NCBI GenBank assembly: GCA_043800705.1 | Contig: JAZDMS010000021.1 | Location: 1-64,000, forward strand | Direction of reading: 5' to 3' | DNA: 64,000 nucleotides | DNA from: Candidatus Altiarchaeota archaeon | GTDB taxonomy: Archaea > Altiarchaeota > Altiarchaeia > IMC4 > SCGC-AAA252-I15 | In this document: one piece after another, positions 1-64,000 of the stretch | How positions within the stretch are numbered: the first letter of the stretch is position 1 | Layout of the letters: the number at the start of each line of letters is the position of its first letter | Made by a program: the position numbers and the translations under genes | Notes under the pieces: generated by a model | Seen by the model: only the letters and a program-made list of their open reading frames with translations | Told to the model about the DNA's origin: nothing | The model's database searches: none

Positions 1-125
1 CCCTCCGGGTTTGCGCGCATCAGCTTGCTCACTCACTCCACATAACACTCACCGCGAAATGGGCGCCGATGCCATAACGAGACTTCATCTCGCAAGGCAT
101 CGTCTTTGCTCGCTTCGCTCACAAA

Positions 126-282
126 GCCGATGTAGCTCAGACTGGTTAGAGCGCCAGACTCATAAGCCCCGACCCCCAAAAGGCCGGCCAATGAGGCGCC
201 CCAAGACCAAAAAGCTTGGAGCTTACACGATAATTCCCGCTGAGTTATCTGGAAGCCGCGTGTTCAAGTCACGCCATCGGCA
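126..282 (+). tRNA. tRNA-Met(CAT), probably elongator, with an 82-nt intron (165-246) at canonical position 37/38
   Basis: Cloverleaf: acceptor GCCGATG/CATCGGC-A, D arm GCTC..GAGC, anticodon arm CCAGA-CT-CAT-A|..|A-TCTGG, T arm GCGTG-TTCAAGT-CACGC. BHB motif: helix CTCA/TGAG flanked by 3-nt bulges TAA and TTA. Confidence 0.95.
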
Positions 283-365
283 TAGAACAAATATTCTCCG
301 TGTTTTAGTTGCTTATGGTTGTTAATTTCGGGTTCTGTAATCTGCCCCTCAGGTGACTTGAACAC
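260..365. repeat. att-like site 1: tRNA T arm GTGTTCAAGTCAC (260-272) and its perfect inverted copy GTGACTTGAACAC (353-365)
   Basis: 13-bp perfect inverted repeat read directly. The inverted arm continues as GAACACTGTGTTC, a small dyad. Confidence 0.85.
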
Positions 366-455
366 TGTGTTCGGATTTTTTCTTTAAGCATAACGCCTAG
401 GAGATGATATTTAACCCACCAATGCGTATTTATATATACTTATATAATTGATAAT

Positions 456-728
456 ATGGTCAACGCTTATCCAGTATTGCATTATCCGCGGTTAGATACT
501 GTGTTGATGATAGAGGATGCTATCAAGAATGCGGATGGCTACAAGACCAAGACACAGATTTGGAGGAGCCTGCCGAAGAAAGTCATGTACCAGACGTTCC
601 AGCTTACGCTAAGTTACCTTGAGAAATCCAACAAGGTAGTAATCGACAAGGACGGCAAAGTCGTATGGGTATTCGCCGACAATCAAAAACTTAAGAAAAC
701 GCTTCTGGAAAGCGTCAAGGTGAGGTAA
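456..728 (+). CDS. small winged-helix DNA-binding protein, putative antitoxin
   Basis: 90 aa with a wHTH-like pattern (KTKTQIWRSLPKKVMYQTFQLTLSYLEKSNKVVIDKDGKVVW); 5 nt upstream of a RelE-like ORF. Confidence 0.6.
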   Translation: MVNAYPVLHYPRLDTVLMIEDAIKNADGYKTKTQIWRSLPKKVMYQTFQLTLSYLEKSNKVVIDKDGKVVWVFADNQKLKKTLLESVKVR

Positions 729-733
729 CCCTA

Positions 734-1078
734 ATGAACAACGTGAGCCTTACTGGAAAATTCAATGAAGAGTATGTCAAACTTAACAAGAGAGCCGATT
801 GCGGGGACGGCGAGTCAGAATATCTACTCAAACTGGTCGACAAAGGCATCGCCAAGTTGGCCGAGGATTTGACCTGCGGAGTGAAAATTCCAAAACGGCT
901 CTGGCCCAAGGAGTATGTGACAGAGTACGGGATCAATAACCTGTGGAAACTCAACCTCGACAGCTACTGGCGCATGATCTACACGATAGTCGGCGACCAA
1001 GCCCAACTAATCGGGATAATCCTTGAAGTCCTAGACCACAAGAAGTACGACCGAAAATTTGGATACAAGACGAGCTAA
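734..1078 (+). CDS. RelE/ParE-superfamily toxin-like protein
   Basis: 114 aa with NLWKLNL..YWRMIYTI..ILEVLDHKKYDRKFGY, typical of archaeal RelE-like toxins. Confidence 0.65.
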   Translation: MNNVSLTGKFNEEYVKLNKRADCGDGESEYLLKLVDKGIAKLAEDLTCGVKIPKRLWPKEYVTEYGINNLWKLNLDSYWRMIYTIVGDQAQLIGIILEVLDHKKYDRKFGYKTS

Positions 1079-1158
1079 GGTGAACATTGTACGCTAGCCG
1101 TGATTTTTAAAACCTGCCTGAAACATCGAAATTCATGGGTCTCTGCCTACCGTCCAAC

Positions 1159-1204
1159 AAAAGTATGCTTTTGCGAACACTTTGTTCGAGGCCCGCCATC
1201 GGCA
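1159..1204 (+). repeat. att-like site 2 (degenerate tRNA 3'-end copy)
   Basis: AAAAGTATGCTTTT-G-CGAACACTTTGTTCGAGGCCCGCCATCGGCA; the last 21 nt match the tRNA end GTTCAAGTCACGCCATCGGCA with 3 mismatches. Confidence 0.85.
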
Positions 1205-1454
1205 TACAAGAAACGGATTCAAGACGCTACAGTGGTTGTTTTTTCATTTCATTGGCGACTTCATCCAACTCGCCTCGTTCCATTTGATGAAATGCTCGGC
1301 AGCACCATATTTGAAACCGAACACATCACTTGTATCCCGAGAGATATGGATGACTTAATGCTCGGCCGCCTCACCATCTTGGAAAGATGGACTATCAAGG
1401 GTTCGATAGGGATGCATGGGCAAGGATGCGACATGCATAATAAATTGCCCGGAA

Positions 1455-3269
1455 TCACTGATTAGTTAAAGCAAGACATGTATGGTCTACGCATTTACAA
1501 AGAGGGCATTGGTCTGATTTGTAAATACCACATGGGTAGTATCCATGTCTAGTACACATTTTCTGAAAATATTCTACCTGCCATTCCCTATTTGCGCACT
1601 CCTTCCATTTTCCATTTTGGGAACAACCCAAACCACCTGGAACACAATCACTGCCCAGTTCGCAATATTTATCAGGTAAATCCTGATTGAAAGAAGTAGT
1701 CGCCTTCGACGTGCAGGCACAGTCCATATAAATCTCACAAAGCCAGTTATCGCCATTTTTACACTTTTCGGGATTGGCACAGATGACTTCGCAGTACCCA
1801 TATCTTTTTCTCAAATCCTCGCATTTTGTACAGTCTAACGCTATGATGCAAACGTTTTCCTCGCATGAAGCGATGGTATCGTTTACTTCCGGGTACGGCG
1901 TGTGACCGGGCGGTCCGGTTTCTATTTTGCCTTCCCATTCCAAGCATTCTTGGTCGTCATTGCGACAGGACCGTATCTTACCATAGTTGTTCGAGCGAAT
2001 GATACAATCTGAATCCGCAACGCATCTGTTTTTCAATTGGTAATTGGATGTTGTGCTTGTAGGCGTGTCCCTCCTGCATTCCTCTATCTGCCGAGTCATG
2101 TAGCTTTGGAGGCTCTGCGCGTTGTCGAGTATTTGCCCCTCGCAGTAGGCTTCTTGGCCGCTTTTGCATTGGCGGCGCGTCTGGGCTGCAAACTCTTTTA
2201 TCTGTCGGTCTATGTTTTGGGCTATCATCTCGCAGATTCCTAGGTCGTTCTTCGCCTGCGCCACTTTCATGTAGCACCTGAGGTTGGATGCGTCGTCGCA
2301 TATGTGCGGGTCGTCATGGCTTAGGGCCTCCTTCACCATGCAGTCAAGGTCTGTGAACAAGCAGGTATGTTTGTCCATCCTGCACATCCGCTTCTCCTCA
2401 TCATCCAACACAATGCCCTTCGGCATCTGCTGAAGGACGCTGAAGCAGCAGTCCCTGCGCGCCCACTCGAGCCCTGGCCGCATGCACAGCCGTATCTCCT
2501 TCTTCTCGGCAGCGACCTTGTCGATGCATTCGTCCACATAACGCATCTCCCATGTGCGGTAGTGTTCGCATATGGTCTCGTTTTTCTTGGCGACAGCCAC
2601 GGCGTCGTAGCAGCCGCTGTAGTGAGACATCCTGCAGACTGTGGGGTCATCTTCGTTTATGGCCCGCTCGATGAGACAGCCAAGGTCAGACTCAAGGCAA
2701 CCTTTGTGGTCGAGGAACAATGCGGCGTCGGCGACAGTCAATCCGGCCAGAACCAGCAGGGCCGCCGTGCGGACCCTCCTCTCAGAGGACAGGTATGTCA
2801 GCCAGCCGACGATGGCTGAGACTAACGACGTAATCACGGGGTATGCGAGGAGGAAGACGCTTATCAGGAGCGCACTGCCAGCCATCGTCCCCAACACCCC
2901 CAGATAGCTCTTTGTGCGTGATTCGCTCAATGCGAAGGCCAGAGGGGACATGAGGAGCCCATACGCGAGTATGCACAACGATACGAGCGCCCAAAGCAGG
3001 AGCATGACACCCGCGACCTTAAGCGGCGTTCGAAATCTCAGCGACTCCCGCCCAGCGTTGAGGCTGATGAGGCAAGATAGGGTCATGGTGGCCAGAAACG
3101 GAGACGTGACCAGCAGGATGTCCGACGGTCGCCCTATCCCTGATCCGAGGAGTTCGAGAACCCATAGGGATGCTACGGCCAGGCCCCATGTCATCGCACC
3201 CCAAAGGAACGCCATTGGAGCCTTCGCCAACCAGCTTAGCTTTGATATGGGGGATGACGTGTCCATCAA
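1455..3269 (-). CDS. membrane protein with a large Cys-rich extracellular repeat region
   Basis: 604 aa: about 5 N-terminal TM helices, then repeated C..C motifs (DPTVC..CY..VAVAKKNETIC; DPHIC..CY.KVAQAKNDLGIC; C..DSDC). Confidence 0.75.
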   Translation of the reverse strand: MMDTSSPISKLSWLAKAPMAFLWGAMTWGLAVASLWVLELLGSGIGRPSDILLVTSPFLATMTLSCLISLNAGRESLRFRTPLKVAGVMLLLWALVSLCILAYGLLMSPLAFALSESRTKSYLGVLGTMAGSALLISVFLLAYPVITSLVSAIVGWLTYLSSERRVRTAALLVLAGLTVADAALFLDHKGCLESDLGCLIERAINEDDPTVCRMSHYSGCYDAVAVAKKNETICEHYRTWEMRYVDECIDKVAAEKKEIRLCMRPGLEWARRDCCFSVLQQMPKGIVLDDEEKRMCRMDKHTCLFTDLDCMVKEALSHDDPHICDDASNLRCYMKVAQAKNDLGICEMIAQNIDRQIKEFAAQTRRQCKSGQEAYCEGQILDNAQSLQSYMTRQIEECRRDTPTSTTSNYQLKNRCVADSDCIIRSNNYGKIRSCRNDDQECLEWEGKIETGPPGHTPYPEVNDTIASCEENVCIIALDCTKCEDLRKRYGYCEVICANPEKCKNGDNWLCEIYMDCACTSKATTSFNQDLPDKYCELGSDCVPGGLGCSQNGKWKECANREWQVEYFQKMCTRHGYYPCGIYKSDQCPLCKCVDHTCLALTNQ

Positions 3270-3616
3270 TGGAGTTATTCGGTTTTGTTATTTATTAGGG
3301 TGCATACTTGGGATGTGCAGTCCGTTGTTGAGGTCAATCTCACTGGTTTAGATGGGGAGCTTTTTGGTGTTGCAGTCTCAGAAGTCACTGATATCGAATG
3401 CGCCGACACCCGGCGCCCTTAGCCTGCGTTTATCTGGCATCCTCTTGGCTACGACGTCGTAGGTCACCCCTCCCCCAAGCCCCGGAACATGTTCCATATT
3501 TTGTCGGAGGTTCCGTACCCCTGTACTCTCGAGACCTATCCAATTTGAACAGTTTTCTAATATACTTCTAATCCCATTAATATCTGGAAGCGAGCCTTTT
3601 CAAGGCTGGTTGCGAA

Positions 3617-3682
3617 TTGAACACAATACTGAGATGCCCGCCATCGGCATCCTACGTCTAGTTCAAGTCACTGACAGCGGCA
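3617..3682 (+). repeat. att-like site 3 (two degenerate tRNA 3'-end copies)
   Basis: TTGAACAC..GCCCGCCATCGGCA (3617-3649) and GTTCAAGTCACTGACAGCGGCA (3661-3682). TATCTGGAAGC at 3581-3591 also matches tRNA locus 246-256. Confidence 0.7.
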
Positions 3683-3728
3683 TGCCAAAGTCGGTTTTTA
3701 ATCACTCAAAGTGATAACATATTAGGTC

Positions 3729-5546
3729 TTGAATTTGATAAAAATATTCTCAAACAACAAATACTTGGCGATTATTGCACTACTAGCACTACTACTTCTT
3801 AAATTCTTGTGGGGTTTTTTTGGTAAGATTGATGATTGGAGTTATTCTTACACTCCAATGGGCACGTATCTACTCTATGGCGGCATCGCCTTTGCAATTT
3901 TGTTTATTTGGGGCATATACTCATCTAGAAAAAATATCAAGCGGCTTGTGATTGTTTTGTTCCTGCTAATTGTGCCTTTGTTTCTTATTGGGGGCATATT
4001 CTGGCAGCTGGGAATATTCAACATGAATAGTGCCAGCTCAGGTAATATGGGTTTTAGCACTGGGGGTGCAAAGGATATAAATAATTTCAGGAGAAACATT
4101 GAAAACAATTATCTCCCCTTGCAAACTGACATAACCTATGAGGGATTGTTCTATGAATACTTTTTTGACACAGGTGAGAAGAAACCCTGCGAGAAGCTTT
4201 TCTGTCCATCATATGATTATGCCATATCAAAAGACCCGATCTCAGGGAAGGATGACCAATATCTCTCAGTTGGGTTAAATTCAGGGATAAAGGAAAAGGA
4301 CTTTAAGCGGAAAAAACTCAACTTAGTAGTTGTATTGGATATGTCCGGGTCCATGAGCTCCCCCTTCAATAGGTACTACTACGACCAGTTTGGACATAGT
4401 ACGAATGTTAATTGGAGCAGTGATACAGATGCCGATAAAAGCAAGATGGAGGTTGCGAATAGGGCAGTAGTGAGTCTGCTTGACCATTTGAATAGTGATG
4501 ACCGGTTTGGAATGGTCCTCTACGATGACCAGGCATACTTGGCTAAACCACTAAGAGAAGTAAAAGACACGGACATGGATGCTATTAAGGGGCATGTATT
4601 AGAGATTCAACCACGTGGCGGAACATATTTTGAGGCTGGATATCGGATGGGCAGTGGATTATTCGACGATTGCATAGGTGTAGACCAAGACGAATATGAG
4701 AACAGGATAATATTCCTGACAGATGCACAACCCAACATGGGTATGCTCAATGAGGACAGTCTTTTAGGGCTTACGAAAATGAATTCAGAGAAGAAAGTAC
4801 ACACAACCTTCATTGGTATCGGAGTTGACTTCAATACAGAACTCGTGGAGCATATCACTAAAATCAGGGGTTCGAACTACTATAGTGTTAACTCCCCTGC
4901 GGAGTTCAAAACCAGGATGGATAACGAATTTGAGTACATGGTAACTCCTTTAGTCTTTAACTTAACTCTTAAACTTGACTCAAAAGGCTACAAGATAGAA
5001 AAGGTCTACGGCAGCCCAGAAGCTAACGAGTCAACTGGTGACGTGATGAGGGTTAACACCCTCTTCCCGTCCAAAAAGGATGAGAGGGGGACTAAAGGCG
5101 GTATTGTGATTCTAAAACTGACAAAGCTGTCGCCTGATGCGGGTATGAAACTCAAGGTTAGCTACGAAGATAGGCAGGGTAAAACTGATGGGGACGAAAT
5201 GGCAGTAGTGATTAGCGATAGACGAGCAGATTATTATGAGAACAATGGTGTCCGAAAGGGAGTTCTGCTTTCTAAGTACGCAGACCTCATGAAAAACTGG
5301 ATAAATGATGAGCGAACGGGTTACTTGACAAAGCAGCCTACGAGATCGTCTGTGACTAATGAAAGTGGCATAATTGTCCCTCAATTCAGCAAATGGGAAA
5401 GACAATCGATACCCCTCCATGTTTCGGGCGAGTATAAAGCCCTCTTTATCAGATTCCGGGACTACCTACAAGAAGAGATGAATGAAATAGGGGACCAGAC
5501 ACTATCCAAGGAAGTTGATATTTTTAACAAGCTCACACGAAATTGA
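3729..5546 (+). CDS. membrane-anchored von Willebrand factor A domain protein
   Basis: MIDAS motif DMSGSM, GGT and FLTDA; 3 N-terminal TM helices; paralog at 36521-38419. Confidence 0.88.
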   Translation: MNLIKIFSNNKYLAIIALLALLLLKFLWGFFGKIDDWSYSYTPMGTYLLYGGIAFAILFIWGIYSSRKNIKRLVIVLFLLIVPLFLIGGIFWQLGIFNMNSASSGNMGFSTGGAKDINNFRRNIENNYLPLQTDITYEGLFYEYFFDTGEKKPCEKLFCPSYDYAISKDPISGKDDQYLSVGLNSGIKEKDFKRKKLNLVVVLDMSGSMSSPFNRYYYDQFGHSTNVNWSSDTDADKSKMEVANRAVVSLLDHLNSDDRFGMVLYDDQAYLAKPLREVKDTDMDAIKGHVLEIQPRGGTYFEAGYRMGSGLFDDCIGVDQDEYENRIIFLTDAQPNMGMLNEDSLLGLTKMNSEKKVHTTFIGIGVDFNTELVEHITKIRGSNYYSVNSPAEFKTRMDNEFEYMVTPLVFNLTLKLDSKGYKIEKVYGSPEANESTGDVMRVNTLFPSKKDERGTKGGIVILKLTKLSPDAGMKLKVSYEDRQGKTDGDEMAVVISDRRADYYENNGVRKGVLLSKYADLMKNWINDERTGYLTKQPTRSSVTNESGIIVPQFSKWERQSIPLHVSGEYKALFIRFRDYLQEEMNEIGDQTLSKEVDIFNKLTRN

Positions 5547-5610
5547 ACGTATCCCTTTGATAGGTCGTCTTGCATAGGTTTTATTCCCCGAATCTGAGGA
5601 GTATGCAAGG

Positions 5611-5715
5611 GACTTGAACTACAACTTCATGTCACGCCATCGGCATGAAAAGGCAGTATAAGGCACTTATAGTTCATATAATCACAGTTTACGATTTTGC
5701 TTGAGACTCGAACAC
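5611..5715. repeat. att-like site 4 (tRNA 3'-end copy, spacer and inverted arm)
   Basis: GACTTGAACTACAACTTCATGTCACGCCATCGGCA (5611-5645), a 57-nt spacer, then GAGACTCGAACAC (5703-5715). Confidence 0.85.
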
Positions 5716-5799
5716 TGAGTTTAATTGATGGTTTAGGTAGAACTACAGAGATGATCGTTATTTATATAGTATATCTATCGTATATATAATGGATATACG

Positions 5800-6057
5800 A
5801 TGAAAATGATTACTTTGAAGTTGGAAGATGGGCTGTTGGCTCAGATGGATAATGTGTCTCACGACTTTGGTTTCTCAAGCCGTACGGAGTTCATAAGGAA
5901 CGCTCTGAGGGACAAAGTCGAGGAATATCATCTAAAGCAGGCCATATTGAAGCTCGAGAAGGGCAAAGGCGCATTCAAGGGAAAAGGAGCAGCGAGCAAG
6001 GATTATGAGGCAGCTCGTGATGCGGCATTCGAGAAAATAACGGCAAAGCTCAGATGA
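5800..6057 (+). CDS. CopG/ribbon-helix-helix protein, putative antitoxin
   Basis: MKMITLKLEDGLLAQMDNVSHDFGFSSRTEFIRNALR is an RHH signature. Confidence 0.85.
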   Translation: MKMITLKLEDGLLAQMDNVSHDFGFSSRTEFIRNALRDKVEEYHLKQAILKLEKGKGAFKGKGAASKDYEAARDAAFEKITAKLR

Positions 6058-6467
6058 TCTCTTCCGGCTTGCTAGAATTAACGATACCCTTCAATAGTTC
6101 AAAGTGATTGTCTCGGGTAACGAGTAATGCATTGTTGTCTCTGGCTAACACTGCATGGAGGGCATCACCTCTTGGAACATTTTGCGCATGTGAAATTCCC
6201 CTAGCTTCTTCGATCTGCAGGTCACTAATCAAAACTTTTTCCAGTAATCTCATGCCCTTCAATGACTCGAAACAATATTCCCTCAATCTCCTGCACTTTG
6301 TACTCTATTTTCAGCTCCTCCAACACCAACTCAGAATAGAGAACAGTATGCTTGCAGGTCATAGCGTACTTCAAGAACTGGAAGGCGAACTCCCCTAACG
6401 GCTTCAGGTTATCCTCACGAGCCTCAAGAAAGTCTCTCCAGATACACGCATCAACATAGTATCTCAT
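6050..6467 (-). pseudogene. PIN-domain (VapC-like) toxin, frameshifted near 6280
   Basis: N-terminal MRYYVDACIWRD and C-terminal GDALHAVLARDNNALLVTRDNHF lie in different frames; there is one extra G in GAG-G-GAA. Confidence 0.8.
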
Positions 6468-6761
6468 CAAATGGATATGATAACTCCAGCCTAAAAGAAA
6501 CATCCAGTGTCCGGACCACAGCAACAAAGGCAGCCGCTTACAGACAGCACCAGCACCATCGCCAAAGAGGCTAGAACAAGCTTTCCCGTAGTAGTGATTA
6601 TTTTTAATAGAATAATAACGCGACGGCATACATACTTTGATAAAATAGGACTATGAGAGACTGACCCCGGGTCCCTTGGCACGATTGGAACTTAGCCCCT
6701 GCTTTTCGTGAATTTTTTAGGGTTTTGCTCACATGGTTTAAGTTAATGATCTTAGCGCGTA

Positions 6762-6971
6762 ATGTATTTCATGTCTGAGCAGAAGTTGACCAAATCCAAG
6801 ATTGCAATACTATTATCTTTGTTCGTTATGGTGGGGGCGGGTTTTGTTGGGATACTGCTCGCCTTTTTCGTAAATAAAACACTGGGGATAGTGGCGATAT
6901 TCTTTGGATTATTCCTCGGAGTCGTGGGGATAGCGGGGGGAGTGACACTCGATAAGGTCTGGAAGAAGTAG
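6762..6971 (+). CDS. small two-TM membrane protein
   Basis: 69 aa with two hydrophobic helices. Confidence 0.55.
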   Translation: MYFMSEQKLTKSKIAILLSLFVMVGAGFVGILLAFFVNKTLGIVAIFFGLFLGVVGIAGGVTLDKVWKK

Positions 6972-6984
6972 CTGCAGCATCAGA

Positions 6985-7006
6985 TGTTTAGTCCTCGTTA
7001 TCGGCA
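6985..7006 (+). repeat. possible highly degenerate att-like site
   Basis: TGTTTAGTCCTCGTTATCGGCA versus tRNA TGTTCAAGTCACGCCATCGGCA (15/22); lies between two convergent genes. Confidence 0.4.
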
Positions 7007-7012
7007 AACGTT

Positions 7013-7906
7013 TCATGCGAATTTGCTGTCGTCGCACTCGTATGCGCCGATGATTTTTCCGCCGCCCGCGACTATCCCCCAATAGAGTCTCGCCTGAGCC
7101 CAGCAGGAGGTTGTGGAAACCCTATTCCATCCCCCGACAACATAACCGACCGGGTTGTACCATGCCCGCTGCTCGTTTATCGTCTGGATCCTGTCGAGCT
7201 CCTCGTTGCATGCGTCGTCCATGAGGCTTTTGAATTCGTCGTCGCATGTTTTTTGGGGTGTGAACGTCTGCCCGCATTCTGCGTAGCATTTGTCGTGGCG
7301 GTAGCATGCGAAGTTGAAGCTCGCCTGCGATACCAGGTGTTTGTTGGGGCCGCTGAACTTCCCCTCCGGGCCGCAGTAGTTCTTGCTCGCGTTGTACGGT
7401 TCGAATGTGCCTGCGTCCTTCGGGGGTTTCTTCTTCGGGCCTATTCCCTTGGTGTCCAGGGGTTGTTCTTTGCCGCCGAATGTTCCGCTCACGACTACGC
7501 CGCGGGTGCCGGCGTTGTAGTTCCCGACTTCGTTTATTGTGAAGCCGCCTGACGTGGCGCCCGGCGGTATGTCGACTGAGACTGAGAAGTCTTTCGACCA
7601 GGGCGCGTTGCCCTCTGCGGAAAATGTCTTCTGGTTGTCGCCTGCTGACACGGAAACGGAGACTGAGCCGCTGTAGCCGTTGTTCGCCTTCACGCTACCT
7701 GCGACTGTCAGCTTACTTCCTGTCAGGGTCCCGTTGTGCCTTCTGGAGCAGGTGAAGCTATATGCGTCGACCGGCGCCTGAAGCGTGGCCCCGGATACCG
7801 TGTAGGATACCTGCAGACCGTTGAACGGGTCGGTGGGGAACGTCTCGGCGTAGACTATGCCGAGGAGAGCGTAGGTAAGAAGTAGGGTCGCCAATAATAT
7901 CTTCAT
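7013..7906 (-). CDS. secreted protein with a C-terminal phospholipase A2-like domain
   Basis: Signal peptide, beta-rich N-terminal domain, then NYCGP...FACYRHDKCY...CD, the His-Asp sPLA2 motif. Confidence 0.7.
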   Translation of the reverse strand: MKILLATLLLTYALLGIVYAETFPTDPFNGLQVSYTVSGATLQAPVDAYSFTCSRRHNGTLTGSKLTVAGSVKANNGYSGSVSVSVSAGDNQKTFSAEGNAPWSKDFSVSVDIPPGATSGGFTINEVGNYNAGTRGVVVSGTFGGKEQPLDTKGIGPKKKPPKDAGTFEPYNASKNYCGPEGKFSGPNKHLVSQASFNFACYRHDKCYAECGQTFTPQKTCDDEFKSLMDDACNEELDRIQTINEQRAWYNPVGYVVGGWNRVSTTSCWAQARLYWGIVAGGGKIIGAYECDDSKFA

Positions 7907-8056
7907 GATAAGTTTTAATAATGCACTGGGAGGATAAAAACGTCTGATTACAAGTCAGGTAAACCCATAAAAGCCAGCCTTATACGGACGGATAATCAGC
8001 GAGTCCTTAGTTGGGTGCAGGGCTTGTGTTTTTACCCTATATGTTGAATATAACAC

Positions 8057-8932
8057 ATGGTTTTTGGTTGGGCCTTGAGAGGTTTATTGGCTTTTGCAAT
8101 TGCTTTGTTGGTTTATCTGGTGGTCGCTTCAGTTGCGGCTCAGACGGGGGACGCTCATTGGGATGATTTTTTCAAGCATCCCCCCGGCTATTGGTCGCTT
8201 AAGGGGGTCTCACATAACCCGCAACCGCAGCCAAACAACGAGTATAGAACTAATACCTTCAAGTCGGAGAACGGCAAAATCGAGGGCACCTCGAAAGACC
8301 CTGGACACCGCATCGGGAACCAGCAACCAGGTTCTGCCTCAGCCACGCTGACTTGGACGCCACTTCCCAAGAGGATTGAGGATAATCAGAAGTTTGATAT
8401 CAACATATCAGTCGAAGGGAAGAAGGAAGGCGAGATACTCATCATAGACCGAAACACCATCAGGGGGGACGGTTCAGTCGCTGGGGCGTGCCAGAGCTTT
8501 CAGGACGCATCCCCCCTCAGTATCCCTCCATTCAGATGGAACGGCATGCCTGGCGAAAAGGTCACGAAGACCATCAAATTCCCATCTTTCGCGAAGATCT
8601 ACAGCTGCTACACCATAATAGACCGCACGTCCGACTCAGCGGACGCTATGAGAAAGGCTTCGCTGGTGGCTGGCAAGTACGAGTTCAACTATACGCTACA
8701 GACTGAACTCGACGAAGGCCAAGACAACTATACCTACACTTATGTTTGGGTGCCAACAGGGAAGGGCGGCGCAACAGCATTAGGGAAGGAGACGGGAGGC
8801 TCAGACGTGTCAGCATCAGGGAAGGAAACGGCAGACAAGTCAGATGGTAATAAGGTGTGCGGACTCATCCCCCTATTGACTCTTGTCACTGCGGGACTCA
8901 CAGCATTAGTGGGGAAGACAATAATGCCCTGA
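8057..8932 (+). CDS. secreted/surface protein with a C-terminal membrane anchor
   Basis: Signal peptide, G/S/K linker and terminal VCGLIPLLTLVTAGLTALVGK, resembling a CGP-CTERM sorting signal. Confidence 0.7.
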   Translation: MVFGWALRGLLAFAIALLVYLVVASVAAQTGDAHWDDFFKHPPGYWSLKGVSHNPQPQPNNEYRTNTFKSENGKIEGTSKDPGHRIGNQQPGSASATLTWTPLPKRIEDNQKFDINISVEGKKEGEILIIDRNTIRGDGSVAGACQSFQDASPLSIPPFRWNGMPGEKVTKTIKFPSFAKIYSCYTIIDRTSDSADAMRKASLVAGKYEFNYTLQTELDEGQDNYTYTYVWVPTGKGGATALGKETGGSDVSASGKETADKSDGNKVCGLIPLLTLVTAGLTALVGKTIMP

Positions 8933-9104
8933 TCGAGAGATAACCTACGAGAAGTTCTATGAGCACATTGACGGCCCGGGCTTGAGTGAGTACATCTACC
9001 AGAAATCGCCTAATCCCCAGAATCCGCATCTTTTCCTCTAAAAGTCGCCATTTGATGGTAGACAAGCCAAAATCCCAATAATCTTCCGATATATCGAATA
9101 TCCT

Positions 9105-9226
9105 AAAAGCATGCTTTTCCGAACAGATAGTTCGAGGCACGCCATCGGCAAGGGGCTGAAAAGGCATTATAATGCCTTTCCACAACCCATAAAGCGATTT
9201 TACGATTTTGTTTGTGACTTGAACAC
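9105..9226. repeat. att-like site 5 (palindrome, tRNA 3'-end copy, spacer and inverted arm)
   Basis: AAAAGCATGCTTTT, then CGAACAGATAGTTCGAGGCACGCCATCGGCA (to 9150), a spacer homologous to that of site 4, and GTGACTTGAACAC (9214-9226). Confidence 0.9.
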
Positions 9227-9240
9227 GCACGCCAATTAGG

Positions 9241-9759
9241 TCATTCCTGGGGGTATAGATTTTCCAGGACGTATTTCAAGTTGGCCTTGTAGTTTTCGTC
9301 GTTGCCGACATATTCTACTCTCTTGGCGCGGGATTTTATCATCTGCTTTGTCAGCTTATGCTTCTGTATGCAGGAGTGTATATCACTTATGTCTCTGTCA
9401 TTCAGGCGTCCAATCTTCGAGACCACAATATCCAAGGGGTGCAGGGCGTATAGTCGGATGTTCTTGAATCCATGCTTTATGGGAATCCTCATAGTCGTCC
9501 AATCAGCAGGGAGCTGTTGGCTGAAGACCATGCCGCCGTGGAATAGGTCGATTTTATACCCATGACTGATGCTCTCCAAGGTCTTCCTGAATCGCTCCAG
9601 GTGCTTGGTTTCGACGTCGAAGTCTATATCCATGGTCGAATCCTTCAGCCCAAGAAGCGTCATGGCAGTGCCCCCGACTGCTGTAAGCTCCACAGGTTCC
9701 TTAAGCTCTTTGTCCACTACAGCCAGGAATTCAATTAGTTTGTCAGCTTCAAGCGGCAT
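9241..9759 (-). CDS. DUF6036/AbiEii-like nucleotidyltransferase
   Basis: VGGTAM..LGLKDSTMDIDF motif and DIVVSKIGRLNDRDISD. Confidence 0.8.
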   Translation of the reverse strand: MPLEADKLIEFLAVVDKELKEPVELTAVGGTAMTLLGLKDSTMDIDFDVETKHLERFRKTLESISHGYKIDLFHGGMVFSQQLPADWTTMRIPIKHGFKNIRLYALHPLDIVVSKIGRLNDRDISDIHSCIQKHKLTKQMIKSRAKRVEYVGNDENYKANLKYVLENLYPQE

Positions 9760-10834
9760 CGTATTTCCTCAACGTTTCAAGAAGGTCTTGGGCTGATGTC
9801 CGGGTATCAATGCCCCACCTTCCTGAAGTCGTATTAGATTTCAATTGTGTGTAGAAGACATTGAATATGATAAGACCTTGACTTAAAGCGGTCTGTTTCT
9901 TATCGTCTTGAGTAAGCTCCTTGACGGAGTCTATGAGGTAGCCTAACATGCTGAGTTTATTGTGTTTCAATCCTAGATACAGGAGCAGACGAATGTTTAT
10001 TTTGTTCTTGCCTATCAAGACTGCTGCCGCCTCTGTGAGTCTCGCGTCGTCTTTCAAGAGGCATGCCATTATAGTGGTTTCAATATTCAGGTCTGCGGTC
10101 TTCTCTGACGATATTTTAGTGAAGGCTGTATAACCGAATCTCTCCAGATTCCAATAAAGCTCCTGTTCGCTGATTTTCCTGGGTTCAATTTCTTCGGCTG
10201 GCGATGTCGGCGGGGTTTGGGAGACAATCCTCCAGAAGCCGGACTGATTCTCCAAGACAACCTTGTCCGTTAGTATCTCCTTTGCTTGATTGTAGCCTTC
10301 GCTCTGAAGCATCGTCTTAAACTCCTCCTCGGTGAGAATCAAGGAGTAAACCTTTAGGTTGTTTTTCTTGGAAATCTCTTGAATACGTCTACAAAGCCCT
10401 TCAGCTGCTAAATCAGAGTCTATCAGGAATAAAATCTCGGCAGTGTTCAGTTTTGCGTTTTTCTCAGGCCGGATGATAGCGGTCGCCTTTAGGTTAATGT
10501 CTCGAATGGATTCTATGTCTCTGAGCAGCTGCTCCTCGCCCTTGTTCTTCTCAAGGAACTCCTTTTTCCCCCTCAGCTCCATGGATGCAAGTTCGTCAAT
10601 CGTCCCTGGGTTGGTCAACCTCAGATAAAGCAGCGAAGTCATGCCGGTCTTCTCAATCTTTATGATTCCCTCATCTTTGAGCTTCTGGCATTTGTCGTAT
10701 ATGTTCTTGTAGTATGCCGTATACCCTAACTCCCGTATGCGCCTAACTAACTCGCTTATGGACTGCCCCCTGTCAAGCCTTCTGGAAAGGGCATACAACA
10801 CCCTATAAGTTGTAGAATCCATGTTATTTCCCAT
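9749..10834 (-). CDS. wHTH-containing protein with a degenerate NTase-like middle domain, partner of the DUF6036 gene
   Basis: N-terminal SISELVRRI..YYKNIYDKCQKLKDEGIIKIEK wHTH; overlaps the start of the NTase gene. Confidence 0.65.
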   Translation of the reverse strand: MGNNMDSTTYRVLYALSRRLDRGQSISELVRRIRELGYTAYYKNIYDKCQKLKDEGIIKIEKTGMTSLLYLRLTNPGTIDELASMELRGKKEFLEKNKGEEQLLRDIESIRDINLKATAIIRPEKNAKLNTAEILFLIDSDLAAEGLCRRIQEISKKNNLKVYSLILTEEEFKTMLQSEGYNQAKEILTDKVVLENQSGFWRIVSQTPPTSPAEEIEPRKISEQELYWNLERFGYTAFTKISSEKTADLNIETTIMACLLKDDARLTEAAAVLIGKNKINIRLLLYLGLKHNKLSMLGYLIDSVKELTQDDKKQTALSQGLIIFNVFYTQLKSNTTSGRWGIDTRTSAQDLLETLRKYDAA

Positions 10835-11172
10835 AGATAGTATTATTACTATAACATTATAGTTTAAATACTATAACTTCTCCCGTAGGGCTAATAGGCT
10901 ATCCCTTGTTTGTTTCATCCAACAGTAATTATATGGATCCCTCTTTGTTTGTCTCTGAAAATGTTAGCGACAGGGAGGGACAAATGAGCCAACTCACGAG
11001 AAAAAGGTTTGTCTTCTGGAGGATTGCGTAAGGATATAAAAGTACAATGGAGAAGGATCAACACGGCTCAACTTCCCTAAAATTTTATTTATTACGATAA
11101 GATACTATCTGATTACAGGAAAGCGCACGGGATCTTACGCGAATAGTGGTTTAGTATAACGCATATCCTGTT

Positions 11173-11186
11173 GCCCGCCATCGACA
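11173..11186 (+). repeat. distal degenerate att-like remnant
   Basis: GCCCGCCATCGACA versus GCCCGCCATCGGCA of sites 2 and 3; lies near the shift to GC-rich backbone. Confidence 0.55.
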
Positions 11187-11299
11187 AATTTTGTGTTGTT
11201 CAGACGCAGTATCCGTTGTGGCATGTTTCGTAGCCGTTGCAGCTGAGGTCGCTAACGCATTCATCCCCTTTTGGCTCGTGGTTTATGAAATTTTCTGCT

Positions 11300-11828
11300 T
11301 GGCCTATGCTCGAACCTCCACCGGGGCTCCGCAACCGCAACAAAGGCAGCCGCTGACCAGGAGGACACAGATGAAGAAGGCCATAATCGTTGTCGTCATC
11401 GCTGCAATCGCCTACCGGATGCGGAGAGCAGGAAAGTAGCTCCAGATTATTGGGGGGAATGATGCCGCTGAATCTGTCGGAGGGTATAAGTCTTCAGATG
11501 TGATGCCATTAGGGATTACTGCGCTGAAGGCCAGCCAAGATGCAGGGAATTCGAGGCCGGCGGCACAATCCCGTCCCTGGCGACCACGACCCTGCCAGCC
11601 TTGCCTGCCAAGTGCTCCTCCAAAAGCGACTGCCCGCCGGACCGGGTAGAATTCGACTGCGGCCCGGAGGGGAACGTTGTGGAAAAGTCCACCAAATATT
11701 TCTGCGCCCTCTATTCCGGGTCGCGTTGCATCGGCAGCAACATGACCAAGGACGCGGACAGATGCGGTCATGAGGAGTCCTGCATCAGGGGCCGAAAGAC
11801 ATGCCAGCTAAAGGAGGCTGGAGACTGA
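11300..11828. pseudogene. remnants of Cys-rich lipoprotein/surface protein genes
   Basis: Minus-strand fragment VLLVSGCLCCGCG and plus-strand Cys-rich fragment KCSSKSDCPPD..CGP..C, each without a full ORF. Confidence 0.35.
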
Positions 11829-11933
11829 ATGCAATAGGCACTCTATCACAGATGAGACCGCCTTTCCGGTTACCGCCGGGGAAGGGGGGGATTTTTATCC
11901 GACCACAACCTATTAACGATCGTTAAGTACGGT

Positions 11934-12803
11934 GTGTTTATGGACTTTAGGATAGGCCAGGGAAGCCTCGTCGCCCTCTTCGTCGTTGCGGCCCTTACGA
12001 TGTTTCTTTCAGTGTGGCAGAACTCGTCCGATGCGCTCAAGTACGGTCTGATAGCCCGGGTCTTCGATCCGCTTGTGGCTGTCAGCTCCTTTGTACTGGG
12101 CATACTGGTCTCGCTCCTTTTCCAGTGGGGCATCCATGCCGCGCACTTCGAGAAGATCATGAGGCTCCTGCCGGTCGGGCAGCAGAAGGTCCTTGAGGTA
12201 CTGTGCAGGAGCAGGTCGGTCACGATGGAATACCTATGCTATGCGTCGAGGCTGCCGAAGAACACGGTGTCGAAGGCCCTTTCCTTGCTGCAGACGAAGG
12301 ACTTCATCAAAAAAGCCCGTGACAGCAATCAGGGCCTGGTGGAGTCACGCATCTTCGTGATGCAGCACGCTACCGACACGCTGAAGAGGCTCTCCGGGAT
12401 AACGGAGGGGCGGCTTTTCATCGCATTGGCTGCGGTCTTCGTATTCGGCATGGCTTTCTCAATGCTGAACAGCTACCATACGATGGTCCTTCAGCACCCC
12501 TTCAAGCCCACGGCATATGTGCTTTCCGGTGAGTTCATCGTCTTGGGCGGGCTTTCCTCCATCCTTGCCAGGAGATTCATAACCAACCGCCATTTCCAGA
12601 AGGCGATCTCCGTGCTTCCGGACGACGAGCAGAAGCTTTTGAGGCATATTTTCACCGCAAAATCCGTCACCCAGCATGAACTCGTCCTCAGGACCGGCAT
12701 GTACAAGATGAAGGTGTCGAGAATCCTGAGGAAGTTTCAGGAGAAGGGCCTCATAGACCGGATGCCGTACGGATATACTAATCTGATAATATCCAGGATT
12801 TAG
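11934..12803 (+). CDS. membrane-bound transcriptional regulator with two tandem (2TM + wHTH) modules
   Basis: Internal duplication HFEKIMRLLPVGQQKVL / HFQKAISVLPDDEQKLL; VTQHELVLRTGMYKMKVSRIL..KGLIDRMPYGYTNLI wHTH. Confidence 0.8.
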   Translation: MFMDFRIGQGSLVALFVVAALTMFLSVWQNSSDALKYGLIARVFDPLVAVSSFVLGILVSLLFQWGIHAAHFEKIMRLLPVGQQKVLEVLCRSRSVTMEYLCYASRLPKNTVSKALSLLQTKDFIKKARDSNQGLVESRIFVMQHATDTLKRLSGITEGRLFIALAAVFVFGMAFSMLNSYHTMVLQHPFKPTAYVLSGEFIVLGGLSSILARRFITNRHFQKAISVLPDDEQKLLRHIFTAKSVTQHELVLRTGMYKMKVSRILRKFQEKGLIDRMPYGYTNLIISRI

Positions 12804-12870
12804 GGACTTGGGTTGGCGGGGTTTCTTGAAAAGGATGCCGGGACGTCTCCCGGTCCTCTTGCATTCATGC

Positions 12871-13323
12871 CTATGATGCGGAGGTCACCTTCGGCTGTCC
12901 TTTGGCCTGGACTTTGGTCTGGATTTGGGCCTGCTGTCTCGCCTCCTGCAGACGCGTCAGTTGTTCTGCTAATGCTGTCTCTTTTGGTTTGACATATGCT
13001 GCCTGGATTTTAACGGCCTCGTTCACGCCGTCGGATACAGAGGCTGCCTGGACCTTTGCGGGCCCTGAAGAGACGGCCTCCCGCATGAGCCTGACCTTTT
13101 CCTGCTCGAGGGCGAGTTGGGCCTGCATGTCCGCCTGGGCGGCCTCCAGCTGCGTCTTCTGGCCTTCAAGCTGCCGGTATCGCTTGATGAAGAGCGCTAT
13201 GTCCCTGTCCAGGGCGTCTATCTTCTTGCCGTAGGCGTCGTCCAGGTATGCGGTCCCGAGGGCATATGACAGGACGAGGCCGCATATCGCGGCAGCCATC
13301 GCAGTTTTCAGGAGTTTTCCCAT
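12871..13323 (-). CDS. membrane-anchored coiled-coil protein with C-terminal VTSAS, putative flavinylation substrate
   Basis: N-terminal TM, coiled coil and terminal motif resembling [ST]GA[ST]; lies in the apbE cluster. Confidence 0.7.
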   Translation of the reverse strand: MGKLLKTAMAAAICGLVLSYALGTAYLDDAYGKKIDALDRDIALFIKRYRQLEGQKTQLEAAQADMQAQLALEQEKVRLMREAVSSGPAKVQAASVSDGVNEAVKIQAAYVKPKETALAEQLTRLQEARQQAQIQTKVQAKGQPKVTSAS

Positions 13324-13339
13324 TTTTTGTCCTCCGGTG

Positions 13340-14023
13340 CTATGATGCCCCCGTCACTATCGTCGTGGTCGTCGGCTGCGTCGTAGTCGGCGCTTGTGTG
13401 GTCGTGGTCTGCGTCGGAGCCGTTGTCGATGTCGGGGGCGGGCTCGTCGTCGTTGTCTGCGGTTGCGTCGTCGTTGTCTGCCTTAGGGTGGTCGTAGTCT
13501 GCGAGGCCGATGTTATCAGCGTCGTCGACGTCGACGTGGTTGAACCCCTTTCCGGGGGCGAGCCGGATGCGCTAGTGACCCGGGTGGGCGAAGTCGACGA
13601 ATCATACTCGTTGGAGACGGTTTCGTACGCTCCGGGTCCCTGTTTCCTGATATCGACTAGCCGCCCTACAAGGGATGCTATCCCTTCCGGCGGGTTTTCG
13701 ATGGGTTCGGCCTCCATGAGGCTGATGCCAGTTGTCTTGTACGCGGCAGGATACGGCGCCATTGAGGCCTGTATGGCCTCGAGGTAGCTCATCTTATCCC
13801 TTTCAGCCTCGATCTTTTTAGCCAACGCCGGCATATCGGATGCGATGGCCTCGTTGTCCTGGGTGAGCTTTCTGTTTCTGGAATCGTACAGTTTTACGTC
13901 TCGTTCCAGGATGTCGACCTTTTTCTTGTATGAGTCGTCCATGTAGGATGCGAGACCCAGGGTAAATGCTGCCATTACCGCGACGGTCGCGATTGCAAAC
14001 GCCGATTTTACGTATTTGTTCAT
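13340..14023 (-). CDS. membrane-anchored coiled-coil/Thr-rich protein with C-terminal VTGAS, putative flavinylation substrate
   Basis: N terminus paralogous to 12871-13323 (YMDDSYKKKVDILERDVKLY / YLDDAYGKKIDALDRDIALF); internal VTSAS and terminal VTGAS. Confidence 0.72.
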   Translation of the reverse strand: MNKYVKSAFAIATVAVMAAFTLGLASYMDDSYKKKVDILERDVKLYDSRNRKLTQDNEAIASDMPALAKKIEAERDKMSYLEAIQASMAPYPAAYKTTGISLMEAEPIENPPEGIASLVGRLVDIRKQGPGAYETVSNEYDSSTSPTRVTSASGSPPERGSTTSTSTTLITSASQTTTTLRQTTTTQPQTTTTSPPPTSTTAPTQTTTTQAPTTTQPTTTTIVTGAS

Positions 14024-14071
14024 ATCTCACCTCTTATACGGACTGCTATGGTCTTTCCCCAATGCCTTATG

Positions 14072-14785
14072 TCATTTGACGATCCCCAAGATGGCGAAAA
14101 ACCTGATGAACCACGGCCTTTCATCCTTTGAGGCTGCAGTTTCCGTTTTCACGGGTATCGTTTCCGCCGCCGGCATTTCGAGAGCAGGTTCGAGCCCCGA
14201 AGGCGCGGAACCTCCCAGGGTCGTGTTGGCCGCCGGTTCCCCGCCGTACACATTAGTGTATGCGGCCTTCTCTATCATGTCCTTCTTGGCGGCGTTTTGT
14301 TCCTTGAACTCCTGCGATGCGGCCAGATAGGCCTCCCTGGACTTGAGCGCCTTGAGCTCCTCCAGTATCGCCTGCATGTTGGCGTCCTGCCTCTCCTGCT
14401 GCGCCTTCAGGGACATCAGCTCTGCCAGCAGGCCGTCCAGGAACTCCACGACTTTCGGGTCGGTGGTCGCGTTCTGCATCAGCATTATTCTCTGCGTCGG
14501 AAGCACCCGTACGATCGGCTCCCCCGACGTAGGCGATGATGCTGCGCTTCCGCCGCCGTCGTCTTTCACGCTTGATGAGGACCTGTCTTCGTCGTCGCTT
14601 TCGCGGGCTTCCGGGGCCTTCGGCGTTTCCCTTGGCCGCACACCATCCGACGGGCGTTCATCATCGTCATCGTCTTCGTCCTCGTCCTCGGCGTAGACGG
14701 CGTGTATGGCATTCATTATCAGCAAACCCGCCACCAGCATCGCCGGCAGCCACGTTTTTTTTCCGAATACTTTATTCTTTCCCAT
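14072..14785 (-). CDS. secreted acidic/coiled-coil protein
   Basis: Signal peptide, poly-D/E tract, coiled coil and C-terminal amphipathic WFIRFFAILG; start uncertain. Confidence 0.65.
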   Translation of the reverse strand: MGKNKVFGKKTWLPAMLVAGLLIMNAIHAVYAEDEDEDDDDDERPSDGVRPRETPKAPEARESDDEDRSSSSVKDDGGGSAASSPTSGEPIVRVLPTQRIMLMQNATTDPKVVEFLDGLLAELMSLKAQQERQDANMQAILEELKALKSREAYLAASQEFKEQNAAKKDMIEKAAYTNVYGGEPAANTTLGGSAPSGLEPALEMPAAETIPVKTETAASKDERPWFIRFFAILGIVK

Positions 14786-14878
14786 TTTCATCCATGCGCC
14801 GGGTCTTGCGGATTCGGCGCATGCGTTCACCTCCTTTGTTTCAGCGCAGGCGCTGCGCCGTTGTGATGTCATTAGCCT

Positions 14879-14946
14879 GTTACCGAGGATGTCCTCGACC
14901 GTTACAGCCGCGTATTTGGCGTTACCGGACCGGTTTAGGGTGTTAC
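14879..14946. promoter_or_regulatory. four phased GTTAC motifs, putative operator
   Basis: GTTAC at 14879, 14901, 14921 and 14942 (spacing 22/20/21) in an intergenic gap. Confidence 0.45.
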
Positions 14947-14956
14947 CGCGAGTGGC

Positions 14957-15724
14957 TCATATGAAGAGCTCCTGCGGGGGGAGGAGGGTGTCCAGGCGCT
15001 CCCATATCCCGAGGGCGTGCGAGGCGAAGAGGATGAACACAAGGAACATGAGGACGAACAATGCGGCTGCCATCCAGACCTCGGCCTGGTCGGATAGGAT
15101 GTTGAATGCGCCGTTCAGCGCCCGGGCCATAAGGAGGCCTGAGATTGTACACAGGGATAGGACCATTAGGGGGGAGAACATCCAGCTTAGGGAGGATGCC
15201 TTCATGTCGGTGCCGAGGTTGACTGCGTGCGCGTATCCCATATAGTATGCGACATAGCCGAGGAGGTGCGTCAGCTTCCACCGGGGGAATCCGATGAACC
15301 GGATGGTCCTCGGACCCGATGTCGCAGCCACGGCCGCCATAAGGTAGAATGCGAGTGTGCCGAGCGAGAGGAATACGAGCCATTTGTCCGAGAACGAGAA
15401 CCCGAGGTATTGTGTGATGTTAAGGTGGGGGCCCCACTTGTAGTTGTCCAGTACGCCGGCGATGAAGTGGGCGAATGTTGTCACTACCGCCGCCACCGCG
15501 ACAGGCTTGTGGAAACGGAACAGCGGGAACTGGGATTTGCCCTTTGTTAGGATCCTCCATTCCCCGCTGCCGACCGCTAGGAAGAGGAGCAGATAGGCGC
15601 CAATGCCGAAGGCCCTCGTCTCATACCATATTATCGCGGTGTCCCTGACAAAAAGCGAGAATAGGAGAAACACAAACAATGCAGCGGTCCCGCCGACGCC
15701 CAAAACCAGAGCCTTAGCCTCCAT
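14957..15724 (-). CDS. ferric reductase-like (MsrQ-like) heme-binding membrane protein
   Basis: WYETRAFGIGAY, FRFHK..FAH and RWKLTHLLGYVAYYMGYAHA give the conserved His pattern. Confidence 0.85.
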   Translation of the reverse strand: MEAKALVLGVGGTAALFVFLLFSLFVRDTAIIWYETRAFGIGAYLLLFLAVGSGEWRILTKGKSQFPLFRFHKPVAVAAVVTTFAHFIAGVLDNYKWGPHLNITQYLGFSFSDKWLVFLSLGTLAFYLMAAVAATSGPRTIRFIGFPRWKLTHLLGYVAYYMGYAHAVNLGTDMKASSLSWMFSPLMVLSLCTISGLLMARALNGAFNILSDQAEVWMAAALFVLMFLVFILFASHALGIWERLDTLLPPQELFI

Positions 15725-16589
15725 GGCATGCCTCCTGCACGAGAATCTTCCTGAAGCCGTTGTAGCTGTATTCGTTCAGGCTCCTGTCGATTGCGTAGGC
15801 CTTTACTTCGGGATGCAGGTGGAGGAACTTCGCGGCCTGCGCGGACCCGAGGAAGTAGACGCATGACGCGATCGCGTCGGCGTCCGCGAGCAGGTCGCCG
15901 ACGACGGTGACGGAGCAGAAGTCGCTTTCCCCGACCAGGTGGCTCGTCTCGTATGAGCCGTAGTATTGGTTGTAGTCGCCGGATGTGGCCACGGACGCAT
16001 CCCTCAGCAGGAACGGGTTGATCGTCCTTTGCCGGTCCCTCGGATGCTGGATGGCTACCGTCTCCGTCCTAGGCCCGAAGACCCTCATGTCGCCCCTGGC
16101 GTCGACCAGCCCTCCTTCTATCCCCAATCCGGCCATATAGTCGATTATCCTGTCTGCGGCGTATCCTTTTGCGATGCTGCCTAGGTCCAGGAGCGCGTCC
16201 GGGTGCAGGAGGGATATCCTCCGGCCTGAGACTTTGACGTCATGGTATGTGGAAGTGATGTCTGGCAATTCTTTCCCCTGCTTTCTGGCCAGTGTCCTCC
16301 TTCCGATAGTGATGTCGTATCTTCCTTCAGTCTCGGAGGAGTAGGATAGGCCTTTCCCTATGACTTCTGCAAGCTCCTTCGAGGCCTTGATGTCTCGTTC
16401 CCTGTTGAGCTTAGCTAGCTCGCTTCCGGGGTCGAAGAAGTCGAATATCCCCTGGATGCGCCGGCCTTCCTTTTCCAGGTCGTCGAATATGTCGGAGAAG
16501 AAGGCTTCGGCGGACGGGTGGTCGACGTCGTGGACCGCGACGACGACCTTACCGCCCATTAGGGGCATAGTCCTGATCATATCCGTCAT
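15714..16589 (-). CDS. apbE: FAD:protein FMN transferase
   Basis: DPGSELAKLN, YDITIG, LDLGSIAKGYAAD, VATSGDY and ADADAIAS motifs. Confidence 0.95.
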   Translation of the reverse strand: MTDMIRTMPLMGGKVVVAVHDVDHPSAEAFFSDIFDDLEKEGRRIQGIFDFFDPGSELAKLNRERDIKASKELAEVIGKGLSYSSETEGRYDITIGRRTLARKQGKELPDITSTYHDVKVSGRRISLLHPDALLDLGSIAKGYAADRIIDYMAGLGIEGGLVDARGDMRVFGPRTETVAIQHPRDRQRTINPFLLRDASVATSGDYNQYYGSYETSHLVGESDFCSVTVVGDLLADADAIASCVYFLGSAQAAKFLHLHPEVKAYAIDRSLNEYSYNGFRKILVQEACHGG

Positions 16590-16811
16590 TTTCGGCGCCT
16601 CCCCGAGGGTCGCATAACATCCGGCAACATAGAAAATAACAATCGTTAACTACCGAGTAATGGTGTGGACGCGATTATAAACACCGGCGTTACCTCAACG
16701 TAAGCGGGTACTTTTCAGCCAAAAACACCCATTGGACGCAGAATTAGGGGATTAGCCCTTGAAGAGGCCGCGGGATGGGAGAGCCTTATCACGGATGCGA
16801 ACGGCCGACAC

Positions 16812-18008
16812 TCATTTATTGATGTGCACTACCTTCGCAGGCGGGAATCCGTTGAAGAACGTCGAGGACGCGTGCGAGTAGGCTCCGATGTTCTCGGCGT
16901 ATACGAGGTCGCCTATCTCGAGTTCGGGCAGCTCTGCGCTCAGCGTTATTGTGTCGAATGCGTCGCATGTGGGTCCGAAGACCGCTGACACCTGCGTCTG
17001 CCCCTCCTTGAACGCATGAACCGGATAGTTGCAGTGGTCGAACACCTGACCGGAGAATGTGTGGTAGACGCCGTCGTTGATGTAGTAGCACGGCTTTCCG
17101 TCGCGGAAGGCCTTGCCGATGACCTTTGCGACGAGCGTGCACGCGTTGGCGACCATGAACCTGCCCGGCTCCGCGAGGATCTCTATATCGGGGGTGAATA
17201 TCCTCTTGGCCTCGGTGTTCAGCCTCTTGGCCAGGGCCTTGAACGACTTTACCGTAGGGTTGTATTTGACCGGGAATCCGCCGCCTATGTCGAGTATCTT
17301 GATCCTCTGCCCCGCCCTGGATTCCGCCTCCTTGATGATGTTGGATGAAAGCTGCAGCGCCTGGACGTAGTTGTCGAAGTTGGTGCACTGGCTGCCGACG
17401 TGGAAGCTTAGGCCTTCGACGACGAGGCCGGTCCCGAAGGCCTCCATTATCAGGTCCACCGCCTCGCCGGGGTCTGCGCCGAACTTGGAGGAGAGCTCGA
17501 CCATCGATCCGGTGTTCGGGACGCGTATCCTCAGGACCAGGCCCGCGTTGGGGGCATGCTGCCTGATCTTCCGAAGCTCGTCGATATTGTCGAATGTGAC
17601 GAGGGGCTTGTATTTGTCGAGTGCCACGAGCGTGTCTATCGGCTTAATGGTGTTGGCGTAGATGATCTTGTCCCATATCCAGTCCTGCCGTTCCTTGTCG
17701 GGCATGTCCTTGATGTTCTCGTGGACGGCCATGAACTCCGGCATGGATGCGACGTCGAAGCTCGCCCCAAGCAGGAAGAGCGTCCTGATAATCTCGGGGT
17801 TGGAGTTGGCCTTGACGGCGTAATAGGCCTGGACGTCGGGGAGGTGTTCCTTGAATTCGCGGTAGTTCTGCCTGATCTTCTCGTGGTCGATGACGAAGAT
17901 GGGGGTGCCGTGCTCCTTTGCGAGCTCCTGCAGGAGGCCCTTCTGCGCCTCGTCCACCCTGGGGACCCCGTTGCCCTTTTTCGCGTCCTTCCTGGGTTCT
18001 TCGTCCAT
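16812..18008 (-). CDS. ornithine/lysine decarboxylase (fold type III PLP)
   Basis: YAVKAN, FDVAS, FHVGSQC, LDIGGGF, EPGRF and GPTCDAFD motifs; true start taken at MDEEPRK (18008). Confidence 0.93.
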   Translation of the reverse strand: MDEEPRKDAKKGNGVPRVDEAQKGLLQELAKEHGTPIFVIDHEKIRQNYREFKEHLPDVQAYYAVKANSNPEIIRTLFLLGASFDVASMPEFMAVHENIKDMPDKERQDWIWDKIIYANTIKPIDTLVALDKYKPLVTFDNIDELRKIRQHAPNAGLVLRIRVPNTGSMVELSSKFGADPGEAVDLIMEAFGTGLVVEGLSFHVGSQCTNFDNYVQALQLSSNIIKEAESRAGQRIKILDIGGGFPVKYNPTVKSFKALAKRLNTEAKRIFTPDIEILAEPGRFMVANACTLVAKVIGKAFRDGKPCYYINDGVYHTFSGQVFDHCNYPVHAFKEGQTQVSAVFGPTCDAFDTITLSAELPELEIGDLVYAENIGAYSHASSTFFNGFPPAKVVHINK

Positions 18009-18010
18009 TT

Positions 18011-19501
18011 CTATTGCACGAACACGAAGTTCTTGAACTGCCAGACGTCCTCTTTGTCGTAGTCGTTGGCGGGGTTCTCCCTGAAATACACCTGCCGGTT
18101 CTTCAATGGCGTCCAGTCCGACGGCCCGGAGTGGAATTCGCCGAGGTACGGCTTCGCTATGTCCAGCACGAAGTCGTGGGGCAGGTCGTCCGGGAGGCAG
18201 AAGCCCTTCTTGGGGTTCTTTATCATCCAAATCGCCGCGGCTATGACGCCCAACGCGACCTGGAGGGTGGTGGCGTTCTCGCCGGGGGCCAGGCGCCTTG
18301 CCTCTTCGATTGACAGTATGCTGCCGGTCCACCATGAATTGTACGGGTGCCCCATCAGGAGGGCTCCGAGTGTGTCGGAGCCGGATATGATGTCCGTGTC
18401 GCCCATGATCCTCAGATTGGACTGCATCTCGTAGTTCCTGCACCTCAGCTCGTGCAGGGAAACTATGGTCGCGTCGCACGGCATGTAGGCGTAATGAACA
18501 GTAGGCCTGTAGACGGCCTTGCCGCCCTCCCATACGGTCCACCTGTCCGAGAGGCTGAACGCCTCACCGTGGCGTATCACCATCCCCACTATCTCATGGT
18601 TGGGGATCCAGGAACGGACATATGTGTTCATCCCCATCTGGGCGAGCATTATCTGGTTCTTCGGTCCCTTCTGGGGCGCATATGCCAGGGGCGGCAGCTT
18701 TTTCTCATGGGTCCCCCATCCCATCTCGGCGGGGGCGGTCCCCTCCTCCCTGAGGCCTTCGATGCTCCAGGTGCCGACGAATTCGTCTACCTCCTTCGGC
18801 TTGTTCGAGATCTGCGTGTCCCGCTCGGAGCAGTGTATGACCTTTATGCCGACGGCCCGCGCCAGCTCCGGGAACCTCCGACCGTCCATCAGCCCCCTCA
18901 GACTCTTCGGATCCTTTGCCTTCCCGTCCGCGATCATACGCTCAGCGATGTCGATGAGCCCCTGCTTCGCGAAGTGCGAGATGAGGCCGGGATTGGCTCC
19001 GTGGTCGACGACGAATGTCGTTGCGTCCTTCCAGTCCTTCGTGAGCTCTCTCAGCCTCATCTGCCGGAGGTATAGGGATTTCTCGTATGGGGTCGCCGTG
19101 AACCGCTCTGTGTAGGAGTCCCAGACCTCGACGGACGTGTTGACGTACAGGACCTCGCGGTCGTGGCACCATTTGACTATGTCGCAGCAGTCGATGTTCC
19201 ATGCCAGGTCGATGAGGAGGCCGCCCTGCTCTAGGTGCTCGGAGAGGATTTGACCCATATCCCCGGGGGTTATCTTCTGGCGCAGGTACCTGAGTCCCTT
19301 GTCGGTCCAGGGCTTCAGCGCCTCCTGCTTGTCTTCGAAGTCTATTATCGTGACCTTTTCCGGCGGGACATTCACATGGCCCAGGAATATAGGCAGTGCG
19401 CACTTGGAGACCGCGCCGTAGCCGATGATTAGGACCTTGTGGTTGAACTCGATGCCGGTCTTTGCAGAAGAATTTTTCCGTGGTTTGGGCGGTTCGATCA
19501 T
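18011..19501 (-). CDS. hss: homospermidine synthase
   Basis: IGYGAV, HGANPGLISHF, SERDTQ, TWSIEG, AEMGWGTHE and NATTLQV motifs. Confidence 0.93.
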   Translation of the reverse strand: MIEPPKPRKNSSAKTGIEFNHKVLIIGYGAVSKCALPIFLGHVNVPPEKVTIIDFEDKQEALKPWTDKGLRYLRQKITPGDMGQILSEHLEQGGLLIDLAWNIDCCDIVKWCHDREVLYVNTSVEVWDSYTERFTATPYEKSLYLRQMRLRELTKDWKDATTFVVDHGANPGLISHFAKQGLIDIAERMIADGKAKDPKSLRGLMDGRRFPELARAVGIKVIHCSERDTQISNKPKEVDEFVGTWSIEGLREEGTAPAEMGWGTHEKKLPPLAYAPQKGPKNQIMLAQMGMNTYVRSWIPNHEIVGMVIRHGEAFSLSDRWTVWEGGKAVYRPTVHYAYMPCDATIVSLHELRCRNYEMQSNLRIMGDTDIISGSDTLGALLMGHPYNSWWTGSILSIEEARRLAPGENATTLQVALGVIAAAIWMIKNPKKGFCLPDDLPHDFVLDIAKPYLGEFHSGPSDWTPLKNRQVYFRENPANDYDKEDVWQFKNFVFVQ

Positions 19502-19661
19502 TTGCTTATTGTCTGTAGATAGAGGTATATGTTATCGACAATCTGGTTTAAATATCGTCGGGGGATGGGGAATGCGCCCCCCTGTTTCATCCAGGCTGGC
19601 ATCGGAGGATTTTCTCGCGATGTCGGGACGGATTTATACGACCGTGCCATTATACGATTAC

Positions 19662-20765
19662 ATGAACGTCGACGGCAGGCGAATGAGGAGCATATGGGCG
19701 AAAAAGGGCGATGATTCCGTGATACAGGCGATCGATCAGCGGCATCTGCCGCATAATCTCGTCATTGAGGATCTCAGGACATCCGCCGACGTCGTTGCCG
19801 CAATAAGGGACATGCACGTCCGAGGCGCCCCGCTCATCGGAGCCACCGCAGCCTATGGGATGTATCTGGCGGCCCTTGAAGCCCCAAAAGACGGATTCGA
19901 CGGATACGTCGCCGACGCCGCAGGTAGGCTGAAGGCGGCGCGGCCCACTGCGGTCAACCTCCAATGGGCGGTAGGCAGACAATTGACTGCTATGAGGGGT
20001 TCAGGCTCTGCTGATGACAAGATCGCGGCCGCATTCGCTGGCGCCAACGCCATGGCCGACGAGGACGCCGCCAACTGCAGACTTATCGGCGAACACGGGC
20101 TGAAGCTGTTAGAGGATATCAGCCGCCGCAAAAAAGGCGGCACCGTCAACATCCTGACACACTGCAACGCCGGCTGGCTGGCGTGCGTCGACTACGGCAC
20201 GGCCACTGCTCCGATGTATGCGGCCTATGACAGGGGAATCCCCATACACGTCTGGGTCGACGAGACGAGGCCGAGGAACCAGGGAGCGAACCTCACAGCA
20301 TGGGAGCTTGGAAGACACGGCGTGCCCCACACGGTGATAGTCGATAACGCCGGTGGCCACCTCATGCAGCACGGGAGGGTCGACATGGTCATCGTCGGCT
20401 CCGACAGGACGACGTATACGGGATATGTCGCAAACAAGATCGGGACCTACCTGAAGGCGCTGGCTGCTAAGGACAACGGAATCCCTTTCTATGTCGCTTT
20501 GCCTTCCTCGACCTTCGACTGGCGGATGAGGGACGGGCTGAAGGAGATCCCTATCGAGGAGAGGGACCCGGACGAGGTAAGATACGTGAGAGGCCTCTGC
20601 GATGACGGGATCAAGGACGTCCTTATAACCCCCAAGGAGAGCAGGGCCGCGAACTTCGCCTTCGACGTCACGCCTCCCGGGCTTGTGAGCGGCCTCATCA
20701 CCGAGAGGGGGGTCTGCGCAGCGAACGAGAAGGGGATAAGGGGAATGTTCCCGGAAAAAAGCTGA
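19662..20765 (+). CDS. mtnA: S-methyl-5-thioribose-1-phosphate isomerase
   Basis: VRGAPLIG, ARPTAVNL, LTHCNAGWLA, ETRPRNQGA and ANKIGTY motifs. Confidence 0.95.
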   Translation: MNVDGRRMRSIWAKKGDDSVIQAIDQRHLPHNLVIEDLRTSADVVAAIRDMHVRGAPLIGATAAYGMYLAALEAPKDGFDGYVADAAGRLKAARPTAVNLQWAVGRQLTAMRGSGSADDKIAAAFAGANAMADEDAANCRLIGEHGLKLLEDISRRKKGGTVNILTHCNAGWLACVDYGTATAPMYAAYDRGIPIHVWVDETRPRNQGANLTAWELGRHGVPHTVIVDNAGGHLMQHGRVDMVIVGSDRTTYTGYVANKIGTYLKALAAKDNGIPFYVALPSSTFDWRMRDGLKEIPIEERDPDEVRYVRGLCDDGIKDVLITPKESRAANFAFDVTPPGLVSGLITERGVCAANEKGIRGMFPEKS

Positions 20766-20807
20766 AGCGCGGCCGGGGTTTTATTCGCCTGCCAACATAT
20801 TAGTTAC

Positions 20808-21779
20808 ATGGTCTTCGTTGAGCTGTTCACGCTTGTCATTTTCACAGTCATTCTCGCAAGGTCTTCTTCGGTCGTGGTGGACAATGCGATTACCCTGGCG
20901 ACCCACTTCGGGGTGAGCCAGCTGGCTATAGGGATCCTGCTTGTCGCGGTGTCGACGTCCCTGCCTGAGCTTTCCGTTTCTGTTTCCTCGTCTGTCGCTA
21001 AAGAGGGGGCGATAGCGGCGGGCAACGTATTCGGCTCCAACATCGCCAACATCCTGCTCATCCTCGGCATCGGCGCCTACAGCTTCGGTTTCAGGGTCGA
21101 CAGGGAGAGCCTCAAGGACATAGCGCTTATCCTTCTGCTTACGACCATCATCTCGGTCTATATCATAATCCACTCGCAGATGTGGGGCAACGCCCTCGGC
21201 TTCTTGGAGGGGTTAGTACTCCTTATCATCGCCATCCTGTACGCCAGCCACATGCTCCACCACAAGTCCCGCGGGGCGTTCGATGAGGGGCCCCATGTCA
21301 GCCGCCGCATCGCGTTCAGGTCGTTCCTCCTCTTCTTCGCTGGGATAGTCGCTGTCATCATCAGCTCAAGCCTAGTCGTCGACTCGGCGGTGAAGCTGGC
21401 GAATCTGCTGGGGCTTTCGAAGAGCTTCATAGGCGCCACGCTGATCGCGGTCGGCACGTCCCTTCCAGAACTCACCGTCGACCTTCAGGCCATCAGGAAG
21501 AGGCACTACAGCCTGGCCTTGGGCGACGCCATCGGAAGCAACATGGTGAACATAACCCTCGTCCTCGGGGCTGCGGCGCTCATCAGCCCCATAACGGTGA
21601 ATCTCCAGATATTCAATGCCGCGCTGCTTTTCGCGGTGGTCGCGAACATGCTCTTCTTCTACATAGCAGTCGTCAAAAGGCAGTTCGACAGAAGGAGCGG
21701 GATGATAATGCTGGCAACATACGCATTCTACCTGATACTGATATTCGGCCTACAGTCCTCGGAGCTGCTCCCGGCCTGA
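20808..21779 (+). CDS. sodium:calcium antiporter (CaCA family)
   Basis: Two alpha repeats: TSLPEL..GNVFGSNIAN and TSLPEL..GDAIGSNMVN. Confidence 0.93.
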   Translation: MVFVELFTLVIFTVILARSSSVVVDNAITLATHFGVSQLAIGILLVAVSTSLPELSVSVSSSVAKEGAIAAGNVFGSNIANILLILGIGAYSFGFRVDRESLKDIALILLLTTIISVYIIIHSQMWGNALGFLEGLVLLIIAILYASHMLHHKSRGAFDEGPHVSRRIAFRSFLLFFAGIVAVIISSSLVVDSAVKLANLLGLSKSFIGATLIAVGTSLPELTVDLQAIRKRHYSLALGDAIGSNMVNITLVLGAAALISPITVNLQIFNAALLFAVVANMLFFYIAVVKRQFDRRSGMIMLATYAFYLILIFGLQSSELLPA

Positions 21780-21790
21780 GCCGGGGAGGC

Positions 21791-22753
21791 CTACGTGACC
21801 GTTGCGGAAAGCTCGTCTATGCTCGCCATCTCATCCGAGGACAGCCTGAGGCCCATCGCCTTCGCGCTCTCCTGTGCCTGGGAGGCTTTGCTCGCTCCCG
21901 GGATGGCGACTATGGTTTCGCCGTGGAAGCCGACGGTCCATGCCAGGGCGACCTGCGATACGGACGCTTCATGCGACTTCGCCACCGCATCCAGCGCCTC
22001 GACAAGCGGCCTTGAGCCCTCGATCTCCTTCTTCAGCCTCATCCGCCTCATGAGCGGGATCCTCCCAAGCAGGCCTGGGTCCTTGTGGAACTTGCCGGTC
22101 AGAAGGCCCATCTCGAGGGGCGAGTATGCGATGATCGTAGTGCCTAATTCCACTGCGGCATCGAGCACGCCGTTGCCCTCGATGCTGCGGTCCAGGAGGC
22201 TGTATCGGACCTGGTTGGATGCGAGCGGGTAGCCCCTCGTCTCCAAAGCAGCGTGCGCCTTCCTCATCTGGGGCGCGCTGAAGTTGCTGACACCGACCGC
22301 CCGGATCTTGTGCGCATCGAGCAGGTCCGCCATCGCGTCCATCTCCGCCTTCCTCGACGACAGGGATGCGGGGAAATGTATCTGGTGGAGGTCGAGGTGA
22401 TAGGGCGAGAGGTTCGATATCCTGGAGCCTATCGTCTTCCTGATCGACGACGCGGTCCGCAGGAAGGGGCTCCACTTGGTTGCTATAACCGCATGCCCCA
22501 CCGAGACGCCCGCAGCCTGGAGGCCGTGGGACAGCGCTCGCTCGGAGCGGCCGAAGCCGTACATCTCGGCGGTGTCGAACCAGTTGATGCCCCCATCCGA
22601 TGCGGCCTTGACTATCTCGTCCGTCTCCTTTTGGGCGATGGCCGCCCACATCCCGGTCGCCCCGCCTTTTCCTTCGGAGAACTGCCAGGTCCCTAGGCCG
22701 ATGGGAGTCACTTCTATGCCGGATTTGCCGAGGCGACGCATCTTCGCAGCCAT
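21791..22753 (-). CDS. aldo/keto reductase
   Basis: GLGTWQ, FDTAEMYG, ATK, GVSNFS and IAYSPL motifs. Confidence 0.95.
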   Translation of the reverse strand: MAAKMRRLGKSGIEVTPIGLGTWQFSEGKGGATGMWAAIAQKETDEIVKAASDGGINWFDTAEMYGFGRSERALSHGLQAAGVSVGHAVIATKWSPFLRTASSIRKTIGSRISNLSPYHLDLHQIHFPASLSSRKAEMDAMADLLDAHKIRAVGVSNFSAPQMRKAHAALETRGYPLASNQVRYSLLDRSIEGNGVLDAAVELGTTIIAYSPLEMGLLTGKFHKDPGLLGRIPLMRRMRLKKEIEGSRPLVEALDAVAKSHEASVSQVALAWTVGFHGETIVAIPGASKASQAQESAKAMGLRLSSDEMASIDELSATVT

Positions 22754-22827
22754 GTAGGAGATTGGAACCCGGAATATTAATACGCGCCAACCAACTTCTT
22801 CCGGAAGCCGGACAGGGACATGAAACG

Positions 22828-23598
22828 CTAGAACCTCATCCGCTTGAAGGCGTATATGCCGGCCATCACAGTGACAACCGCGAACCCGGAGAGGACTGCA
22901 AAATCAAAAGCCATAGGGAATGTCGACGACCCTATCAGCGCGGCCCTGAGGCCGTCGACGGAGTACGTGACAGGGTCTATGAGCACGAACGGCGCGAGCC
23001 ACCCGGGCAGCTGGTCGATGGGGAAAAGCGCCCCGGAGAGGAAGAACATCGGGAATATGAGGAAGCTCGACACCATCTGGAAGCCCTCCGGGCTCTCCAT
23101 CTGTGAGCCTATGATGAGGCCGACGCTGACGAGACCAACGGTGGTGACGGCGAGGAATGCCAGAGAAATGGCCAGTGTGGCGGGAGTCAAGATGAGGCCG
23201 TCCATCAGGCCCGCCGCCGAGAACGCGTAGCCTATTGCTAGGAGTATGAGTATCTGGAGCATGGTGTCCGTGGAGCCCCCGACGACCTTGCCGAGGAACA
23301 TTACGCTCCGGGAGACCGGGGACACCAGCACCTCCTTGAGGAAGTCGATCTTCTTGTCCCAGACGATGTAGACGCCGAAGAAGACCGACGTGAAAAGGAC
23401 CGCCTGCACGAGCACTCCGGGGAATATGAACGTCTGGTAGTTGACGCCGCTTATCGAGACCGAGGACCCGAGGCCGCCGCCGATTATCACGAACCAGAGT
23501 ATGGGGTTGACTATGGATGCGACGACCCTGGAGCGCTCCCTCATGAAGACCTTCATCTCCCTGTACCACATCGCGTAGATGCCCGTCAACGCGCTCAT
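22828..23598 (-). CDS. ABC-2 type exporter permease
   Basis: Six TM helices, FLKEVLVSPVSR and FFLSGALFP. Confidence 0.93.
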   Translation of the reverse strand: MSALTGIYAMWYREMKVFMRERSRVVASIVNPILWFVIIGGGLGSSVSISGVNYQTFIFPGVLVQAVLFTSVFFGVYIVWDKKIDFLKEVLVSPVSRSVMFLGKVVGGSTDTMLQILILLAIGYAFSAAGLMDGLILTPATLAISLAFLAVTTVGLVSVGLIIGSQMESPEGFQMVSSFLIFPMFFLSGALFPIDQLPGWLAPFVLIDPVTYSVDGLRAALIGSSTFPMAFDFAVLSGFAVVTVMAGIYAFKRMRF

Positions 23599-24563
23599 TT
23601 TCTGCCCCTCGCAGCCATCGCCTTTTCAGCCCACCCGCCTTCCGGGGAGTCCTCCCTGATAGCCCTGCCGGTGTAGTGTATGAACACGTCCTCGAGGGAC
23701 GGCGAGCGGACTTCGACGGACTTTATCTTTCCGCAGATGCCCAGTATCTCCTGCAGGTGGATGCTGGCGTCTTCGACGGTCAGGCATACTTCGCCTTCGA
23801 ACCGCTGGACCTTCCTGACGTAGCTGAGCCCTTGAAGCGCCTTGATATCCGGCCGAGCTGCCTTCAGGCGTATGATGTCCCCGCCGAGTTCCTTCTTCAG
23901 CTTTTTGGGGGCGCCCATGACGACGATCTTCCCGCGGTCTATCACGGCAAGCCTGTCGCACAGGCGGTCGGCCTCCTCCATGTAATGGGTCGTGATGATG
24001 ATCGTGATCCTCTCCTCCTTCGCCATCCGCTTGATGTACTCCCAGATGTGGCCGCGCGACTGCGGGTCGAGGCCGAGAGTCGGCTCGTCGAGGAAAAGGA
24101 CCTTGGGGTGGTGCATGAGGCCCCTTCCTATCTCGAGCCTCCGTCTCATCCCTCCGGAGTAGTTTTTCACCCGGTCGTCCTTGCGGTCCGTGAGGTCGAC
24201 GAGGGCCAGGACCTCCCTGATCCGCTTCTCCCTCAGGTCGGAGGGCATGTCGTAGAGCCAGCCGTGGAGCTTGAGGTTCTCGTAGCCTGTCAGTATCTCG
24301 TCAGAGCTCGGGTCCTGGAACACGATGCCTATGGATTTCCTCACCTTCTCCGGCTGCCTGACGATGTCGTGGCCCCCGACCTTCGCGGACCCCGACGTCG
24401 GCTCCTTCAGGGTCGTCAGCATCATCAGTATCGTGGTCTTGCCCGCGCCGTTTGGGCCCAGGAGGCCGAATATCTCCCCCTCCCTGATCCGGAGGTTGAG
24501 AGCGTCGACTGCGACGAGCGTCCCATACTCCTTCGTCAGGTCCTTGGTCTCAATGACGTGCAT
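23595..24563 (-). CDS. ABC exporter ATP-binding protein (DrrA-like)
   Basis: GPNGAGKTT, YSGGMRRRL and LDEPT motifs. Confidence 0.95.
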   Translation of the reverse strand: MHVIETKDLTKEYGTLVAVDALNLRIREGEIFGLLGPNGAGKTTILMMLTTLKEPTSGSAKVGGHDIVRQPEKVRKSIGIVFQDPSSDEILTGYENLKLHGWLYDMPSDLREKRIREVLALVDLTDRKDDRVKNYSGGMRRRLEIGRGLMHHPKVLFLDEPTLGLDPQSRGHIWEYIKRMAKEERITIIITTHYMEEADRLCDRLAVIDRGKIVVMGAPKKLKKELGGDIIRLKAARPDIKALQGLSYVRKVQRFEGEVCLTVEDASIHLQEILGICGKIKSVEVRSPSLEDVFIHYTGRAIREDSPEGGWAEKAMAARGRK

Positions 24564-24632
24564 GATATGTTCCCTCCTTCGCCGAGATATGAATTAAGGG
24601 CATCGCGAGTATAAGCATTCGCGTTACCGACG

Positions 24633-25790
24633 CTATACCTTGCCGCGTGTACCGGCTTTTCCTAGCCATCCCAGGCGGGATTTCAAAGTTATCGCCTTGT
24701 GGGGGCACAGCTCATGGCAGCAGTAGCATCGTATGCACCTTCCCAGGTCCATGCGGGCCTTGTCGGAGACCGTTATCGCCTTTGCAGGGCAGTTCTGGGC
24801 GCATATCCCGCATCTGACGCAGTTTTTTCCCGCGACGGGGTAGGGGACGAGCAGCGCCAGCGCAAAGGACCGTAGAGCCTTCGAGGACATTACCCTGCCG
24901 ACGATCCCTTTCGCCCCCGATGCCGGCTTGAAGGGGACCATGACGTCGGCTATCTTCGCGCCGACGACTTCGATGTCCGAGACCTCTTGGGAACACAGTC
25001 CGCGGGCCATCGCCTGCCTCAGGATCACCACGTCCGCCGCGTTCATTCCGATCACTGATGTGGCGACGACGTCCAACGCGACGCTGTCCCCGCTCGCAAG
25101 TATTACTCCGGCCTTCTTCGGGCTCCCCTGCGCGCCGGGACCGTCCCCCTCCAATCCGACGACGCCGTCCATTATGCTGAGTGCCGGCTTCACGTGGCAG
25201 AGGATGTCAAGGAGCATGTCCGAGAACATCGCCGGGTCCGGGAACCTTAGGTGATATGTCGGCTTGATGAGTCCTGGGACGAGCCCGAACAGTATCTTCG
25301 TCGCTCCCGTGAACTGGGTCAGTGTGTGTGTCTTCATCTTGGGGAGCGTGATGACAAGCTCGACATCGTCGAGGACTGCGATGAGATCCATGCGTTTGAG
25401 CAGTTTGGCCCCCGGTATGGACCTCACGACCGCCGCCGTATCATAGTTCAGCATTGCGCCAGTCTCGTCTGCGACGGCCCTGTAGCCGCATCGTTCGTAG
25501 GCCGCATCCAGGGCCTTCCTGTTGAACGGGCCGCCGGGGCTGTCGGCTATTATCGGGATCCCGCCGGCGGACTGCACCTGGCGGACCACGGCCTTTACCA
25601 CTTCCGGATGCGTGGCTATGGACTGTTCCGGGGACGATGCCGCCAGCATGTTCACCTTCAGAAGCACCCTGTCCCCCTTTTTCACGAACCTGCCCATCCC
25701 GCCAAGAAGGGACAGAGCCTGTGCCACGGATGATTCCACTTCCTGTGCGCCGTATGTGGCGCACCGCACGATGGCAACCAGGGGAGCCAT
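24633..25790 (-). CDS. DUF362 protein with a C-terminal 2x[4Fe-4S] ferredoxin domain
   Basis: VLLKVN..THPEVV and PKMKTH; CVRCGICAQNCP and CIRCYCCHELCP. Confidence 0.9.
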   Translation of the reverse strand: MAPLVAIVRCATYGAQEVESSVAQALSLLGGMGRFVKKGDRVLLKVNMLAASSPEQSIATHPEVVKAVVRQVQSAGGIPIIADSPGGPFNRKALDAAYERCGYRAVADETGAMLNYDTAAVVRSIPGAKLLKRMDLIAVLDDVELVITLPKMKTHTLTQFTGATKILFGLVPGLIKPTYHLRFPDPAMFSDMLLDILCHVKPALSIMDGVVGLEGDGPGAQGSPKKAGVILASGDSVALDVVATSVIGMNAADVVILRQAMARGLCSQEVSDIEVVGAKIADVMVPFKPASGAKGIVGRVMSSKALRSFALALLVPYPVAGKNCVRCGICAQNCPAKAITVSDKARMDLGRCIRCYCCHELCPHKAITLKSRLGWLGKAGTRGKV

Positions 25791-25914
25791 AGGGCAGTAT
25801 GATGGAGCATGGGATTAAATGCAAGGAGGGGGGTCCAAAACTGGCGTTTTCGCCGAGGTTTCCCAGAGGATATTTTTAAGTTCATGTGCGGATAGTTAAT
25901 TCTGATGCTTTTTT

Positions 25915-26400
25915 ATGACAGATAATCCAACGGGCATGGCTTCGAGCTCGAAGACCCTTCGTTCGATCACACTGAAGGAGCCTTTGGTCGTGAATCCCCA
26001 GATGTCCATCTTCGAAGCTACGAAACTCATGGCAGCCAAGAACATCGACTCGGTCATCGTCGTCGGTTTGACTGGAAACCCGGACACGCCCCCGTCGCTT
26101 AGGAAGCCCCAGATACACGGAATCGTCACAGTCAAGGACGTCTCGAGCAGGGTCATCGCCAAAGGCCTCGACCCCGCCAGGGTGACGGTTGCACAGGTGA
26201 TGACCTCTCCGATTCAGTCGGTCTCCATCGACACGACGCTATACAAGGTCGTCATGATGATGAACCAGAACAACTTCAGGCAGGTGCCGGTCGTGGAAGG
26301 CGACAAGGTGGTCGGGCTGGTGACGGCCACGATGCTCAACACATCCATAATCAACGACATAGTGGATGACATCCGCCTGCTCACGACCATATTCAGGTGA
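25915..26400 (+). CDS. CBS domain protein
   Basis: GIVTVKD, VAQVMTSP and QVPVV..VVGLVT motifs. Confidence 0.88.
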   Translation: MTDNPTGMASSSKTLRSITLKEPLVVNPQMSIFEATKLMAAKNIDSVIVVGLTGNPDTPPSLRKPQIHGIVTVKDVSSRVIAKGLDPARVTVAQVMTSPIQSVSIDTTLYKVVMMMNQNNFRQVPVVEGDKVVGLVTATMLNTSIINDIVDDIRLLTTIFR

Positions 26401-26404
26401 GGGC

Positions 26405-26767
26405 CTAACCGAACGCTAATCCTGATATGACAGGCAGCACCAGGTATATCAGCAGCACCGTCAGGAACACATAGGATACCACGCTGATCACGATCGTCTG
26501 CATCTGGGAGCGGACGTCTTCCGCCCTGCAGGCGCCCCCCGACCTCCTTCTGACCGTCAGATACAGGGAGAGAGCAAGGAACAGCGTGCCTGCCATGACG
26601 AAGAACCACTTGTATCGCGGCAGCTTCAGGGCGGCGGCCGCGCTTCCAGCACCCAATGCGGAAAAAAAAAGGACAAACGCTATGGGGAAGCTGCAGCAGC
26701 TCGATGCTACGATCGCCGCCTTCATCCCGAGCCAGAACCCCTTCAGGCCCGCATCAGAATCCCGCAT
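26405..26767 (-). CDS. MerT-like heavy-metal membrane protein
   Basis: ASSCC motif in TM1; three TM helices. Confidence 0.6.
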   Translation of the reverse strand: MRDSDAGLKGFWLGMKAAIVASSCCSFPIAFVLFFSALGAGSAAAALKLPRYKWFFVMAGTLFLALSLYLTVRRRSGGACRAEDVRSQMQTIVISVVSYVFLTVLLIYLVLPVISGLAFG

Positions 26768-27001
26768 GATCCCCCGACCCAGCCGCCAACGGCGGCAGCT
26801 GAATCCGGCTAATTAGGCCGGATCCGACGACGCAGTACATATGATCTGATCAACAAAAAAAGTCATCAAATACTCATTTCCGCACCGTATTCAGTGGCAG
26901 CGTCCGCAACCTGGGCCCATGTGTTCACCTCTCATTTTTAATGTCCGAATACTACATAAGTTACCTGCGTATTTATAGCATCCAGTAACTTCGATGATAC
27001 C

Positions 27002-27478
27002 ATGAAAGCAAAAGCCAGGAAGCTGAACATCGCGCTGAGTCCGGAGGAGTTCTGCCCGACGAGGCAGTCGATACGGATACTGGGCAAGCAGTGGACCCTT
27101 TTGATCATCAAGGAGCTGTACTTCGCTAGGTATCAGCGCCTTGCGTTCATGGAAATCAGCAAGAAGCTCAAGGACGCATCCAGCAAGGTCCTTTCCGAGA
27201 GGCTGAAGGAGATGGTCCAGGACGGCATAGTCAAAAGGAGGGAGATGCCGGATGCGAAGCCGCCGAGGGTTTACTATTCCATCACACCCAAGGGCAGGGA
27301 CGCCTGCAGGATAATCGGGGAGTTCAAGAAGTACGGGATTAAATGGGGCAATAAGACCGAGACGTTCGACTGCAAAAATTACGAGTGCGAACTGTGCACG
27401 AAGCAACTGGAAAACGGGGGAATCCCCGCCCATCACCAGAAACTGGCGGAAAAGATAGGCGCATCGATACAGGTTTAA
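27002..27478 (+). CDS. HxlR-family transcriptional regulator with a Cys-rich tail
   Basis: CP..ILGKQWTLLII, SSKVLSERLKEM and PPRVYYSITPKG; tail CKNYECELC. Confidence 0.9.
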   Translation: MKAKARKLNIALSPEEFCPTRQSIRILGKQWTLLIIKELYFARYQRLAFMEISKKLKDASSKVLSERLKEMVQDGIVKRREMPDAKPPRVYYSITPKGRDACRIIGEFKKYGIKWGNKTETFDCKNYECELCTKQLENGGIPAHHQKLAEKIGASIQV

Positions 27479-27521
27479 AAAAAAAATCAGGGACATATGG
27501 GGTTGACCCCATATGCCATCC

Positions 27522-27929
27522 TTACTTCTGGCTCCAGAGGATGATTGCGATCACTGCCACCGTCACCGCCCCGTACACGACCAGCACGTACTTCAGCGGG
27601 ATGACGTCGGAAACTATCAGCATCACGCCGATTATCAGCGCCAACAGGCCAGTCGTCAGGAAGATCGCCTCGACAATGGTCCTGAACACGGCCTTCTTCA
27701 GCGCGATTCCGGTCTTTATGGCTTCGGCCTTTATCTCCCCCGCCTTCTGTTTGGCGTCCTCCTTGACCTGCTCGATCTTATCCTCGAGCCGATACCTGTC
27801 TAGGAAATACTTGAAGAACACCCCCCCGAGGGAGTCGACGACGTCCATCGCGATCCCGAAGGGGACTCCGCCGAGGATCCCCGGCGCCTTGGCGGTTTTT
27901 TTTCTGGCTGCGTCGGCTTTCTGCGCCAT
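27522..27929 (-). CDS. hypothetical membrane protein (2 TM)
   Basis: 135-aa ORF with backbone-like codon usage, coupled to the upstream gene. Confidence 0.6.
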   Translation of the reverse strand: MAQKADAARKKTAKAPGILGGVPFGIAMDVVDSLGGVFFKYFLDRYRLEDKIEQVKEDAKQKAGEIKAEAIKTGIALKKAVFRTIVEAIFLTTGLLALIIGVMLIVSDVIPLKYVLVVYGAVTVAVIAIILWSQK

Positions 27930-27930
27930 C

Positions 27931-28233
27931 TTATCTCTTTTTCAGCCTGGACATTATTATGGCGCCCGCCACGGCCCCGAGCACTGCCGCCGCGACTGCG
28001 GCGCCGGCCGGGTTCTTCCTGACTTCGACTTCGATCCGCTTCCTGGCCTTGCCGATGTTCTTCTTCAGCTTCTTGGTCTCCTTGACGACTGTCTTGCCGG
28101 ATCCTTTGGAGATGCTCTTGTAGTTGTTCAAGAGCTTCGTCTCTACATCGCTTAGCGCCTTCTGGATGCGCTTCTTCTGTTCTGCACTGACTATCGGTTT
28201 TTTTAGAGCATTTGCCTTCTTTTTTGCGGCCAT
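27931..28233 (-). CDS. basic tail-anchored protein (ElaB/DUF883-like C terminus)
   Basis: Lys-rich body ending VRKNPAGAAVAAAVLGAVAGAIIMSR. Confidence 0.6.
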   Translation of the reverse strand: MAAKKKANALKKPIVSAEQKKRIQKALSDVETKLLNNYKSISKGSGKTVVKETKKLKKNIGKARKRIEVEVRKNPAGAAVAAAVLGAVAGAIIMSRLKKR

Positions 28234-28316
28234 TTTTTTTCACCTCGAGATTGTAGGTTATAGATTTGTGCAAGGATATATAAACGGTGCGTTAAACGGG
28301 TGATGCCCGCATCATC

Positions 28317-29405
28317 TCAGGATTTGTCAAGCAGGTATTCCCATCTCCATTGCGTGTCCTTCAGCACCGCCTTGAGGTGGACCTTCAGCGTATCGCCCTT
28401 TTCGACGGCCGTCCTGCCGCCGCTTTGGAGGAACATGTGCTTCCAGTGCGTCAGGGGCTTCTTGGGGTCCGTCGACAGCGTGACGTTCTCGGAGAGCCTC
28501 GCCTCCCAGTACATGACGAAGCCGTGGAACTCCCCTTCCGATTCCATCACGAACTCGCCGGAATAATCTAGTTTCCGGTTCTCGGTTTCCGGTTCACGGT
28601 TTACGGTTTCCGGTTTGCGGTTTGCAGTTCTCTGTTCCCGGCCAAAACTGAAAACCGAAGACTGAGAACTGAGGACTGAATGCTGTATGCCATTTTCCAA
28701 GTCTATCGTAAAGACTTTGACCGGTTTCGCCAGGTATCTGCACCTGCCCATGTCGCAGTTCCTCACCTCCTTGGGGAACCTCCCGACAGACGAGTAGTCG
28801 ATGCCGTGGATGCTGCCGAAGAATCCCAGCCCTACGTCCTTCGACTCGACAGGCACGAGATAGACGTCTATGCGCTCCGGCATTATCCTCCCGCCGGGCT
28901 TCAGGAGGCGCCTGGCGTTGGCCACCTTGTAGGTGAGGCCCTCGTCGGTGAGGCGCATGCCGATGAGTTCGCAGATGATGCAGTCGACGGGGGGCATCTT
29001 CAGGTCGCGTATGTCGGCCCTGACGAATTCGACGTTGCTTAGGCCGTTATTTTTCGCGACGCTTCGCGCGACTTCGATGATTTCCGCGGGCTCGACACCT
29101 ATGACCGAGCCTGCGCCAGCCTTTGCCGCGAGCATCGCCAGTATGCCGGTCCCTGTGCCCACATCCAGCACCCGGTCGCCTGGCTTCACGGACTCCCTGA
29201 TAGCGGCCTCGAACGCCCGCATCCTTACCTCGTCCTTGAGGAGGGTCTGGTGGACCTCGATCTTCGACCACGTGTACTGGTATGCGGTGTCGGTGAAGAA
29301 GTATGCGGCCATGAGCCCGTCGAGAGCCAGAGTGGCGTCCGACAGGCGCATTATAAGGTCCCGCCATAGGATGCGGGGGGATGCTGACAGTCGTGGCAGT
29401 TGCAT
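28317..29405 (-). CDS. protein arginine methyltransferase (PRMT)-like SAM-dependent methyltransferase
   Basis: HQTLLKDEVR, VLDVGTGTGIL, double-E loop CELIGMRLTDE, FHGFVMYW and THW loop (LTHWKH). Confidence 0.8.
   Translation of the reverse strand: MQLPRLSASPRILWRDLIMRLSDATLALDGLMAAYFFTDTAYQYTWSKIEVHQTLLKDEVRMRAFEAAIRESVKPGDRVLDVGTGTGILAMLAAKAGAGSVIGVEPAEIIEVARSVAKNNGLSNVEFVRADIRDLKMPPVDCIICELIGMRLTDEGLTYKVANARRLLKPGGRIMPERIDVYLVPVESKDVGLGFFGSIHGIDYSSVGRFPKEVRNCDMGRCRYLAKPVKVFTIDLENGIQHSVLSSQSSVFSFGREQRTANRKPETVNREPETENRKLDYSGEFVMESEGEFHGFVMYWEARLSENVTLSTDPKKPLTHWKHMFLQSGGRTAVEKGDTLKVHLKAVLKDTQWRWEYLLDKS
28571..28686. repeat. inverted arrays of degenerate heptamers (GTTTCCG-like x10, then AAACTGA-like x5-6) inserted in frame in the PRMT-like gene
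   Basis: Read directly; encodes QHSVLSSQSSVFSFGREQRTANRKPETVNREPETENRK. Confidence 0.8.
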
Positions 29406-29407
29406 TT

Positions 29408-29923
29408 TTACCGGGTCATTATGTAGGCGCCGTCCTTTCCGCCGTCGATCTCCTTCAGCTTCACCCTGATCTCCTCGCTGACGGATGTAGGGATCTTCGC
29501 CCCGACAAAGTCGGCTGTTATGGGAAGCTCCCTGTGTCCGCGGTCTATCAGCACGGCGGTCTTGATGCTCCTTGGCCTGCCCTGGCCCATGACGGCATCC
29601 AATGCGGCCCGGATCGTCCTACCCGTGGACATTACGTCGTCTACGAGGATCACGTCCTTGTCGGTTATGCTGAAGGGTATGTCGGAACGGTCCTCGGTGC
29701 TTTCGGATTTCAGGTCGTCCCTGTGGGGGCGGGCGTCAAGGGAGCCTACCTTGACCCCCTTGCCGAGGTCCTTCGCGATCCTTCTGGCGAGGTTGTCCCC
29801 CCGTGTGATTATTCCAAGGACGACCATGTTCTTCGTGTCGGGGTACTCTGCGAGTATGGCCTTCGCGATCTTCGCGAGATTCCAGCCGATCTCCCCGTCG
29901 TCCATCACCTGTTTGACGCTCAT
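29408..29923 (-). CDS. pyrR: PyrR bifunctional regulator/uracil phosphoribosyltransferase
   Basis: GIITRG, VILVDDVMSTGRTIRAALDA and DRGHRELPITADFVG motifs. Confidence 0.92.
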   Translation of the reverse strand: MSVKQVMDDGEIGWNLAKIAKAILAEYPDTKNMVVLGIITRGDNLARRIAKDLGKGVKVGSLDARPHRDDLKSESTEDRSDIPFSITDKDVILVDDVMSTGRTIRAALDAVMGQGRPRSIKTAVLIDRGHRELPITADFVGAKIPTSVSEEIRVKLKEIDGGKDGAYIMTR

Positions 29924-30555
29924 ATTCTGGACCTCCTTATGAGGCTGCGGACGATCTCGATTGCCCCAAGCGAGTCCTTCTTGCTCACTATGAGAAAGGT
30001 GCTTTCGTAGCTTGATGACACTTCGACGACGTTGATCGACGCGCCCCCCAGCGCCATCATCAGCTGCGCGATGACGCCGGGCGTCTGCACGATCTCCGCA
30101 GGGCTCGTTATTATTATCGCCGAAAGGTCGCTTATTGTCTTTAGTAGCTCCCCCTTTTTATAGTCCAACAGTTCGATCGATGCGTCGTCAACGAAGACCG
30201 TCGACGTGTCGATGCCCTGGACCTTGACGTAGAAGGCCGGCTGCCTCGCCGGCTGCGTCATTATCTGCGGCTTGCCCCTCATGTAGAGGATTGTGATGTC
30301 ATCCATCAGCTGCAGCCTGCTTCTCCCCAGGATGCTCGAATACCTGGCTTCCGTGTCGGCCTTCACCCTGAGCCCGATGCGCTGGAGGGTGACTGCTATG
30401 GTGGATATGCCCGCCTTCTGCCCTGCGGCCTTGGATACCTCGGGCTGTATCCGCTGAGCCAGGCGACGATTGTTAACGATCCCCATCCGCATGGCGTCGA
30501 GTATCCTCAGGTCGGAATGGATGACCTCATCGACCGCCTTGGATATCGGCTTCAT
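29920..30555 (-). CDS. archaeal ACT-domain regulatory protein
   Basis: GIVNNRRLAQRI N-terminal domain; TPGVIAQL..INVVEVSSSYES ACT domain. Confidence 0.8.
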   Translation of the reverse strand: MKPISKAVDEVIHSDLRILDAMRMGIVNNRRLAQRIQPEVSKAAGQKAGISTIAVTLQRIGLRVKADTEARYSSILGRSRLQLMDDITILYMRGKPQIMTQPARQPAFYVKVQGIDTSTVFVDDASIELLDYKKGELLKTISDLSAIIITSPAEIVQTPGVIAQLMMALGGASINVVEVSSSYESTFLIVSKKDSLGAIEIVRSLIRRSRI

Positions 30556-30658
30556 TGATACACCTTTGTAATGATTATAACAACCTGGTTATAAATGTAT
30601 CAAATACACGCAGGGGTTATATCCTTGTTACATCATATCATGTTACGGTGGTTTACCC

Positions 30659-31951
30659 ATGGACGACAAGAGCATCGACGTAAGGGACATAATAAAGAAG
30701 ATTGACGCAACACCTAAGCCGAAGGTGAAGAGGGCATGCCTGGCTTACTCGGGCGGCCTGGACTCGACCCTTGGCGTAGAGTTCCTGAGGAAGGTCTACA
30801 AATGCGACGACATCGTCGCTGTCACGCTCGACGTGGGCCAGGGGGAGGACGAGATAAAGGACTCGGAGATGAAGGCGAAGAAGTGCGGAATCAAGCCGAT
30901 AATGGTGGACGTGAAGGACGAGTTCACCGAGGTATGGCTGAAGAATGCGATCCGCGCCAACTCCAGCTACAACGGATACCCGGTAGCCACGTCGATGACA
31001 AGGCAGCTTGTCGCCGAGAAGGTGGCTTTAGAGGCCGTCAGGAACGGCTGCGACGCCATATTGGAGGGATGCACGGGCAAGGGCAACGACCAGTACAGGA
31101 TGCACAACGTCATCACATACTTCGCACCCGGGATCGAGATCCTCCAGCCGGTGAGGGACTTCGACCTGACCCGCTACGAGGAGGAGGCATTGGTCAAGCT
31201 GTGGAACGTCCCGGTCAGCGAGGGGATAACCGGAGGAGACGACAAGACCATGTGGTGCCGCTCCATAGCATCAGGCGCAGTCGACCTCAACCAGGAGCTC
31301 CCGGACGACATATGGATGTGGCTGGTGCCAGCAGAGAAGGCTCCGGACAAGGCGACGACCATAGAGATCGAATTCGAGGAAGGCGTCCCCGTCGCCATGA
31401 ACGGCAGGAGGATGAAGCTCGGCGAACTTGTCATGCAGCTGAACGTAGTCGCGGGCAGGAACGGCATAGGGAAGATCGACATGTTCGAGGACGGCATCAT
31501 GAACATGAAGAGCAGGGAGATCTACGAGGCCCCCGCAGCCGCAGTCATCCTGAAGTTGCACAGCGACCTGGAGCAGTGGTGCCTGACCAAGGACGAGATA
31601 CAGTTCAAGAAGACCGTCGATGCCAGGTGGGCATATATGGTCTACCACGGCGAATGGTATCACCCCCTCAAGGAGGACCTCGACGCGTTCATAGAGAAGA
31701 GCCAGGAGTTCTGCAGCGCCAAATACAAGGTGACGCTCTACAAGGGCAACGTCGACATCGTCTCCAGGGAATCGGACACAGGCCTGTTCAACAGGGAGAT
31801 GAGGTCGATCAAGACCCGCGGCTTCAACCAGCAATGGGCGATCGGCTCCACGAAGGTCGCGTCCCTGCAATGGCTGATAATGGCAAAAGCAGGCCGCGCA
31901 AAGTCCAGGCAGAAGAAGCCGGCAGCGAAGCCGAAGCCGCAGGCGGCGTAG
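30659..31951 (+). CDS. argG: argininosuccinate synthase (divergent copy)
   Basis: [20 protein letters not shown] and KSREIYEAPAA motifs. Confidence 0.9.
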   Translation: MDDKSIDVRDIIKKIDATPKPKVKRACLAYSGGLDSTLGVEFLRKVYKCDDIVAVTLDVGQGEDEIKDSEMKAKKCGIKPIMVDVKDEFTEVWLKNAIRANSSYNGYPVATSMTRQLVAEKVALEAVRNGCDAILEGCTGKGNDQYRMHNVITYFAPGIEILQPVRDFDLTRYEEEALVKLWNVPVSEGITGGDDKTMWCRSIASGAVDLNQELPDDIWMWLVPAEKAPDKATTIEIEFEEGVPVAMNGRRMKLGELVMQLNVVAGRNGIGKIDMFEDGIMNMKSREIYEAPAAAVILKLHSDLEQWCLTKDEIQFKKTVDARWAYMVYHGEWYHPLKEDLDAFIEKSQEFCSAKYKVTLYKGNVDIVSRESDTGLFNREMRSIKTRGFNQQWAIGSTKVASLQWLIMAKAGRAKSRQKKPAAKPKPQAA

Positions 31952-31960
31952 ACGGGATAA

Positions 31961-32109
31961 AGTCTTCGGTCCCCGGTCTTCGGCCCGCAGTCTTGGCCGA
32001 AGACCCACTTTTATTCTTAAAAAAGGGTTCACATATATGGAAGTCCACGGTTTTCGGTCCTCGGTCTTGAAGACGGGGGACTGAGAACTGAAAACCGGAG
32101 ACGGCAGAC
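31961..32109. repeat. intergenic degenerate heptamer arrays (GTCTTCG / GAAGACG / GAACTGA-like)
   Basis: Same family as 28571-28686 and 35115-35180. Confidence 0.65.
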
Positions 32110-32158
32110 ACCATCAATTCGGATAAAACAAAGGTAAAAAGGGAATAAGGTCAAGAAA

Positions 32159-33661
32159 ATGGCAAAACTGTGGGGAGGACGGTTCCAGAAGGAGTTCGCG
32201 AAGGGCGTCGAAGACTTCGTGCAGTCGGTCGAGGTCGACCGCGAGATGGTATCGGAGGACATCTGGGGAAGCGAAGCCCATGCGATAATGCTCGCCAAAT
32301 GCGGCATCATATCCGGCCACGACCTGAAGAAGATCCTCCACTGGCTGGAGAAGGCGAGGCAGGACTTCGAATCCGGTAAGCTCACACTCGACAAGGCCGA
32401 CGAGGACGTACACATGAACGTGGAGAAGTACGTCACAGGCGGCGCGGGCATTGAGTACGGCGGGAAGCTGCACACCGCCCGAAGCCGCAACGACCAGGTC
32501 CTCGTGGACGCGAAGCTCCACATCAGGTTCAAGATCATAGACGTGAAGCGCAGGATAATCGGTCTACAGAGGGTCTTTCTCAGGATTGCGGAGGAGAACA
32601 TCGAGACGCCCGTGCCGGGATACACCCACACCCAGGACGCGCAACCGATCACGCTCGCCTACTGGGCGACGGCCTACGTGAGCATGCTCATGAGGGACCT
32701 GGAGAGGCTCGACCACGCCTACCTGTCCGTCGACACCAACCCCCTGGGCTCGTGCGCCCTCGCGGGGACGAGCTTCCCCATCGACAGGAGGATGACTACG
32801 AGGCTCCTTGGGTTCCGCGACGTCCACAGGCACAGCCTCGACGCCATATCATCGAGGGACTTCATAGCGGAGACCATGTGCGCGCTCGCGATACTCATGA
32901 GCAACCTCAGCAAGCTCTCCGAGGAGATGGTCTACTGGAGCACATACGAGTTCCACATACTCGAGCTGGACGACAGCTACACCGCAGGCTCGTCGATCAT
33001 GCCGCAGAAGAAGAACCCATGCGTCGCTGAGCTCGTCCGCGGCAGGACAGGGCGCATATACGGCAGCCTAATGCAGCTTCTGACCATGATGAAGGGCATC
33101 CCGATGGGCTACAACAGGGACCTGCAGGAGGACAAGCCCCCCCTGTGGAACTCCCTCAAGGTCATGGAAGCCACCCTCGAAGTCGTCACCGGCATGGTTG
33201 ACACGATGAAGATCAACAAGGAGCGCCTGGCGCACCTGTCCGGCGCTAACTTCACGACCGCAACGGAGCTGGCCAATCACCTCGTCCGCGAGCGCGGCCT
33301 GAGCTTCCGCGAATGCCACCACATAGTCGGCTCCCTGGTCGGCGAACTCAGCCGCAAGGGGAAGAACTTCATGGACTTCGACGAGGTGCACGCGATACTC
33401 AAGAAACAGGGCGTCGAAGTGGGCTTCGACGAGATGAGGCAGATCTTCGACCCGAGGAACAACATCAGGACCTATAAGAGCCTCGGCAGCACATCGCCGA
33501 AGGAGGTGTCCGCCATGATCGCAGACTTCAAGAAGCAGACGGCAAAGAACGTGAAGATCGCGGACGCGCAAGAGGAGCGCATAGCCTCGGCCCGCAACCG
33601 CACGGTGAAGATCATAAAAGACGTCCTTTCCGGGAAGGACATAAAAGGCATAAAGGTTTAG
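32159..33661 (+). CDS. argH: argininosuccinate lyase
   Basis: [17 protein letters not shown] and [11 protein letters not shown] motifs. Confidence 0.97.
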
Positions 33662-33671
33662 GTCGGATAAA

Positions 33672-34886
33672 ATGGCAAAAAATATTGTTTTGGCTTATTC
33701 GGGAGGTTTGGACACGAGCGTGATACTGAAGTGGCTCATCGACAAAGGATACGACGTCGTAGCATACGTCGCCGACGTCGGCCAAGGCGACGATTTCGAG
33801 AAGGTCAGGCAGAAGGCCCTCAAGGTCGGGGCGAAGAAGGTCTACGTCGAGGACATGAAGGAGGAGTTCGTGACCGGCTTCGTCTGGCGCGCGCTGAAAT
33901 CCAACGCCATATACGAGGGCAAATACCTCCTAGGGACGTCGATTGCGAGGCCTATCATCGCGAAGAGGCAGATCGAGATTGCGAGGAGGGAGAAGATTTC
34001 CGCGGTATCGCACGGTGCGACCGGCAAGGGCAACGACCAGGTCCGCTTCGAGGTGACGTACATGACCCTGATGCCCGAATGCGAGATAATCGCCCCCTGG
34101 AAGGACGAGGAGTTCCTTACGCAGTTCCAGGGCAGGGAGGACATGCTCGATTACGCGGCGAAGAACGGGATACAGGTGGATGCGACGAAGAAGAAGCCGT
34201 ACTCCAGCGACGAGAACATCATGCACAAGAGCTTCGAGGCCGGAGTCCTCGAGGACCCGGGCGCGGCGCCGCCTCCTGACATGTTCACGAAGACGGTGTC
34301 GCCGAAGGCTGCGCCGGACAGGGAGACGAAGGTGTCGGTCACGTTCGAGAAGGGCGTCCCTGTCAGGGTCGAATCAGGCGGGACCGTGAAGACGAAGCCG
34401 GTTGAGATCCTCACCTTCCTGAACAAATTGGGCGGCGAGAACGGCATCGGCCGCATAGACCTCGTCGAGAACCGCTATGTGGGGATGAAGAGCCGCGGAG
34501 TCTACGAGACGCCGGGTTACACGATTCTGCGGGTGGCGCACCTTGACATTGAGGGCCTTACGATGGACAGGGAGGTGCAGCACCTGAGGGACATGCTGTC
34601 TCCGAAGATCGCAGAACTCATGTATAACGGCTTCTGGTACGCGCCTGAGATGGAGTTTTTGATGGCCGCGGTCGACGAGAGCCAGAAATACGTCTCCGGC
34701 ACGGTGAACCTGACCCTCTATAAGGGCAACGTGACCGTGAACGGGAGGACGTCAGAGAACAGCCTCTACGACGCGAACATAGCCAGCATGGATGTCCATG
34801 GAAAATACAATCAAATGGACAGCGTAGGGTTCATAAAATTGAACGCGCTGCGTCTGAGGTTGTGGGCCAGCAAACACGGGAAGTAG
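33672..34886 (+). CDS. argG: argininosuccinate synthase (canonical copy)
   Basis: [37 protein letters not shown] and [10 protein letters not shown] motifs. Confidence 0.97.
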
Positions 34887-35108
34887 ATTTCGTCAGTGCT
34901 GCCGAAAGTTAGCACATGTTTCTTTCTTTTTCGCCAGCGTTTTTCTTTCTTTGGCAAAGAAAGAAAAAGGCTGCAGATACATCCAGATGGACTCGGTAGG
35001 GTTTATCAAGTTGAACGCGCTGCGTCTGAGGTTGTGGGCCAGCAAACACGGGAAGTAGATTTCGTCAGTGCTGCCGAAGGTGGCACACTTTTTCTTTCTT
35101 TTTTCGTC
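34803..35108 (+). repeat. 172-bp-period duplication of the argG 3' end and downstream sequence, around a TTTTTCTTTCTTTG-G-CAAAGAAAGAAAAA hairpin
   Basis: 34839-34906 is identical to 35011-35078; the ~36 nt upstream differ mostly synonymously. Confidence 0.9.
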
Positions 35109-35114
35109 AACATT

Positions 35115-35182
35115 AGACAGAGGACCGAATACTGTAGACCGCAGACAGAAGACAGAGGACCGAAGACTGTAGACCGCAGACA
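35115..35182. repeat. intergenic degenerate heptamer array (AGACAGA/GGACCGA/AGACTGT)
   Basis: About 9-10 tandem units read directly. Confidence 0.7.
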
Positions 35183-35191
35183 GGGGATCGT

Positions 35192-35806
35192 TTAGTCGTC
35201 GGGTGCCTGTTCGTTGAGTACGCATCCCTGGCCTTTGACGCATCTCATGTTGTTCTGGCAGGTTTCGAGCTTCGTGTATACGGCCTCGTACTGGCAGCAT
35301 TTCTCCCCTGTCTTCTTGTCCTGCTCGCAGAGGGGGTTCAGGAGGTCCTTGTATACCTCGTCGTTCTTGCATTTGAAGTCGCTGTAGCTGGAGACCCCGC
35401 AGTCGCTGTTTGCTGTGCATGCTTTGCAGACCGGCGGCGGAGTCATCGTGGTCGTCGTGGGTATTATCATGATGCCTGCGCAGTTCTGGGCGCACTGCCA
35501 GCATTCGGTGTATTTAGAGGGAGTTGGCATAGTCGAGCCGGTAGTCGAGTCGCTTTGGCATACGGGGCAGGTCTGGCACTTCGGGCATTCGACGACTTTG
35601 CCGTCTGTCGATGTTGATATCGCAGGGCACTGGTTTTGGGCGTCTTTGACGCTTCCGTCGGAGCAGACGTATTTTGTGACCGTGTTCGTCTGTGTTCCGC
35701 CTTCGGCCGGCTTCAGGAACCATATGCTCGATCCGCCGAACAGTATCCCCAGGAGGAGGGCTATCGCCATTAGGACGGCGGTTAACACGATCTCTATTCT
35801 CTCCAT
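35192..35806 (-). CDS. membrane-anchored Cys-rich surface protein
   Basis: N-terminal TM, then YVCSDG..CP, CPKCQTCPVC and CTANSDCG motifs. Confidence 0.75.
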   Translation of the reverse strand: MERIEIVLTAVLMAIALLLGILFGGSSIWFLKPAEGGTQTNTVTKYVCSDGSVKDAQNQCPAISTSTDGKVVECPKCQTCPVCQSDSTTGSTMPTPSKYTECWQCAQNCAGIMIIPTTTTMTPPPVCKACTANSDCGVSSYSDFKCKNDEVYKDLLNPLCEQDKKTGEKCCQYEAVYTKLETCQNNMRCVKGQGCVLNEQAPDD

Positions 35807-35853
35807 TGACCTACTTATGGTGATTAAGCCTTAAAAATGTTGCATCGGCGCCC

Positions 35854-36423
35854 TTAGGACCGCCCGTATTTCCCGATAAGCTGCGTTTTGGCCAATATCC
35901 GGCCTTCCATGGCCTTCAGGAGTTCTGCTTTTCCAGCCGTCTTCGGCAGGCCCAGTTTTCGGTCGAGCGCATATGCCTTGAATACGTACCTGTGCACGCC
36001 GCTTGGCGGGCACGGTCCGCCGTATCCGGTGGTTCCGAAGCTGGTCCTCCCTTCCGTGCCCCACATTGGCGAACCCTCCCCGATGGAGGGATTGCGGGGG
36101 TCTATGTCCCAGAGCACCCAGTGGACCCAGTCTCCGGCCGGGGCGTCGGGGTCGTCTACGATCAACGCGACCGAGGCTGTTCCCGGCGGCTGGCCTTCCA
36201 GTCGCAGGGGCGGATTCACGTCTGCTCCGTCGCAGGTGTATTTTTTCGGTATCGTCCCGCCGTCTTCGAATGCCGCGCTTGTCAGCTTCATAGCCTCCAC
36301 CTCCTTTGGATTATCCTGCCCGGCTGCCACTGCCTCATCGGTCGGCCCGGGCCCGTCATCGCCTTGTCCTCCGATGCAGCCTGCCAGGAGCAACGCCCCC
36401 AATAGGGGGACCATCCGCTTCAC
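35854..36423 (-). CDS. YbhB/YbcL (PEBP) family lipoprotein
   Basis: LLAGC lipobox, DDPDAP..WVHW and YGGPCPPSGVHRYVF. Confidence 0.93.
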   Translation of the reverse strand: MKRMVPLLGALLLAGCIGGQGDDGPGPTDEAVAAGQDNPKEVEAMKLTSAAFEDGGTIPKKYTCDGADVNPPLRLEGQPPGTASVALIVDDPDAPAGDWVHWVLWDIDPRNPSIGEGSPMWGTEGRTSFGTTGYGGPCPPSGVHRYVFKAYALDRKLGLPKTAGKAELLKAMEGRILAKTQLIGKYGRS

Positions 36424-36520
36424 GAATGATTATTCGTCAGCGTGTAAAAAAGCGGTTGGTTCGGTCCCGGCCGAAGAAAAACGTGTGTTTTTATCTGGGT
36501 CTGCGGCGGATTATCCTAAC

Positions 36521-38419
36521 GTGAAAGCATACGTCCAGATTGGGATCCTCACGTGCCTCCTCTTTTTTTCCTTTGCGGCGGGGGCCTATGTCCTGAAATC
36601 CGATGATGTAGTCGCATCAGGCATCGAAAATGTCACATGGGCCGGCCTGAGGGGTATAACGAACCATAGCTTCGTGACGCCGACCACTATAGCGGCCCGT
36701 TCGGGGAACGGGAAGGCCGACGACTGGGCGTATGATCCCGGATCGGTTTCAGCGGACGGGATAATGGCGGCTTCCGCATCGGGGGGCATCCTGAACGGGC
36801 TAAGCCAGGGTTTGTTGATGAAATCCGCCCCACGGATGATGGCGGAGTCTGCGGCCTCTGATACCATCGGCTTCTCTGCCGGCGGGGCCAAGGACGTCAA
36901 CAGCTTCAGGGAAAACATCAGAAACGGTTTCCTCCCGTTGGAATCCGACATAACCTATGAAGGCCTGTTCTACGATTACTCGTTCGACACCGGGCGGCAG
37001 AAGGCGTGTTCGAAGCTCTTTTGTCCGTCGTACTCTTACGCGGTCTCCAAGGATCCGCTCTCCGGGAGGGATGACGTCTATCTTTCCGTGGGCCTCGATT
37101 CCGGGATGAGGCAGGAGGACTTCGAGAGGAAGAGGCTCAATCTCGTGATCGTGCTGGACGTTTCGGGTTCTATGGGCTCGCAGTTTGACAGGTACTACTA
37201 TGACAGGGCCGGTGGGAGGGCATCCTCCGAGCCGGACGCCGATGCCGGAAGGTCGAAGATGGAGGTGGCGACGAAGTCCGTCAACGCCCTCCTGGACCGG
37301 CTTGACGAAGGAGACCGTGTGGGAATCGTCCTCTTCGACCAGTCTTCGTATCTGGCCAAGCCGATGAACAGGGTCGGAGACACGGACATGGATGCGATAA
37401 AGGCCCACGTCCTGTCCATCCGCCCGAGGGGTTCGACGAACATGGAGGCCGGGATGCGAATGGGGACCGAGTTGTTCGGAGAATACCTGGAAGCGGACCC
37501 GTCAGAGTACGAGAACAGGGTCATCTTCCTCACGGACGCGATGCCCAACACGGGCCAGACAGGCGAGGAAAGCCTGCTTGGCCAGCTTCGGAGGAATGCC
37601 GACAAGGGCATATACGCCACATTCATCGGCATCGGCGTCGACTTCAACACGGAACTTGCCGGGGGGATAACGAAGGTGCGGGGCGCCAACTACTACAGCG
37701 TCCATTCCCCGAAGGAGTTCGAGGAGAGGATGGCTGACGGATTCGACTACATGGTGAGCCCGCTCGTATTCGACCTCAGGCTATCGCTCGACTCCCCCGG
37801 ATATGAGATATTGAAAGTCTACGGTTCGCCGGAGGCCGACGAGGCAACGGGAGACATAATGAGGATAAACACGCTCTTCCCGTCAAAAAACGATGCCGGA
37901 GAAGTCAAGGGCGGGATCGTCCTACTGAAGCTCAGGAAAACCTCCGATGACGGCACCTTGCGCCTTAAGGTCTCCTACGAGGACAGAAACGGCAGAAGGG
38001 AATACGTGAAGGAGGATGTCGAGGTCGAAGATGTTCGACCGGACGATTACCCAAACAGCGGCATACGCAAGGGCATACTCCTGGCAAGGTACGCAGACCT
38101 CATGAAGAGCTGGATAATCGACGAACGGGAGGGGGCTGCGATCCAGGCCCCGGTCAGCCCATATGTGAACGAGGATGTCGGCATAAGGTGTCCGCGCCCC
38201 ATCCCGCCAAGGCTCGGCCGGTGGGAGAGGCAGTCTATGCCCCTGATTGTGAGCGGGGGATATCCGCGGACGTTCGGAAGGTTCGAAACATATTTCCGTT
38301 ACGAGATGGCGGAGATAGGCGACGATTCCCTCGGCAGGGAGGTCGAAGTCCTCGGCATGCTCGGCCCGAGTGCCCGGAAATACGGGGGGAAGGTTGACGA
38401 CTGGGCAGGTACCGGTTAG
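36521..38419 (+). CDS. secreted von Willebrand factor A domain protein
   Basis: Start taken at GTG 36521; signal peptide, DVSGSM and FLTDA; paralog of 3729-5546. Confidence 0.88.
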   Translation: MKAYVQIGILTCLLFFSFAAGAYVLKSDDVVASGIENVTWAGLRGITNHSFVTPTTIAARSGNGKADDWAYDPGSVSADGIMAASASGGILNGLSQGLLMKSAPRMMAESAASDTIGFSAGGAKDVNSFRENIRNGFLPLESDITYEGLFYDYSFDTGRQKACSKLFCPSYSYAVSKDPLSGRDDVYLSVGLDSGMRQEDFERKRLNLVIVLDVSGSMGSQFDRYYYDRAGGRASSEPDADAGRSKMEVATKSVNALLDRLDEGDRVGIVLFDQSSYLAKPMNRVGDTDMDAIKAHVLSIRPRGSTNMEAGMRMGTELFGEYLEADPSEYENRVIFLTDAMPNTGQTGEESLLGQLRRNADKGIYATFIGIGVDFNTELAGGITKVRGANYYSVHSPKEFEERMADGFDYMVSPLVFDLRLSLDSPGYEILKVYGSPEADEATGDIMRINTLFPSKNDAGEVKGGIVLLKLRKTSDDGTLRLKVSYEDRNGRREYVKEDVEVEDVRPDDYPNSGIRKGILLARYADLMKSWIIDEREGAAIQAPVSPYVNEDVGIRCPRPIPPRLGRWERQSMPLIVSGGYPRTFGRFETYFRYEMAEIGDDSLGREVEVLGMLGPSARKYGGKVDDWAGTG

Positions 38420-38460
38420 TTACCGCCCGGTTTATATCTTCCTCCGTCATTTCTTACCCG

Positions 38461-39099
38461 ATGAAAGCCCTTCCCGGGACATTGGTCCTGTTTCTCGCGC
38501 TCTCAGGGTGCTTGAGCGGCAGCAACGTTACGCCGCTTTCCGGCGTGGAGGTCAGGGAGTACAATGGGGAGAGGCTGTCCTCGGTCGGAGACTTCAGGGA
38601 GAACTCGATTAAAGGCCCGCAGTATGTGAACATCAGCGCATACAGGCTGGAGGTCGACGGACTGGTTGATAGTCCGCGCAGATACGCATATGAGGAGGTC
38701 CTCGCCCGCGACAGATACTCCAAGGCCGTCCGCCTGGACTGCGTCGAAGGCTGGAGCGTCGACATCCTCTGGGAGGGAGTGCTGGTGAGGGACCTTCTGG
38801 ATGATGCTAGGCCGAAGCCGGAGGCCAACACGGTCATACTCTATGCCGCCGACGGATATTCGACGTCGTTCCCATTGTCATACTTCGCCGACAGGGACAT
38901 CCTCTTGGCGTACGGGATGAACAACGTCACGATCCCGCCGGAGAGGGGCTTCCCGTTCCATCTGGTGGCGGAGGACAAATGGGGGTACAAGTGGATAAAA
39001 TGGGTGACGAGGATAGAGCTCTCGGACGACCCCGAACACCAGGGTTACTGGGAGACCAGGGGGTACAGCAATTCTGGAGACAGGGATAAGCCGTTTTAA
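38461..39099 (+). CDS. molybdopterin-dependent oxidoreductase (sulfite oxidase/MsrP-like) lipoprotein
   Basis: LSGC lipobox, LDCVEGWS, GFPFHLV..WGYKWIKWV and GYWETRGYS. Confidence 0.9.
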   Translation: MKALPGTLVLFLALSGCLSGSNVTPLSGVEVREYNGERLSSVGDFRENSIKGPQYVNISAYRLEVDGLVDSPRRYAYEEVLARDRYSKAVRLDCVEGWSVDILWEGVLVRDLLDDARPKPEANTVILYAADGYSTSFPLSYFADRDILLAYGMNNVTIPPERGFPFHLVAEDKWGYKWIKWVTRIELSDDPEHQGYWETRGYSNSGDRDKPF

Positions 39100-39121
39100 A
39101 TGCCGGATTGGATAGCTAACA

Positions 39122-39283
39122 ATGGCTAAATGGAAATGCATCCCGTGCGGATTCATATACGACGAAGAAAAAGGGATCCCTGGATCCGGGATAAAGGCGG
39201 GAACGAGATTCAAGGACCTTCCCGCAGACTGGGTGTGTCCCGTATGCGGAGCGACCAAGGACCTTTTTGAAGAGATGAGGTAG
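39122..39283 (+). CDS. rubredoxin (53 aa; absent from the ORF track)
   Basis: [41 protein letters not shown]. Confidence 0.97.
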
Positions 39284-39308
39284 CGGGGATTAATCCGCGG
39301 TTTTTTCG

Positions 39309-39671
39309 TTATCGCGAGGATTTCGCCTCTTCCCCCATTGCAGTTTCCAAATCCCTTAACTCTTTCGGGATATGCCCGTTTTTCTGGGGATAATGGCCTA
39401 TCATGGATTTTAGGAATTCTTCCTTTCTGCCCGAATTCTTCGGCCGGTATATGACCCGGATGGATGATTCGCCGATAATGCCTTTGATGCTGAAGAAGTA
39501 TTCTTTGTCGAGGGTGAAGAACGGCTTTCTTATGTCATCCAGTACCGTGACTTCCCCGAAGGCGCGAAGGTATTTCACGAATCCTTCCGTGACGGGGCAG
39601 TCAAGGAGGTATTCCATGATGAGGCCGCCGTCGAAGCAGTTCTCCGAATCGGCTTCCTTGAGGATTCTCAT
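39309..39671 (-). CDS. hypothetical protein coupled to the cysteine desulfurase
   Basis: Start MRILKEADSENCFDGG overlaps the upstream stop (ATGA). Confidence 0.65.
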   Translation of the reverse strand: MRILKEADSENCFDGGLIMEYLLDCPVTEGFVKYLRAFGEVTVLDDIRKPFFTLDKEYFFSIKGIIGESSIRVIYRPKNSGRKEEFLKSMIGHYPQKNGHIPKELRDLETAMGEEAKSSR

Positions 39672-40828
39672 CTTTTTCCCTTGCCTGGGCTTCGGGCGAT
39701 CTCTCTGACCGCGTCTTGCGCATTCCGGCATTCTTTTTCGGTGTTCAGACATGACGGGCTCAGCCGGACGCATCCTTTGCCGCCGTCTATCCTGAGGTGG
39801 GCGAGGGGGGCGCAGTGGAGGCCGGGCCGCGAGACGATGCCGTATTCGTGCAGGAGGATATAGGACACGTCGGCGTTGTCGAGGCCTTGTATGTTGAATG
39901 ATATTATCGGCAGGTCGGGCTTTCCGTTGTAGAGGGTTATGTTGCCTTCCTTTGCCAGCGCCCTGATTATGGAATCCGCCAGTGACATTGTTTTTTTCCT
40001 GACCTTCGCCTGGCCTCTTCTTTCGATATACCTTAGGCCGGCGCATAGGGAGGCGATTCCGGGGTAGTTGGGGGTCCCCGCCTCGAAGCGGTAAGGCATC
40101 TGGATGGGATGCGCCTCCTGCCCCGATCGTATCCCGGTTCCGCCCTGCCTTATGGGCTCTATGGATTCCGGGTCGCGTATGTGGAATCCTCCCACGCCGG
40201 GGAGGCTGAAGAGGTACTTGTGGCCGGTGAATACGAAGGCGTCCGCTCCGAGGATGGTGAGGTCGATGTCGGTTAGCCCTGCCGTCTGGGCTGCGTCGAC
40301 CACGAGGTAGACTCCCCGCTCATGCAGGATTCGGGACATGCGCGGGATGTCCTGGACGCTCCCCATGACGTTGCTTCCATGGGTCAGCACCGCCAAGGCT
40401 GTTTCGTCCCGTATGGCCTCTCCGACTGCTGCAGGATCAACATGCCCCCTGTCGTCGAACGGGACGACCGACAGGTCGATCCGTCCCTTCCTCCGGAGCT
40501 CATAAAGGGGCCGAAGCACCGAATTATGTTCGAGTTCCGTCGTTATGGCATGGAATCTGCCGTCTTTTTTAGCGGCGAAGCCGTGGATGAGCGTGTTCAA
40601 CGCGTCGGTCGCGTTGGCTGAGAAGGCGAAGTTTTCCGGATTTTCGGCATGATAGAGCCCCGCCAATGCCTGCCTTGCGAGGGTGGGATAGTCTTTGGAT
40701 CCGTTGGTCATTCCCCGCCCGGACTCATAGTAGGGGCGTTTGAAGGATTCGTCGGCCGCCTTTAGGACTGACGACGGCTTCGGCCAGGTCGTCGCGGCAT
40801 TGTTGAGGTATGTCAGCTTCCGTGCCAT
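39668..40828 (-). CDS. cysteine desulfurase family protein (aminotransferase class V)
   Basis: YLNNAATTWPKP, EHNSVLRP, DAAQTAG, FTGHK and RPGLHCAP motifs. Confidence 0.93.
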   Translation of the reverse strand: MARKLTYLNNAATTWPKPSSVLKAADESFKRPYYESGRGMTNGSKDYPTLARQALAGLYHAENPENFAFSANATDALNTLIHGFAAKKDGRFHAITTELEHNSVLRPLYELRRKGRIDLSVVPFDDRGHVDPAAVGEAIRDETALAVLTHGSNVMGSVQDIPRMSRILHERGVYLVVDAAQTAGLTDIDLTILGADAFVFTGHKYLFSLPGVGGFHIRDPESIEPIRQGGTGIRSGQEAHPIQMPYRFEAGTPNYPGIASLCAGLRYIERRGQAKVRKKTMSLADSIIRALAKEGNITLYNGKPDLPIISFNIQGLDNADVSYILLHEYGIVSRPGLHCAPLAHLRIDGGKGCVRLSPSCLNTEKECRNAQDAVREIARSPGKGKR

Positions 40829-40887
40829 TGTTTATTCCTCAGCCCATACGCCTTAATTACATTGGGGGCATAATAAAGTGCGCCAGC

Positions 40888-41589
40888 ATGGACAGTTCCA
40901 CAGTGATTTTGGGCACCGCAGCCTCCATAGGATTTATCCACACGATTCTTGGCCCCGACCATTATGTGCCCTTCGTCGCTATGGCGAAGGCCCGCGGGTG
41001 GAGCCTGGGCAGGACGATGCTGATCACCTTCCTGTGCGGCCTCGGCCATGTGGCCAGTTCGGTCGTCCTTGGATTCATCGGATTGGGCTTCGGCGTGGCG
41101 GTCTTGCATCTTGAGGGGGTCGAATCTTTCAGGGGGGAGGTTGCAGGATGGCTGCTCATAATGTTCGGCCTAGTCTACGCCGTCTGGGGTGTTCGAAAGG
41201 CGTTGTCTTCAAGGAAGCATGCCCACGTGCATCATCACGGCAGCGTCGCTCATTCTCATGGTCACGGCCACGGAGGGGGCCATTCCCACATCCACGGCCA
41301 GGAATCCAACATAACGCCATGGATCCTCTTCACCATCTTCGTGTTCGGCCCGTGCGAGCCGCTCATACCGCTTTTGATATATCCTGCGGCGAATGGCGGC
41401 ATTGCGCTCGCTGCCATGGCGGCATTCGTGTTCTCTGCGGCAACCGTATCGACGATGTTGGCGATAGTCTTTGCAGTATCTGTCGGGATCGCCAATGTCA
41501 GTGCCAGGGCGCTTCAGCCGTGGTCGCATGCGCTGGCTGGCACATCGATATTCCTCTGCGGAGCCGGCATCAGGCTTCTCGGGCTGTAG
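40888..41589 (+). CDS. nickel/cobalt transporter-like membrane protein with a His-rich loop
   Basis: HTILGPDH, CGLGH, HAHVHHH..HSHGHGH and GPCEPL; directly upstream of hypF. Confidence 0.85.
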   Translation: MDSSTVILGTAASIGFIHTILGPDHYVPFVAMAKARGWSLGRTMLITFLCGLGHVASSVVLGFIGLGFGVAVLHLEGVESFRGEVAGWLLIMFGLVYAVWGVRKALSSRKHAHVHHHGSVAHSHGHGHGGGHSHIHGQESNITPWILFTIFVFGPCEPLIPLLIYPAANGGIALAAMAAFVFSAATVSTMLAIVFAVSVGIANVSARALQPWSHALAGTSIFLCGAGIRLLGL

Positions 41590-41613
41590 GCTTTTTAGGG
41601 CCCTAATTGTAGT

Positions 41614-43800
41614 ATGTTTGTGTACAGGTTCACTGTGAGGGGCGTTGTCCAGGGCGTCGGCTTCAGGCCGTACATCTACCGGAAGGCCAGGGAACGGGGC
41701 CTGGTCGGATACGTGAAGAACGCCGGGGGCTGTGTCGAGATCGTCGTCGACGACAGAGACTTCATCGGGAGGTTGACGGACCTGCCGCCTCTGGCCAGGA
41801 TCACGGAACACTCGGTCGGATCATACGGCGGGGGGGAGACGTTCAGGGGATTCACGATACGCGGGAGCTCCCCCTCCGAGGGGCAGACGCAGATGCCCCC
41901 CGACATCTTCATGTGCGGCGACTGCCTCAGGGAGCTGAGGGACCCCGGTGATCGCCGCCACGGCTACTACTTCATAACATGCACGAACTGCGGCCCCAGG
42001 TTCTCCATGACATATGACAGCCCATACGACCGGCCGAACACCGCCATGGGGGAGTTCAGGATGTGCCAGTCATGCAGGAGGGAATACGAAGACCCGGCGG
42101 ACCGAAGATACCACGCACAGACGATAGCATGCGGGGACTGCGGCCCCAGGCTTCTTCTGAAAAAGGGCAGGAGGGACATTAGCTGCGGGACGGACAGGGA
42201 GACAATACGCAAAGCCGTGGATGTGATCCGTTCAGGGCAGCCTGTCGCCATCAAAGGCGTCGGCGGGTTCCACATGTGCTCGCTCACGGACGATAAAAAC
42301 GTGAAAATGGTAAGGAAGGCCCTCGGAAGGCCGAATAAGCCGTTCGCCATCATGGTGCGGGACTTGGACATGCTTAAGGAGACGGCAAGGTTCTCCCCAT
42401 ACGAGGCTGAGCTGATCGCAGGCCCTCAAAGGCCGATCCTCGTATTGGCGAAGAAAAATCAGTCCGACTTCGGCCTCGTATCCGAACTTGACACGATAGG
42501 GGTGATGCTGCCGTATACGGCGCTTCATTATCTCCTCTTTGACTGCCTGGATGAGCCTCTCCTGATGACCTCCTGCAACATCCCGGGGGAGCCGGTCGCC
42601 GTCTCCGAGAGGCTGGCGGAGTATTACCTCACCCACGAGAGGAGGATCGTCAACAGGTGCGACGATTCAGTCCTTAAGTCCGTCGGCGGAAGCGCTCTAT
42701 ATCTGAGGAGGTCGAGAGGGTATGCCCCCTTGTCGGTCCCGCTCCCCATCGTGGTGGAGGACACCATCGCATTGGGGGCCGAATCGAACAACGCCGTCTT
42801 GGCCGCCAAGGGGAGGGAGTGTAGTCTTTCCCAGCACATAGGCGAGTGCTCGAAGCTTGAGACTTTCGAGTTCATGAAGGAGGCGGTCCGGAACCTCGTC
42901 AGGCTCGGCGGCCTGAAGCCCGGGATCGTGGCCTGCGACATGCATCCGGGATACAATTCCACGGCATATGCCCTGGAGCTGGCGGATGAATTCGATGCGA
43001 GGCTCGTCAGGGTCCAGCATCATAAGGCCCATGTGGCCTCCGTCGCGGCGGAGCACGGGTTCACCGGCTACGTCGGGATAGCGATGGACGGGATGGGCTA
43101 CGGGGAGGACGGGACGGTCTGGGGAGGGGAGGTGTTCGACGTCGAGGGAGGGGGCGACTTCACACGGATCGGGAGCCTGCAGGAGCAGCCCCAGCTTGGA
43201 GGCGACTTTGCAGTCCTTCATCCGAGGAGGATGCTCTTCGGGATATTGGCTGGAATCCTTGACGAGCGGGAGCTGGCGATGCTGAAGCTCTTCAACGGGA
43301 AGGACAGCAGGCTCTACCGCAATCTACTTGACAGCCGCTTCAACACGCCCATGACCTCGAGCGCGGGACGCATCCTCGACGCAGTCGCCGCCCTCCTTCG
43401 CGTCTGCGACGACAGGACATACGACGGCAGGCCTGCGATGATGCTGGAGGGCGTCGCGAGTAAGCCGCTGAGGCTCGAGCCCGTCGTCGAGCGCCTAGAC
43501 GGCAGGGAGGTCCTGTCCACTGACGCCTTGTTCAGGTTCCTCCTTGAAAACAGAGGACTGAAGACAGGGAACCTCGCGGCCACGGCCCAGATGTACCTTG
43601 CCCAGGGACTCTATAGTATAGCCTCGGAGGCCGCAGAACGCGGCTGCAAACCCATTGTGCTGTCCGGGGGGGTGGCGTATAACCGGATGATAACCGGGTA
43701 CATGCTCGGTAGGGGGGTTTCCATCAACAGGGACATACCCTGCGGAGACGGGGGGATATGCTACGGCCAGGCGTACCTTGCGAACGTCAGGGGTCAGTGA
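41614..43800 (+). CDS. hypF: carbamoyltransferase HypF
   Basis: GVVQGVGFRP, CTNCGPRF zinc fingers, QHHKAH and DGGICYGQ. Confidence 0.97.
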   Translation: MFVYRFTVRGVVQGVGFRPYIYRKARERGLVGYVKNAGGCVEIVVDDRDFIGRLTDLPPLARITEHSVGSYGGGETFRGFTIRGSSPSEGQTQMPPDIFMCGDCLRELRDPGDRRHGYYFITCTNCGPRFSMTYDSPYDRPNTAMGEFRMCQSCRREYEDPADRRYHAQTIACGDCGPRLLLKKGRRDISCGTDRETIRKAVDVIRSGQPVAIKGVGGFHMCSLTDDKNVKMVRKALGRPNKPFAIMVRDLDMLKETARFSPYEAELIAGPQRPILVLAKKNQSDFGLVSELDTIGVMLPYTALHYLLFDCLDEPLLMTSCNIPGEPVAVSERLAEYYLTHERRIVNRCDDSVLKSVGGSALYLRRSRGYAPLSVPLPIVVEDTIALGAESNNAVLAAKGRECSLSQHIGECSKLETFEFMKEAVRNLVRLGGLKPGIVACDMHPGYNSTAYALELADEFDARLVRVQHHKAHVASVAAEHGFTGYVGIAMDGMGYGEDGTVWGGEVFDVEGGGDFTRIGSLQEQPQLGGDFAVLHPRRMLFGILAGILDERELAMLKLFNGKDSRLYRNLLDSRFNTPMTSSAGRILDAVAALLRVCDDRTYDGRPAMMLEGVASKPLRLEPVVERLDGREVLSTDALFRFLLENRGLKTGNLAATAQMYLAQGLYSIASEAAERGCKPIVLSGGVAYNRMITGYMLGRGVSINRDIPCGDGGICYGQAYLANVRGQ

Positions 43801-44534
43801 CGGTGGTGTCCTCCGATCATGCGCTCTCTTGCGCGCTGCAGGAAGCGGGCGGCCTGCATGAATCCTTTCCCGTCCTTGATTGATGCCTTCACCACAGTCG
43901 CCTGCGGGTTGATGCCGCTAAGATCATGGAGGTAGGCCGTCTCATTGAAGCCGACGTGTTTCTTCAGGTCGTACTTGGAGATGATTATCATGTCGGCGTC
44001 CCGGAATATGATCGGGTATTTCCTCGGCTTGTCGGACCCCTCCGTCGTCGAGCTGACCACGACGTTCACATGCTGTCCGACGTTGACCCCGGCGGGGCAG
44101 ACGAGGTTGCCGACGTTCTCTATGAACAGGAACCGTTTGCCTTCCAGGCGCAGCTCCTTCAGGGCTTTTTCCACCATCGCCGCGTTGAGGTGGCATCCGC
44201 TGTGGGTGTTTATCTGGGCCGTGTCTATCCCCAATGCGTTCAGGCGTCTCTTGTCCACGTCGGATTCGAGGTCGCCTTGGATTACGGCGACGTCCTTCCG
44301 GGGTATGCTCCTGCAGAGGTTCCCTATCACGGTCGTCTTTCCCGAGCCGGGGGCCCCCATGAAATTGACGGACAGCATCCCCAGGTGGAGGAGGTCGTGC
44401 GCCAGCTGCGAGGCGAGCCGGTCGTTGGCTTCGGTTACCGACCGTCCGACGATTATGGTCTTCTCAAGGCATGGTCTATGCCCTTTTTCAGTTCCCTTGT
44501 GTCCGCATCCGCATTCCCTGCACATCTCATTCAC
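43794..44534 (-). CDS. hypB: hydrogenase nickel incorporation GTPase HypB
   Basis: MCRECGC, GAPGSGKTT, GCHL and ENVGNLVCPA. Confidence 0.96.
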   Translation of the reverse strand: MNEMCRECGCGHKGTEKGHRPCLEKTIIVGRSVTEANDRLASQLAHDLLHLGMLSVNFMGAPGSGKTTVIGNLCRSIPRKDVAVIQGDLESDVDKRRLNALGIDTAQINTHSGCHLNAAMVEKALKELRLEGKRFLFIENVGNLVCPAGVNVGQHVNVVVSSTTEGSDKPRKYPIIFRDADMIIISKYDLKKHVGFNETAYLHDLSGINPQATVVKASIKDGKGFMQAARFLQRARERMIGGHHRH

Positions 44535-44871
44535 CCGTTATCTTCGCAATCTTGAACTCCCTGCCCCGGATTATCTCCACGTCAGTCGATTCGCATTTCG
44601 TGCAGTATAGGAGGATCCCGTCCTTGAGGCTGCCTTTCTTCCCGCATCTTCGGCACTTTACCATGCCTTTAACGACCTTTATGTGCAGCCTGGCCTTCGG
44701 CCAGCCCTCGTCGTCCCTCAGCGTCTCGAAGTAGAATGCTACGCATTCCTTGACGTAGGGGGTCAGCTGCCCCAGCTCCAAGCATATGTCATGCGGAGCC
44801 TTTATGCCGCCCTTCTCGCACTCCGACCGCACTATCTCGATCATCCCCATCGTCGCCGCCAGTTCGTGCAT
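44527..44871 (-). CDS. hypA: hydrogenase nickel metallochaperone HypA
   Basis: MHE N terminus, CRRC..CTKC and GRE. Confidence 0.95.
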   Translation of the reverse strand: MHELAATMGMIEIVRSECEKGGIKAPHDICLELGQLTPYVKECVAFYFETLRDDEGWPKARLHIKVVKGMVKCRRCGKKGSLKDGILLYCTKCESTDVEIIRGREFKIAKITGE

Positions 44872-44890
44872 TTTTCGACCCGGTTTTTCC

Positions 44891-45880
44891 TTAGCATATC
44901 CGTGGCACTATCCGTCCCGTCGGCCATGGCATTATCCTCCTGCCCAGCATCGTGTCGACCACGACCTTGTCTCCTTTCGTTATCTGGCCGATTATGGCCG
45001 CGTCGGGATTGTATCTTTTTAGCCTTTTTTCGACGGTTTTTGCGTTCTTCCTTGCCGCTATCGCTATGAATCTTCCCTCGGATGCGAGCTCGTAGAGGTC
45101 TATTCCGAGCATCTCAGTCACCGTCCTGGCCTCCTTCTTGGCGGGGATCGTTTCCTCCTCGAGAAGCATACCGACCCCGTATTTTCCGCATATCTCGTTG
45201 AGGACGGACGCCATGCCGCCGCGGGTCGGGTCCTTCGCCAGCTTGAGGAGGCCTTTGACGGCTGCAATCTCATCCAGGAGGGGTTTGGAGTCGGTGACTA
45301 TGCCGGTCTCGTAGTCGAACCGCTTCGACAACAGGGCGACGGCGTGTTCTCCGAGGCCTCCGGACAGGATGATCCTGTCGCCGGATACCGGCTTCTTCGT
45401 CAGAAGCTCGCCCTTGCCCGCGATGCCGACTGCGGAGGAGTTGATTATCATCTTGTCGAGCTTCCCGCGGTCCATCACCTTCGTGTCCCCGGTGGCTATC
45501 GGGACGCCTGTCTCGGCGGAGATCCTGCCGATGGACTCCACTATCCGTCTCAGGTCCTTCTTCGGGAAACCCTCCTCTATGACGAAGCCGAGGGAGAGGC
45601 CGAGCGGCCTTCCTCCCATGACTGCGATGTCGTTTATGGTGCCGCATGCCGCGAGCTGGCCTATGTCGCCGCCTGGGAAGAACAGGGGGTCGATGACGAA
45701 CGAGTCCGTGGTGAACAGGAGGGCCCGGCCGTCTCTAAGGTCGAATGTCGACGAGTCGCAATCGACGTTCCTCCATCGTCCCCGGCTGCCGAATCCGTAG
45801 GATGCTATCAGCTTCGACATCTCCATTCCGCCCGAGCCTTCCGATAGGCTGACTATTTCCTCGTCCATTTCATTTTCCAA
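44891..45880 (-). CDS. hypE: hydrogenase maturation protein HypE
   Basis: TTDSFVIDPLFFPGGDIG, DPTRGG and C-terminal PRIC. Confidence 0.97.
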   Translation of the reverse strand: MENEMDEEIVSLSEGSGGMEMSKLIASYGFGSRGRWRNVDCDSSTFDLRDGRALLFTTDSFVIDPLFFPGGDIGQLAACGTINDIAVMGGRPLGLSLGFVIEEGFPKKDLRRIVESIGRISAETGVPIATGDTKVMDRGKLDKMIINSSAVGIAGKGELLTKKPVSGDRIILSGGLGEHAVALLSKRFDYETGIVTDSKPLLDEIAAVKGLLKLAKDPTRGGMASVLNEICGKYGVGMLLEEETIPAKKEARTVTEMLGIDLYELASEGRFIAIAARKNAKTVEKRLKRYNPDAAIIGQITKGDKVVVDTMLGRRIMPWPTGRIVPRIC

Positions 45881-46907
45881 AGCGGTAGTATATGGCGCAG
45901 CTTCCCTCCTCTGAAACCATGCAAGCGCCTTTAGGATGCTCCGGGCTGCAAGCCCTCCGGTAGAGCGGGCACCCGGTCGGCTGTATGAGGCCTTTCAGGA
46001 TTTCGCCGCAGCGGCAGCCGGTCTTCTTCGGGGCCGGGACCCTGTCCAGGAGCGCCTTGTGGACGGCCTTCGCATCCAATGAGCCGTCCCTGACCTCGAG
46101 GCCCGACTTTGGAATCGTCCCCAGGCCCCTCCACTCGCAGTCTGAATGCGTGAAATGCCGCTCAAGGAGCCTCCGGGCCTTTCTGTTGCCTTCTTCCTTC
46201 ACCGCCTCCGGGTATCCGTTGACGACGATGTCTCTGCCGTCCCGGATGAGTTCGAGAAGTAGCATTATCCCGCGCAGGATCCGCTCCGGCGTGAACCCTG
46301 ATATGACCTGAGGGACTTTTATGCGCCGGTACGGCTTTACCCCGATGATCGTCGACACGTGGCCCGGGTCGATGAAACCGTCCACCCTGACCTCCCCCGC
46401 CATTAGGGCCTCAAGGGCTGGGGGGACGAGCCTGTGGGAGGAGTATACAGAGACGCCGTTTTCCAGAAGGTATGCCGTCATGGGCGCCGTCGTCTCGAAG
46501 CCTATCCCGAAAAAGGCGGTATCTGGGTGTGCCTTCTTCAGTGTGACGGCCTCCGTCGCCGAGTAGACCTCGAAGACCCTGCCGCCCCGGGCCCTTGCCT
46601 GTTCGAGGCTGTGCCTGGACCCCGGGACCCGCATCATGTCGCCGTATGTCGCGACCGGTATTCCGCACATCGCCAGCTCTATCACGCAGTCTATGTCCCT
46701 TTGGGGGGTGACGCATACGGGGCAGCCCGGGCCTGAGATGAGCCTCACGTTCTTCGGGAGGATGTCGCGGATGCCATACCGCATTATGACGTTGGTGTGG
46801 CCGCCGCATATCTCCATGATGGTGATGTCGGCTCCGATATCAGCGGCGGTCTCGCCTATCCTTCGGAGGTGGGTGTCGATGGCCTTCCGTTCATCCATCG
46901 TTGGCAT
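45870..46907 (-). CDS. hypD: hydrogenase maturation protein HypD
   Basis: MEICGGHT, GPGCPVC, GFETTAP, PGHVS and GACMVSEEGSC. Confidence 0.97.
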   Translation of the reverse strand: MPTMDERKAIDTHLRRIGETAADIGADITIMEICGGHTNVIMRYGIRDILPKNVRLISGPGCPVCVTPQRDIDCVIELAMCGIPVATYGDMMRVPGSRHSLEQARARGGRVFEVYSATEAVTLKKAHPDTAFFGIGFETTAPMTAYLLENGVSVYSSHRLVPPALEALMAGEVRVDGFIDPGHVSTIIGVKPYRRIKVPQVISGFTPERILRGIMLLLELIRDGRDIVVNGYPEAVKEEGNRKARRLLERHFTHSDCEWRGLGTIPKSGLEVRDGSLDAKAVHKALLDRVPAPKKTGCRCGEILKGLIQPTGCPLYRRACSPEHPKGACMVSEEGSCAIYYRFGK

Positions 46908-47133
46908 CCTCCGCCCTCGCGAGTTCGGCGTATTCCCTGATGAGGCTGAGCGACTCTTCCGCATCCTTTGGGGCGAGCTTCTCGATGGCGAACCCCGCGT
47001 GGACGAGGACGTAGTCCCCCCTCTTGGGGGAGTCTATCATCGAGACGTTCGTCTTCTTCCGGAGGCCGCCGTAGTCGACAGTCGCGATTTCGCCCGTTAG
47101 TCCGATTATCTTCGCAGGTATCGCGTAGCACAT
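46891..47133 (-). CDS. hypC: hydrogenase chaperone HypC
   Basis: MCYAIPAKI..GDYVLVHAGFAI. Confidence 0.96.
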   Translation of the reverse strand: MCYAIPAKIIGLTGEIATVDYGGLRKKTNVSMIDSPKRGDYVLVHAGFAIEKLAPKDAEESLSLIREYAELARAEDANDG

Positions 47134-47283
47134 ATCCTTGTCCTCGACTCCCCCTAAGCCGCCCCGGGGGGAGCGCATCCATCACTATGATAGGGGGATT
47201 GTTTTTAAGTACCTCGGGCAGGCATTGCCGGGCCTGATCAGGGGAATATTGCATAGGTGACTTTTTAGGCTTCCACGGCCGTA

Positions 47284-47967
47284 TCATGCCGGGGGCTTCT
47301 TTGCGGTGGCATCTATGGTCTTCCTCTTCAGGTGTCCCTTGTTCCGGATGGGCGGGTATTCGTTCGTTTTCACCTCTACGTCCGTGAAGGCATCCAGTAG
47401 CGCATGCACTTCCTCCTCTTCGAAGAAGTGGCATATGAGGCCGCTCTTCTTCAGGTGCGTGTTTCGTTCGAGGACGATGCGGATGTTGGCCGTAGCCTGC
47501 CTGAAGTCGCCGACCGAGAAGTCCGAGAAGTATAATGCGCCTCCCGGCTTCAGCACCCGGAAGACCTCCCTGACCGCTTCTTTCCTGCCTCCCTCCTGCA
47601 GGTTATCGAGGATGAAGTGGACGACTGCCGCGTCGAATCCGGAGTCCCTGTATGGCAGGGCGCGGATGTCCGCCTTTTCAAGCGCAATTCTCGGGTCCTT
47701 GAACCCTTCCCGGCAGAGTTTCAACGCCTCCTGTGAATGGTCGAATGCGTGAACGCTCCTGGGCTCCCGTCTCAGAATGGCCTTCAGGGTTTTTCCGTTT
47801 CCGACTCCAGCCTCCAGGACGACCCCCCCGCAGAGGCCGTGGGGGAGGTCTTTGCGCTCCTTGGACCAGATGCGGCCTCTGAGTCGGTAGTCCCTGTCCC
47901 AGACTTTTTGCTGGTTTTTTACCAGGTTCTCCGGCAGGTTGAAGGATGGATGGACTTTCTTGGTCAT
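47284..47967 (-). CDS. class I SAM-dependent methyltransferase
   Basis: VLEAGVGNGK, ADIRALPY and RVLKPGG; start overlaps the upstream stop. Confidence 0.88.
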   Translation of the reverse strand: MTKKVHPSFNLPENLVKNQQKVWDRDYRLRGRIWSKERKDLPHGLCGGVVLEAGVGNGKTLKAILRREPRSVHAFDHSQEALKLCREGFKDPRIALEKADIRALPYRDSGFDAAVVHFILDNLQEGGRKEAVREVFRVLKPGGALYFSDFSVGDFRQATANIRIVLERNTHLKKSGLICHFFEEEEVHALLDAFTDVEVKTNEYPPIRNKGHLKRKTIDATAKKPPA

Positions 47968-49010
47968 ATGCCCTGCTCTTGGTCCGCCGCAATGTCCGAG
48001 AGGTCTTGGATCGTCTGCACGGCAGCGATGACCGTGTTTTCCCGGTCGTATATCGGGGCTGCGGTCATCAGGACCTGTTTTTTCCCGCCCATCATCCAGC
48101 TCCTGACGTAGTATGCTCCGGGTATGAGGGGGGAGGGTTTTACGGCATCGTATTCTCCCAGTATCGCGGCTTCTTTCCCGTCGATTACCGTGTCGGCGAG
48201 AGTTGGCCTCTTTTCGTCGTAGAATGCCTTCCACTGGTCTTTGGTCCCTAGGATGTTCGCTTGCCTGAGGCCAGTGAGCCCCTCCATGGCCCGGTTCCAT
48301 AAGACGACGCGGTGTTCGGGGTCTATGACGAACAGGGGAACGCTTGTGCCGTCTATTATCAGCTTAAGCTCCGACTCGACCTTCTTCTTGTCTGTGACGT
48401 CCTCTATCAGCAGGAGGAGGGACTTGACGTCTCCCGCCTCGTCCTTTAGCGGCACGCCATGATAGTGCCGGATCGTCTTCTTCCCGCTGGTGTGGGAAGT
48501 GTATGCTATGTCGTCCACGTCGAAGGGCTTTCCCGCAAGCCCCATGCTAAAGTATCCGAAAAGGCCCGATTCGCGCGTTGACTGCAGGTCGAGGACGCTC
48601 AGTCCGATGAGGTCTTCTTCGGTCCTCACGCCCGCTATGTACCGCATCGACGGGCTGGCATACTCTATCACGCCCTCATTTGAGACCATCAGCATTCCCA
48701 GGGGGGAGTTGTCGACTATGTCCTTTTTCAGGCTCATGGAATCCTTGAGCTCCCGTGTGCGCTCCGCCACGGTGGCCTCGAGCCGGGTCTCATATCTCGA
48801 ATACGCCAGCAGGGCGATGGTCGCATACGCGGTTATGATGATGATGCTAAGGTTCGCAAGAACCTTGTTGCGGAAATCAAGCCCCATATCCGTCCTGATT
48901 TCGATGGCTATGAGGGACAGTATCAGGATGAGCGCCGTCAGGGTTATGAACAGCAGGTTGGCGAGCGCCCGGAAACCTAGCTTCTTGTCTTTTTGTGCGG
49001 GAGTGTCCAT
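47964..49010 (-). CDS. membrane protein with two PAS domains and no output domain
   Basis: 2 TM helices, VAERTREL linker, PAS (IEDVTDKK) and PAS (WNRAME.LTG..VQTIQD). Confidence 0.85.
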   Translation of the reverse strand: MDTPAQKDKKLGFRALANLLFITLTALILILSLIAIEIRTDMGLDFRNKVLANLSIIIITAYATIALLAYSRYETRLEATVAERTRELKDSMSLKKDIVDNSPLGMLMVSNEGVIEYASPSMRYIAGVRTEEDLIGLSVLDLQSTRESGLFGYFSMGLAGKPFDVDDIAYTSHTSGKKTIRHYHGVPLKDEAGDVKSLLLLIEDVTDKKKVESELKLIIDGTSVPLFVIDPEHRVVLWNRAMEGLTGLRQANILGTKDQWKAFYDEKRPTLADTVIDGKEAAILGEYDAVKPSPLIPGAYYVRSWMMGGKKQVLMTAAPIYDRENTVIAAVQTIQDLSDIAADQEQGI

Positions 49011-49204
49011 AATCTGTCCGGACTGGATATTTAGCCCTGATGCATTAAAGCGAAACTGCCATTATCCTTGGCCTTTTTAGGGTATAATAGCACGGTTGTG
49101 GGGGAGTATTGGCCGGTAAGGTTTAAGGACGTATCTTGAAGGGTGTTACCGCATCCAGTCTAGGAAAAAATGGTGAAAAAATAGCCTAAGGTAGCCAAAA
49201 AAAA

Positions 49205-49399
49205 TCATAATTTGGCTACCTTGTCTGCCTTGGGTCCCCTGTCGCCTTCGACTACTTCGAAGCTGACCCTGTCGCCTTCGTTGAGCTGGACGCCTTCCTG
49301 CACTCCGCTCTGGTGGACGAAGTAGTCCTTCTTGTCGTCTCCGGTGATGAAGCCGAAACGCTTCATCCTGTTGTAGAACTTCACAGTTCCTTCTGTCAT
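49205..49399 (-). CDS. cspA: cold-shock protein
   Basis: GTVKFYN..FGFI..YFVHQS..GPKA. Confidence 0.95.
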   Translation of the reverse strand: MTEGTVKFYNRMKRFGFITGDDKKDYFVHQSGVQEGVQLNEGDRVSFEVVEGDRGPKADKVAKL

Positions 49400-49424
49400 T
49401 TTTGTATACCTCCTGTATTGTTGA

Positions 49425-51311
49425 TTAGAGTAACCTTATGCTGTCCAGGTTCTTCGGGGCCGAGGACTCGAATCCGAACATCTCGTAGAGCGTCATGGAC
49501 AGGTTAAGGGTCTTGCTCGCCTCCCCGTGCATGGTGATAGCCCTCTTCGGCTTCGGCGATATCTTCTTCGCGTATCCGAGAAGCTGCCTGCGGTCCGCGT
49601 GCCCGCTGAATCCGTCGACGGTCTTTACGCCGATCTTCACCTTCACGGCCCTCGTCTTCCCGTTCTCTTCGTGGGTGTATTCGTTGAGGCCGTTCTGGAT
49701 CCTCCTGCCGAGGCTGCCTTCGCTCTGGTATCCGACGAACGTGATCGTGTTCTTCTCGTCGTGGGCGAGGGCCTTGAAGTATTCGACGCTCGGGCCGCCG
49801 GTCATCATCCCCGACGTCGCGAGTATGACGCATGGGTCGGGGCTTTCGACGATGCCCTGCCTCTTCTTGTGCTCGACCCGCTCGAACGCGTCGACGAGGA
49901 ACGGGTTGTAGCCGTTGAATATCCTGTGCTTTATGTGCTTCTTCAGGTATTCTGGGTATGATGTGTGGATCGCCGTGGCCTCCCATATCATGCCGTCGAG
50001 GTAGACCGGGACGTCGAGTTCGCCGAAGCGGAACGCGTTCTCGAGGACCATCATGACCTCCTGGCTCCTTCCGACGCTGAACACCGGGATGACGACCTTG
50101 CCCTTGTTGGCGATGGTCCGCTTGATTGTGTCGATGAGTATGACTTCCGCGTCGCGCCTCTTCGGCTGCGCGTCGTACCTCCCGCCGTACGTGGACTCCA
50201 TGATGAGGGTCTCGCAGCGGGGGAAGTCGTAGTGCGCGGCCTCAAGGAGCCTCGTGTCGCCGAACTTGAAGTCGCCGGTGTAGACCATGTTGTGGAGGCC
50301 TTCGCCGATGTGGAAGTGGCAGATGCTGGAGCCGAGGATGTGGCCCGCGTTGTAGAGCGTCAGGTGTATGTCTGGGGTGATGTCCGCGACCTCCATGTAT
50401 TCGAGGGGGATGGTGTGCTTTATCATCTCCCTGACCTCTTTGGAGCCGAACGGCAGCTCATTCTGCCCCTTGGCGCCGATCTCGACGGCGTCGAGGACCA
50501 AGAGGGCCATGAGGTCCCTTGTTGGTTCCGTGCAGTATAGGGGGCCTTCGTAGCCGTATTTGTAGAGGTAGGGGACGAATCCGCAGTGGTCCAGGTGCGC
50601 GTGCGATATGACGACCGCGTCCAGGTCGCTTGTCGCAAGGTTCATGGCCCTGAGGTCCGGGTACCGGTCCGTGTCCTGTGCGGCCACGTTTATTCCGCAG
50701 TCGAGGAGGATGTTGCTTGCCGGCGTCTGCATGAGTACGCACGATCTGCCGACCTGCTGCGCCCCTCCGAGGGGCGTGACCCGGATGTAGTCGCATTCGG
50801 CCCTCGGCTTGCGGTAGATGTTCTTGCCGACGGTCTTGAGAATCTTCTGCCTCTCCTTCCCGTTGTCGAAGAGCGTCTTCCTTATCGAGCGGACGGTCTC
50901 CGACTGTATGGGCGGCTTTCTAAGGAGCTTCGGCGTCCACCTTATGCGTCTTGTGATCTCATCCAGCGTGTCGCCGTGTTTGCCGATGACCAGGCCGAGC
51001 TTCTCGGCCTCGATCCTGACCTCCTGGAAGTTCTCGTCGAATTCTATGTCGACGATGTTCGCTTCGGGGGGGATTATCTCCTGGATGATCTTCTTCGCCT
51101 CGATGGGGTCCATGACGGACTCTGCGGTGCTCCTGACGATTATCCTCTTCTTCAGGGAGGTCGCGAGGTTCCTCACCTCGTTGCCGTGCTCGACGAAATA
51201 TGGAAGGTCGTGGGTGTACAATATCACCTTGGGGCCTTCGACGTCGACGCGCACGATCTTGCCGGCAGGCGCCGTCTCTTCGACTATGCGCTGTATCTCC
51301 TTAAACTCCAT
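49425..51311 (-). CDS. beta-CASP ribonuclease aCPSF1 (FttA)
   Basis: N-terminal KH domains, HAHLDH, AGHILGS and GFSGHAD; downstream of psmB as is usual in archaea. Confidence 0.96.
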   Translation of the reverse strand: MEFKEIQRIVEETAPAGKIVRVDVEGPKVILYTHDLPYFVEHGNEVRNLATSLKKRIIVRSTAESVMDPIEAKKIIQEIIPPEANIVDIEFDENFQEVRIEAEKLGLVIGKHGDTLDEITRRIRWTPKLLRKPPIQSETVRSIRKTLFDNGKERQKILKTVGKNIYRKPRAECDYIRVTPLGGAQQVGRSCVLMQTPASNILLDCGINVAAQDTDRYPDLRAMNLATSDLDAVVISHAHLDHCGFVPYLYKYGYEGPLYCTEPTRDLMALLVLDAVEIGAKGQNELPFGSKEVREMIKHTIPLEYMEVADITPDIHLTLYNAGHILGSSICHFHIGEGLHNMVYTGDFKFGDTRLLEAAHYDFPRCETLIMESTYGGRYDAQPKRRDAEVILIDTIKRTIANKGKVVIPVFSVGRSQEVMMVLENAFRFGELDVPVYLDGMIWEATAIHTSYPEYLKKHIKHRIFNGYNPFLVDAFERVEHKKRQGIVESPDPCVILATSGMMTGGPSVEYFKALAHDEKNTITFVGYQSEGSLGRRIQNGLNEYTHEENGKTRAVKVKIGVKTVDGFSGHADRRQLLGYAKKISPKPKRAITMHGEASKTLNLSMTLYEMFGFESSAPKNLDSIRLL

Positions 51312-51365
51312 CGTAATATTCCACAGTAAGCAAACTACTGTCCAGTCATAGGATTGGTTTGATCC

Positions 51366-51989
51366 TTATTTTGCGCCCAGATACGGCTTCATCTCATCCT
51401 CGGTGTAGCTCTTGTAGCCGTCCTTCGTGATGGTCACAAGCTCCATGCCGTCGCCGGTGTGAGAATCCCTCGCAAGCGCGCTCCTGAGCGCCTTAATCGC
51501 CACGGGAATGTTCTCCTGGACGGTCCTGTTCTCGCTGTAGTCCTGGTCCAGGACGCCGTATGCCATCGGGCTGCCGGAGCCTGTAGAGGCCATCTGCTCC
51601 TCTATGAGGCCCCCTATCGGGTCGAGCGTGAATATCTTCGACTCTCCCCGCACGTATCCGCCGATTATCAGCTGGACCATGTAGGGGAAGTATTTGCTGC
51701 CTTGGAGTATGTTAGCCATCAGGACGCTCACGGATTGGGTGCTCATCTTCTCCCCGTTGTTCATCTCGTAGAGCCTGGCCTCCGCCTGGATGAGCCGCAT
51801 CAGGGATTCAGCATCGCCGACGCTGCCTGCGACGGTCGAGCCCACGCAGTCGTTTATGTTGAAGCTCTTCTTGGCCTTCTTGCTGGCTATGAAGCCGCCC
51901 CAGCTGGCCCTCTTGTCGGTCGCGAATACGACCCCGTCGCTGCACGTCAATCCGATGGTTGTAGTACCTTCCAAAATTTTAGATTCCAA
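51366..51989 (-). CDS. psmB: proteasome subunit beta
   Basis: GTTTIG, DKRAS and TGSGSP motifs; TTG start at 51989 preceded by GGAGGCGG. Confidence 0.95.
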   Translation of the reverse strand: MESKILEGTTTIGLTCSDGVVFATDKRASWGGFIASKKAKKSFNINDCVGSTVAGSVGDAESLMRLIQAEARLYEMNNGEKMSTQSVSVLMANILQGSKYFPYMVQLIIGGYVRGESKIFTLDPIGGLIEEQMASTGSGSPMAYGVLDQDYSENRTVQENIPVAIKALRSALARDSHTGDGMELVTITKDGYKSYTEDEMKPYLGAK

Positions 51990-52078
51990 AGAAACCGCCT
52001 CCAATAGAAGTAAGGCTTTAAAATTATTGTAGAAACTATATGGCATCATGCCTATATAAATGAACCGGTATTCCGCGA

Positions 52079-52146
52079 CTTTGCTCCTAAATACTGTTTT
52101 GCTCCTTTTTATTTGGGGTTGCTCCTTTTTAACGAAAACTGCTCCT
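52079..52146 (+). repeat. left end: four TGCTCCT motifs
   Basis: At 52082, 52100, 52120 and 52140 (spacing 18/20/20). Confidence 0.92.
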
Positions 52147-52149
52147 TTA

Positions 52150-52758
52150 CTATTGGTTTGAACGGTCTATATCATCTATTTTATCGTTTTTTGTGATTAT
52201 GGTCATTTTTCTTTCGCTGAGATTTATTGAGGATAACATAGGCTCATATAACTCAAAAAATTTCTCAAGGTCAAACCATTGGTCATCTAGTCCTTGAATA
52301 ATCTTTCCATTTCTACAAGAGAGTATTCCTTCTGCAAAGGGGCCCCAATTAGTATATCTCCACCACATTGCCCCTCTCTTTAGAGTTGATTCATAAGGAA
52401 AATTAGGTCGTGCAAAAATTGTATGATATAAGCCAGTACATTGCCCTATGCGTTCATAAAATCTAGGCAGTGCGTAATAAATTATTCCATTAAATTTATT
52501 TTGAAGAAGGTTATGCTGTTCTTTATCTAACTCCCAATAGATAGTCCTGCCATTACACTTGGCAGCCTTGAATTGTAAACCAAAAATTTTGTTACCAACT
52601 CTAAAAAGTTCATCTGCTGGGAACCTGGATTCTTGTTTAGGGCTTAGGCTTATCCATTCAACAGCAAAACCCCGCCTTCTAAAATATTCTTCGATACAGG
52701 GTACGATTCGTATTGTATACTCCCTTTCTATGAGTCGGGGATATGTTATTTTAATCAC
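52150..52758 (-). CDS. PD-(D/E)xK-like nuclease
   Basis: E..FPADELFRVGNKIFGLQFKA resembles a PD..QxK restriction-endonuclease-like site. Confidence 0.55.
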   Translation of the reverse strand: MIKITYPRLIEREYTIRIVPCIEEYFRRRGFAVEWISLSPKQESRFPADELFRVGNKIFGLQFKAAKCNGRTIYWELDKEQHNLLQNKFNGIIYYALPRFYERIGQCTGLYHTIFARPNFPYESTLKRGAMWWRYTNWGPFAEGILSCRNGKIIQGLDDQWFDLEKFFELYEPMLSSINLSERKMTIITKNDKIDDIDRSNQ

Positions 52759-52772
52759 CCATTTTGTAGTGC

Positions 52773-53945
52773 CTAACTTACTAATATCTCGTGAACATCC
52801 GTCATAATTTTTTTAACTTCCGGTTTTGTATGTTCTTTTGCTTCGACATATGGAAGATATGTTTTTTTAGTGTCTGAATTAACAATCTTTTTTGAGAGTT
52901 CCTTTAGTTCATAATAGAAGGTGTGCATCTTATGAACCTTAAGTCCAGGTAACACATGTTGGGGAGTATAAATCTCTTCTAGTGAATACTTTTTACATGT
53001 CGGACAAGTACAATGGGGGTCTTTTTTTATTATCTCATTTTTTCTGTATGCTCCATAGTCGTCTGTTAGCATATACCTACATTTTTCTGGTACTAGTGGT
53101 CCTCCCCCCCAAATTACGTTTGATATTGTGTCTATCCCATACGCATGGACAAGAACATCGGTAGCTGGTGATATGCCTTTCGTGGATTTCCTATTTGTGG
53201 CGACATTGAAAGCATGTAGGTAATATTTTTCGTTTTTTTCGCTATTACCTTTAATTTTCAACGAATTGCGGATAGTACGGATAACTGCTCTTAAGAGGGC
53301 AGAAGGATAAGATGAACCACTAAAATCTACTCCGAATATCCTACATTCCTTGTCCTGCCTCAAATATTCTTTTACTATATCTGCCGCCAAGCTCACATCA
53401 TCTAAACGAGGGATATATGCCATCATTGGCTTTTCGTAATTAAACGTTTGGATTTCGTTTATAGTTCGTTCAATTACCTTTCCCACTATCTTTCTACTAC
53501 TTACCCCGCCGGGTATGGGCGTAACCACTATATCCGTGCCAGTTTCAAGTTCGGCTCCAACGATACTAGACGCTTGTAAATCAGTTATCGTGTGATGCGG
53601 ATAGATTACTCCATCGACATCGTAAGTATTTGGTATTCTCGGATACACTATGTTTATGGTTTTTCTAGGGTTGAGTAGCCTAGCAGAAAGCCTATTTTGT
53701 AAATCGGTTATAGCTGATGCGGACGTCCCAATCTGGCTAAAGGTATCATACCCTAGATTTTCACCTGCAATATTGATGGTCGAATCAGGGTACTCATAGC
53801 CAGCTATCTTAGCGTATATCTCAGCATCCCTGCTGGTTATCCCATGAATAGGCCCAATGGCCTTTTTACCGTTAATCTCAAGACTTAAGCTCCTAGCAAG
53901 GCTTACACTGTCTTGTCCTATCACTTCTAATTCAAAAGAGGTCAT
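52773..53945 (-). CDS. divergent tRNA-guanine transglycosylase (TGT)-fold protein
   Basis: N-terminal FELEVIGQD..LARSLSLEINGK, YYLHAF, YGIDT and zinc site CTCPTC..H; canonical catalytic motifs not evident. Confidence 0.6.
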   Translation of the reverse strand: MTSFELEVIGQDSVSLARSLSLEINGKKAIGPIHGITSRDAEIYAKIAGYEYPDSTINIAGENLGYDTFSQIGTSASAITDLQNRLSARLLNPRKTINIVYPRIPNTYDVDGVIYPHHTITDLQASSIVGAELETGTDIVVTPIPGGVSSRKIVGKVIERTINEIQTFNYEKPMMAYIPRLDDVSLAADIVKEYLRQDKECRIFGVDFSGSSYPSALLRAVIRTIRNSLKIKGNSEKNEKYYLHAFNVATNRKSTKGISPATDVLVHAYGIDTISNVIWGGGPLVPEKCRYMLTDDYGAYRKNEIIKKDPHCTCPTCKKYSLEEIYTPQHVLPGLKVHKMHTFYYELKELSKKIVNSDTKKTYLPYVEAKEHTKPEVKKIMTDVHEILVS

Positions 53946-53976
53946 AGATAGTATATAGTTGCTTGGATTTAAAAGG

Positions 53977-54132
53977 TTATCGGTTGGTTACACCATTTTG
54001 TTTCCTAAGTTCATGTAGAATTGCCGTCTCAACAAATTTGCCTATTGTAAGGTCTAAATCTATCGATTTCTTCTTTGCTTCCTTCCATACCTCTTTGTCT
54101 AGCCTTAGACTAACTGTAGTTCTTTCTGTCAT
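53977..54132 (-). CDS. ribbon-helix-helix regulator (51 aa; absent from the ORF track)
   Basis: MTERTTVSLRLDKEVWKEAKKKSIDLDLTIGKFVETAILHEL; preceded by TGTAA(T) repeats. Confidence 0.8.
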   Translation of the reverse strand: MTERTTVSLRLDKEVWKEAKKKSIDLDLTIGKFVETAILHELRKQNGVTNR

Positions 54133-54227
54133 ATTTATCACATTATATTATGTAATATTGCATTCAAATATTTAAATAAAAGTGTAAACAATAATGTAAT
54201 AATGTAATAATTTTAACCCTAGTTACC

Positions 54228-55433
54228 TTAATATGCCGTAAATGTTGGATTTACCCCTAATTCATGCATTTCCTGTATCAGTACGCAGATATTGTGGCAG
54301 ATGAACTTGCATAGTAGCTCGTTCACCTGCGCCTTGTATTTCTTCGATTTCAGTTTGTCGCCGAACTTCGCCTTAACCATATTCATCGTGGATTCTACGT
54401 TGCTTCTTTGGTGGTAGTGCTGTAGGAACTCCTCTCGGTTCAGTTGAAAGTAGTGGTACATTCTCGTCCACGTTAATGAACCTCTGCTTTTACCGGTGTC
54501 ATTTTTCTTGAACGGCAGGTAAGCAGTCGCCCCTATCTTGTTCGCCAAGTTGTAGTTATCTCTGCTCGTGTATGCTTTATCGGCAGTTATCTCCTTGATT
54601 TCAAAACCGCCCTCGTAAGCTTCTGTTATCAATGGAGCGAACTGCGGGCAGTCTGCTCCGTTCTCTGGCGTGATTTTTGCGGAGGCTATCACGTTGGTTT
54701 TCGTGCCGACAAGAACGTGCGCCTTAACCCAATGATGCTGTCGTCTCGTATTGTGTTTCTCGACGCAGTATTGGTTGAATTGTGTGCTTCGGAATCCTGT
54801 GCTGTCAGGCCCGAATGTCGTCTCGACGCTTTTCAACGGCAGGGCAGATACCGTAAGGAGCTTGTGCAGTATCGGCGTTATGTCCTCCCTCGGCAGGAAC
54901 TTGTTGATTGCGTTGAAGTTCGGAGTCTTGCTAACCTGCTCCCTCTCCTGGGCGTTCCGGTATAGTGTGTGCGCTCTCCTGCTCGACAGACCTGAGTAGA
55001 CCTTCTGGATAGAGCAGAACAAATCATCTCTCAGGCTTATCGGCTTGCGCCCTACAAGGTTAGGGTCACGCTGTGGCTCGTCCACGTTGTCCACTAAGTC
55101 CCGCAGGAGCTTGTCGAAAAATGTTATCTCCTGCGTCTGTGCCTTGTTATAAGCCGTCCAGTCCTGTTTGTATGTGACTTTCTTGGTTTCAGTCACGGTG
55201 GTTGTTCCGTTCTTTTCAACGGTCTTGCTGATGGTGTGCATCACTGCGTAGCTGTGCTTGCAGGTCACACCCCTAGTCTGGCAGTCTGGGCAGTCGCATA
55301 CGTAGCGTCCTTCTTTGCGCTGGACGAAGTATGCGCCGCTCCCGCCTTGTGCTGGCACTATCCACCCATGCTTTGTCTGTTCTAAGCCGCCTTTTTCAGC
55401 GATTTGTATTCCTCTCATTTCCCGTGCATCCAT
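54228..55433 (-). CDS. DDE transposase (IS4/IS5-superfamily-like) with an N-terminal SWIM zinc finger
   Basis: CDCPD..CKH SWIM motif; DSTGF, ADKAY and YHQRSNVES(..)K DDE motifs. Confidence 0.92.
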   Translation of the reverse strand: MDAREMRGIQIAEKGGLEQTKHGWIVPAQGGSGAYFVQRKEGRYVCDCPDCQTRGVTCKHSYAVMHTISKTVEKNGTTTVTETKKVTYKQDWTAYNKAQTQEITFFDKLLRDLVDNVDEPQRDPNLVGRKPISLRDDLFCSIQKVYSGLSSRRAHTLYRNAQEREQVSKTPNFNAINKFLPREDITPILHKLLTVSALPLKSVETTFGPDSTGFRSTQFNQYCVEKHNTRRQHHWVKAHVLVGTKTNVIASAKITPENGADCPQFAPLITEAYEGGFEIKEITADKAYTSRDNYNLANKIGATAYLPFKKNDTGKSRGSLTWTRMYHYFQLNREEFLQHYHQRSNVESTMNMVKAKFGDKLKSKKYKAQVNELLCKFICHNICVLIQEMHELGVNPTFTAY

Positions 55434-55446
55434 TTACATCACCTAC

Positions 55447-55541
55447 TATATACCTATATAGTATATTACTCCATAGGTATATAAATACTTATCGGTGATG
55501 GGATATGTTTATTGGAGTATATACTTGGTATTTATATACCT
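55447..55541. promoter_or_regulatory. divergent promoter region with TATATACCT repeats
   Basis: 11-bp IR TATATACCTAT (55447-55457) / ATAGGTATATA (55473-55483); a further TATATACCT at 55533. Confidence 0.55.
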
Positions 55542-55566
55542 GAAAATAATATACTACCTGATAAAG

Positions 55567-55731
55567 ATGGCGTCGAAGGTTGAAATCAAAGTTATGGGCT
55601 ATCATTGCGAACGATGCGGATACGAATGGGTGCCAAGGAACGATAAAGTCTCTCCGAGAGTGTGCCCAAAATGTAAAAGCCCCTACTGGGACAAACCGAG
55701 GAAAAAACAAGCTCAAGGAGGAATAAGTTAA
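55567..55731 (+). CDS. small CxxC..CPxC zinc-ribbon protein
   Basis: CERCGYEWVPR..PRVCPKCKSPYWDKPR. Confidence 0.85.
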   Translation: MASKVEIKVMGYHCERCGYEWVPRNDKVSPRVCPKCKSPYWDKPRKKQAQGGIS

Positions 55732-55807
55732 ATATTTTTCTATCGCTCTCTTTGTACACCTATTTAAGCTAAGCTAGTTTAGATAGTAATTGCATGATGA
55801 AGTAGAT

Positions 55808-56398
55808 ATGGCAACTGAGGTTAGGGATTATTTCATCTTAGATGTAGAGACTAGTCCTATTGATTTTGAAGCATATGATACTCTCTCTGAAGAGGAAAAA
55901 TTAAAAAAGCTGAATCCAATTGATTCAAGGATAGTAGCAATTGGTATTCGGTATCGTGGTGTAGACACTATATTTTCTCAGGAGGATGAAAAAGAATTAT
56001 TAGATGAATTTTGGTTACATTGGAAAACAATAATTAAAGGTGGTAATCTAATCAAAGTTGTTGGATTCAATATAAATAATTTTGATTTACCATTCATTAT
56101 TACTAGAAGTTATTTCCATGGAGTCGAAATATCCCCTTTTGTATTGAAAGATTTTATTATTGACATACGAGATAAAATTTCCGCTTATAGATACGGTCCT
56201 TGTAGAGGTACCTTAAAAGATTTTGGGCCTTGTGCAGGAGCAACAGTAATGGATATTGATGGAAGTGCTGTTCCTAAGCTCTACCATGAGGGCAAGACTG
56301 AGGAAATAATTAAATATCTAAAAAATGACTTACTAATGACAGATAAGGTTTTTCAGAGAATACGTGATACCAAAATAGTTTATATTGATAGGTGGTAA
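55808..56398 (+). CDS. DEDD 3'-5' exonuclease (PolB-exo/RNase H-like, stand-alone)
   Basis: LDVET, GFNINNFDLPFI and YLKND (ExoI/II/III motifs). Confidence 0.85.
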   Translation: MATEVRDYFILDVETSPIDFEAYDTLSEEEKLKKLNPIDSRIVAIGIRYRGVDTIFSQEDEKELLDEFWLHWKTIIKGGNLIKVVGFNINNFDLPFIITRSYFHGVEISPFVLKDFIIDIRDKISAYRYGPCRGTLKDFGPCAGATVMDIDGSAVPKLYHEGKTEEIIKYLKNDLLMTDKVFQRIRDTKIVYIDRW

Positions 56399-56401
56399 CT
56401 T

Positions 56402-56968
56402 ATGGATAAACTTCCCGCATCCAAAAAAGTAGAGGACGATGCTAATGACTCTGAAAATAAGTACGCTACAGTAAGCCTACAAGTCAACAATAAGCTGAAA
56501 GAAGCTATATTCTACATCGTCTCAAAATGCAATGAAAAACCAAGTTTTGGAAGAGTAAACTTATGGAAACTATTGTATTTCTCAGATTTTAATTTCTATA
56601 AGAAGCACTATGTCTCGATAACGGGGGAAGAATATAGAAAGTTGGACCTGGGCCCAGGACCAGTTCATTTTGATACTACTATAAATGCCCTTACCTCTGA
56701 AGGGTTTATTGAAGAAAAGAAGCGGGGAGGAGCAAAATATGACCCTTATGTGTATACTATAAAAAAAGATATGAAGATTACCCATCTGGCCCCACAAGAA
56801 TTAAGGCAAATTGACAACGTTATTCATAAGTTAGGTGATTGTTCAGCTACTAAAATTAGCGAAATATCTCATAAGGATACCCCGTGGAAAGTTACTGACG
56901 ATAAAGAGATAATAGATTATGACCTCGTTTTTTATAGGCATGACGCGGTTGCGGCTCAAGTAGAATAA
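56402..56968 (+). CDS. Panacea/SocA (DUF4065) antitoxin
   Basis: LWKLLYFSDF..SITGEEY.KLDLGPGP..ISEISHKDTPW. Confidence 0.88.
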   Translation: MDKLPASKKVEDDANDSENKYATVSLQVNNKLKEAIFYIVSKCNEKPSFGRVNLWKLLYFSDFNFYKKHYVSITGEEYRKLDLGPGPVHFDTTINALTSEGFIEEKKRGGAKYDPYVYTIKKDMKITHLAPQELRQIDNVIHKLGDCSATKISEISHKDTPWKVTDDKEIIDYDLVFYRHDAVAAQVE

Positions 56969-56969
56969 A

Positions 56970-57353
56970 ATGGACTCCGATTATGTGGAGGAATTTTATC
57001 CCCCCTTCAATAGTCATTTTAAAGCGTGCTTAAAAAACTTTAGACATACGTTTGAGGAAGATTTTGGGCGGCTTAGAAAAGTTGTTTTAATTGAAAGGGA
57101 ATCTGCAAGCTGCACTGATAAAATCGCTAATCTAGGTAGTGAGGTATCGTTACCAGTATATAAAATCCATATGCACGTTAAACAAGCAAGTGGAAAAATT
57201 GGCCGTGTTATATTCATACTAGACAAACCACAAAAAAGGATAGTGTACGTTGATATTTACACAAAAAACAAACAATCAAACCACGATTCTAAGTGGATAA
57301 GAGAAGCATATACGTGGTATGTGGAATATATTAGTAAAGTACCTCCTTATTAA
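56970..57353 (+). CDS. RelE-like toxin
   Basis: PVYKIHM..GRVIF..IVYVDIYTKNKQSNHD; starts 1 nt after the antitoxin gene. Confidence 0.6.
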   Translation: MDSDYVEEFYPPFNSHFKACLKNFRHTFEEDFGRLRKVVLIERESASCTDKIANLGSEVSLPVYKIHMHVKQASGKIGRVIFILDKPQKRIVYVDIYTKNKQSNHDSKWIREAYTWYVEYISKVPPY

Positions 57354-57386
57354 CAATACATCAGGACCAGGACCATGAGCTACATT

Positions 57387-57467
57387 TGCTCCTTTTTACC
57401 CCCGGCTGCTCCTAAATGGTTTTAGATGCTCCTTTATGCTGCTCCTATTTGAAGTTAAGGAGCAAAG
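57387..57467 (+). repeat. right end: four TGCTCCT motifs plus one inverted terminal copy
   Basis: At 57387, 57407, 57427 and 57440; AGGAGCAAAG at 57458-57467. Confidence 0.92.
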
Positions 57468-57527
57468 CCGGTATTCCGCCGGTTGCCGTGGTTCTCCCTT
57501 TTTTATCGGGCAATCCAAGTATATTTG

Positions 57528-58610
57528 ATGTCCCGCCTCTTCAAGAGCCGGAATAAGAAGCTCGGCATGCCGCCCGGGACGCCGGTCTTCGTCGGCGATG
57601 CGAAGAGCGCCCCCACCAGGATCACCGTGATCGACTACGACGTGAACAGGTATGAGGAGCGGGAGATCGCCTCCGTGGACGAGTGCGCGGTATTCAAGGA
57701 GTCCCCGTCTGTCACGTGGATGAACATCGTGGGGGTCCAGGACGTCCCGGTCATTCAGAAGATCGGCGAATGCTTCAAATTCCATCCCCTGCTCATAGAG
57801 GACATAGTCAACACGGACCACCGCCCCAAGATAGAGGATTTCGGGGACTACATCTTCATAGTCCTGAAGATGCTGCAGTACGACAAGGCGAAGAAGGCGG
57901 TAAAGGTCGAGCACTCGTGCCTCGTCGTGGGCGCCAACTTCGTCCTTCTCTTCCAGGAGGACGCCGGCGACGTCTTCGACCCGATCCGCGAGCGCATCAA
58001 GGCCGGCAAGAGCCAGCTGAGAAGGAGCGGGCCGGACTACCTCACCTACAGGCTGATCGACGCGATCGTCGACAACTACTTCACGGTTTTGGAGGAGATC
58101 GGGGAGGATATAGAGTCCCTGGAGGATGAGGTCGTGGGCAAGCCTAGCGTCGGGACACTGGAGGCCATCCACCGGCTGAAGAAGGAGATGATATTCCTCA
58201 GGAGGTCCGTCTGGCCGCTGAGGGAGGCGATCCTGGCCATGGAAAGGAGCGAGAACCCCCTGATCAGGAAGACGACGAAGGTCTACCTCCGCGACGTCTA
58301 CGACCATACGGTCCACATCATAGATACACTGGAGACGTTCAGGGACATCGTCTCCGGGATGCTGGACATCTACCTGTCGAGCATCAACAACAAGCTCAAC
58401 GAGGTGATGAGGGTCCTTACCGTCATCGCCACATTCTTCATGCCCCTCACGTTCCTGGCCGGGGTCTACGGGATGAACTTCCACGTCGAGAAGAGCCCCT
58501 TTAACATGCCTGAGCTGACCTGGTACTTCGGATACCCCCTCTTCTGGACCGCCTGCATCCTGATATCGGCAGTGATGTGGTTGTATTTCAGAGGGAAAAA
58601 GTGGATGTGA
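57528..58610 (+). CDS. corA: magnesium/cobalt transporter CorA
   Basis: HPLLIEDI..RPKIE, YLRDVYDH and YGMNF..MPEL. Confidence 0.97.
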   Translation: MSRLFKSRNKKLGMPPGTPVFVGDAKSAPTRITVIDYDVNRYEEREIASVDECAVFKESPSVTWMNIVGVQDVPVIQKIGECFKFHPLLIEDIVNTDHRPKIEDFGDYIFIVLKMLQYDKAKKAVKVEHSCLVVGANFVLLFQEDAGDVFDPIRERIKAGKSQLRRSGPDYLTYRLIDAIVDNYFTVLEEIGEDIESLEDEVVGKPSVGTLEAIHRLKKEMIFLRRSVWPLREAILAMERSENPLIRKTTKVYLRDVYDHTVHIIDTLETFRDIVSGMLDIYLSSINNKLNEVMRVLTVIATFFMPLTFLAGVYGMNFHVEKSPFNMPELTWYFGYPLFWTACILISAVMWLYFRGKKWM

Positions 58611-59557
58611 AGGGGATTCTGAAAAGCAGGGGCGCATTTGCGGGGGCCGCGTACGCGGCCGTCTCTTACGCCGTGATCGCGGCCCTCAGCTACGGGAGTC
58701 CTTTTGTCATTTCCGGCTCTTGGGCCTTTCTGTTCGTCGCCCCCATCTACCTGACACATGCCATCCTGATATTCGTCGTCTGACTCCCTTTCGCACTCCT
58801 TGGAATGCGCTTTTATGACCTTGGAATGCGCTTTGATGACCTGGCTATGCCGGTCCTGACTCTCGCCAATATTATCCTGTGGGCTTTCCTTGGCGCATAC
58901 ATCCAGCATTTGAAACTGTTGTCTTTGAAAAAACGAAATATTCCATTCTACTTTTCAGTTGCGGTCATCCTGTACAACCTGCTCACAGTCGGCTGTATCG
59001 GCTGCAATTACGGCACCGTCCTATTGTCGCTCGTCCTTGTTTTTGCGGCATGGATTATCTGGGCTGACCTTACGATGCCGGTCTTAATAGCCCATCTCCT
59101 GGTGTTTTTCATGATCTCCCAGCTCGGAGGCTTCTGCCCCTGCGGCCCGATGGGGCCGACGGCGACGGGCTTCGCGAAGCTGAAGCCGCAGCTTGCGGGC
59201 ACATACGTCACAGGCCATTTAGGCACTACGAATTTCATCTTCACCAACGGGGCTGCCGGGACGATACGGGTGCAGAGCGTCGCGGTAGAGGACCTGGTCT
59301 CGCCGGTCGCATCGCCTTGCGCCGGCGCCAATGCGCTTCAGTCGAATTCGGCGGACCTGGTCGGCGAGAATGCAGACTCGAGGACTGTCGTGGTCCCATA
59401 CGGCGAGAACCTCAGGATCTCCAACCAGGGCTGCCTCTCGGCCATGGAGACGGGGGAGGTCTACAACGCGAGGGTCCGGATCACATACGCGATAGACGTG
59501 AACGGAAAAAGAACCCTCGCGACGGAAACGGGGACGATAAGGGGGCCGGCGGAATGA
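58607..59557 (+). pseudogene. multi-TM protein with a C-terminal pilin-like domain, interrupted by an in-frame TGA (58781-58783)
   Basis: ORFs 58577-58783 and 58805-59557 share a frame and together align with the paralog 59554-60453; 21-bp tandem duplication at 58798-58839. Confidence 0.7.
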
Positions 59558-60453
59558 TGTTGGACCTTCTGAGACGCAGGGGCGCTTTCGCTGGGGCGGC
59601 TTATGCGGTCTTCGGGGTTCTGGCTCAGGCTGCCCTAGCCTACGGCCATCCCCCGGGGCTGGACATCTCGTCTGCTTTCATTCTCATCTTTGCGCCGCTA
59701 AACCTTACGATGGCCGTCTTAATGTTCGCGTTGACTTTGCCGTTCCGATTTGTTGGATTAGACAGAGTTGCGGAAATGCTGTTTCCCGCCGTTTACCCTG
59801 CGAACTTCATCTTATGGGCGGTTATCGGGGACTTCTTTGAACGCAAGACATCTCTGAAAATATCCCGACGTATCATACCATTCATCGTCTCGGCTTTGGC
59901 CATATCCTACAATGTCGGGTCAGGCTGCGTTTCATGCCATTATAACGTCTTTCTTGGGTCGTTTTTCGTGGCGCTGGCGGCATGGGTCATCTGGTCCGAA
60001 TTGACGGTGCCGGTGGTGTTCTTCCATCTGATGATTTTCCTGGTCATATCCCAGCTTGGGATATTCGGCTGCTCTTGCGGACCTATGATAGCAAATTCTT
60101 ATGGGTTTGTTAAAATCAAGCCTGTATTGCCGGCGACTGGTATGAACAGTGGAGGGAACATCTCTGTGATCATGACAAACGGTGTCGGGGGGAATGTCTC
60201 GATCGATGCTGAGGGGATAGTATTGGCTGATCTTGTCAGCGGCGGAAACTGCTCCGGGGTCCGGTTGACTGTGTCTGAAGGACGGGAGGATGCTATACCG
60301 CCGGGCACCAACGTTGGGATAGATGCAAAATGCCCGCCATTGCCGGCAGGTGACATCTACAAAATTAGATTTACAATCCCATACGAGGCCGCAATCAACG
60401 GGAAGACGGAGAAAAGAACGGAATCCGGGACTATAAGTGGGCCGGTGGAGTGA
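59554..60453 (+). CDS. multi-TM protein with a C-terminal archaeal pilin-like domain
   Basis: RGAFAGAAYA N terminus; SQLGIF..GFVKIKP..TNGVG..TESGTISGPVE. Confidence 0.7.
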   Translation: MMLDLLRRRGAFAGAAYAVFGVLAQAALAYGHPPGLDISSAFILIFAPLNLTMAVLMFALTLPFRFVGLDRVAEMLFPAVYPANFILWAVIGDFFERKTSLKISRRIIPFIVSALAISYNVGSGCVSCHYNVFLGSFFVALAAWVIWSELTVPVVFFHLMIFLVISQLGIFGCSCGPMIANSYGFVKIKPVLPATGMNSGGNISVIMTNGVGGNVSIDAEGIVLADLVSGGNCSGVRLTVSEGREDAIPPGTNVGIDAKCPPLPAGDIYKIRFTIPYEAAINGKTEKRTESGTISGPVE

Positions 60454-60454
60454 G

Positions 60455-61525
60455 CTATTTTTTCCCCTTCCTCTGCGTTTTCAGATCGTCGTAGAGTTCC
60501 TTTCCCTTGTCTGCGGAAAGGGGTATCAGCTCGTCCATGCCGAGTGTTAGTTTGTGTTTCGATCCCTGCTTCGCCCCCCTTGCCGTCAGGGTCTTCTCCA
60601 CCATGGGGGTGACGATGTTCCTGTAGGTGTTCCATTCGGGGGCGAACTTCATCTCGAGGCCGCAGTCCTTAGAGAGCCTTTGTATGAGGACGTATGGGCT
60701 GAGGTGTTCTAGGAAGTCCGAGACCAGGTTCACGTATTCGTCGAATCCGAGGCTCTTGTAGGCGCCGGTCTGCCACATGTTGGCGAGGCGGGTGTCCTTC
60801 ATGACGACGAGGGGGTAGAGCTTTATCGCGTCTACTCCGATCGCGGATATTATCCTCGCGGTCTCCATCATCTCGTCTTGGGATTCCCCCGGCATGCCGA
60901 GTATTATGAAGGCGAGCAGGGGGATGTCCCTTGCGTGGCATTCGTCGGTTGCCCTTATGAGCTCGGCGAGGCCGTGCTGCCTGTTGGTCTCCCTGAGGGT
61001 GTGCTGGTGGACGGTCTGCTGGCCTGCCTCGACCCAGACCTCGTACCCTGATTTTTTGTATTCGGCGAGCAGGTCCAGGACTTCGTCGGGGAGGCAGTCC
61101 GGCCTGGTGCCCACAGTGAATCCGAGAATGTCCTTGTTTGCCTTGACGGTCTCGTCGAATATCCTCCTTAGCTTGTCCAACGGGGCGTATGTGTTCGTCC
61201 CGAACGCTATGTATACGAGGCCTTTCTCCCCTGCGCCCATCTCCTGATAGTGGGCTACCATCGCGTTAATCTGTTCGGTGAATCCCTTGTCTATGACCTC
61301 CCTGAAGGCCGGATACGTGAACTGTTTAGCCTGGCTGGGGCAGAATATGCACCCGTTCTCTGAGAGGCGGCCGTCCCAGTTGGGGCAGACGAAGGCCGCA
61401 TTCAGCGGAACCTTGAATATCCTGTAACCGTGAATCTTACGCTCATACTGGCCGTATGCGCTGTACAGTAGGCCCTCACGATAGAGGCCGTCGACGACGG
61501 ATTTGTCGATTATCTGCTTGATCAT
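60455..61525 (-). CDS. TIGR01212/YhcC-family radical SAM protein
   Basis: FVCPNWDG..GCIFC, TNTYAP and GTRPDCL. Confidence 0.92.
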   Translation of the reverse strand: MIKQIIDKSVVDGLYREGLLYSAYGQYERKIHGYRIFKVPLNAAFVCPNWDGRLSENGCIFCPSQAKQFTYPAFREVIDKGFTEQINAMVAHYQEMGAGEKGLVYIAFGTNTYAPLDKLRRIFDETVKANKDILGFTVGTRPDCLPDEVLDLLAEYKKSGYEVWVEAGQQTVHQHTLRETNRQHGLAELIRATDECHARDIPLLAFIILGMPGESQDEMMETARIISAIGVDAIKLYPLVVMKDTRLANMWQTGAYKSLGFDEYVNLVSDFLEHLSPYVLIQRLSKDCGLEMKFAPEWNTYRNIVTPMVEKTLTARGAKQGSKHKLTLGMDELIPLSADKGKELYDDLKTQRKGKK

Positions 61526-61629
61526 CGGATTAGGTACTAGCTCTTTGTCGTTTATATTCCCCACCAACCAGATAATACCCGATATTGAGTAGAACATCAT
61601 TTTTAAGTAGTAAGTCTTATAGTTGTCTG

Positions 61630-62250
61630 ATGTTGGACGCGGCCTTGGAGGAACTCAGGAAAGGCAGGATGATTTTACTGCACGATTCCAGCGACAGGGA
61701 GAACGAGGTGGATATAGTCATCAACGGCCCGTTTACGACCCCTGAGACCATCCGGACGATGAGGAAGGACGCCGGCGGCCTCATATGCCTGGCAATCAGC
61801 AGGGAGAACGCATCCAGGCTCTCCCTCCCATACATGACGGACCTGATGTCGGCGTCCAACGATACAGTCCGAAGGCTCATCCCGGAGCGCACGGCCTACG
61901 GCGACAAGCCCGCGTTCTCGCTGTCCATCAACCATAGAAAGACATACACGGGCATCACCGACAACGACAGGGCCCTGACAATCACGGAGTTCGCGAAGAC
62001 CGAAAACCGAAAACTGCTGACTGAAAACTTTTATGCGCCGGGCCACGTCCACCTGCTCATCGCAAAGACGCTGAAGGAGCGCAAGGGCCACACTGAACTG
62101 TCCATCGAGCTGGCGAAGAGGGGGGGACTCAACGAGACGATGGTGCTCTGCGAGATGATGGCCGACGACCACAATGCGCTCTCGTTCGATGGGGCAAAGG
62201 CGTACGCGAAAAAGCACGGCCTGCTCATGGTCGACGGAGGGGAGCTGTGA
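61630..62250 (+). CDS. ribB: 3,4-dihydroxy-2-butanone 4-phosphate synthase
   Basis: DRENEVD, DAGGLIC, TGITDNDR, GHTE and CEM motifs. Confidence 0.95.
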   Translation: MLDAALEELRKGRMILLHDSSDRENEVDIVINGPFTTPETIRTMRKDAGGLICLAISRENASRLSLPYMTDLMSASNDTVRRLIPERTAYGDKPAFSLSINHRKTYTGITDNDRALTITEFAKTENRKLLTENFYAPGHVHLLIAKTLKERKGHTELSIELAKRGGLNETMVLCEMMADDHNALSFDGAKAYAKKHGLLMVDGGEL

Positions 62251-62705
62251 GGATCGGCGTCGTCGACACGACGTTCGCGAGGGCGGACATGGGGAAAATA
62301 GTCGTCAACGAGATACGGGACAGCTTCGGCGACATCGTCGTCGTGAGGAGGACAGTGCCGGGAGTAAAGGACCTGCCCGTCGAATGCCTGAACCTCCTAT
62401 CGGAATGCGACATAGTCGTCGCATGCGGGATGCCCGGCGCTCAGGAGATGGACAAGGTCTGCGCCCACGAGGCCTCGACCGGCCTCATACAGGCGCAGCT
62501 GATGACAGGCAAGCACATCATAGAGGCCTTCGTCCATGAGGATGAGGAGACCGAAGACAGAGGACTGAAGACCTTGGTTGAGGACAGGTGCCGAAAGCAC
62601 GCCAGGAACGCGGTGATGCTCCTCAAGGATCCGGCCTGGTTCACGAGGAACGCGGGCAGGGGGATGAGGCAGGGAAGGGACGACGCAGGATCATTATATC
62701 TTTGA
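62247..62705 (+). CDS. ribC: archaeal-type riboflavin synthase
   Basis: IGVVDTTFARADMG, TVPGVKDLPV, FVHEDE and GMRQG. Confidence 0.95.
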   Translation: MRIGVVDTTFARADMGKIVVNEIRDSFGDIVVVRRTVPGVKDLPVECLNLLSECDIVVACGMPGAQEMDKVCAHEASTGLIQAQLMTGKHIIEAFVHEDEETEDRGLKTLVEDRCRKHARNAVMLLKDPAWFTRNAGRGMRQGRDDAGSLYL

Positions 62706-62721
62706 AAGAGGTGCAACGTAT

Positions 62722-63171
62722 ATGGACAAAGTGAGGTTGGGCTTCGTGGTCGGCGAATTCAACGCAGACATAACGCAGCTGATGATGGAAAGGGCTAAGG
62801 CGCATGCGGATTTCCTCGAGTGCGAGGTGACCCACATAGTCAGGGTCCCGGGGGCATTCGACATCCCGTACGCAATCAAGGGGCTGATGGAACGCGACGA
62901 CGTCGACGCAGTGGTCGCATTGGGGGCCGTCTTGGAGGGGGACACCGACCATGACCAGGTCGTCGCACAGCATGCGGCGAGGAAGATGATGGACCTGTCG
63001 CTGGAATACGGCAAGGCCGTGGGCCTGGGGATCTCAGGACCGGGTATGAGCCGGGCGCAGGGACAGGCCAGGATAGACGACTACGCCCGCCGGGGCGTGG
63101 AGTCGGCTGTCAAGCTGACCAGGAGGATGCATGAGCTCAGGAAGAAGAACGCACCCCAGGTGATAGGGTGA
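62722..63171 (+). CDS. ribH: 6,7-dimethyl-8-ribityllumazine synthase
   Basis: EFNADIT, VPGAFDIP, GDTDHD and LGISGPG. Confidence 0.95.
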   Translation: MDKVRLGFVVGEFNADITQLMMERAKAHADFLECEVTHIVRVPGAFDIPYAIKGLMERDDVDAVVALGAVLEGDTDHDQVVAQHAARKMMDLSLEYGKAVGLGISGPGMSRAQGQARIDDYARRGVESAVKLTRRMHELRKKNAPQVIG

Positions 63172-63812
63172 GGAAGAAGGCCAAGAAAGCCGACGCCTCG
63201 TGCAGAGGGCATGTGATGTCCCGGCCTGCGGCTAGGATAGTCGCATCTTCGCAGGATGCGGCGCTTCCGACGATGTTCGGCAGCTTCAGTGCGAAGGCCT
63301 TCCGGGACCAGGACGGCAGGGAGCATCTGGCAGTCTACAAGGGCGACATCGCCTCGAAGGACGTGCCAGTCAGGCTGCATTCGCAGTGCACGACGGGGGA
63401 CATATTCCACAGCCTGCGCTGCGACTGCGGGCAGCAGCTGGAAATGGCCTTGAACCACATCGAACGCAAAGGCAAGGGAGCGGTCATCTACCTGGCGCAG
63501 GAGGGCCGCGGCATAGGCCTCCTGAACAAGATCAACGCCTACGTGCTGCAGGAGAGGGGCCTTGACACCGTCGAAGCCAACGAGATGCTCGGCTTCGCGT
63601 CCGACGGCCGCGGCTACGCCGAAGCCGCTGAGATCCTGAGGATCCTCGGAATCAGGTCGGTTAGGCTGATGACCAACAACCCGCAGAAGATCAATGACCT
63701 TTCGTGCCACGGCATCGAAGTCGCCGGCCGCATACCCGTTAGGGTCAAGCCCAACAGGGTCAACAGGAGGTACATGCAGACGAAGAAGACGAAGATGAAC
63801 CATTTCCTATGA
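63168..63812 (+). CDS. ribA: GTP cyclohydrolase II (bacterial type)
   Basis: RLHSQCTTGD..RCDCG, QEGRGIGL and LMTNNP; start may be the ATG at 63216. Confidence 0.95.
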   Translation: MRKKAKKADASCRGHVMSRPAARIVASSQDAALPTMFGSFSAKAFRDQDGREHLAVYKGDIASKDVPVRLHSQCTTGDIFHSLRCDCGQQLEMALNHIERKGKGAVIYLAQEGRGIGLLNKINAYVLQERGLDTVEANEMLGFASDGRGYAEAAEILRILGIRSVRLMTNNPQKINDLSCHGIEVAGRIPVRVKPNRVNRRYMQTKKTKMNHFL

Positions 63813-64000
63813 AAGACGAGGATTATATGAGGCGTGCGCTCGAGCTCTCACTCCGGGGCAACCCCTCGCCCAACCCCTACGTCGGCGCTGTCATCGTCAA
63901 GGACGGGGAGATCATATCCGAAGGGTATCACCATATGGCCGGGATGGCCCACGCCGAAGTCGAGGCCATGAGGGGGGCCGACGCAAAAGGCGCCACGCTC
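63809..64000 (+). CDS. ribD: RibD pyrimidine deaminase(/reductase), truncated by the window end
   Basis: MKDEDYMRRALEL..PSPNPYVGAVIVKDG..GYH..HAEVEA. Confidence 0.92.
   Translation, partial: MKDEDYMRRALELSLRGNPSPNPYVGAVIVKDGEIISEGYHHMAGMAHAEVEAMRGADAKGATL

Follow-up and report, generated by a model that had tools for sequence, protein, structure and literature searches.

Copies of a tRNA-Met 3' end separate small, recombinase-free gene units downstream of an archaeal tRNA gene

The tRNA-Met gene and the units that follow it

The window analyzed here (the whole stretch of 64,000 nucleotides) belongs to an Altiarchaeota metagenome-assembled genome (MAG), G000 (43 contigs; 87.5% complete), and its contig begins 125 nucleotides upstream of a tRNA-Met(CAT) gene on the plus strand (positions 126 to 282). 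This gene carries an 82-nucleotide intron (Rfam RF00005, 55.5 bits; ARAGORN with introns allowed, i(40,82)) and is not called under default ARAGORN settings. Among relatives, many contigs likewise end near tRNA-Met. The gene is followed by a low-GC tract of about 11 kb (positions 283 to 11186; GC content of 0.42 to 0.56, versus 0.53 to 0.62 past 13 kb), in which the tRNA 3' end returns in five same-strand copies, ending at positions 1204, 3649, 5645, 9150, and 11186.

The original prediction that tail copies lie between genes in one orientation was confirmed, both by the Rfam and ARAGORN identification of the tRNA and by comparison with shuffled sequence. With up to three mismatches allowed, the 21-mer GTTCAAGTCACGCCATCGGCA matched four places in the window, all on the plus strand (starting at positions 262, 1184, 5625, and 9130), and none in any of 100 shuffles; genome-wide, such matches were found only at C18:262-9150 (four of the nine matches found at up to five mismatches). 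The first of these places, positions 262 to 282 on the plus strand, comprises the last 21 nucleotides of the tRNA-Met gene and represents the docking site, S0. The 11-nucleotide core CGCCATCGGCA, with at most one mismatch, occurs seven times in the window, including six times on the plus strand within positions 272 to 11186; the seventh match, at position 21527 (one mismatch), does not exceed chance expectation (1.71 matches per shuffle on average; seven matches reached in 1 of 100 shuffles). Exact cores number 11 in the entire genome: five lie within the tRNA-Met array, another closes contig C1, where its flanking motif matches that of the site ending at position 3649, and the remaining five have GC-rich surroundings and lack arms. 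The site motif proved to be confined to the array and is not equally common in unrelated intergenic DNA. All six sites are intergenic with respect to long open reading frames (ORFs), the one overlap being with a doubtful 110-amino-acid (aa) GTG ORF (positions 8898 to 9230).

Site S1 (positions 1159 to 1204, plus strand) consists of a left arm, AAAAGTATGCTTTT-GCGAACAC-TTT, followed by GTTCGAGGCC-CGCCATCGGCA; it is 87% identical to positions 9105 to 9150 (repeat family D7) and 93% identical to L053:1249-1294. In S2 (positions 3636 to 3682, plus strand), the core (positions 3639 to 3649) is followed, after 11 nucleotides, by a hybrid site, GTTCAAGTCAC/TGACAGCGGCA (positions 3661 to 3682), the left half of which resembles the tRNA, whereas the right half has diverged; an alignment revealed this layout (core, about 11 nucleotides, GTTCAAGTCAY) in 8 of the 26 sites compared. 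S3 (CTTCATGTCACGCCATCGGCA, two mismatches; positions 5625 to 5645, plus strand; repeat families D4 and D12) is followed by a type-B right arm (positions 5646 to 5715). S4 (positions 9105 to 9226, plus strand) joins a type-A left arm and core (positions 9105 to 9150) to a type-B right arm containing the hairpin AAAGGCATTATAATGCCTTT and an inverted T-arm box (positions 9214 to 9226), and an arm nearly identical to that of S4 was found in metagenome contig L054. The last recognizable site, S5 (TCCTGTTGCC-CGCCATCGACA, core with one mismatch; positions 11166 to 11186, plus strand), has a 100-nucleotide left arm that was found again in G001 (80% identity over 100 nucleotides to L041:11234-11331). 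Most of the coordinates predicted for the copies held, except that S3 starts at position 5625 rather than 5626, that positions 3661 to 3682 represent the second, hybrid site, and that a weak copy placed at positions 6985 to 7006 was not established: the candidate at positions 6986 to 7006 shares 14 of 21 nucleotides, a level that chance alone should produce about 1.5 times over the two strands of 11 kb. This doubtful, decayed site may divide unit c4 in two.

The units between the sites measure 0.9 to 3.5 kb in the window (in relatives, some are as small as about 0.3 kb) and are small and integrase-less, as predicted; Pfam detected no recombinase domain in the 20 ORFs between 1 and 16.6 kb. Unit c1 (positions 283 to 1204, plus strand; 922 bp) contains a 90-aa ORF (positions 456 to 728) and a 114-aa RelE/ParE-like ORF (positions 734 to 1078), for which a protein-atlas feature score of 0.97 to RelE/ParE clusters serves as a lead. 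Its type-B right arm (positions 283 to 375, plus strand) ends in an inverted T-arm copy, GTGACTTGAACAC (positions 353 to 365; inverted repeat I2), and then a decayed half-site; the arm aligns with the right arms of L053 and L052 (the box being 84% identical in L053), and the region reads as a decayed empty module. Unit c2 (positions 1205 to 3649; 2.4 kb) holds a single 604-aa ORF on the minus strand (positions 1455 to 3269), for which no family was found, and unit c3 (positions 3650 to 5645, plus strand; 2.0 kb) encodes a 605-aa von Willebrand factor A (vWA) protein (positions 3729 to 5546; Pfam VWA_2, 3.2e-09; VWA, 2e-08). Unit c4 (positions 5646 to 9150; 3.5 kb) contains an RHH gene (positions 5800 to 6057, plus strand), a PIN-like gene that is split over two frames and reads as frameshifted (positions 6050 to 6650, minus strand), and ORFs for a small membrane protein (positions 6762 to 6971, plus strand), a Cys-rich 297-aa protein (positions 7013 to 7906, minus strand), and a 291-aa protein (positions 8057 to 8932, plus strand). 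Unit c5 (positions 9151 to 11186, minus strand; 2.0 kb) encodes a DUF6036 nucleotidyltransferase (positions 9241 to 9759; Pfam, 1.9e-14) and its 361-aa partner (positions 9749 to 10834). Gene orientation is mixed (c1 to c5: ++ / - / + / + - + - + / - -), whereas the cassettes of an integron generally point the same way. The gene content originally proposed stood for the vWA, RHH, and nucleotidyltransferase proteins, all by Pfam, and in part for RelE (an atlas lead) and PIN (frameshifted), whereas a wHTH protein was confirmed by no library and a PLA2-like call scored 16.6 bits, far below the 34-bit cutoff.

Arms, cargo, and the tRNA-Met locus in relatives

Two features go beyond the original prediction, namely, the conserved arms of 45 to 120 nucleotides carried by the sites and the genome-wide occurrence of tail copies (see below). 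A left arm, AAAGTATGC-TTTT-NCGAACA-N3, precedes the core in 9 of 18 non-tRNA sites, drawn from five MAGs and four metagenome contigs, and is degenerate in the others; a search for this pattern returned seven places in 5 of the 49 genomes of the order (reversed control, none) and no viral contig carrying it. Where the tRNA reads GTTCAAGTCA, the left half of the sites reads GTTCGAGGCN, a conserved difference, and GTTCGAGGCN adjoins the core in seven sites from different genomes. Hybrid sites break after GTCAC.

The same arms bracket different cargo: a RelE/ParE-like pair in c1, a PIN-plus-RHH (VapBC-like) pair in L053, and an NYN protein in L051, with no similarity between the three cargos in tblastx comparisons. 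Further units carry a methyltransferase (827 bp), a glycosyltransferase, or a Fic protein, and the smallest, of 286 bp, holds one small Cys-rich ORF. In G002, a pair homologous to the RelE/ParE pair of c1 lies between two sites in inverted orientation; cargo and arms are therefore not one fixed module.

Relatives hold different units at the same tRNA-Met gene, and content varies, through gain or loss of units, at exactly these sites rather than following a fixed gene order. In the congener G003, tRNA-Met is followed by a different 1.8-kb unit, an identical S1-type site, the nucleotidyltransferase unit (70% nucleotide identity; for c5, 70.4% over 1,648 nucleotides to L039:5139-6759), and a decayed type-A site, past which core synteny (77% nucleotide identity) picks up again. 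Only the tRNA-distal unit is common to G003 and the window, and the tRNA-proximal content differs, in agreement with the serial addition of cassettes that had been predicted. The terminal site of G003 is degenerate; with its distal sites in decay, the array may be an old one that is no longer active. Additionally, G001 carries Met-type sites and a Fic unit 16 nucleotides downstream of a tRNA reading as tRNA-Phe, the tail of which differs from that of tRNA-Met at 3 of 23 nucleotides, as expected of a sequence-guided secondary site.

Recombinase searches and known mobile systems

The recombinase acting in trans that had been invoked to move the units was not identified. Besides the window ORFs, 10 ORFs of G003 and 7 of L051 contained no recombinase (Pfam), and no PF00589 integrase was found in the 3 kb that precede the tRNA-Met gene of G003 (the window being assembled only 125 nucleotides upstream of its own). 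A six-frame search of the MAG yielded a single PF00589 match, on another contig (C17), and none for PF16795, PF01797, PF00239, or PF01867; within the array, neither PF16795 nor PF00589 was present even as a fragment. The single tyrosine recombinase of the MAG, encoded on C17, is a XerA-like protein of 272 aa (172.5 bits, cutoff of 220; TIGR02249, 168 bits, cutoff of 265). G001 and G003 lack its gene at the syntenic locus, and the four other genomes of the genus have no PF00589 match, although arrays are present; it occurs in G000 alone of the five. Only in G021, a distant relative from the same order, does an integrase adjoin tRNA-Met: a 418-aa PF00589 ORF begins 140 nucleotides downstream of the tRNA, indicating that the order has an integrase using this tRNA. 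Its element shows no further core over 13.7 kb, and none of its arms was matched to the cassette arms. While the searches of units, MAG, and genus genomes linked no recombinase to the sites, candidates would include the roughly 400-aa integrase family found beside tRNA-Met in G021, an enzyme from an unbinned plasmid or virus, and the host XerA-like enzyme.

Casposons are recognized by a Cas1 casposase, terminal inverted repeats, and a 14- to 15-bp target duplication. No PF01867 match was found in G000, G001, G003, or G015, and a site whose left half belongs to the element is at odds with plain target duplication. PATEs of the IS200/IS605 type depend on a Y1 (HUH) transposase, have subterminal hairpins, and insert 3' of a short target (4 to 5 nucleotides); we rejected this candidate in the absence of PF01797 from G000 and with a shared core of 11 to 13 rather than 4 to 5 nucleotides, although the arms do have hairpins. 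Xer-dependent elements, such as IMEXs and the pdif modules found on Acinetobacter plasmids, are integrase-less units of one to three genes, often toxin-antitoxin pairs, that lie between recombination sites and are moved by a host tyrosine recombinase. Here, in contrast, the sites are tRNA tails and probably not dif-like XerC/XerD sites, and the XerA-like gene is missing from array-bearing congeners.

Integron attC sites have R''/L''...L'/R' boxes that follow the consensus RYYYAAC...GTTRRRY and fold as a hairpin, and an IntI, a tyrosine recombinase with a domain specific to IntI, lies next to the attachment site. The sites described here read GAACAC-N3-GTTCRAG and then the tRNA tail, with inverted repeats 3 to 5 nucleotides apart, and GTTCRAG does not fit GTTRRRY (the comparison being with this consensus only). 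As no IntI was found either, among the window ORFs or in the 3 kb preceding tRNA-Met in G003, we rejected an integron proper. The label "integron-like" holds as an analogy of function: as integrons, including archaeal ones, are described by Ghaly et al. 2022 (PMC9668308), they share short cassettes rich in toxin-antitoxin pairs, inverted-repeat sites between them, and, as proposed for this array, the newest cassette beside the docking site, and most arrays are integrase-less (CALINs). The array differs in that a tRNA gene, rather than a site with an IntI, serves for docking, in having many docking sites per genome, and in its mixed gene orientation. Similarly, archaeal integrative elements of the SSV/pNOB8 type, in the account given in PMC8371274, use tRNA 3' ends as attachment sites and integrate in tandem at one locus but bring along an integrase of their own; in the SSV type, integration splits it. 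No such fragment (PF16795 or PF00589) lies in the array.

Origin of the array and tail copies at other tRNA genes

We propose, with a probability of roughly 55%, that positions 283 to 11186 represent an accretion array, built by serial, conservative site-specific insertion of nonautonomous units at the tRNA-Met 3' end by a recombinase acting in trans. A unit would comprise a right arm, one to five cargo genes, and a left arm of 45 to 120 nucleotides ending in a tRNA-tail copy. The newest unit would enter beside the tRNA and displace older units outward, so that each junction would keep the core (C/A-CGCCATCGGCA) with the arm of the upstream unit to its left and that of the downstream unit to its right. 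The difference between GTTCGAGGCN and GTTCAAGTCA, together with the break of hybrid sites after GTCAC, suggests that the exchange takes place in the region where T stem and acceptor meet. The recombinase would be encoded outside the units, which may still be mobile today. Neither an excised circle nor an empty site was seen.

In accretion arrays, or cis-mobilizable elements (CIMEs), and the tycheposons of Prochlorococcus, as portrayed in PMC5704250 and bioRxiv 10.1101/2020.12.28.424599, successive integrations likewise occur at one tRNA 3' end, newer elements displacing older ones, and in accretion arrays partial tRNA copies lie between integrase-less units that keep attL and attR. The latter arrangement is seen here, where same-strand direct repeats of the tRNA 3' end flank units downstream of an intact tRNA and both att sites are kept without integration genes. 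Tycheposons, however, are described as being about 10 to 20 kb long (bioRxiv 10.1101/2020.12.28.424599), compared with 0.3 to 3.5 kb for the present units; furthermore, the host is an archaeon, its genus showed no integrase-bearing partner, unrelated cargo of one or two genes sits between conserved arms, and the phenomenon extends to almost half of the tRNAs detected.

Arrays of partial tRNAs are usually read as graveyards of large integrated elements, and we consider it unlikely that this one is such an archaeal CIME equivalent, in which every unit goes back, by accretion and decay, to a larger integrase-bearing virus, plasmid, or island that entered at tRNA-Met and later shed its integrase and most genes, with nothing built as a cassette and nothing mobile now. 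It is the textbook explanation for how tRNA-fragment arrays arise, as presented in PMC5704250, bioRxiv 10.1101/2020.12.28.424599, and PMC9897764, and it would suit the full integrase adjoining tRNA-Met in G021, the decay of distal sites (one mismatch in S5, degeneracy in G003), and the frameshift in the PIN-like cargo gene. Independent decay, however, should not spare both arms around units of 0.3 to 1 kb with intact, unrelated one- to two-gene cargo in different genomes, and neither an integrase fragment (six-frame MAG searches) nor a recombinase in the units of the loci examined was found. Cassette-sized units, conserved arms, and interchangeable cargo (toxin-antitoxin pairs and single enzymes) set this array apart, and in this lineage, for which no integrase was seen, the units turn over beside the tRNA.

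Tail copying is genome-wide and not peculiar to tRNA-Met, which does not qualify as the special platform originally envisaged: 14 of the 31 tRNAs have downstream same-strand tail copies (27 in all; none in three control searches), many of them spaced 75 to 98 nucleotides apart. Many of the copies are modules of about 87 nucleotides that fold as a long hairpin and match no Rfam family. Between the inner arm of the module and the tRNA tail there is covariation: 91.5% of cells are paired, versus 30 to 56% in slid controls, and 6 of 11 pairs in the helix have changed on both sides. Simple integration gives no account of this covariation.

Such modules, with identical tandem copies in G001 and G-T pairs of the kind tolerated in RNA, would also fit a reading that we regard as more doubtful still, namely, that the tail repeats, rather than being recombination scars, are copies of a tRNA-linked RNA or DNA hairpin module, spread by slippage, unequal crossing-over, template switching, or a target-duplicating transposase, with island genes trapped between them. 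Target duplication explains neither the element-borne left half GTTCGAGGCN at seven sites nor why arms are conserved to the left and right of unrelated cargo; slippage cannot import foreign low-GC genes, the modules match no Rfam family, and the MAG has neither a Cas1 nor a Y1 transposase nor a serine recombinase. Finally, chance matches or assembly artifacts, which a 43-contig MAG and the breaks of relatives' contigs near tRNA-Met might bring to mind, can be dismissed, given that no shuffle gave a match and that the same architecture recurs in independent MAGs and metagenome contigs.

Returning to serial insertion in trans, we tentatively speculate that this Altiarchaeota genus may own a cassette-capture system that arose independently of integrons, in which many tRNA 3' ends (14 of 31) dock hairpin units, either empty (about 87 nucleotides) or with one to five genes. 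Its putative recombinase would insert and shuffle the units, reading the tRNA-tail helix and not one fixed sequence, and the inner arm of the module would covary with the host tRNA for that reason. If a trans-acting enzyme does move the units, they would give integron-like gene capture a second and independent route, archaeal and spread over many tRNA loci, and would account for the exchange of accessory and defense genes among small-genome uncultured archaea; the covarying hairpin modules offer a concrete substrate for finding such an enzyme. The identical tandem modules of G001 could, for their part, stem from unequal crossing-over.

The tRNA-Met gene, its tail copies, and their arms

The single tRNA of the window (positions 126 to 282 by Rfam) was read by ARAGORN, once introns were allowed, as a tRNA-Met(CAT) with an 82-nt intron, and was missed by the same program under default settings; no Rfam family besides tRNA was found in the window or at eight further tRNA loci. 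The gene is preceded by 125 nt of contig C18, an 85.5-kb contig that is one of 43 in a 2.0-Mb metagenome-assembled genome (MAG; G000) with a completeness of 87.5%, and no overlap of C18 with any other contig end of the MAG was found. The genomes compared here are MAGs throughout.

Copies of the last 21 nt of the tRNA (the 21-mer), with at most three mismatches, start at 1184, 5625, and 9130, all on the plus strand; at this threshold, 0 of 100 shuffles gave a match. Exact copies of the final 11 nt (the core, CGCCATCGGCA) start at 1194, 3639, 5635, and 9140, and a further copy, at 11176, has a single mismatch. The tRNA tail (S0) and these downstream sites (S1 to S5) bound the units c1, nearest the tRNA, to c5, farthest from it. 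Without exception, the array sites are intergenic relative to long ORFs, and the GC content is 0.42 to 0.56 over 1 to 11 kb versus 0.53 to 0.62 over 13 to 51 kb. A weaker copy proposed in the original prediction (6986 to 7006) had to be given up, as its 14 of 21 matching positions are indistinguishable from chance. A second low-GC island (0.35 to 0.44 versus about 0.58), in which no tRNA was called, is present at 52000 to 57500.

Exact copies of the core number 11 across the MAG: five lie in the array, five in GC-rich DNA without arms, and one at the end of contig C1. This last copy (C1:54667-54710), which stops 123 nt short of the end of its contig, consists of a Met-type core, 11 nt, and GTTCAAGTCACTGAC, and directly follows sequence of backbone GC content on a contig from which tRNA is absent; it could represent a secondary site, a junction left by a rearrangement, or the distal edge of an array missing from the assembly.

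At the array sites, the tRNA tails are accompanied by conserved arms. S1 and S4 have 46 nt of left arm in common, at 87% identity (family D7), in which a palindrome (AAAAGYATGCTTTT) is followed by GAACAC-N3-GTTCGAGG, an inverted repeat in its own right, and then by the core. Among 18 non-tRNA sites drawn from G000, five other genomes (G001, G002, G003, G015, and G022), and four metagenome contigs, a type-A left arm precedes the core in nine; in the remainder the arm is degenerate, its GAACA box keeping the same distance. Roughly 120 nt of left arm is common to S1 and to sites at L051r:1057 and L053:1294 (the prefix L denotes loci from relatives or metagenome contigs), and a second extended version is common to S4, L039:5116, and L051r:5309. 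The right arms come in two recurrent kinds, each seen in 8 of 26 sites: type B, 70 to 90 nt long, comprises a hairpin and an inverted T-arm copy (GACTTGAACAC) followed by a decayed half-site, and type A comprises about 11 nt and GTTCAAGTCAY, with unrelated sequence thereafter.

In seven sites of different genomes, the left half of the type-A site reads GTTCGAGGCN, where the tRNA has GTTCAAGTCA; this left half is therefore part of the unit rather than of the tRNA. Type-A right arms and the copy at 3661 to 3682 show the converse: they have a tRNA-type left half and continue as foreign sequence after GTCAC. Taken together, the unit-borne left halves and the hybrid sites that break after GTCAC suggest, at the level of sequence comparison, that the point of exchange would lie near the T-stem/acceptor boundary.

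Units and cargo in related genomes

When G000 and 40 relatives were searched for the 21-mer (at most three mismatches), it was present in 29 of the 41 genomes, in most of them as the tRNA alone. Behind tRNA-Met, the congener G003 has first a 1.8-kb unit, the two small ORFs of which (secreted or membrane) are unrelated, then a site identical in sequence to S1, then a homologue of c5 (70.4% over 1,648 nt to the window copy), and finally a type-A site that has decayed (L039:6770-6812, approximately); the core genes realign with the window from 16812 on, at 77.5%. The unit in common, encoding a DUF6036 nucleotidyltransferase and a partner, is the tRNA-distal one, and in the window four additional units stand between it and the tRNA. 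Thus, the comparison of gene content behind the orthologous tRNA-Met, put forward with the original prediction as a check, came out in its favor: content differs near the tRNA, the distal c5 is shared, and this distal sharing matches what serial insertion beside the tRNA predicts.

Our best reading, to which we assign a probability of roughly 0.55, is that of serial, site-specific insertion of non-autonomous units, which would enter one after another at the tRNA tail and would be inserted by a recombinase acting in trans. The position of the crossover, the order of insertion, and the present-day activity of the array are what we infer rather than observe.

The units found elsewhere are small and differ in cargo. 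A 286-bp unit with a type-A arm at its end, in G022 (another family of the order), holds one small Cys-rich ORF, recognized by eye; an 827-bp unit (L042), a 1,460-bp unit (L052), and a 991-bp unit (L053) hold, respectively, one methyltransferase-like ORF, one glycosyltransferase-like ORF, and PIN and RHH ORFs, all named from their translations and not from library matches; a 1.1-kb unit (L041) encodes a Fic-motif protein, and a unit of L051 encodes an NYN protein. Although the L053 unit matches c1 at 84% in the right arm and 93% in the left arm, the cargo of the two is unrelated. Homologues of the c1 genes (a 90-aa ORF and a RelE/ParE-like ORF) are found in G002, at 53% and 41% on the amino acid level, between two sites and in reversed orientation. 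Additionally, on contig C12 of G001 (L041:10041-11420), a tRNA reading as tRNA-Phe is followed, after 16 nt, by Met-type sites and the Fic unit; this intron-bearing, Phe-like tRNA, for which default ARAGORN makes no call, has a tail 3 of 23 positions off that of tRNA-Met. In c4 of the window, the PIN-like gene (6050 to 6650, minus strand) is convergent with the RHH gene, with no shared operon, and is split into two overlapping frames (6225 to 6650 and 6050 to 6304) by a frameshift or sequencing error.

Tail copies and hairpin modules at other tRNA genes

For a genome-wide test, 31 ARAGORN tRNAs of G000 were used (leaving out three calls with implausibly long introns), and the 3'-terminal 14 nt of each was searched for, with at most one mismatch, over 15 kb downstream. 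Same-strand tail copies, 27 in total, were found behind 14 of the 31 tRNAs (on contigs C2, C5, C9, C14, C15, C23, C29, C30, C35, and C39), and the control counts were 0 each for the other strand downstream and for both strands upstream. Behind tRNA-Gln (C30:533-605), seven tail copies bound low-GC units of 0.75 to 1.6 kb, the left arms of which contain an inverted T-arm box; with its tRNA, this array spans C30:533-5702. Copies were also found at 4 of 13 tRNAs examined in G003 (6 kb each; 5 of 14 once tRNA-Met is counted) and, in G024 (another family; completeness, 97%), at 1 of 18.

The spacing of tail copies is often 75 to 98 nt, corresponding to modules of about 87 nt. Each module opens with a conserved, TAGTATCAC-like stretch and a small hairpin; next come 11 nt complementary to the tRNA tail and a hairpin resembling a terminator, and the tail itself closes the module. 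Such modules lie behind tRNA-Val, Gly, Gln, Arg, and Ala; examples are L068:815-991 (minus strand), L067:145-230 and 2178-4083, L069:189-349, and L070:666-751 (minus strand). In an alignment of 16 modules from nine different tRNA genes and three genomes, 91.5% of the cells of the 11-bp helix are paired, and 6 of the 11 pairs show changes on both sides (26 cells); the observed covariation score was reached by 0 of 500 shuffles, and slid controls pair at 30 to 56%. Between G000 and G001, the acceptor stem of tRNA-Val differs, and the module arm tracks the change. Across the order, a search for a strict module motif gave 10 matches in G000, three in G001, and none in the remaining 47 genomes; no Rfam family was found for the modules. 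We regard it as a tentative, somewhat doubtful possibility that serial insertion and the modules belong to one process, in which the modules would be empty cassettes and the hairpin would be the recombination substrate.

A second module family, with GGTTGATAAGGGC...GCCCTTATGT ahead of the tail copy, is located in G000 behind tRNA-Thr(ggt) and tRNA-Leu(tag) (C39:8097-8477 and C29:31536-31766), and degenerate GGTCTTCGG/CCGAAGACC-like short-repeat tracts follow several of its tRNA arrays (C23:3990-4160, C35:49700-49800, and C14 downstream of tRNA-Asp). Many tRNAs of this genome have long introns, of up to 148 nt. One tRNA called with introns allowed (C24:1772-1945, minus strand; 99-nt intron) has the anticodon TTA, which would read UAA, and could be either spurious or a suppressor-like tRNA.

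Search for a recombinase and comparison with known systems

As originally predicted, the units encode no integrase: no recombinase domain was found in any ORF of this array, its G003 counterpart, or L051, nor was an integrase found among the window ORFs by Pfam (20 ORFs at 1 to 16.6 kb), NCBIfam, or PADLOC (for which none of 10 proteins gave a match). A six-frame search of the 87.5%-complete MAG gave a sole PF00589 match (C17:487-957) and no SSV-type integrase, Y1 transposase, serine recombinase, or Cas1. The 272-aa protein on C17 (C17:175-993) has archaeal XerA as its top-scoring family (172.5 bits; cutoff, 220), has neither the length nor the score of an integron integrase, and is encoded next to tpiA; the four other genomes of the genus gave no PF00589 match. 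We rejected as unsupported the idea that this gene is an integron-style platform integrase of the array, divergent from the tRNA: contig-end overlap joining C17 to C18 is absent, the gene is missing from the syntenic tpiA loci of G001 and G003, and no Met tail or downstream-array repeat lies nearby (two 1-mismatch 12-mer matches to the Ala-tgc and Tyr-gta tails were taken as chance). The genome-wide search proposed with the original prediction did, then, turn up a tyrosine recombinase, albeit one with no link to the array. Across the order, xerA has no adjoining tRNA in five contiguous contexts, and in a sixth, tRNAs are 7.9 kb away.

PF00589 matches occur in 30 of 49 genomes of the order and include an ORF family of about 400 aa, of which only one ORF (418 aa, in G021) lies directly behind tRNA-Met, after a 140-nt gap, with no second core within 13.7 kb behind it. 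The order therefore has an integrase using tRNA-Met, but one without a tie to the cassettes. Integrases of G016 and G040 were discounted as tRNA-Met-linked support, since the former abuts a different tRNA and the latter is upstream of the tRNA. The arm-plus-core pattern was found in four metagenome contigs and three genome contigs, the examined stretches of which contained no integrase, and in 0 viral contigs; among these last, no relatives of the G021 integrase were found either. Fourteen viral stretches (13 contigs) matching the bare 21-mer are irrelevant, as their sequences, with a long variable arm and GGCACCA ends, read as bacterial-type tRNA genes.

The missing integrases, like the worn distal sites, would be accounted for if the units were decayed remnants of integrase-bearing elements, an unlikely explanation that fails on the conserved arms flanking tiny units with intact, unrelated cargo. 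Duplication by other means of a tRNA-linked structured module, as the source of the repeats, would explain the covariation but neither the element-borne half-sites nor the foreign cargo, and we consider it improbable.

In its working, the array resembles two known systems as far as the available excerpts describe them, namely, accretion arrays with CIMEs (PMC5704250) and tycheposon islands with scattered partial tRNAs (bioRxiv preprint, https://doi.org/10.1101/2020.12.28.424599). Of the original term "integron-like," the likeness in the size of the cassettes, their toxin-antitoxin content, and the polarity of insertion holds up against the excerpted account of integrons (PMC9668308), but the array fails the defining integron tests. 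The excerpted part of a review of archaeal tyrosine recombinases (PMC8371274) mentions tandem integrated elements and contains nothing resembling the units of this array. In the limited collection of literature searched, no prior account was found, for Altiarchaeota or other archaea, of cassette arrays lacking an integrase or of hairpin modules ending in a tRNA tail.

Finally, a position at the edge of a contig is very common for XerA-like genes: 15 of the 27 PF00589 matches with an E value of ≤2e-30 across the order begin ≤1.5 kb from coordinate 1 of their contig, including the xerA-like matches on C17 of G000 and C212 of G015; something beside xerA seems to break assemblies.

Follow-up and report, generated by a model that had tools for sequence, protein, structure and literature searches.

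In the analysed window, which is the whole stretch of 64,000 nucleotides, the divergent spacer between psmB and corA is occupied by an AT-rich element of 5,393 bp (positions 52077-57469) that is present as a single copy in the 87.6%-complete MAG. The element contains eight ORFs and its features, including the duplications next to it, are arranged as follows.

52067-52076, no strand: left copy of the target-site duplication, GGTATTCCGC (sequence repeat)
52077-52088, plus strand: terminal inverted repeat of the L-type end, GACTTTGCTCCT; position 2 is A, mostly G in the family
52082-52146, plus strand: L-type end array, TGCTCCT at +6, +24, +44 and +64 from the tip, all oriented as the terminal copy
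52150-52758, minus strand: cargo ORF of 202 aa, no family match
52773-53945, minus strand: cargo protein of 390 aa with a tRNA-guanine-transglycosylase (TGT) fold in the predicted structure (pLDDT 92.5)
53977-54141, minus strand: small ribbon-helix-helix/Arc-like regulator of 54 aa (phrog_3180, E 1.9e-4; YlcI_YnfO_N, E 7e-4)
54228-55433, minus strand: transposase of 401 aa with N-terminal SWIM finger and DDE_Tnp_1 core (Pfam, motif residues)
55567-55731, plus strand: zinc-ribbon protein of 54 aa (CPxCKSPxW type), encoded divergently to the transposase; accessory gene that recurs in the transposon family
55790-56398, plus strand: PolB-exonuclease-like 3'-5' exonuclease, cargo, 202 aa from TTG (DNA_pol_B_exo2, E 5e-12)
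56402-56968, plus strand: SocA/Panacea-domain antitoxin-like cargo protein of 188 aa (E 8e-17)
56970-57353, plus strand: cargo ORF of 127 aa, putative toxin partner by its position directly after the Panacea gene
57387-57464, both strands: R-type end array, terminal copy at +6 (minus strand) and copies at +24, +37, +57 and +77 inverted relative to it
57458-57469, minus strand: terminal inverted repeat of the R-type end, GGCTTTGCTCCT, an inverted match to the left tip
57470-57479, no strand: right copy of the target-site duplication (sequence repeat)

Both junctions are marked by the direct repeat CCGGTATTCCGC, found at 52065 and 57468 with 0.01 copies expected, which agrees with the preliminary description of an insertion between psmB and corA. 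A third copy at 46655 lies inside a gene and is unrelated to the element. The repeat reads as 12 bp since it consists of the 10-bp target duplication plus the last 2 bp of the right end, and the 12-bp target duplication claimed earlier thus has to be shortened to 10 bp. Likewise, the terminal repeat, formerly given as 10 bp with an offset of 2 nt (GA), is actually a 12-bp inverted repeat with one mismatch (11/12 matching; 2 matches versus 0.01 expected) and no offset. Position 2 of the left tip is A, while G is found there in 97% of 37 aligned ends, and judging from this base the window copy may be impaired. The GC content of the insert is ~0.30-0.44 compared to 0.56-0.62 in the flanks, with ~0.50-0.54 in the transposase gene. 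In the related genomes G001 and G016, psmB and corA are adjacent and lack end arrays; the nearest relatives share only ~78% psmB identity and have a diverged spacer, so that the exact unoccupied target is not recoverable.

At the left end, TGCTCCT occurs on the plus strand at 52082, 52100, 52120 and 52140 (spacings 18, 20 and 20), and at the right end at 57387, 57407, 57427 and 57440 (spacings 20, 20 and 13), followed by the terminal copy on the minus strand at 57458. These positions agree with an arrangement of mostly 20-bp spacing and equal orientation at both ends in which only the outermost right copy is inverted. The count of four copies per end, however, is correct for the left end only, as the right one has five (four direct and one inverted). 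Altogether 28 copies of TGCTCCT are present in the window versus 7.99 expected (sd 3.07), a number reached in 0 of 100 shuffles, and nine of them fall in the two end regions.

The only transposase gene is located centrally, flanked by other genes, and has no visible inverted repeats of its own, as previously noted. Its product matches the Pfam family DDE_Tnp_1 with 70.9 bits (cut-off 23) and displays the catalytic triad D210, D285 and E347, with E347 placed within a Y-x2-R-x3-E-x6-K motif, as well as the SWIM finger ligands C46, C48, C58 and H60. These four ligands, D210, D285 and Y340-R343-E347-K354 are invariant in 27 aligned sequences, and the window transposase is intact and carries every family-invariant residue. 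The SWIM score (PF04434) of the window protein is 16.9 bits and thus below the Pfam cut-off of 19.6, which is exceeded by bacterial members (26.4, 23.1 and 22.9 bits); PF04434 is carried by 63-73% of members in Atlas clusters, and the CxC..CxH motif is found in 107 of 111 relatives. The best NCBIfam IS5 model, NF033579, yields 127.9 bits, below its cut-off of 140, and covers aa 138-382 only. For the ~200-aa N-terminal region including the SWIM finger, no match was obtained in at least 5,000 plasmid hits.

Among the cargo, the model of the 390-aa protein gave a structural match to 1j2b_A (E 2.2e-10, TMq 0.57) and its sequence a weak match at the Zn site (E 0.058); based on the predicted fold, it is possibly a nucleic-acid base-exchange enzyme. 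The exonuclease ORF has an alternative ATG at 55808. The Panacea gene and the 127-aa ORF constitute a putative toxin-antitoxin pair, the toxin being assigned by position only. Such phage-like small genes (Arc-like repressor, exonuclease, toxin-antitoxin pair), combined with the low GC content and the direct repeat at both junctions, might also be expected from an integrative element of the integrase type or from the remnant of a plasmid or virus, in which the 12-bp direct repeat would represent the attachment site. This is extremely improbable, as no ORF matched an integrase or recombinase family, terminal inverted repeats are present and a tRNA target is absent; effectively, it is refuted by the flanking repeats of related copies, which differ in sequence at every locus, as target duplications do.

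These related copies come from 116 loci, among which 54 distinct elements have both ends (L137 being a duplicate of L136 and L125 nearly identical to L081). The tips of all 54 conform to [GA][GAC]CTTTG, the target duplication amounts to 9 bp in 44 elements and 10 bp in the other 10, and element length ranges from 2,680 to 8,377 bp (median 4,340, n=54). No compact IS form was encountered in this close family, every one of the 54 bounded copies carrying extra genes; cargo varies between copies and, across the family, consists mostly of DNA methyltransferases and restriction genes. Phased repeats, target duplications and variable cargo, for which the preliminary description proposed to test homologous SWIM-DDE loci, have all been found.

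The two ends follow a fixed design whatever the 7-mer used. L-type ends display copies at +6, +24 and +44 in one orientation, and R-type ends one at +6 followed by inverted copies at +37 and +57. The earlier view of a cargo-carrying single-transposase transposon with asymmetric multi-site ends is thereby supported, the full L/R design being present in 32 of the 54 bounded elements and a partial one, of the same sense, in 12 more. The L-type end lies upstream and the R-type end downstream of the transposase in 27 elements, and the order is reversed in five, including the window element; L/L or R/R combinations were encountered in none of the 54. When subterminal sites were compared with the terminal site of the same element (37 elements), positions 6-11 agreed in 85-100% and positions 1-5 in 3-49%. 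Within an element the site sequence is uniform, but it drifts among close relatives; on a quick transposase tree, the 7-mer class clusters only weakly (24 changes versus a shuffled mean of 28.2, with 3 of 200 shuffles as low as 24). Within the phylum, the L-end pattern was detected in 7 of 61 genomes at 8 places (reversed-pattern control: 0), and family members with the same end design occur in both archaea and bacteria.

Two properties of the transposase module deserve separate consideration. Its GC content of ~0.51 compares to ~0.36 in the rest of the insert and is ~14 GC points above that of the cargo. With respect to the L and R ends, the module is also inverted compared to G009, L022, L023 and most of the remaining relatives. 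Both would be accounted for if the TGCTCCT-ended unit were a non-autonomous cargo cassette into which the transposase and zinc-ribbon genes had landed as a separate IS. However, the module is surrounded by neither inverted repeats nor duplications and has no conserved non-coding ends of its own, and its similarity to the G009 copy ends where the two coding regions end. Moreover, GGCTTTG tips are the only ends in the 54 bounded relatives and are shared by the distant relative IS903B; of 104 loci, only 3 show a heptamer resembling the tip in the 450 bp upstream of the transposase, and at L115, the sole locus where both sides have tips, the inner site is without arrays. A separate IS is therefore unlikely by a wide margin, and the GC-rich, inverted module hints at an internal rearrangement. 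Overall, positions 52077-57469 are best explained as a DNA transposon that is autonomous, carries cargo ('transporter IS' or unit transposon) and has inserted between psmB and corA of an Altiarchaeota-type genome with a 10-bp target duplication (probability about 0.85).

In the mechanism proposed for this transposon, the transposase would read a site of ~11 bp (here TGCTCCT plus an A/T-rich tail) via its N-terminal part, with the SWIM finger as the obvious candidate, although the zinc-ribbon protein could be the repeat binder instead. In each terminal repeat the site would occupy positions 6-16, and it would recur at fixed subterminal positions, namely at +24/+44 in the same orientation at one end and at +37/+57 inverted at the other. 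Cleavage would involve the outer pentamer, GGCTT or GACTT, which is confined to the tips. Several protomers bound approximately two helical turns apart could then form an asymmetric synaptic complex in which the ends are distinguished, a staggered cut of 9-10 bp in the target would give rise to the duplication, and the DNA between the two ~80-bp end arrays would travel along, whatever its content.

As the subterminal copies of the window element point in the same direction at both ends, a circular form had also been suggested, in which eight direct repeats around a palindromic junction would yield an iteron-like or transpososome array for replication or promoter formation. Some IS families use circle junctions; the IS903 group, to which the catalytic core is related, is not known to form circles. 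The element contains no replication gene and no junction sequence was found. The only end-to-end fusions found are short copies in three related archaeal genomes (G014, G019 and G026), which display the normal L...R order and flanking target duplications and are thus MITE-like deletion derivatives. A circular form is therefore very improbable.

No published description of this transposon family was found in print. It is apparently undescribed and widespread, and it carries genes for restriction-modification and other defence-type functions across the boundary between bacteria and archaea. A broader claim would be that, with the window element, an undescribed family of IS903-related transporter transposons spanning both domains has been recognised for the first time, its SWIM-finger transposase assembling on fixed asymmetric 3+3 sites (+6/+24/+44 versus +6/inverted +37/+57), that the family is a dedicated vehicle for restriction-modification and other defence genes, and that archaea (Altiarchaeota, DPANN lineages) here yield their first clear case of DDE transposons having both cargo and MITEs of their own; with all parts taken jointly, we regard this as roughly an even bet. 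According to a 2019 Thaumarchaeota survey (PMC6563490), no transposons with passenger genes had been detected in archaea; the present family shows that cargo-bearing DDE transposons and their MITEs occur there. Since its cargo is mostly methyltransferase and restriction genes, the family represents a recognisable route for restriction-modification and toxin-antitoxin genes between distant prokaryotes, small-genome archaea included. The combination of rigid end design and drifting site sequence makes it a natural system for left/right discrimination by a simple DDE enzyme, and likewise for studying the co-evolution of protein and site specificity. Practical use is also possible, as a single transposase of ~400 aa would move 3-8 kb of arbitrary DNA between ends of ~80 bp.

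Several known systems resemble the element in part. Transposon-like restriction-modification units with inverted repeats and a short target duplication relative to an empty site were described by Furuta, Abe and Kobayashi (2010, PMC2853133); in the passages considered, these show 8-bp duplications and have no transposase of their own, and the terms 'IS5' and 'IS903' are absent from that paper. DDE transposases with a CxCxnCxH SWIM finger are also known from eukaryotic Mutator/MULE elements, some of which possess subterminal repeats as well, and from IS256-related prokaryotic relatives. In contrast to these, the window transposase has a DDE_Tnp_1 catalytic domain and an N-terminal finger, with DDE_Tnp_1 and SWIM as its only Pfam matches; the likeness is resemblance, not kinship. 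Tn7 and phage Mu ends similarly carry several binding-site-like repeats, unequal between left and right and about two helical turns apart, and the cargo of Tn7-like elements is rich in defence genes (PMC8649781), as in the window family. Nevertheless, neither an rve-type transposase nor TnsA, TnsC or a MuB-like ATPase was detected in any ORF by Pfam and NCBIfam, the duplication measures 9-10 bp instead of 5 bp, one end has subterminal sites that run opposite to its own terminal site, and a Foldseek comparison with TnsB gave the shared RNase-H core only (TMq 0.19).

A similar organisation is shown by the transporter IS (tIS) of ISfinder/TnCentral, which likewise combine one transposase, terminal inverted repeats, a target duplication and passenger genes. 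In a 2021 resource paper, tIS are restricted to IS1595 and IS66, whereas the window lineage is related to IS5/IS903, to which it extends the tIS concept. With IS903B (IS5 family, IS903 group) the element shares the DDE_Tnp_1 core with aligned D, D and Y-x2-R-x3-E motif (BLASTP: 28% identity over 177 aa, E 1e-14). IS903B has the terminal heptamer GGCTTTG and a 9-bp target repeat (PMC10569121), compared to GG at one tip, GA at the other and a 10-bp duplication in the window element. The GGCTTTG tips of IS903B were confirmed on a plasmid copy. IS903B itself is an IS of 1,057 bp encoding one 322-aa protein, without copies at +24/+44 or +37/+57, whereas the window element comprises 5,393 bp, a 401-aa transposase extended N-terminally by ~200 aa, cargo, asymmetric ends with several sites and a zinc-ribbon partner. 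More generally, members of the IS903 group are expected to be compact (~1 kb, transposase only, simple inverted repeats of ~18 bp), while the smallest relative found here has 2,680 bp. In IS903 ends, the outer part serves catalysis and the inner part binding, a division which would match the split between positions 1-5 and 6-11 seen in the family. On sequence comparison, the window element is distantly but specifically related to IS903B. Contrary to the preliminary description, which set it apart from IS4/IS5 elements, the element is linked to the IS903 group (IS5 family) by its catalytic core, its GGCTTTG tip and the 9-bp duplication typical of its relatives, and what had been called an undescribed class is better regarded as a variant, a cargo-carrying 'transporter IS' lineage tied to that group.

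The cargo-carrying insertion between psmB and corA is, with a probability of roughly 0.85, an autonomous member of an IS903-related transposon family with asymmetric multi-site ends. Its limits lie at 52077-57469, giving a size of 5,393 bp, and its ends are built from the following sequences.

Terminal sequences of the window element
52067-52076 and 57470-57479, target duplication of 10 bp
52077-52088, plus strand, left copy of the 12-bp terminal inverted repeat, GACTTTGCTCCT (one mismatch to the right copy)
57458-57469, minus strand, right copy of the terminal inverted repeat, GGCTTTGCTCCT
52082, 52100, 52120 and 52140, plus strand, TGCTCCT copies of the left-end array
57387, 57407, 57427 and 57440, plus strand, TGCTCCT copies of the right-end array
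57458, minus strand, inverted TGCTCCT copy of the right end

The 12-mer CCGGTATTCCGC occurs at both insert junctions, 52065 and 57468 (0.01 expected), and a target duplication of 12 bp had been claimed in the preliminary description. Since the terminal repeat starts at 52077 and ends at 57469, however, the duplication measures 10 bp. Likewise, the proposed 10-bp terminal repeat offset by GA is in fact a 12-bp repeat, the GA being its first two bases with one mismatch. Four TGCTCCT copies had been counted per end, which is correct for the left end, whereas the right end carries five, one of them inverted. In the whole window the heptamer is found 28 times compared to 7.99 expected, a number reached in none of 100 shuffles. 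A third exact copy of CCGGTATTCCGC is located at 46655-46666 within a 364-aa ORF (45870-46964, minus strand), again at about 0.01 expected per window; no end motifs are present near it, and it is probably there by chance.

Among 41 related genomes searched at the DNA level, G001, which belongs to the same genus, and G016 have psmB and corA side by side. The spacers of these two genomes lack TGCTCCT, and CCGGTATTCCGC as well as shorter cores of it are absent from the spacers of G001, G016, G003 and G006. BLAST alignment of the spacer with relatives ends just short of the repeat; the spacer has diverged beyond base-for-base alignment. A spacer this diverged demonstrates no more than that relatives lack element and arrays, and not the expected single repeat copy. 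The spacer is variable in content too, holding an AbrB-like 70-aa and PIN-like 125-aa pair, as judged by eye, in G003 (L017, C52:6700-8100), and ORFs of 282 aa and 185 aa, the latter membrane-like by eye, in G006 (L018, C3:29300-31700). The window target itself resembles the centre of a small palindrome, with 6-bp inverted arms at 52063-52068 and 57479-57484 around the duplicated bases, and insertions at L076, L092, L098, L124 and L078/L081 likewise lie midway in evident palindromes. As a general target rule among family insertions the palindrome was not borne out; family targets follow a weak trend, C-rich on the left and G-rich on the right.

Between its ends, and flanked by the proteasome subunit gene psmB and by corA, the element carries eight genes.

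Genes of the window element
52150-52758, minus strand, 202-aa ORF, matching no family
52773-53945, minus strand, 390-aa protein with tRNA-guanine transglycosylase (TGT) fold, by structure comparison
between the 390-aa gene and the transposase gene, minus strand, 54-aa Arc/RHH-like protein
54228-55433, minus strand, 401-aa transposase (DDE_Tnp_1 70.9 bits; SWIM 16.9, under the threshold of 19.6)
55567-55731, plus strand, 54-aa zinc ribbon, divergent from the transposase
after the zinc ribbon, plus strand, PolB-exonuclease-like 3'-5' exonuclease
after the exonuclease, plus strand, SocA/Panacea-domain protein
after the SocA/Panacea gene, plus strand, 127-aa ORF

PADLOC gave no match for the seven cargo or accessory proteins of the element. 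The 390-aa protein has a predicted fold with pLDDT 92.5, for which tRNA-guanine transglycosylases were retrieved (best 1j2b_A, E 2.2e-10, TMq 0.57, followed by many TGT chains), and by sequence it matches TGT weakly, over the zinc site. It has 27 homologues, every one without a name. Two of these lie on contigs (11,269 and 36,237) which, judging by equal sizes, apparently also bear transposase homologues, and this hints that the TGT-fold gene and the family transposase are repeatedly carried together. The protein and its 202-aa neighbour may form a base-exchange (nucleic-acid modification) module travelling with the transposon family.

In base composition the insert (GC 0.30-0.44) differs from the genome (0.56-0.62), with the transposase gene conspicuous at about 0.51. 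Transposase and zinc ribbon together (54228-55731) reach 0.51 compared to 0.36 for the rest of 52077-57469, and at locus L022 the transposase segment (10000-11200, 0.41) is again about 14 points richer than the cargo (6500-10000, 0.27). Such a gap could result from cargo turnover from AT-rich donors or from coding constraints.

A second full element is present in G009, and its transposase shares 73% of the DNA and 79% of the protein sequence with that of the window. The zinc-ribbon gene and the end motifs of the window element are present, the 12-bp repeat is perfect, and the duplicated target is 9 bp of a sequence unlike the window's. Its cargo is unlike as well, an HNH nuclease and a C-5 DNA methylase being accompanied by unknown ORFs. 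In G014, an L end is fused to an R end (types described below) over about 125 bp with a 10-bp repeat on either side, the right part being 93% identical to the right end of the window element. This fusion is a MITE. The suggested circle with an iteron-like junction found no support. Altogether, the end pattern was detected at 8 places in 7 of the 61 genomes of the phylum, the reversed-pattern control giving 0; five of these places were new and are those listed next.

Short derivatives in related archaea
G026, MITE-like copy of about 65 bp
G019, MITE-like copy of about 80 bp
G050, MITE-like copy of about 105 bp, right tip placed by eye
G056, contig C4, non-autonomous copy of about 870 bp
G056, contig C6, end adjoining a 55-aa transposase fragment

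More copies are located on two Aenigmatarchaeota contigs, one with a type I/IIG-like methyltransferase and a specificity subunit as cargo. Tandem or abutting insertions were seen at three loci: in L042 (G019:C40, about 700-830) the MITE of about 80 bp is immediately followed by another end with a different heptamer, TGCTATT; in L044 (G056:C6, about 900-940) a TAGCAAAG-type end stands ahead of the L end; and in L115 (about 3100-3140) a new GGCTTTGCCCAA end directly follows the right duplication. The window's own genome additionally holds a second, distant DDE transposase relative (L002, G000:C41:24996-25640), 27% identical to the window transposase over aa 174-387 and with one in-frame TAG.

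A word-indexed protein collection yielded 2,128 transposase relatives at E <= 0.001, the best 120 of which are at least 55% identical and about 400 aa long, with 'transposase' as their fullest name. A metagenome scan gave at least 599 matching stretches, 588 of those confirmed, and species genomes contributed 11 loci, including Planctomycetota, an actinomycete and a Chloroflexi-type MAG. Among the bacterial members is a Tundrisphaera copy, L028. Another 32 loci (L125-L156) lie on viral-labelled contigs of IMG/VR, several of them longer than 100 kb. Leaving out partial matches (L031, L147, L151-L156), the census comprised 116 loci: 10 from genomes, 80 from metagenomes, 25 viral-labelled and the window. 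Of these, 55 could be delimited on both sides, which removal of one duplicate reduces to 54. All 54 bounded elements have tips starting [GA][GAC]CTTTG; they measure 2,680-8,377 bp (median 4,340), and 44 of them have duplicated 9 bp of target, the other 10 having duplicated 10 bp. Cargo in every element grades into little cargo among the smallest (about 2.7-2.8 kb), in which the transposase is accompanied by one or two short ORFs of unknown kind and, in many cases, by the zinc-ribbon gene.

No compact form of the family was found, a tip-like heptamer occurring within 450 bp upstream of the transposase in 3 of 104 loci. The sole locus with such a heptamer on both sides, L115, was considered as a compact IS and rejected, the heptamer being an inner site without arrays. 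A nested IS, with the transposase module as a separate insertion in the window element, was likewise discarded, as neither a repeat search nor alignment with the G009 copy gave ends of its own. Some bacterial copies have transposase ORFs of 552-686 aa, which suggested an additional domain at the N-terminus; this part had no Pfam match, and in L073, L078 and L098 the zinc-ribbon gene lies on the opposite strand inside the 'extension'. These ORFs are treated as over-extended calls.

The ends share one design, in which the repeated motif corresponds to positions 6-12 of an element's own terminal repeat (TGCACAA, TGCCCAA, TGCTCCT, TGCAACG and others). At an L-type end, it recurs at +24 and +44 from the tip in the orientation of the terminal copy; at an R-type end, it recurs inverted at +37 and +57, one subgroup having +37 inverted and +55 direct. 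The window element exceeds this canonical set by additional sites at +64 (L end) and at +24 and +77 (R end). In half of the bounded elements (27/54) the L-type end lies on the upstream side of the transposase and the R-type end on its downstream side, and 5, including the window's, show the opposite arrangement; the design is partial in the same sense in 12, one end is recognisable in 5 and neither in 5, and L/L or R/R elements are absent from the 54. Alignment of 37 elements revealed that subterminal positions 6-11 agree with the element's own terminal site in 85-100% and positions 12-15 in 43-88%, whereas positions 1-5 (GGCTT) do so at a chance-like 3-49%. GGCTT is near-invariant in the family and confined to the tips. 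Each end thus consists of a tip-specific part and a repeated part of about 11 bp, the latter uniform inside one element but different even between close relatives. Heptamer classes cluster weakly on a quick tree of 49 transposases (L029, L088, L112 and L142 dropped for stops or shortness, L125 and L137 as duplicates). The proposal of a cargo transposon that has one transposase and phased, asymmetric ends was right and holds family-wide, the bounded elements displaying target duplications and differing cargo and most of them phased repeats.

Cargo was surveyed in 52 elements with 137 crude longest-ORF calls (120 aa or longer), leaving out the window, L125, L137 and ORF clusters 0 and 1. Such calls include spurious antisense ORFs at GC-rich loci (cluster 1). 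Most of the 137 had no match. The matches comprised N6_Mtase (15), N6_N4_Mtase (7), UPF0020 methyltransferase (4) and C-5 methylase (2), next to Eco57I (9), HSDR_N_2 (4), Methylase_S (3), HTH_3 (3) and single matches to RE_BstXI, RE_XamI, Vsr, HipA_C, SocA_Panacea, Imm_superinfect, NYN and others; one BLAST cluster including N6 methyltransferases extends over 13 elements. In at least 15 of the 54 bounded elements the conserved gene for the zinc ribbon (CPxCKSPxW) is found on the strand opposite to the transposase, about 200-260 bp upstream of it; a sixteenth (L140) has the motif on the transposase strand, some 3 kb downstream. Overall it occurs in at least 30 of 116 loci, these counts being lower bounds because the G009 variant is missed by the pattern. 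Its product may act in regulation or as an architectural factor.

In the model of the window transposase (pLDDT 78.9), the four zinc ligands sit in a small N-terminal beta-plus-helix module (residues 24-69); a disordered linker (75-90) and a helical part follow, ahead of an RNase-H-like core. All 27 sequences compared retain the SWIM ligands C46, C48, C58 and H60, the CxC..CxH motif is present in 107 of 111 loci, and bacterial family members pass the Pfam SWIM threshold. The 30 nearest clusters of a protein atlas include 17 that have the DDE_Tnp_1 plus SWIM set in common, one cluster being auto-named 'IS5 family transposase family protein'. With moderate confidence, the N-terminal region of the transposase, and in it above all the SWIM finger, would bind the repeated part of the ends, while cleavage and strand transfer would take place at the GGCTT tip, with a staggered cut of 9-10 bp in the target. 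As the extra sites occupy fixed, unequal places about two helical turns apart, several protomers probably assemble into a synaptic complex that is asymmetric like those of Tn7 or Mu, here from one small DDE protein. Relative to the ends, 5 of 32 fully typed elements have the transposase gene in flipped orientation, and cargo can lie on one or both sides, which shows that nothing beyond the end arrays is required in cis.

In the literature searched, neither an IS5/IS903-type SWIM transposase nor such ends nor a cargo link is described, and named members may sit in ISfinder, subscription papers or supplements. Krupovic and colleagues (2019; PMC6563490) gave passenger-gene transposons as undetected in archaea, and a 2026 survey of archaeal IS lacks the words passenger, IS903 and SWIM. 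Structurally, the best matches by coverage are Tn5 transposase (1muh_A, 3ecp_A; TMq 0.38-0.39) and piggyBac (0.35); a PDB sequence search with the family profile returned none at E <= 0.1. A tblastn search against 72,556 plasmids hit at least 5,000 records; among the matches listed, none covers 80% of the window transposase and most, named 'IS5-like element IS903B family transposase', align over residues 210-375 with an identity of about 27%. According to PMC10569121, IS903B belongs to the IS5 family, its ends start with GGCTTTG and it has a 9-bp direct repeat. The premise that the element is unrelated to IS5 fails on this common tip and 9-bp duplication and on the BLASTP match to one IS903B-type transposase (28% over 177 aa, E 1e-14), in which the DDE and Y-R-E motifs are aligned. 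At the same time, an IS903B plasmid copy of 1,057 bp has the GGCTTTG tips of the family but no copies at +24/+44 or +37/+57. Of the undescribed class initially envisaged, the absence of a published description stands, but not the categorical novelty: the finding is a transporter transposon related to IS903, distinguished by a SWIM domain and by multi-site ends of asymmetric layout.
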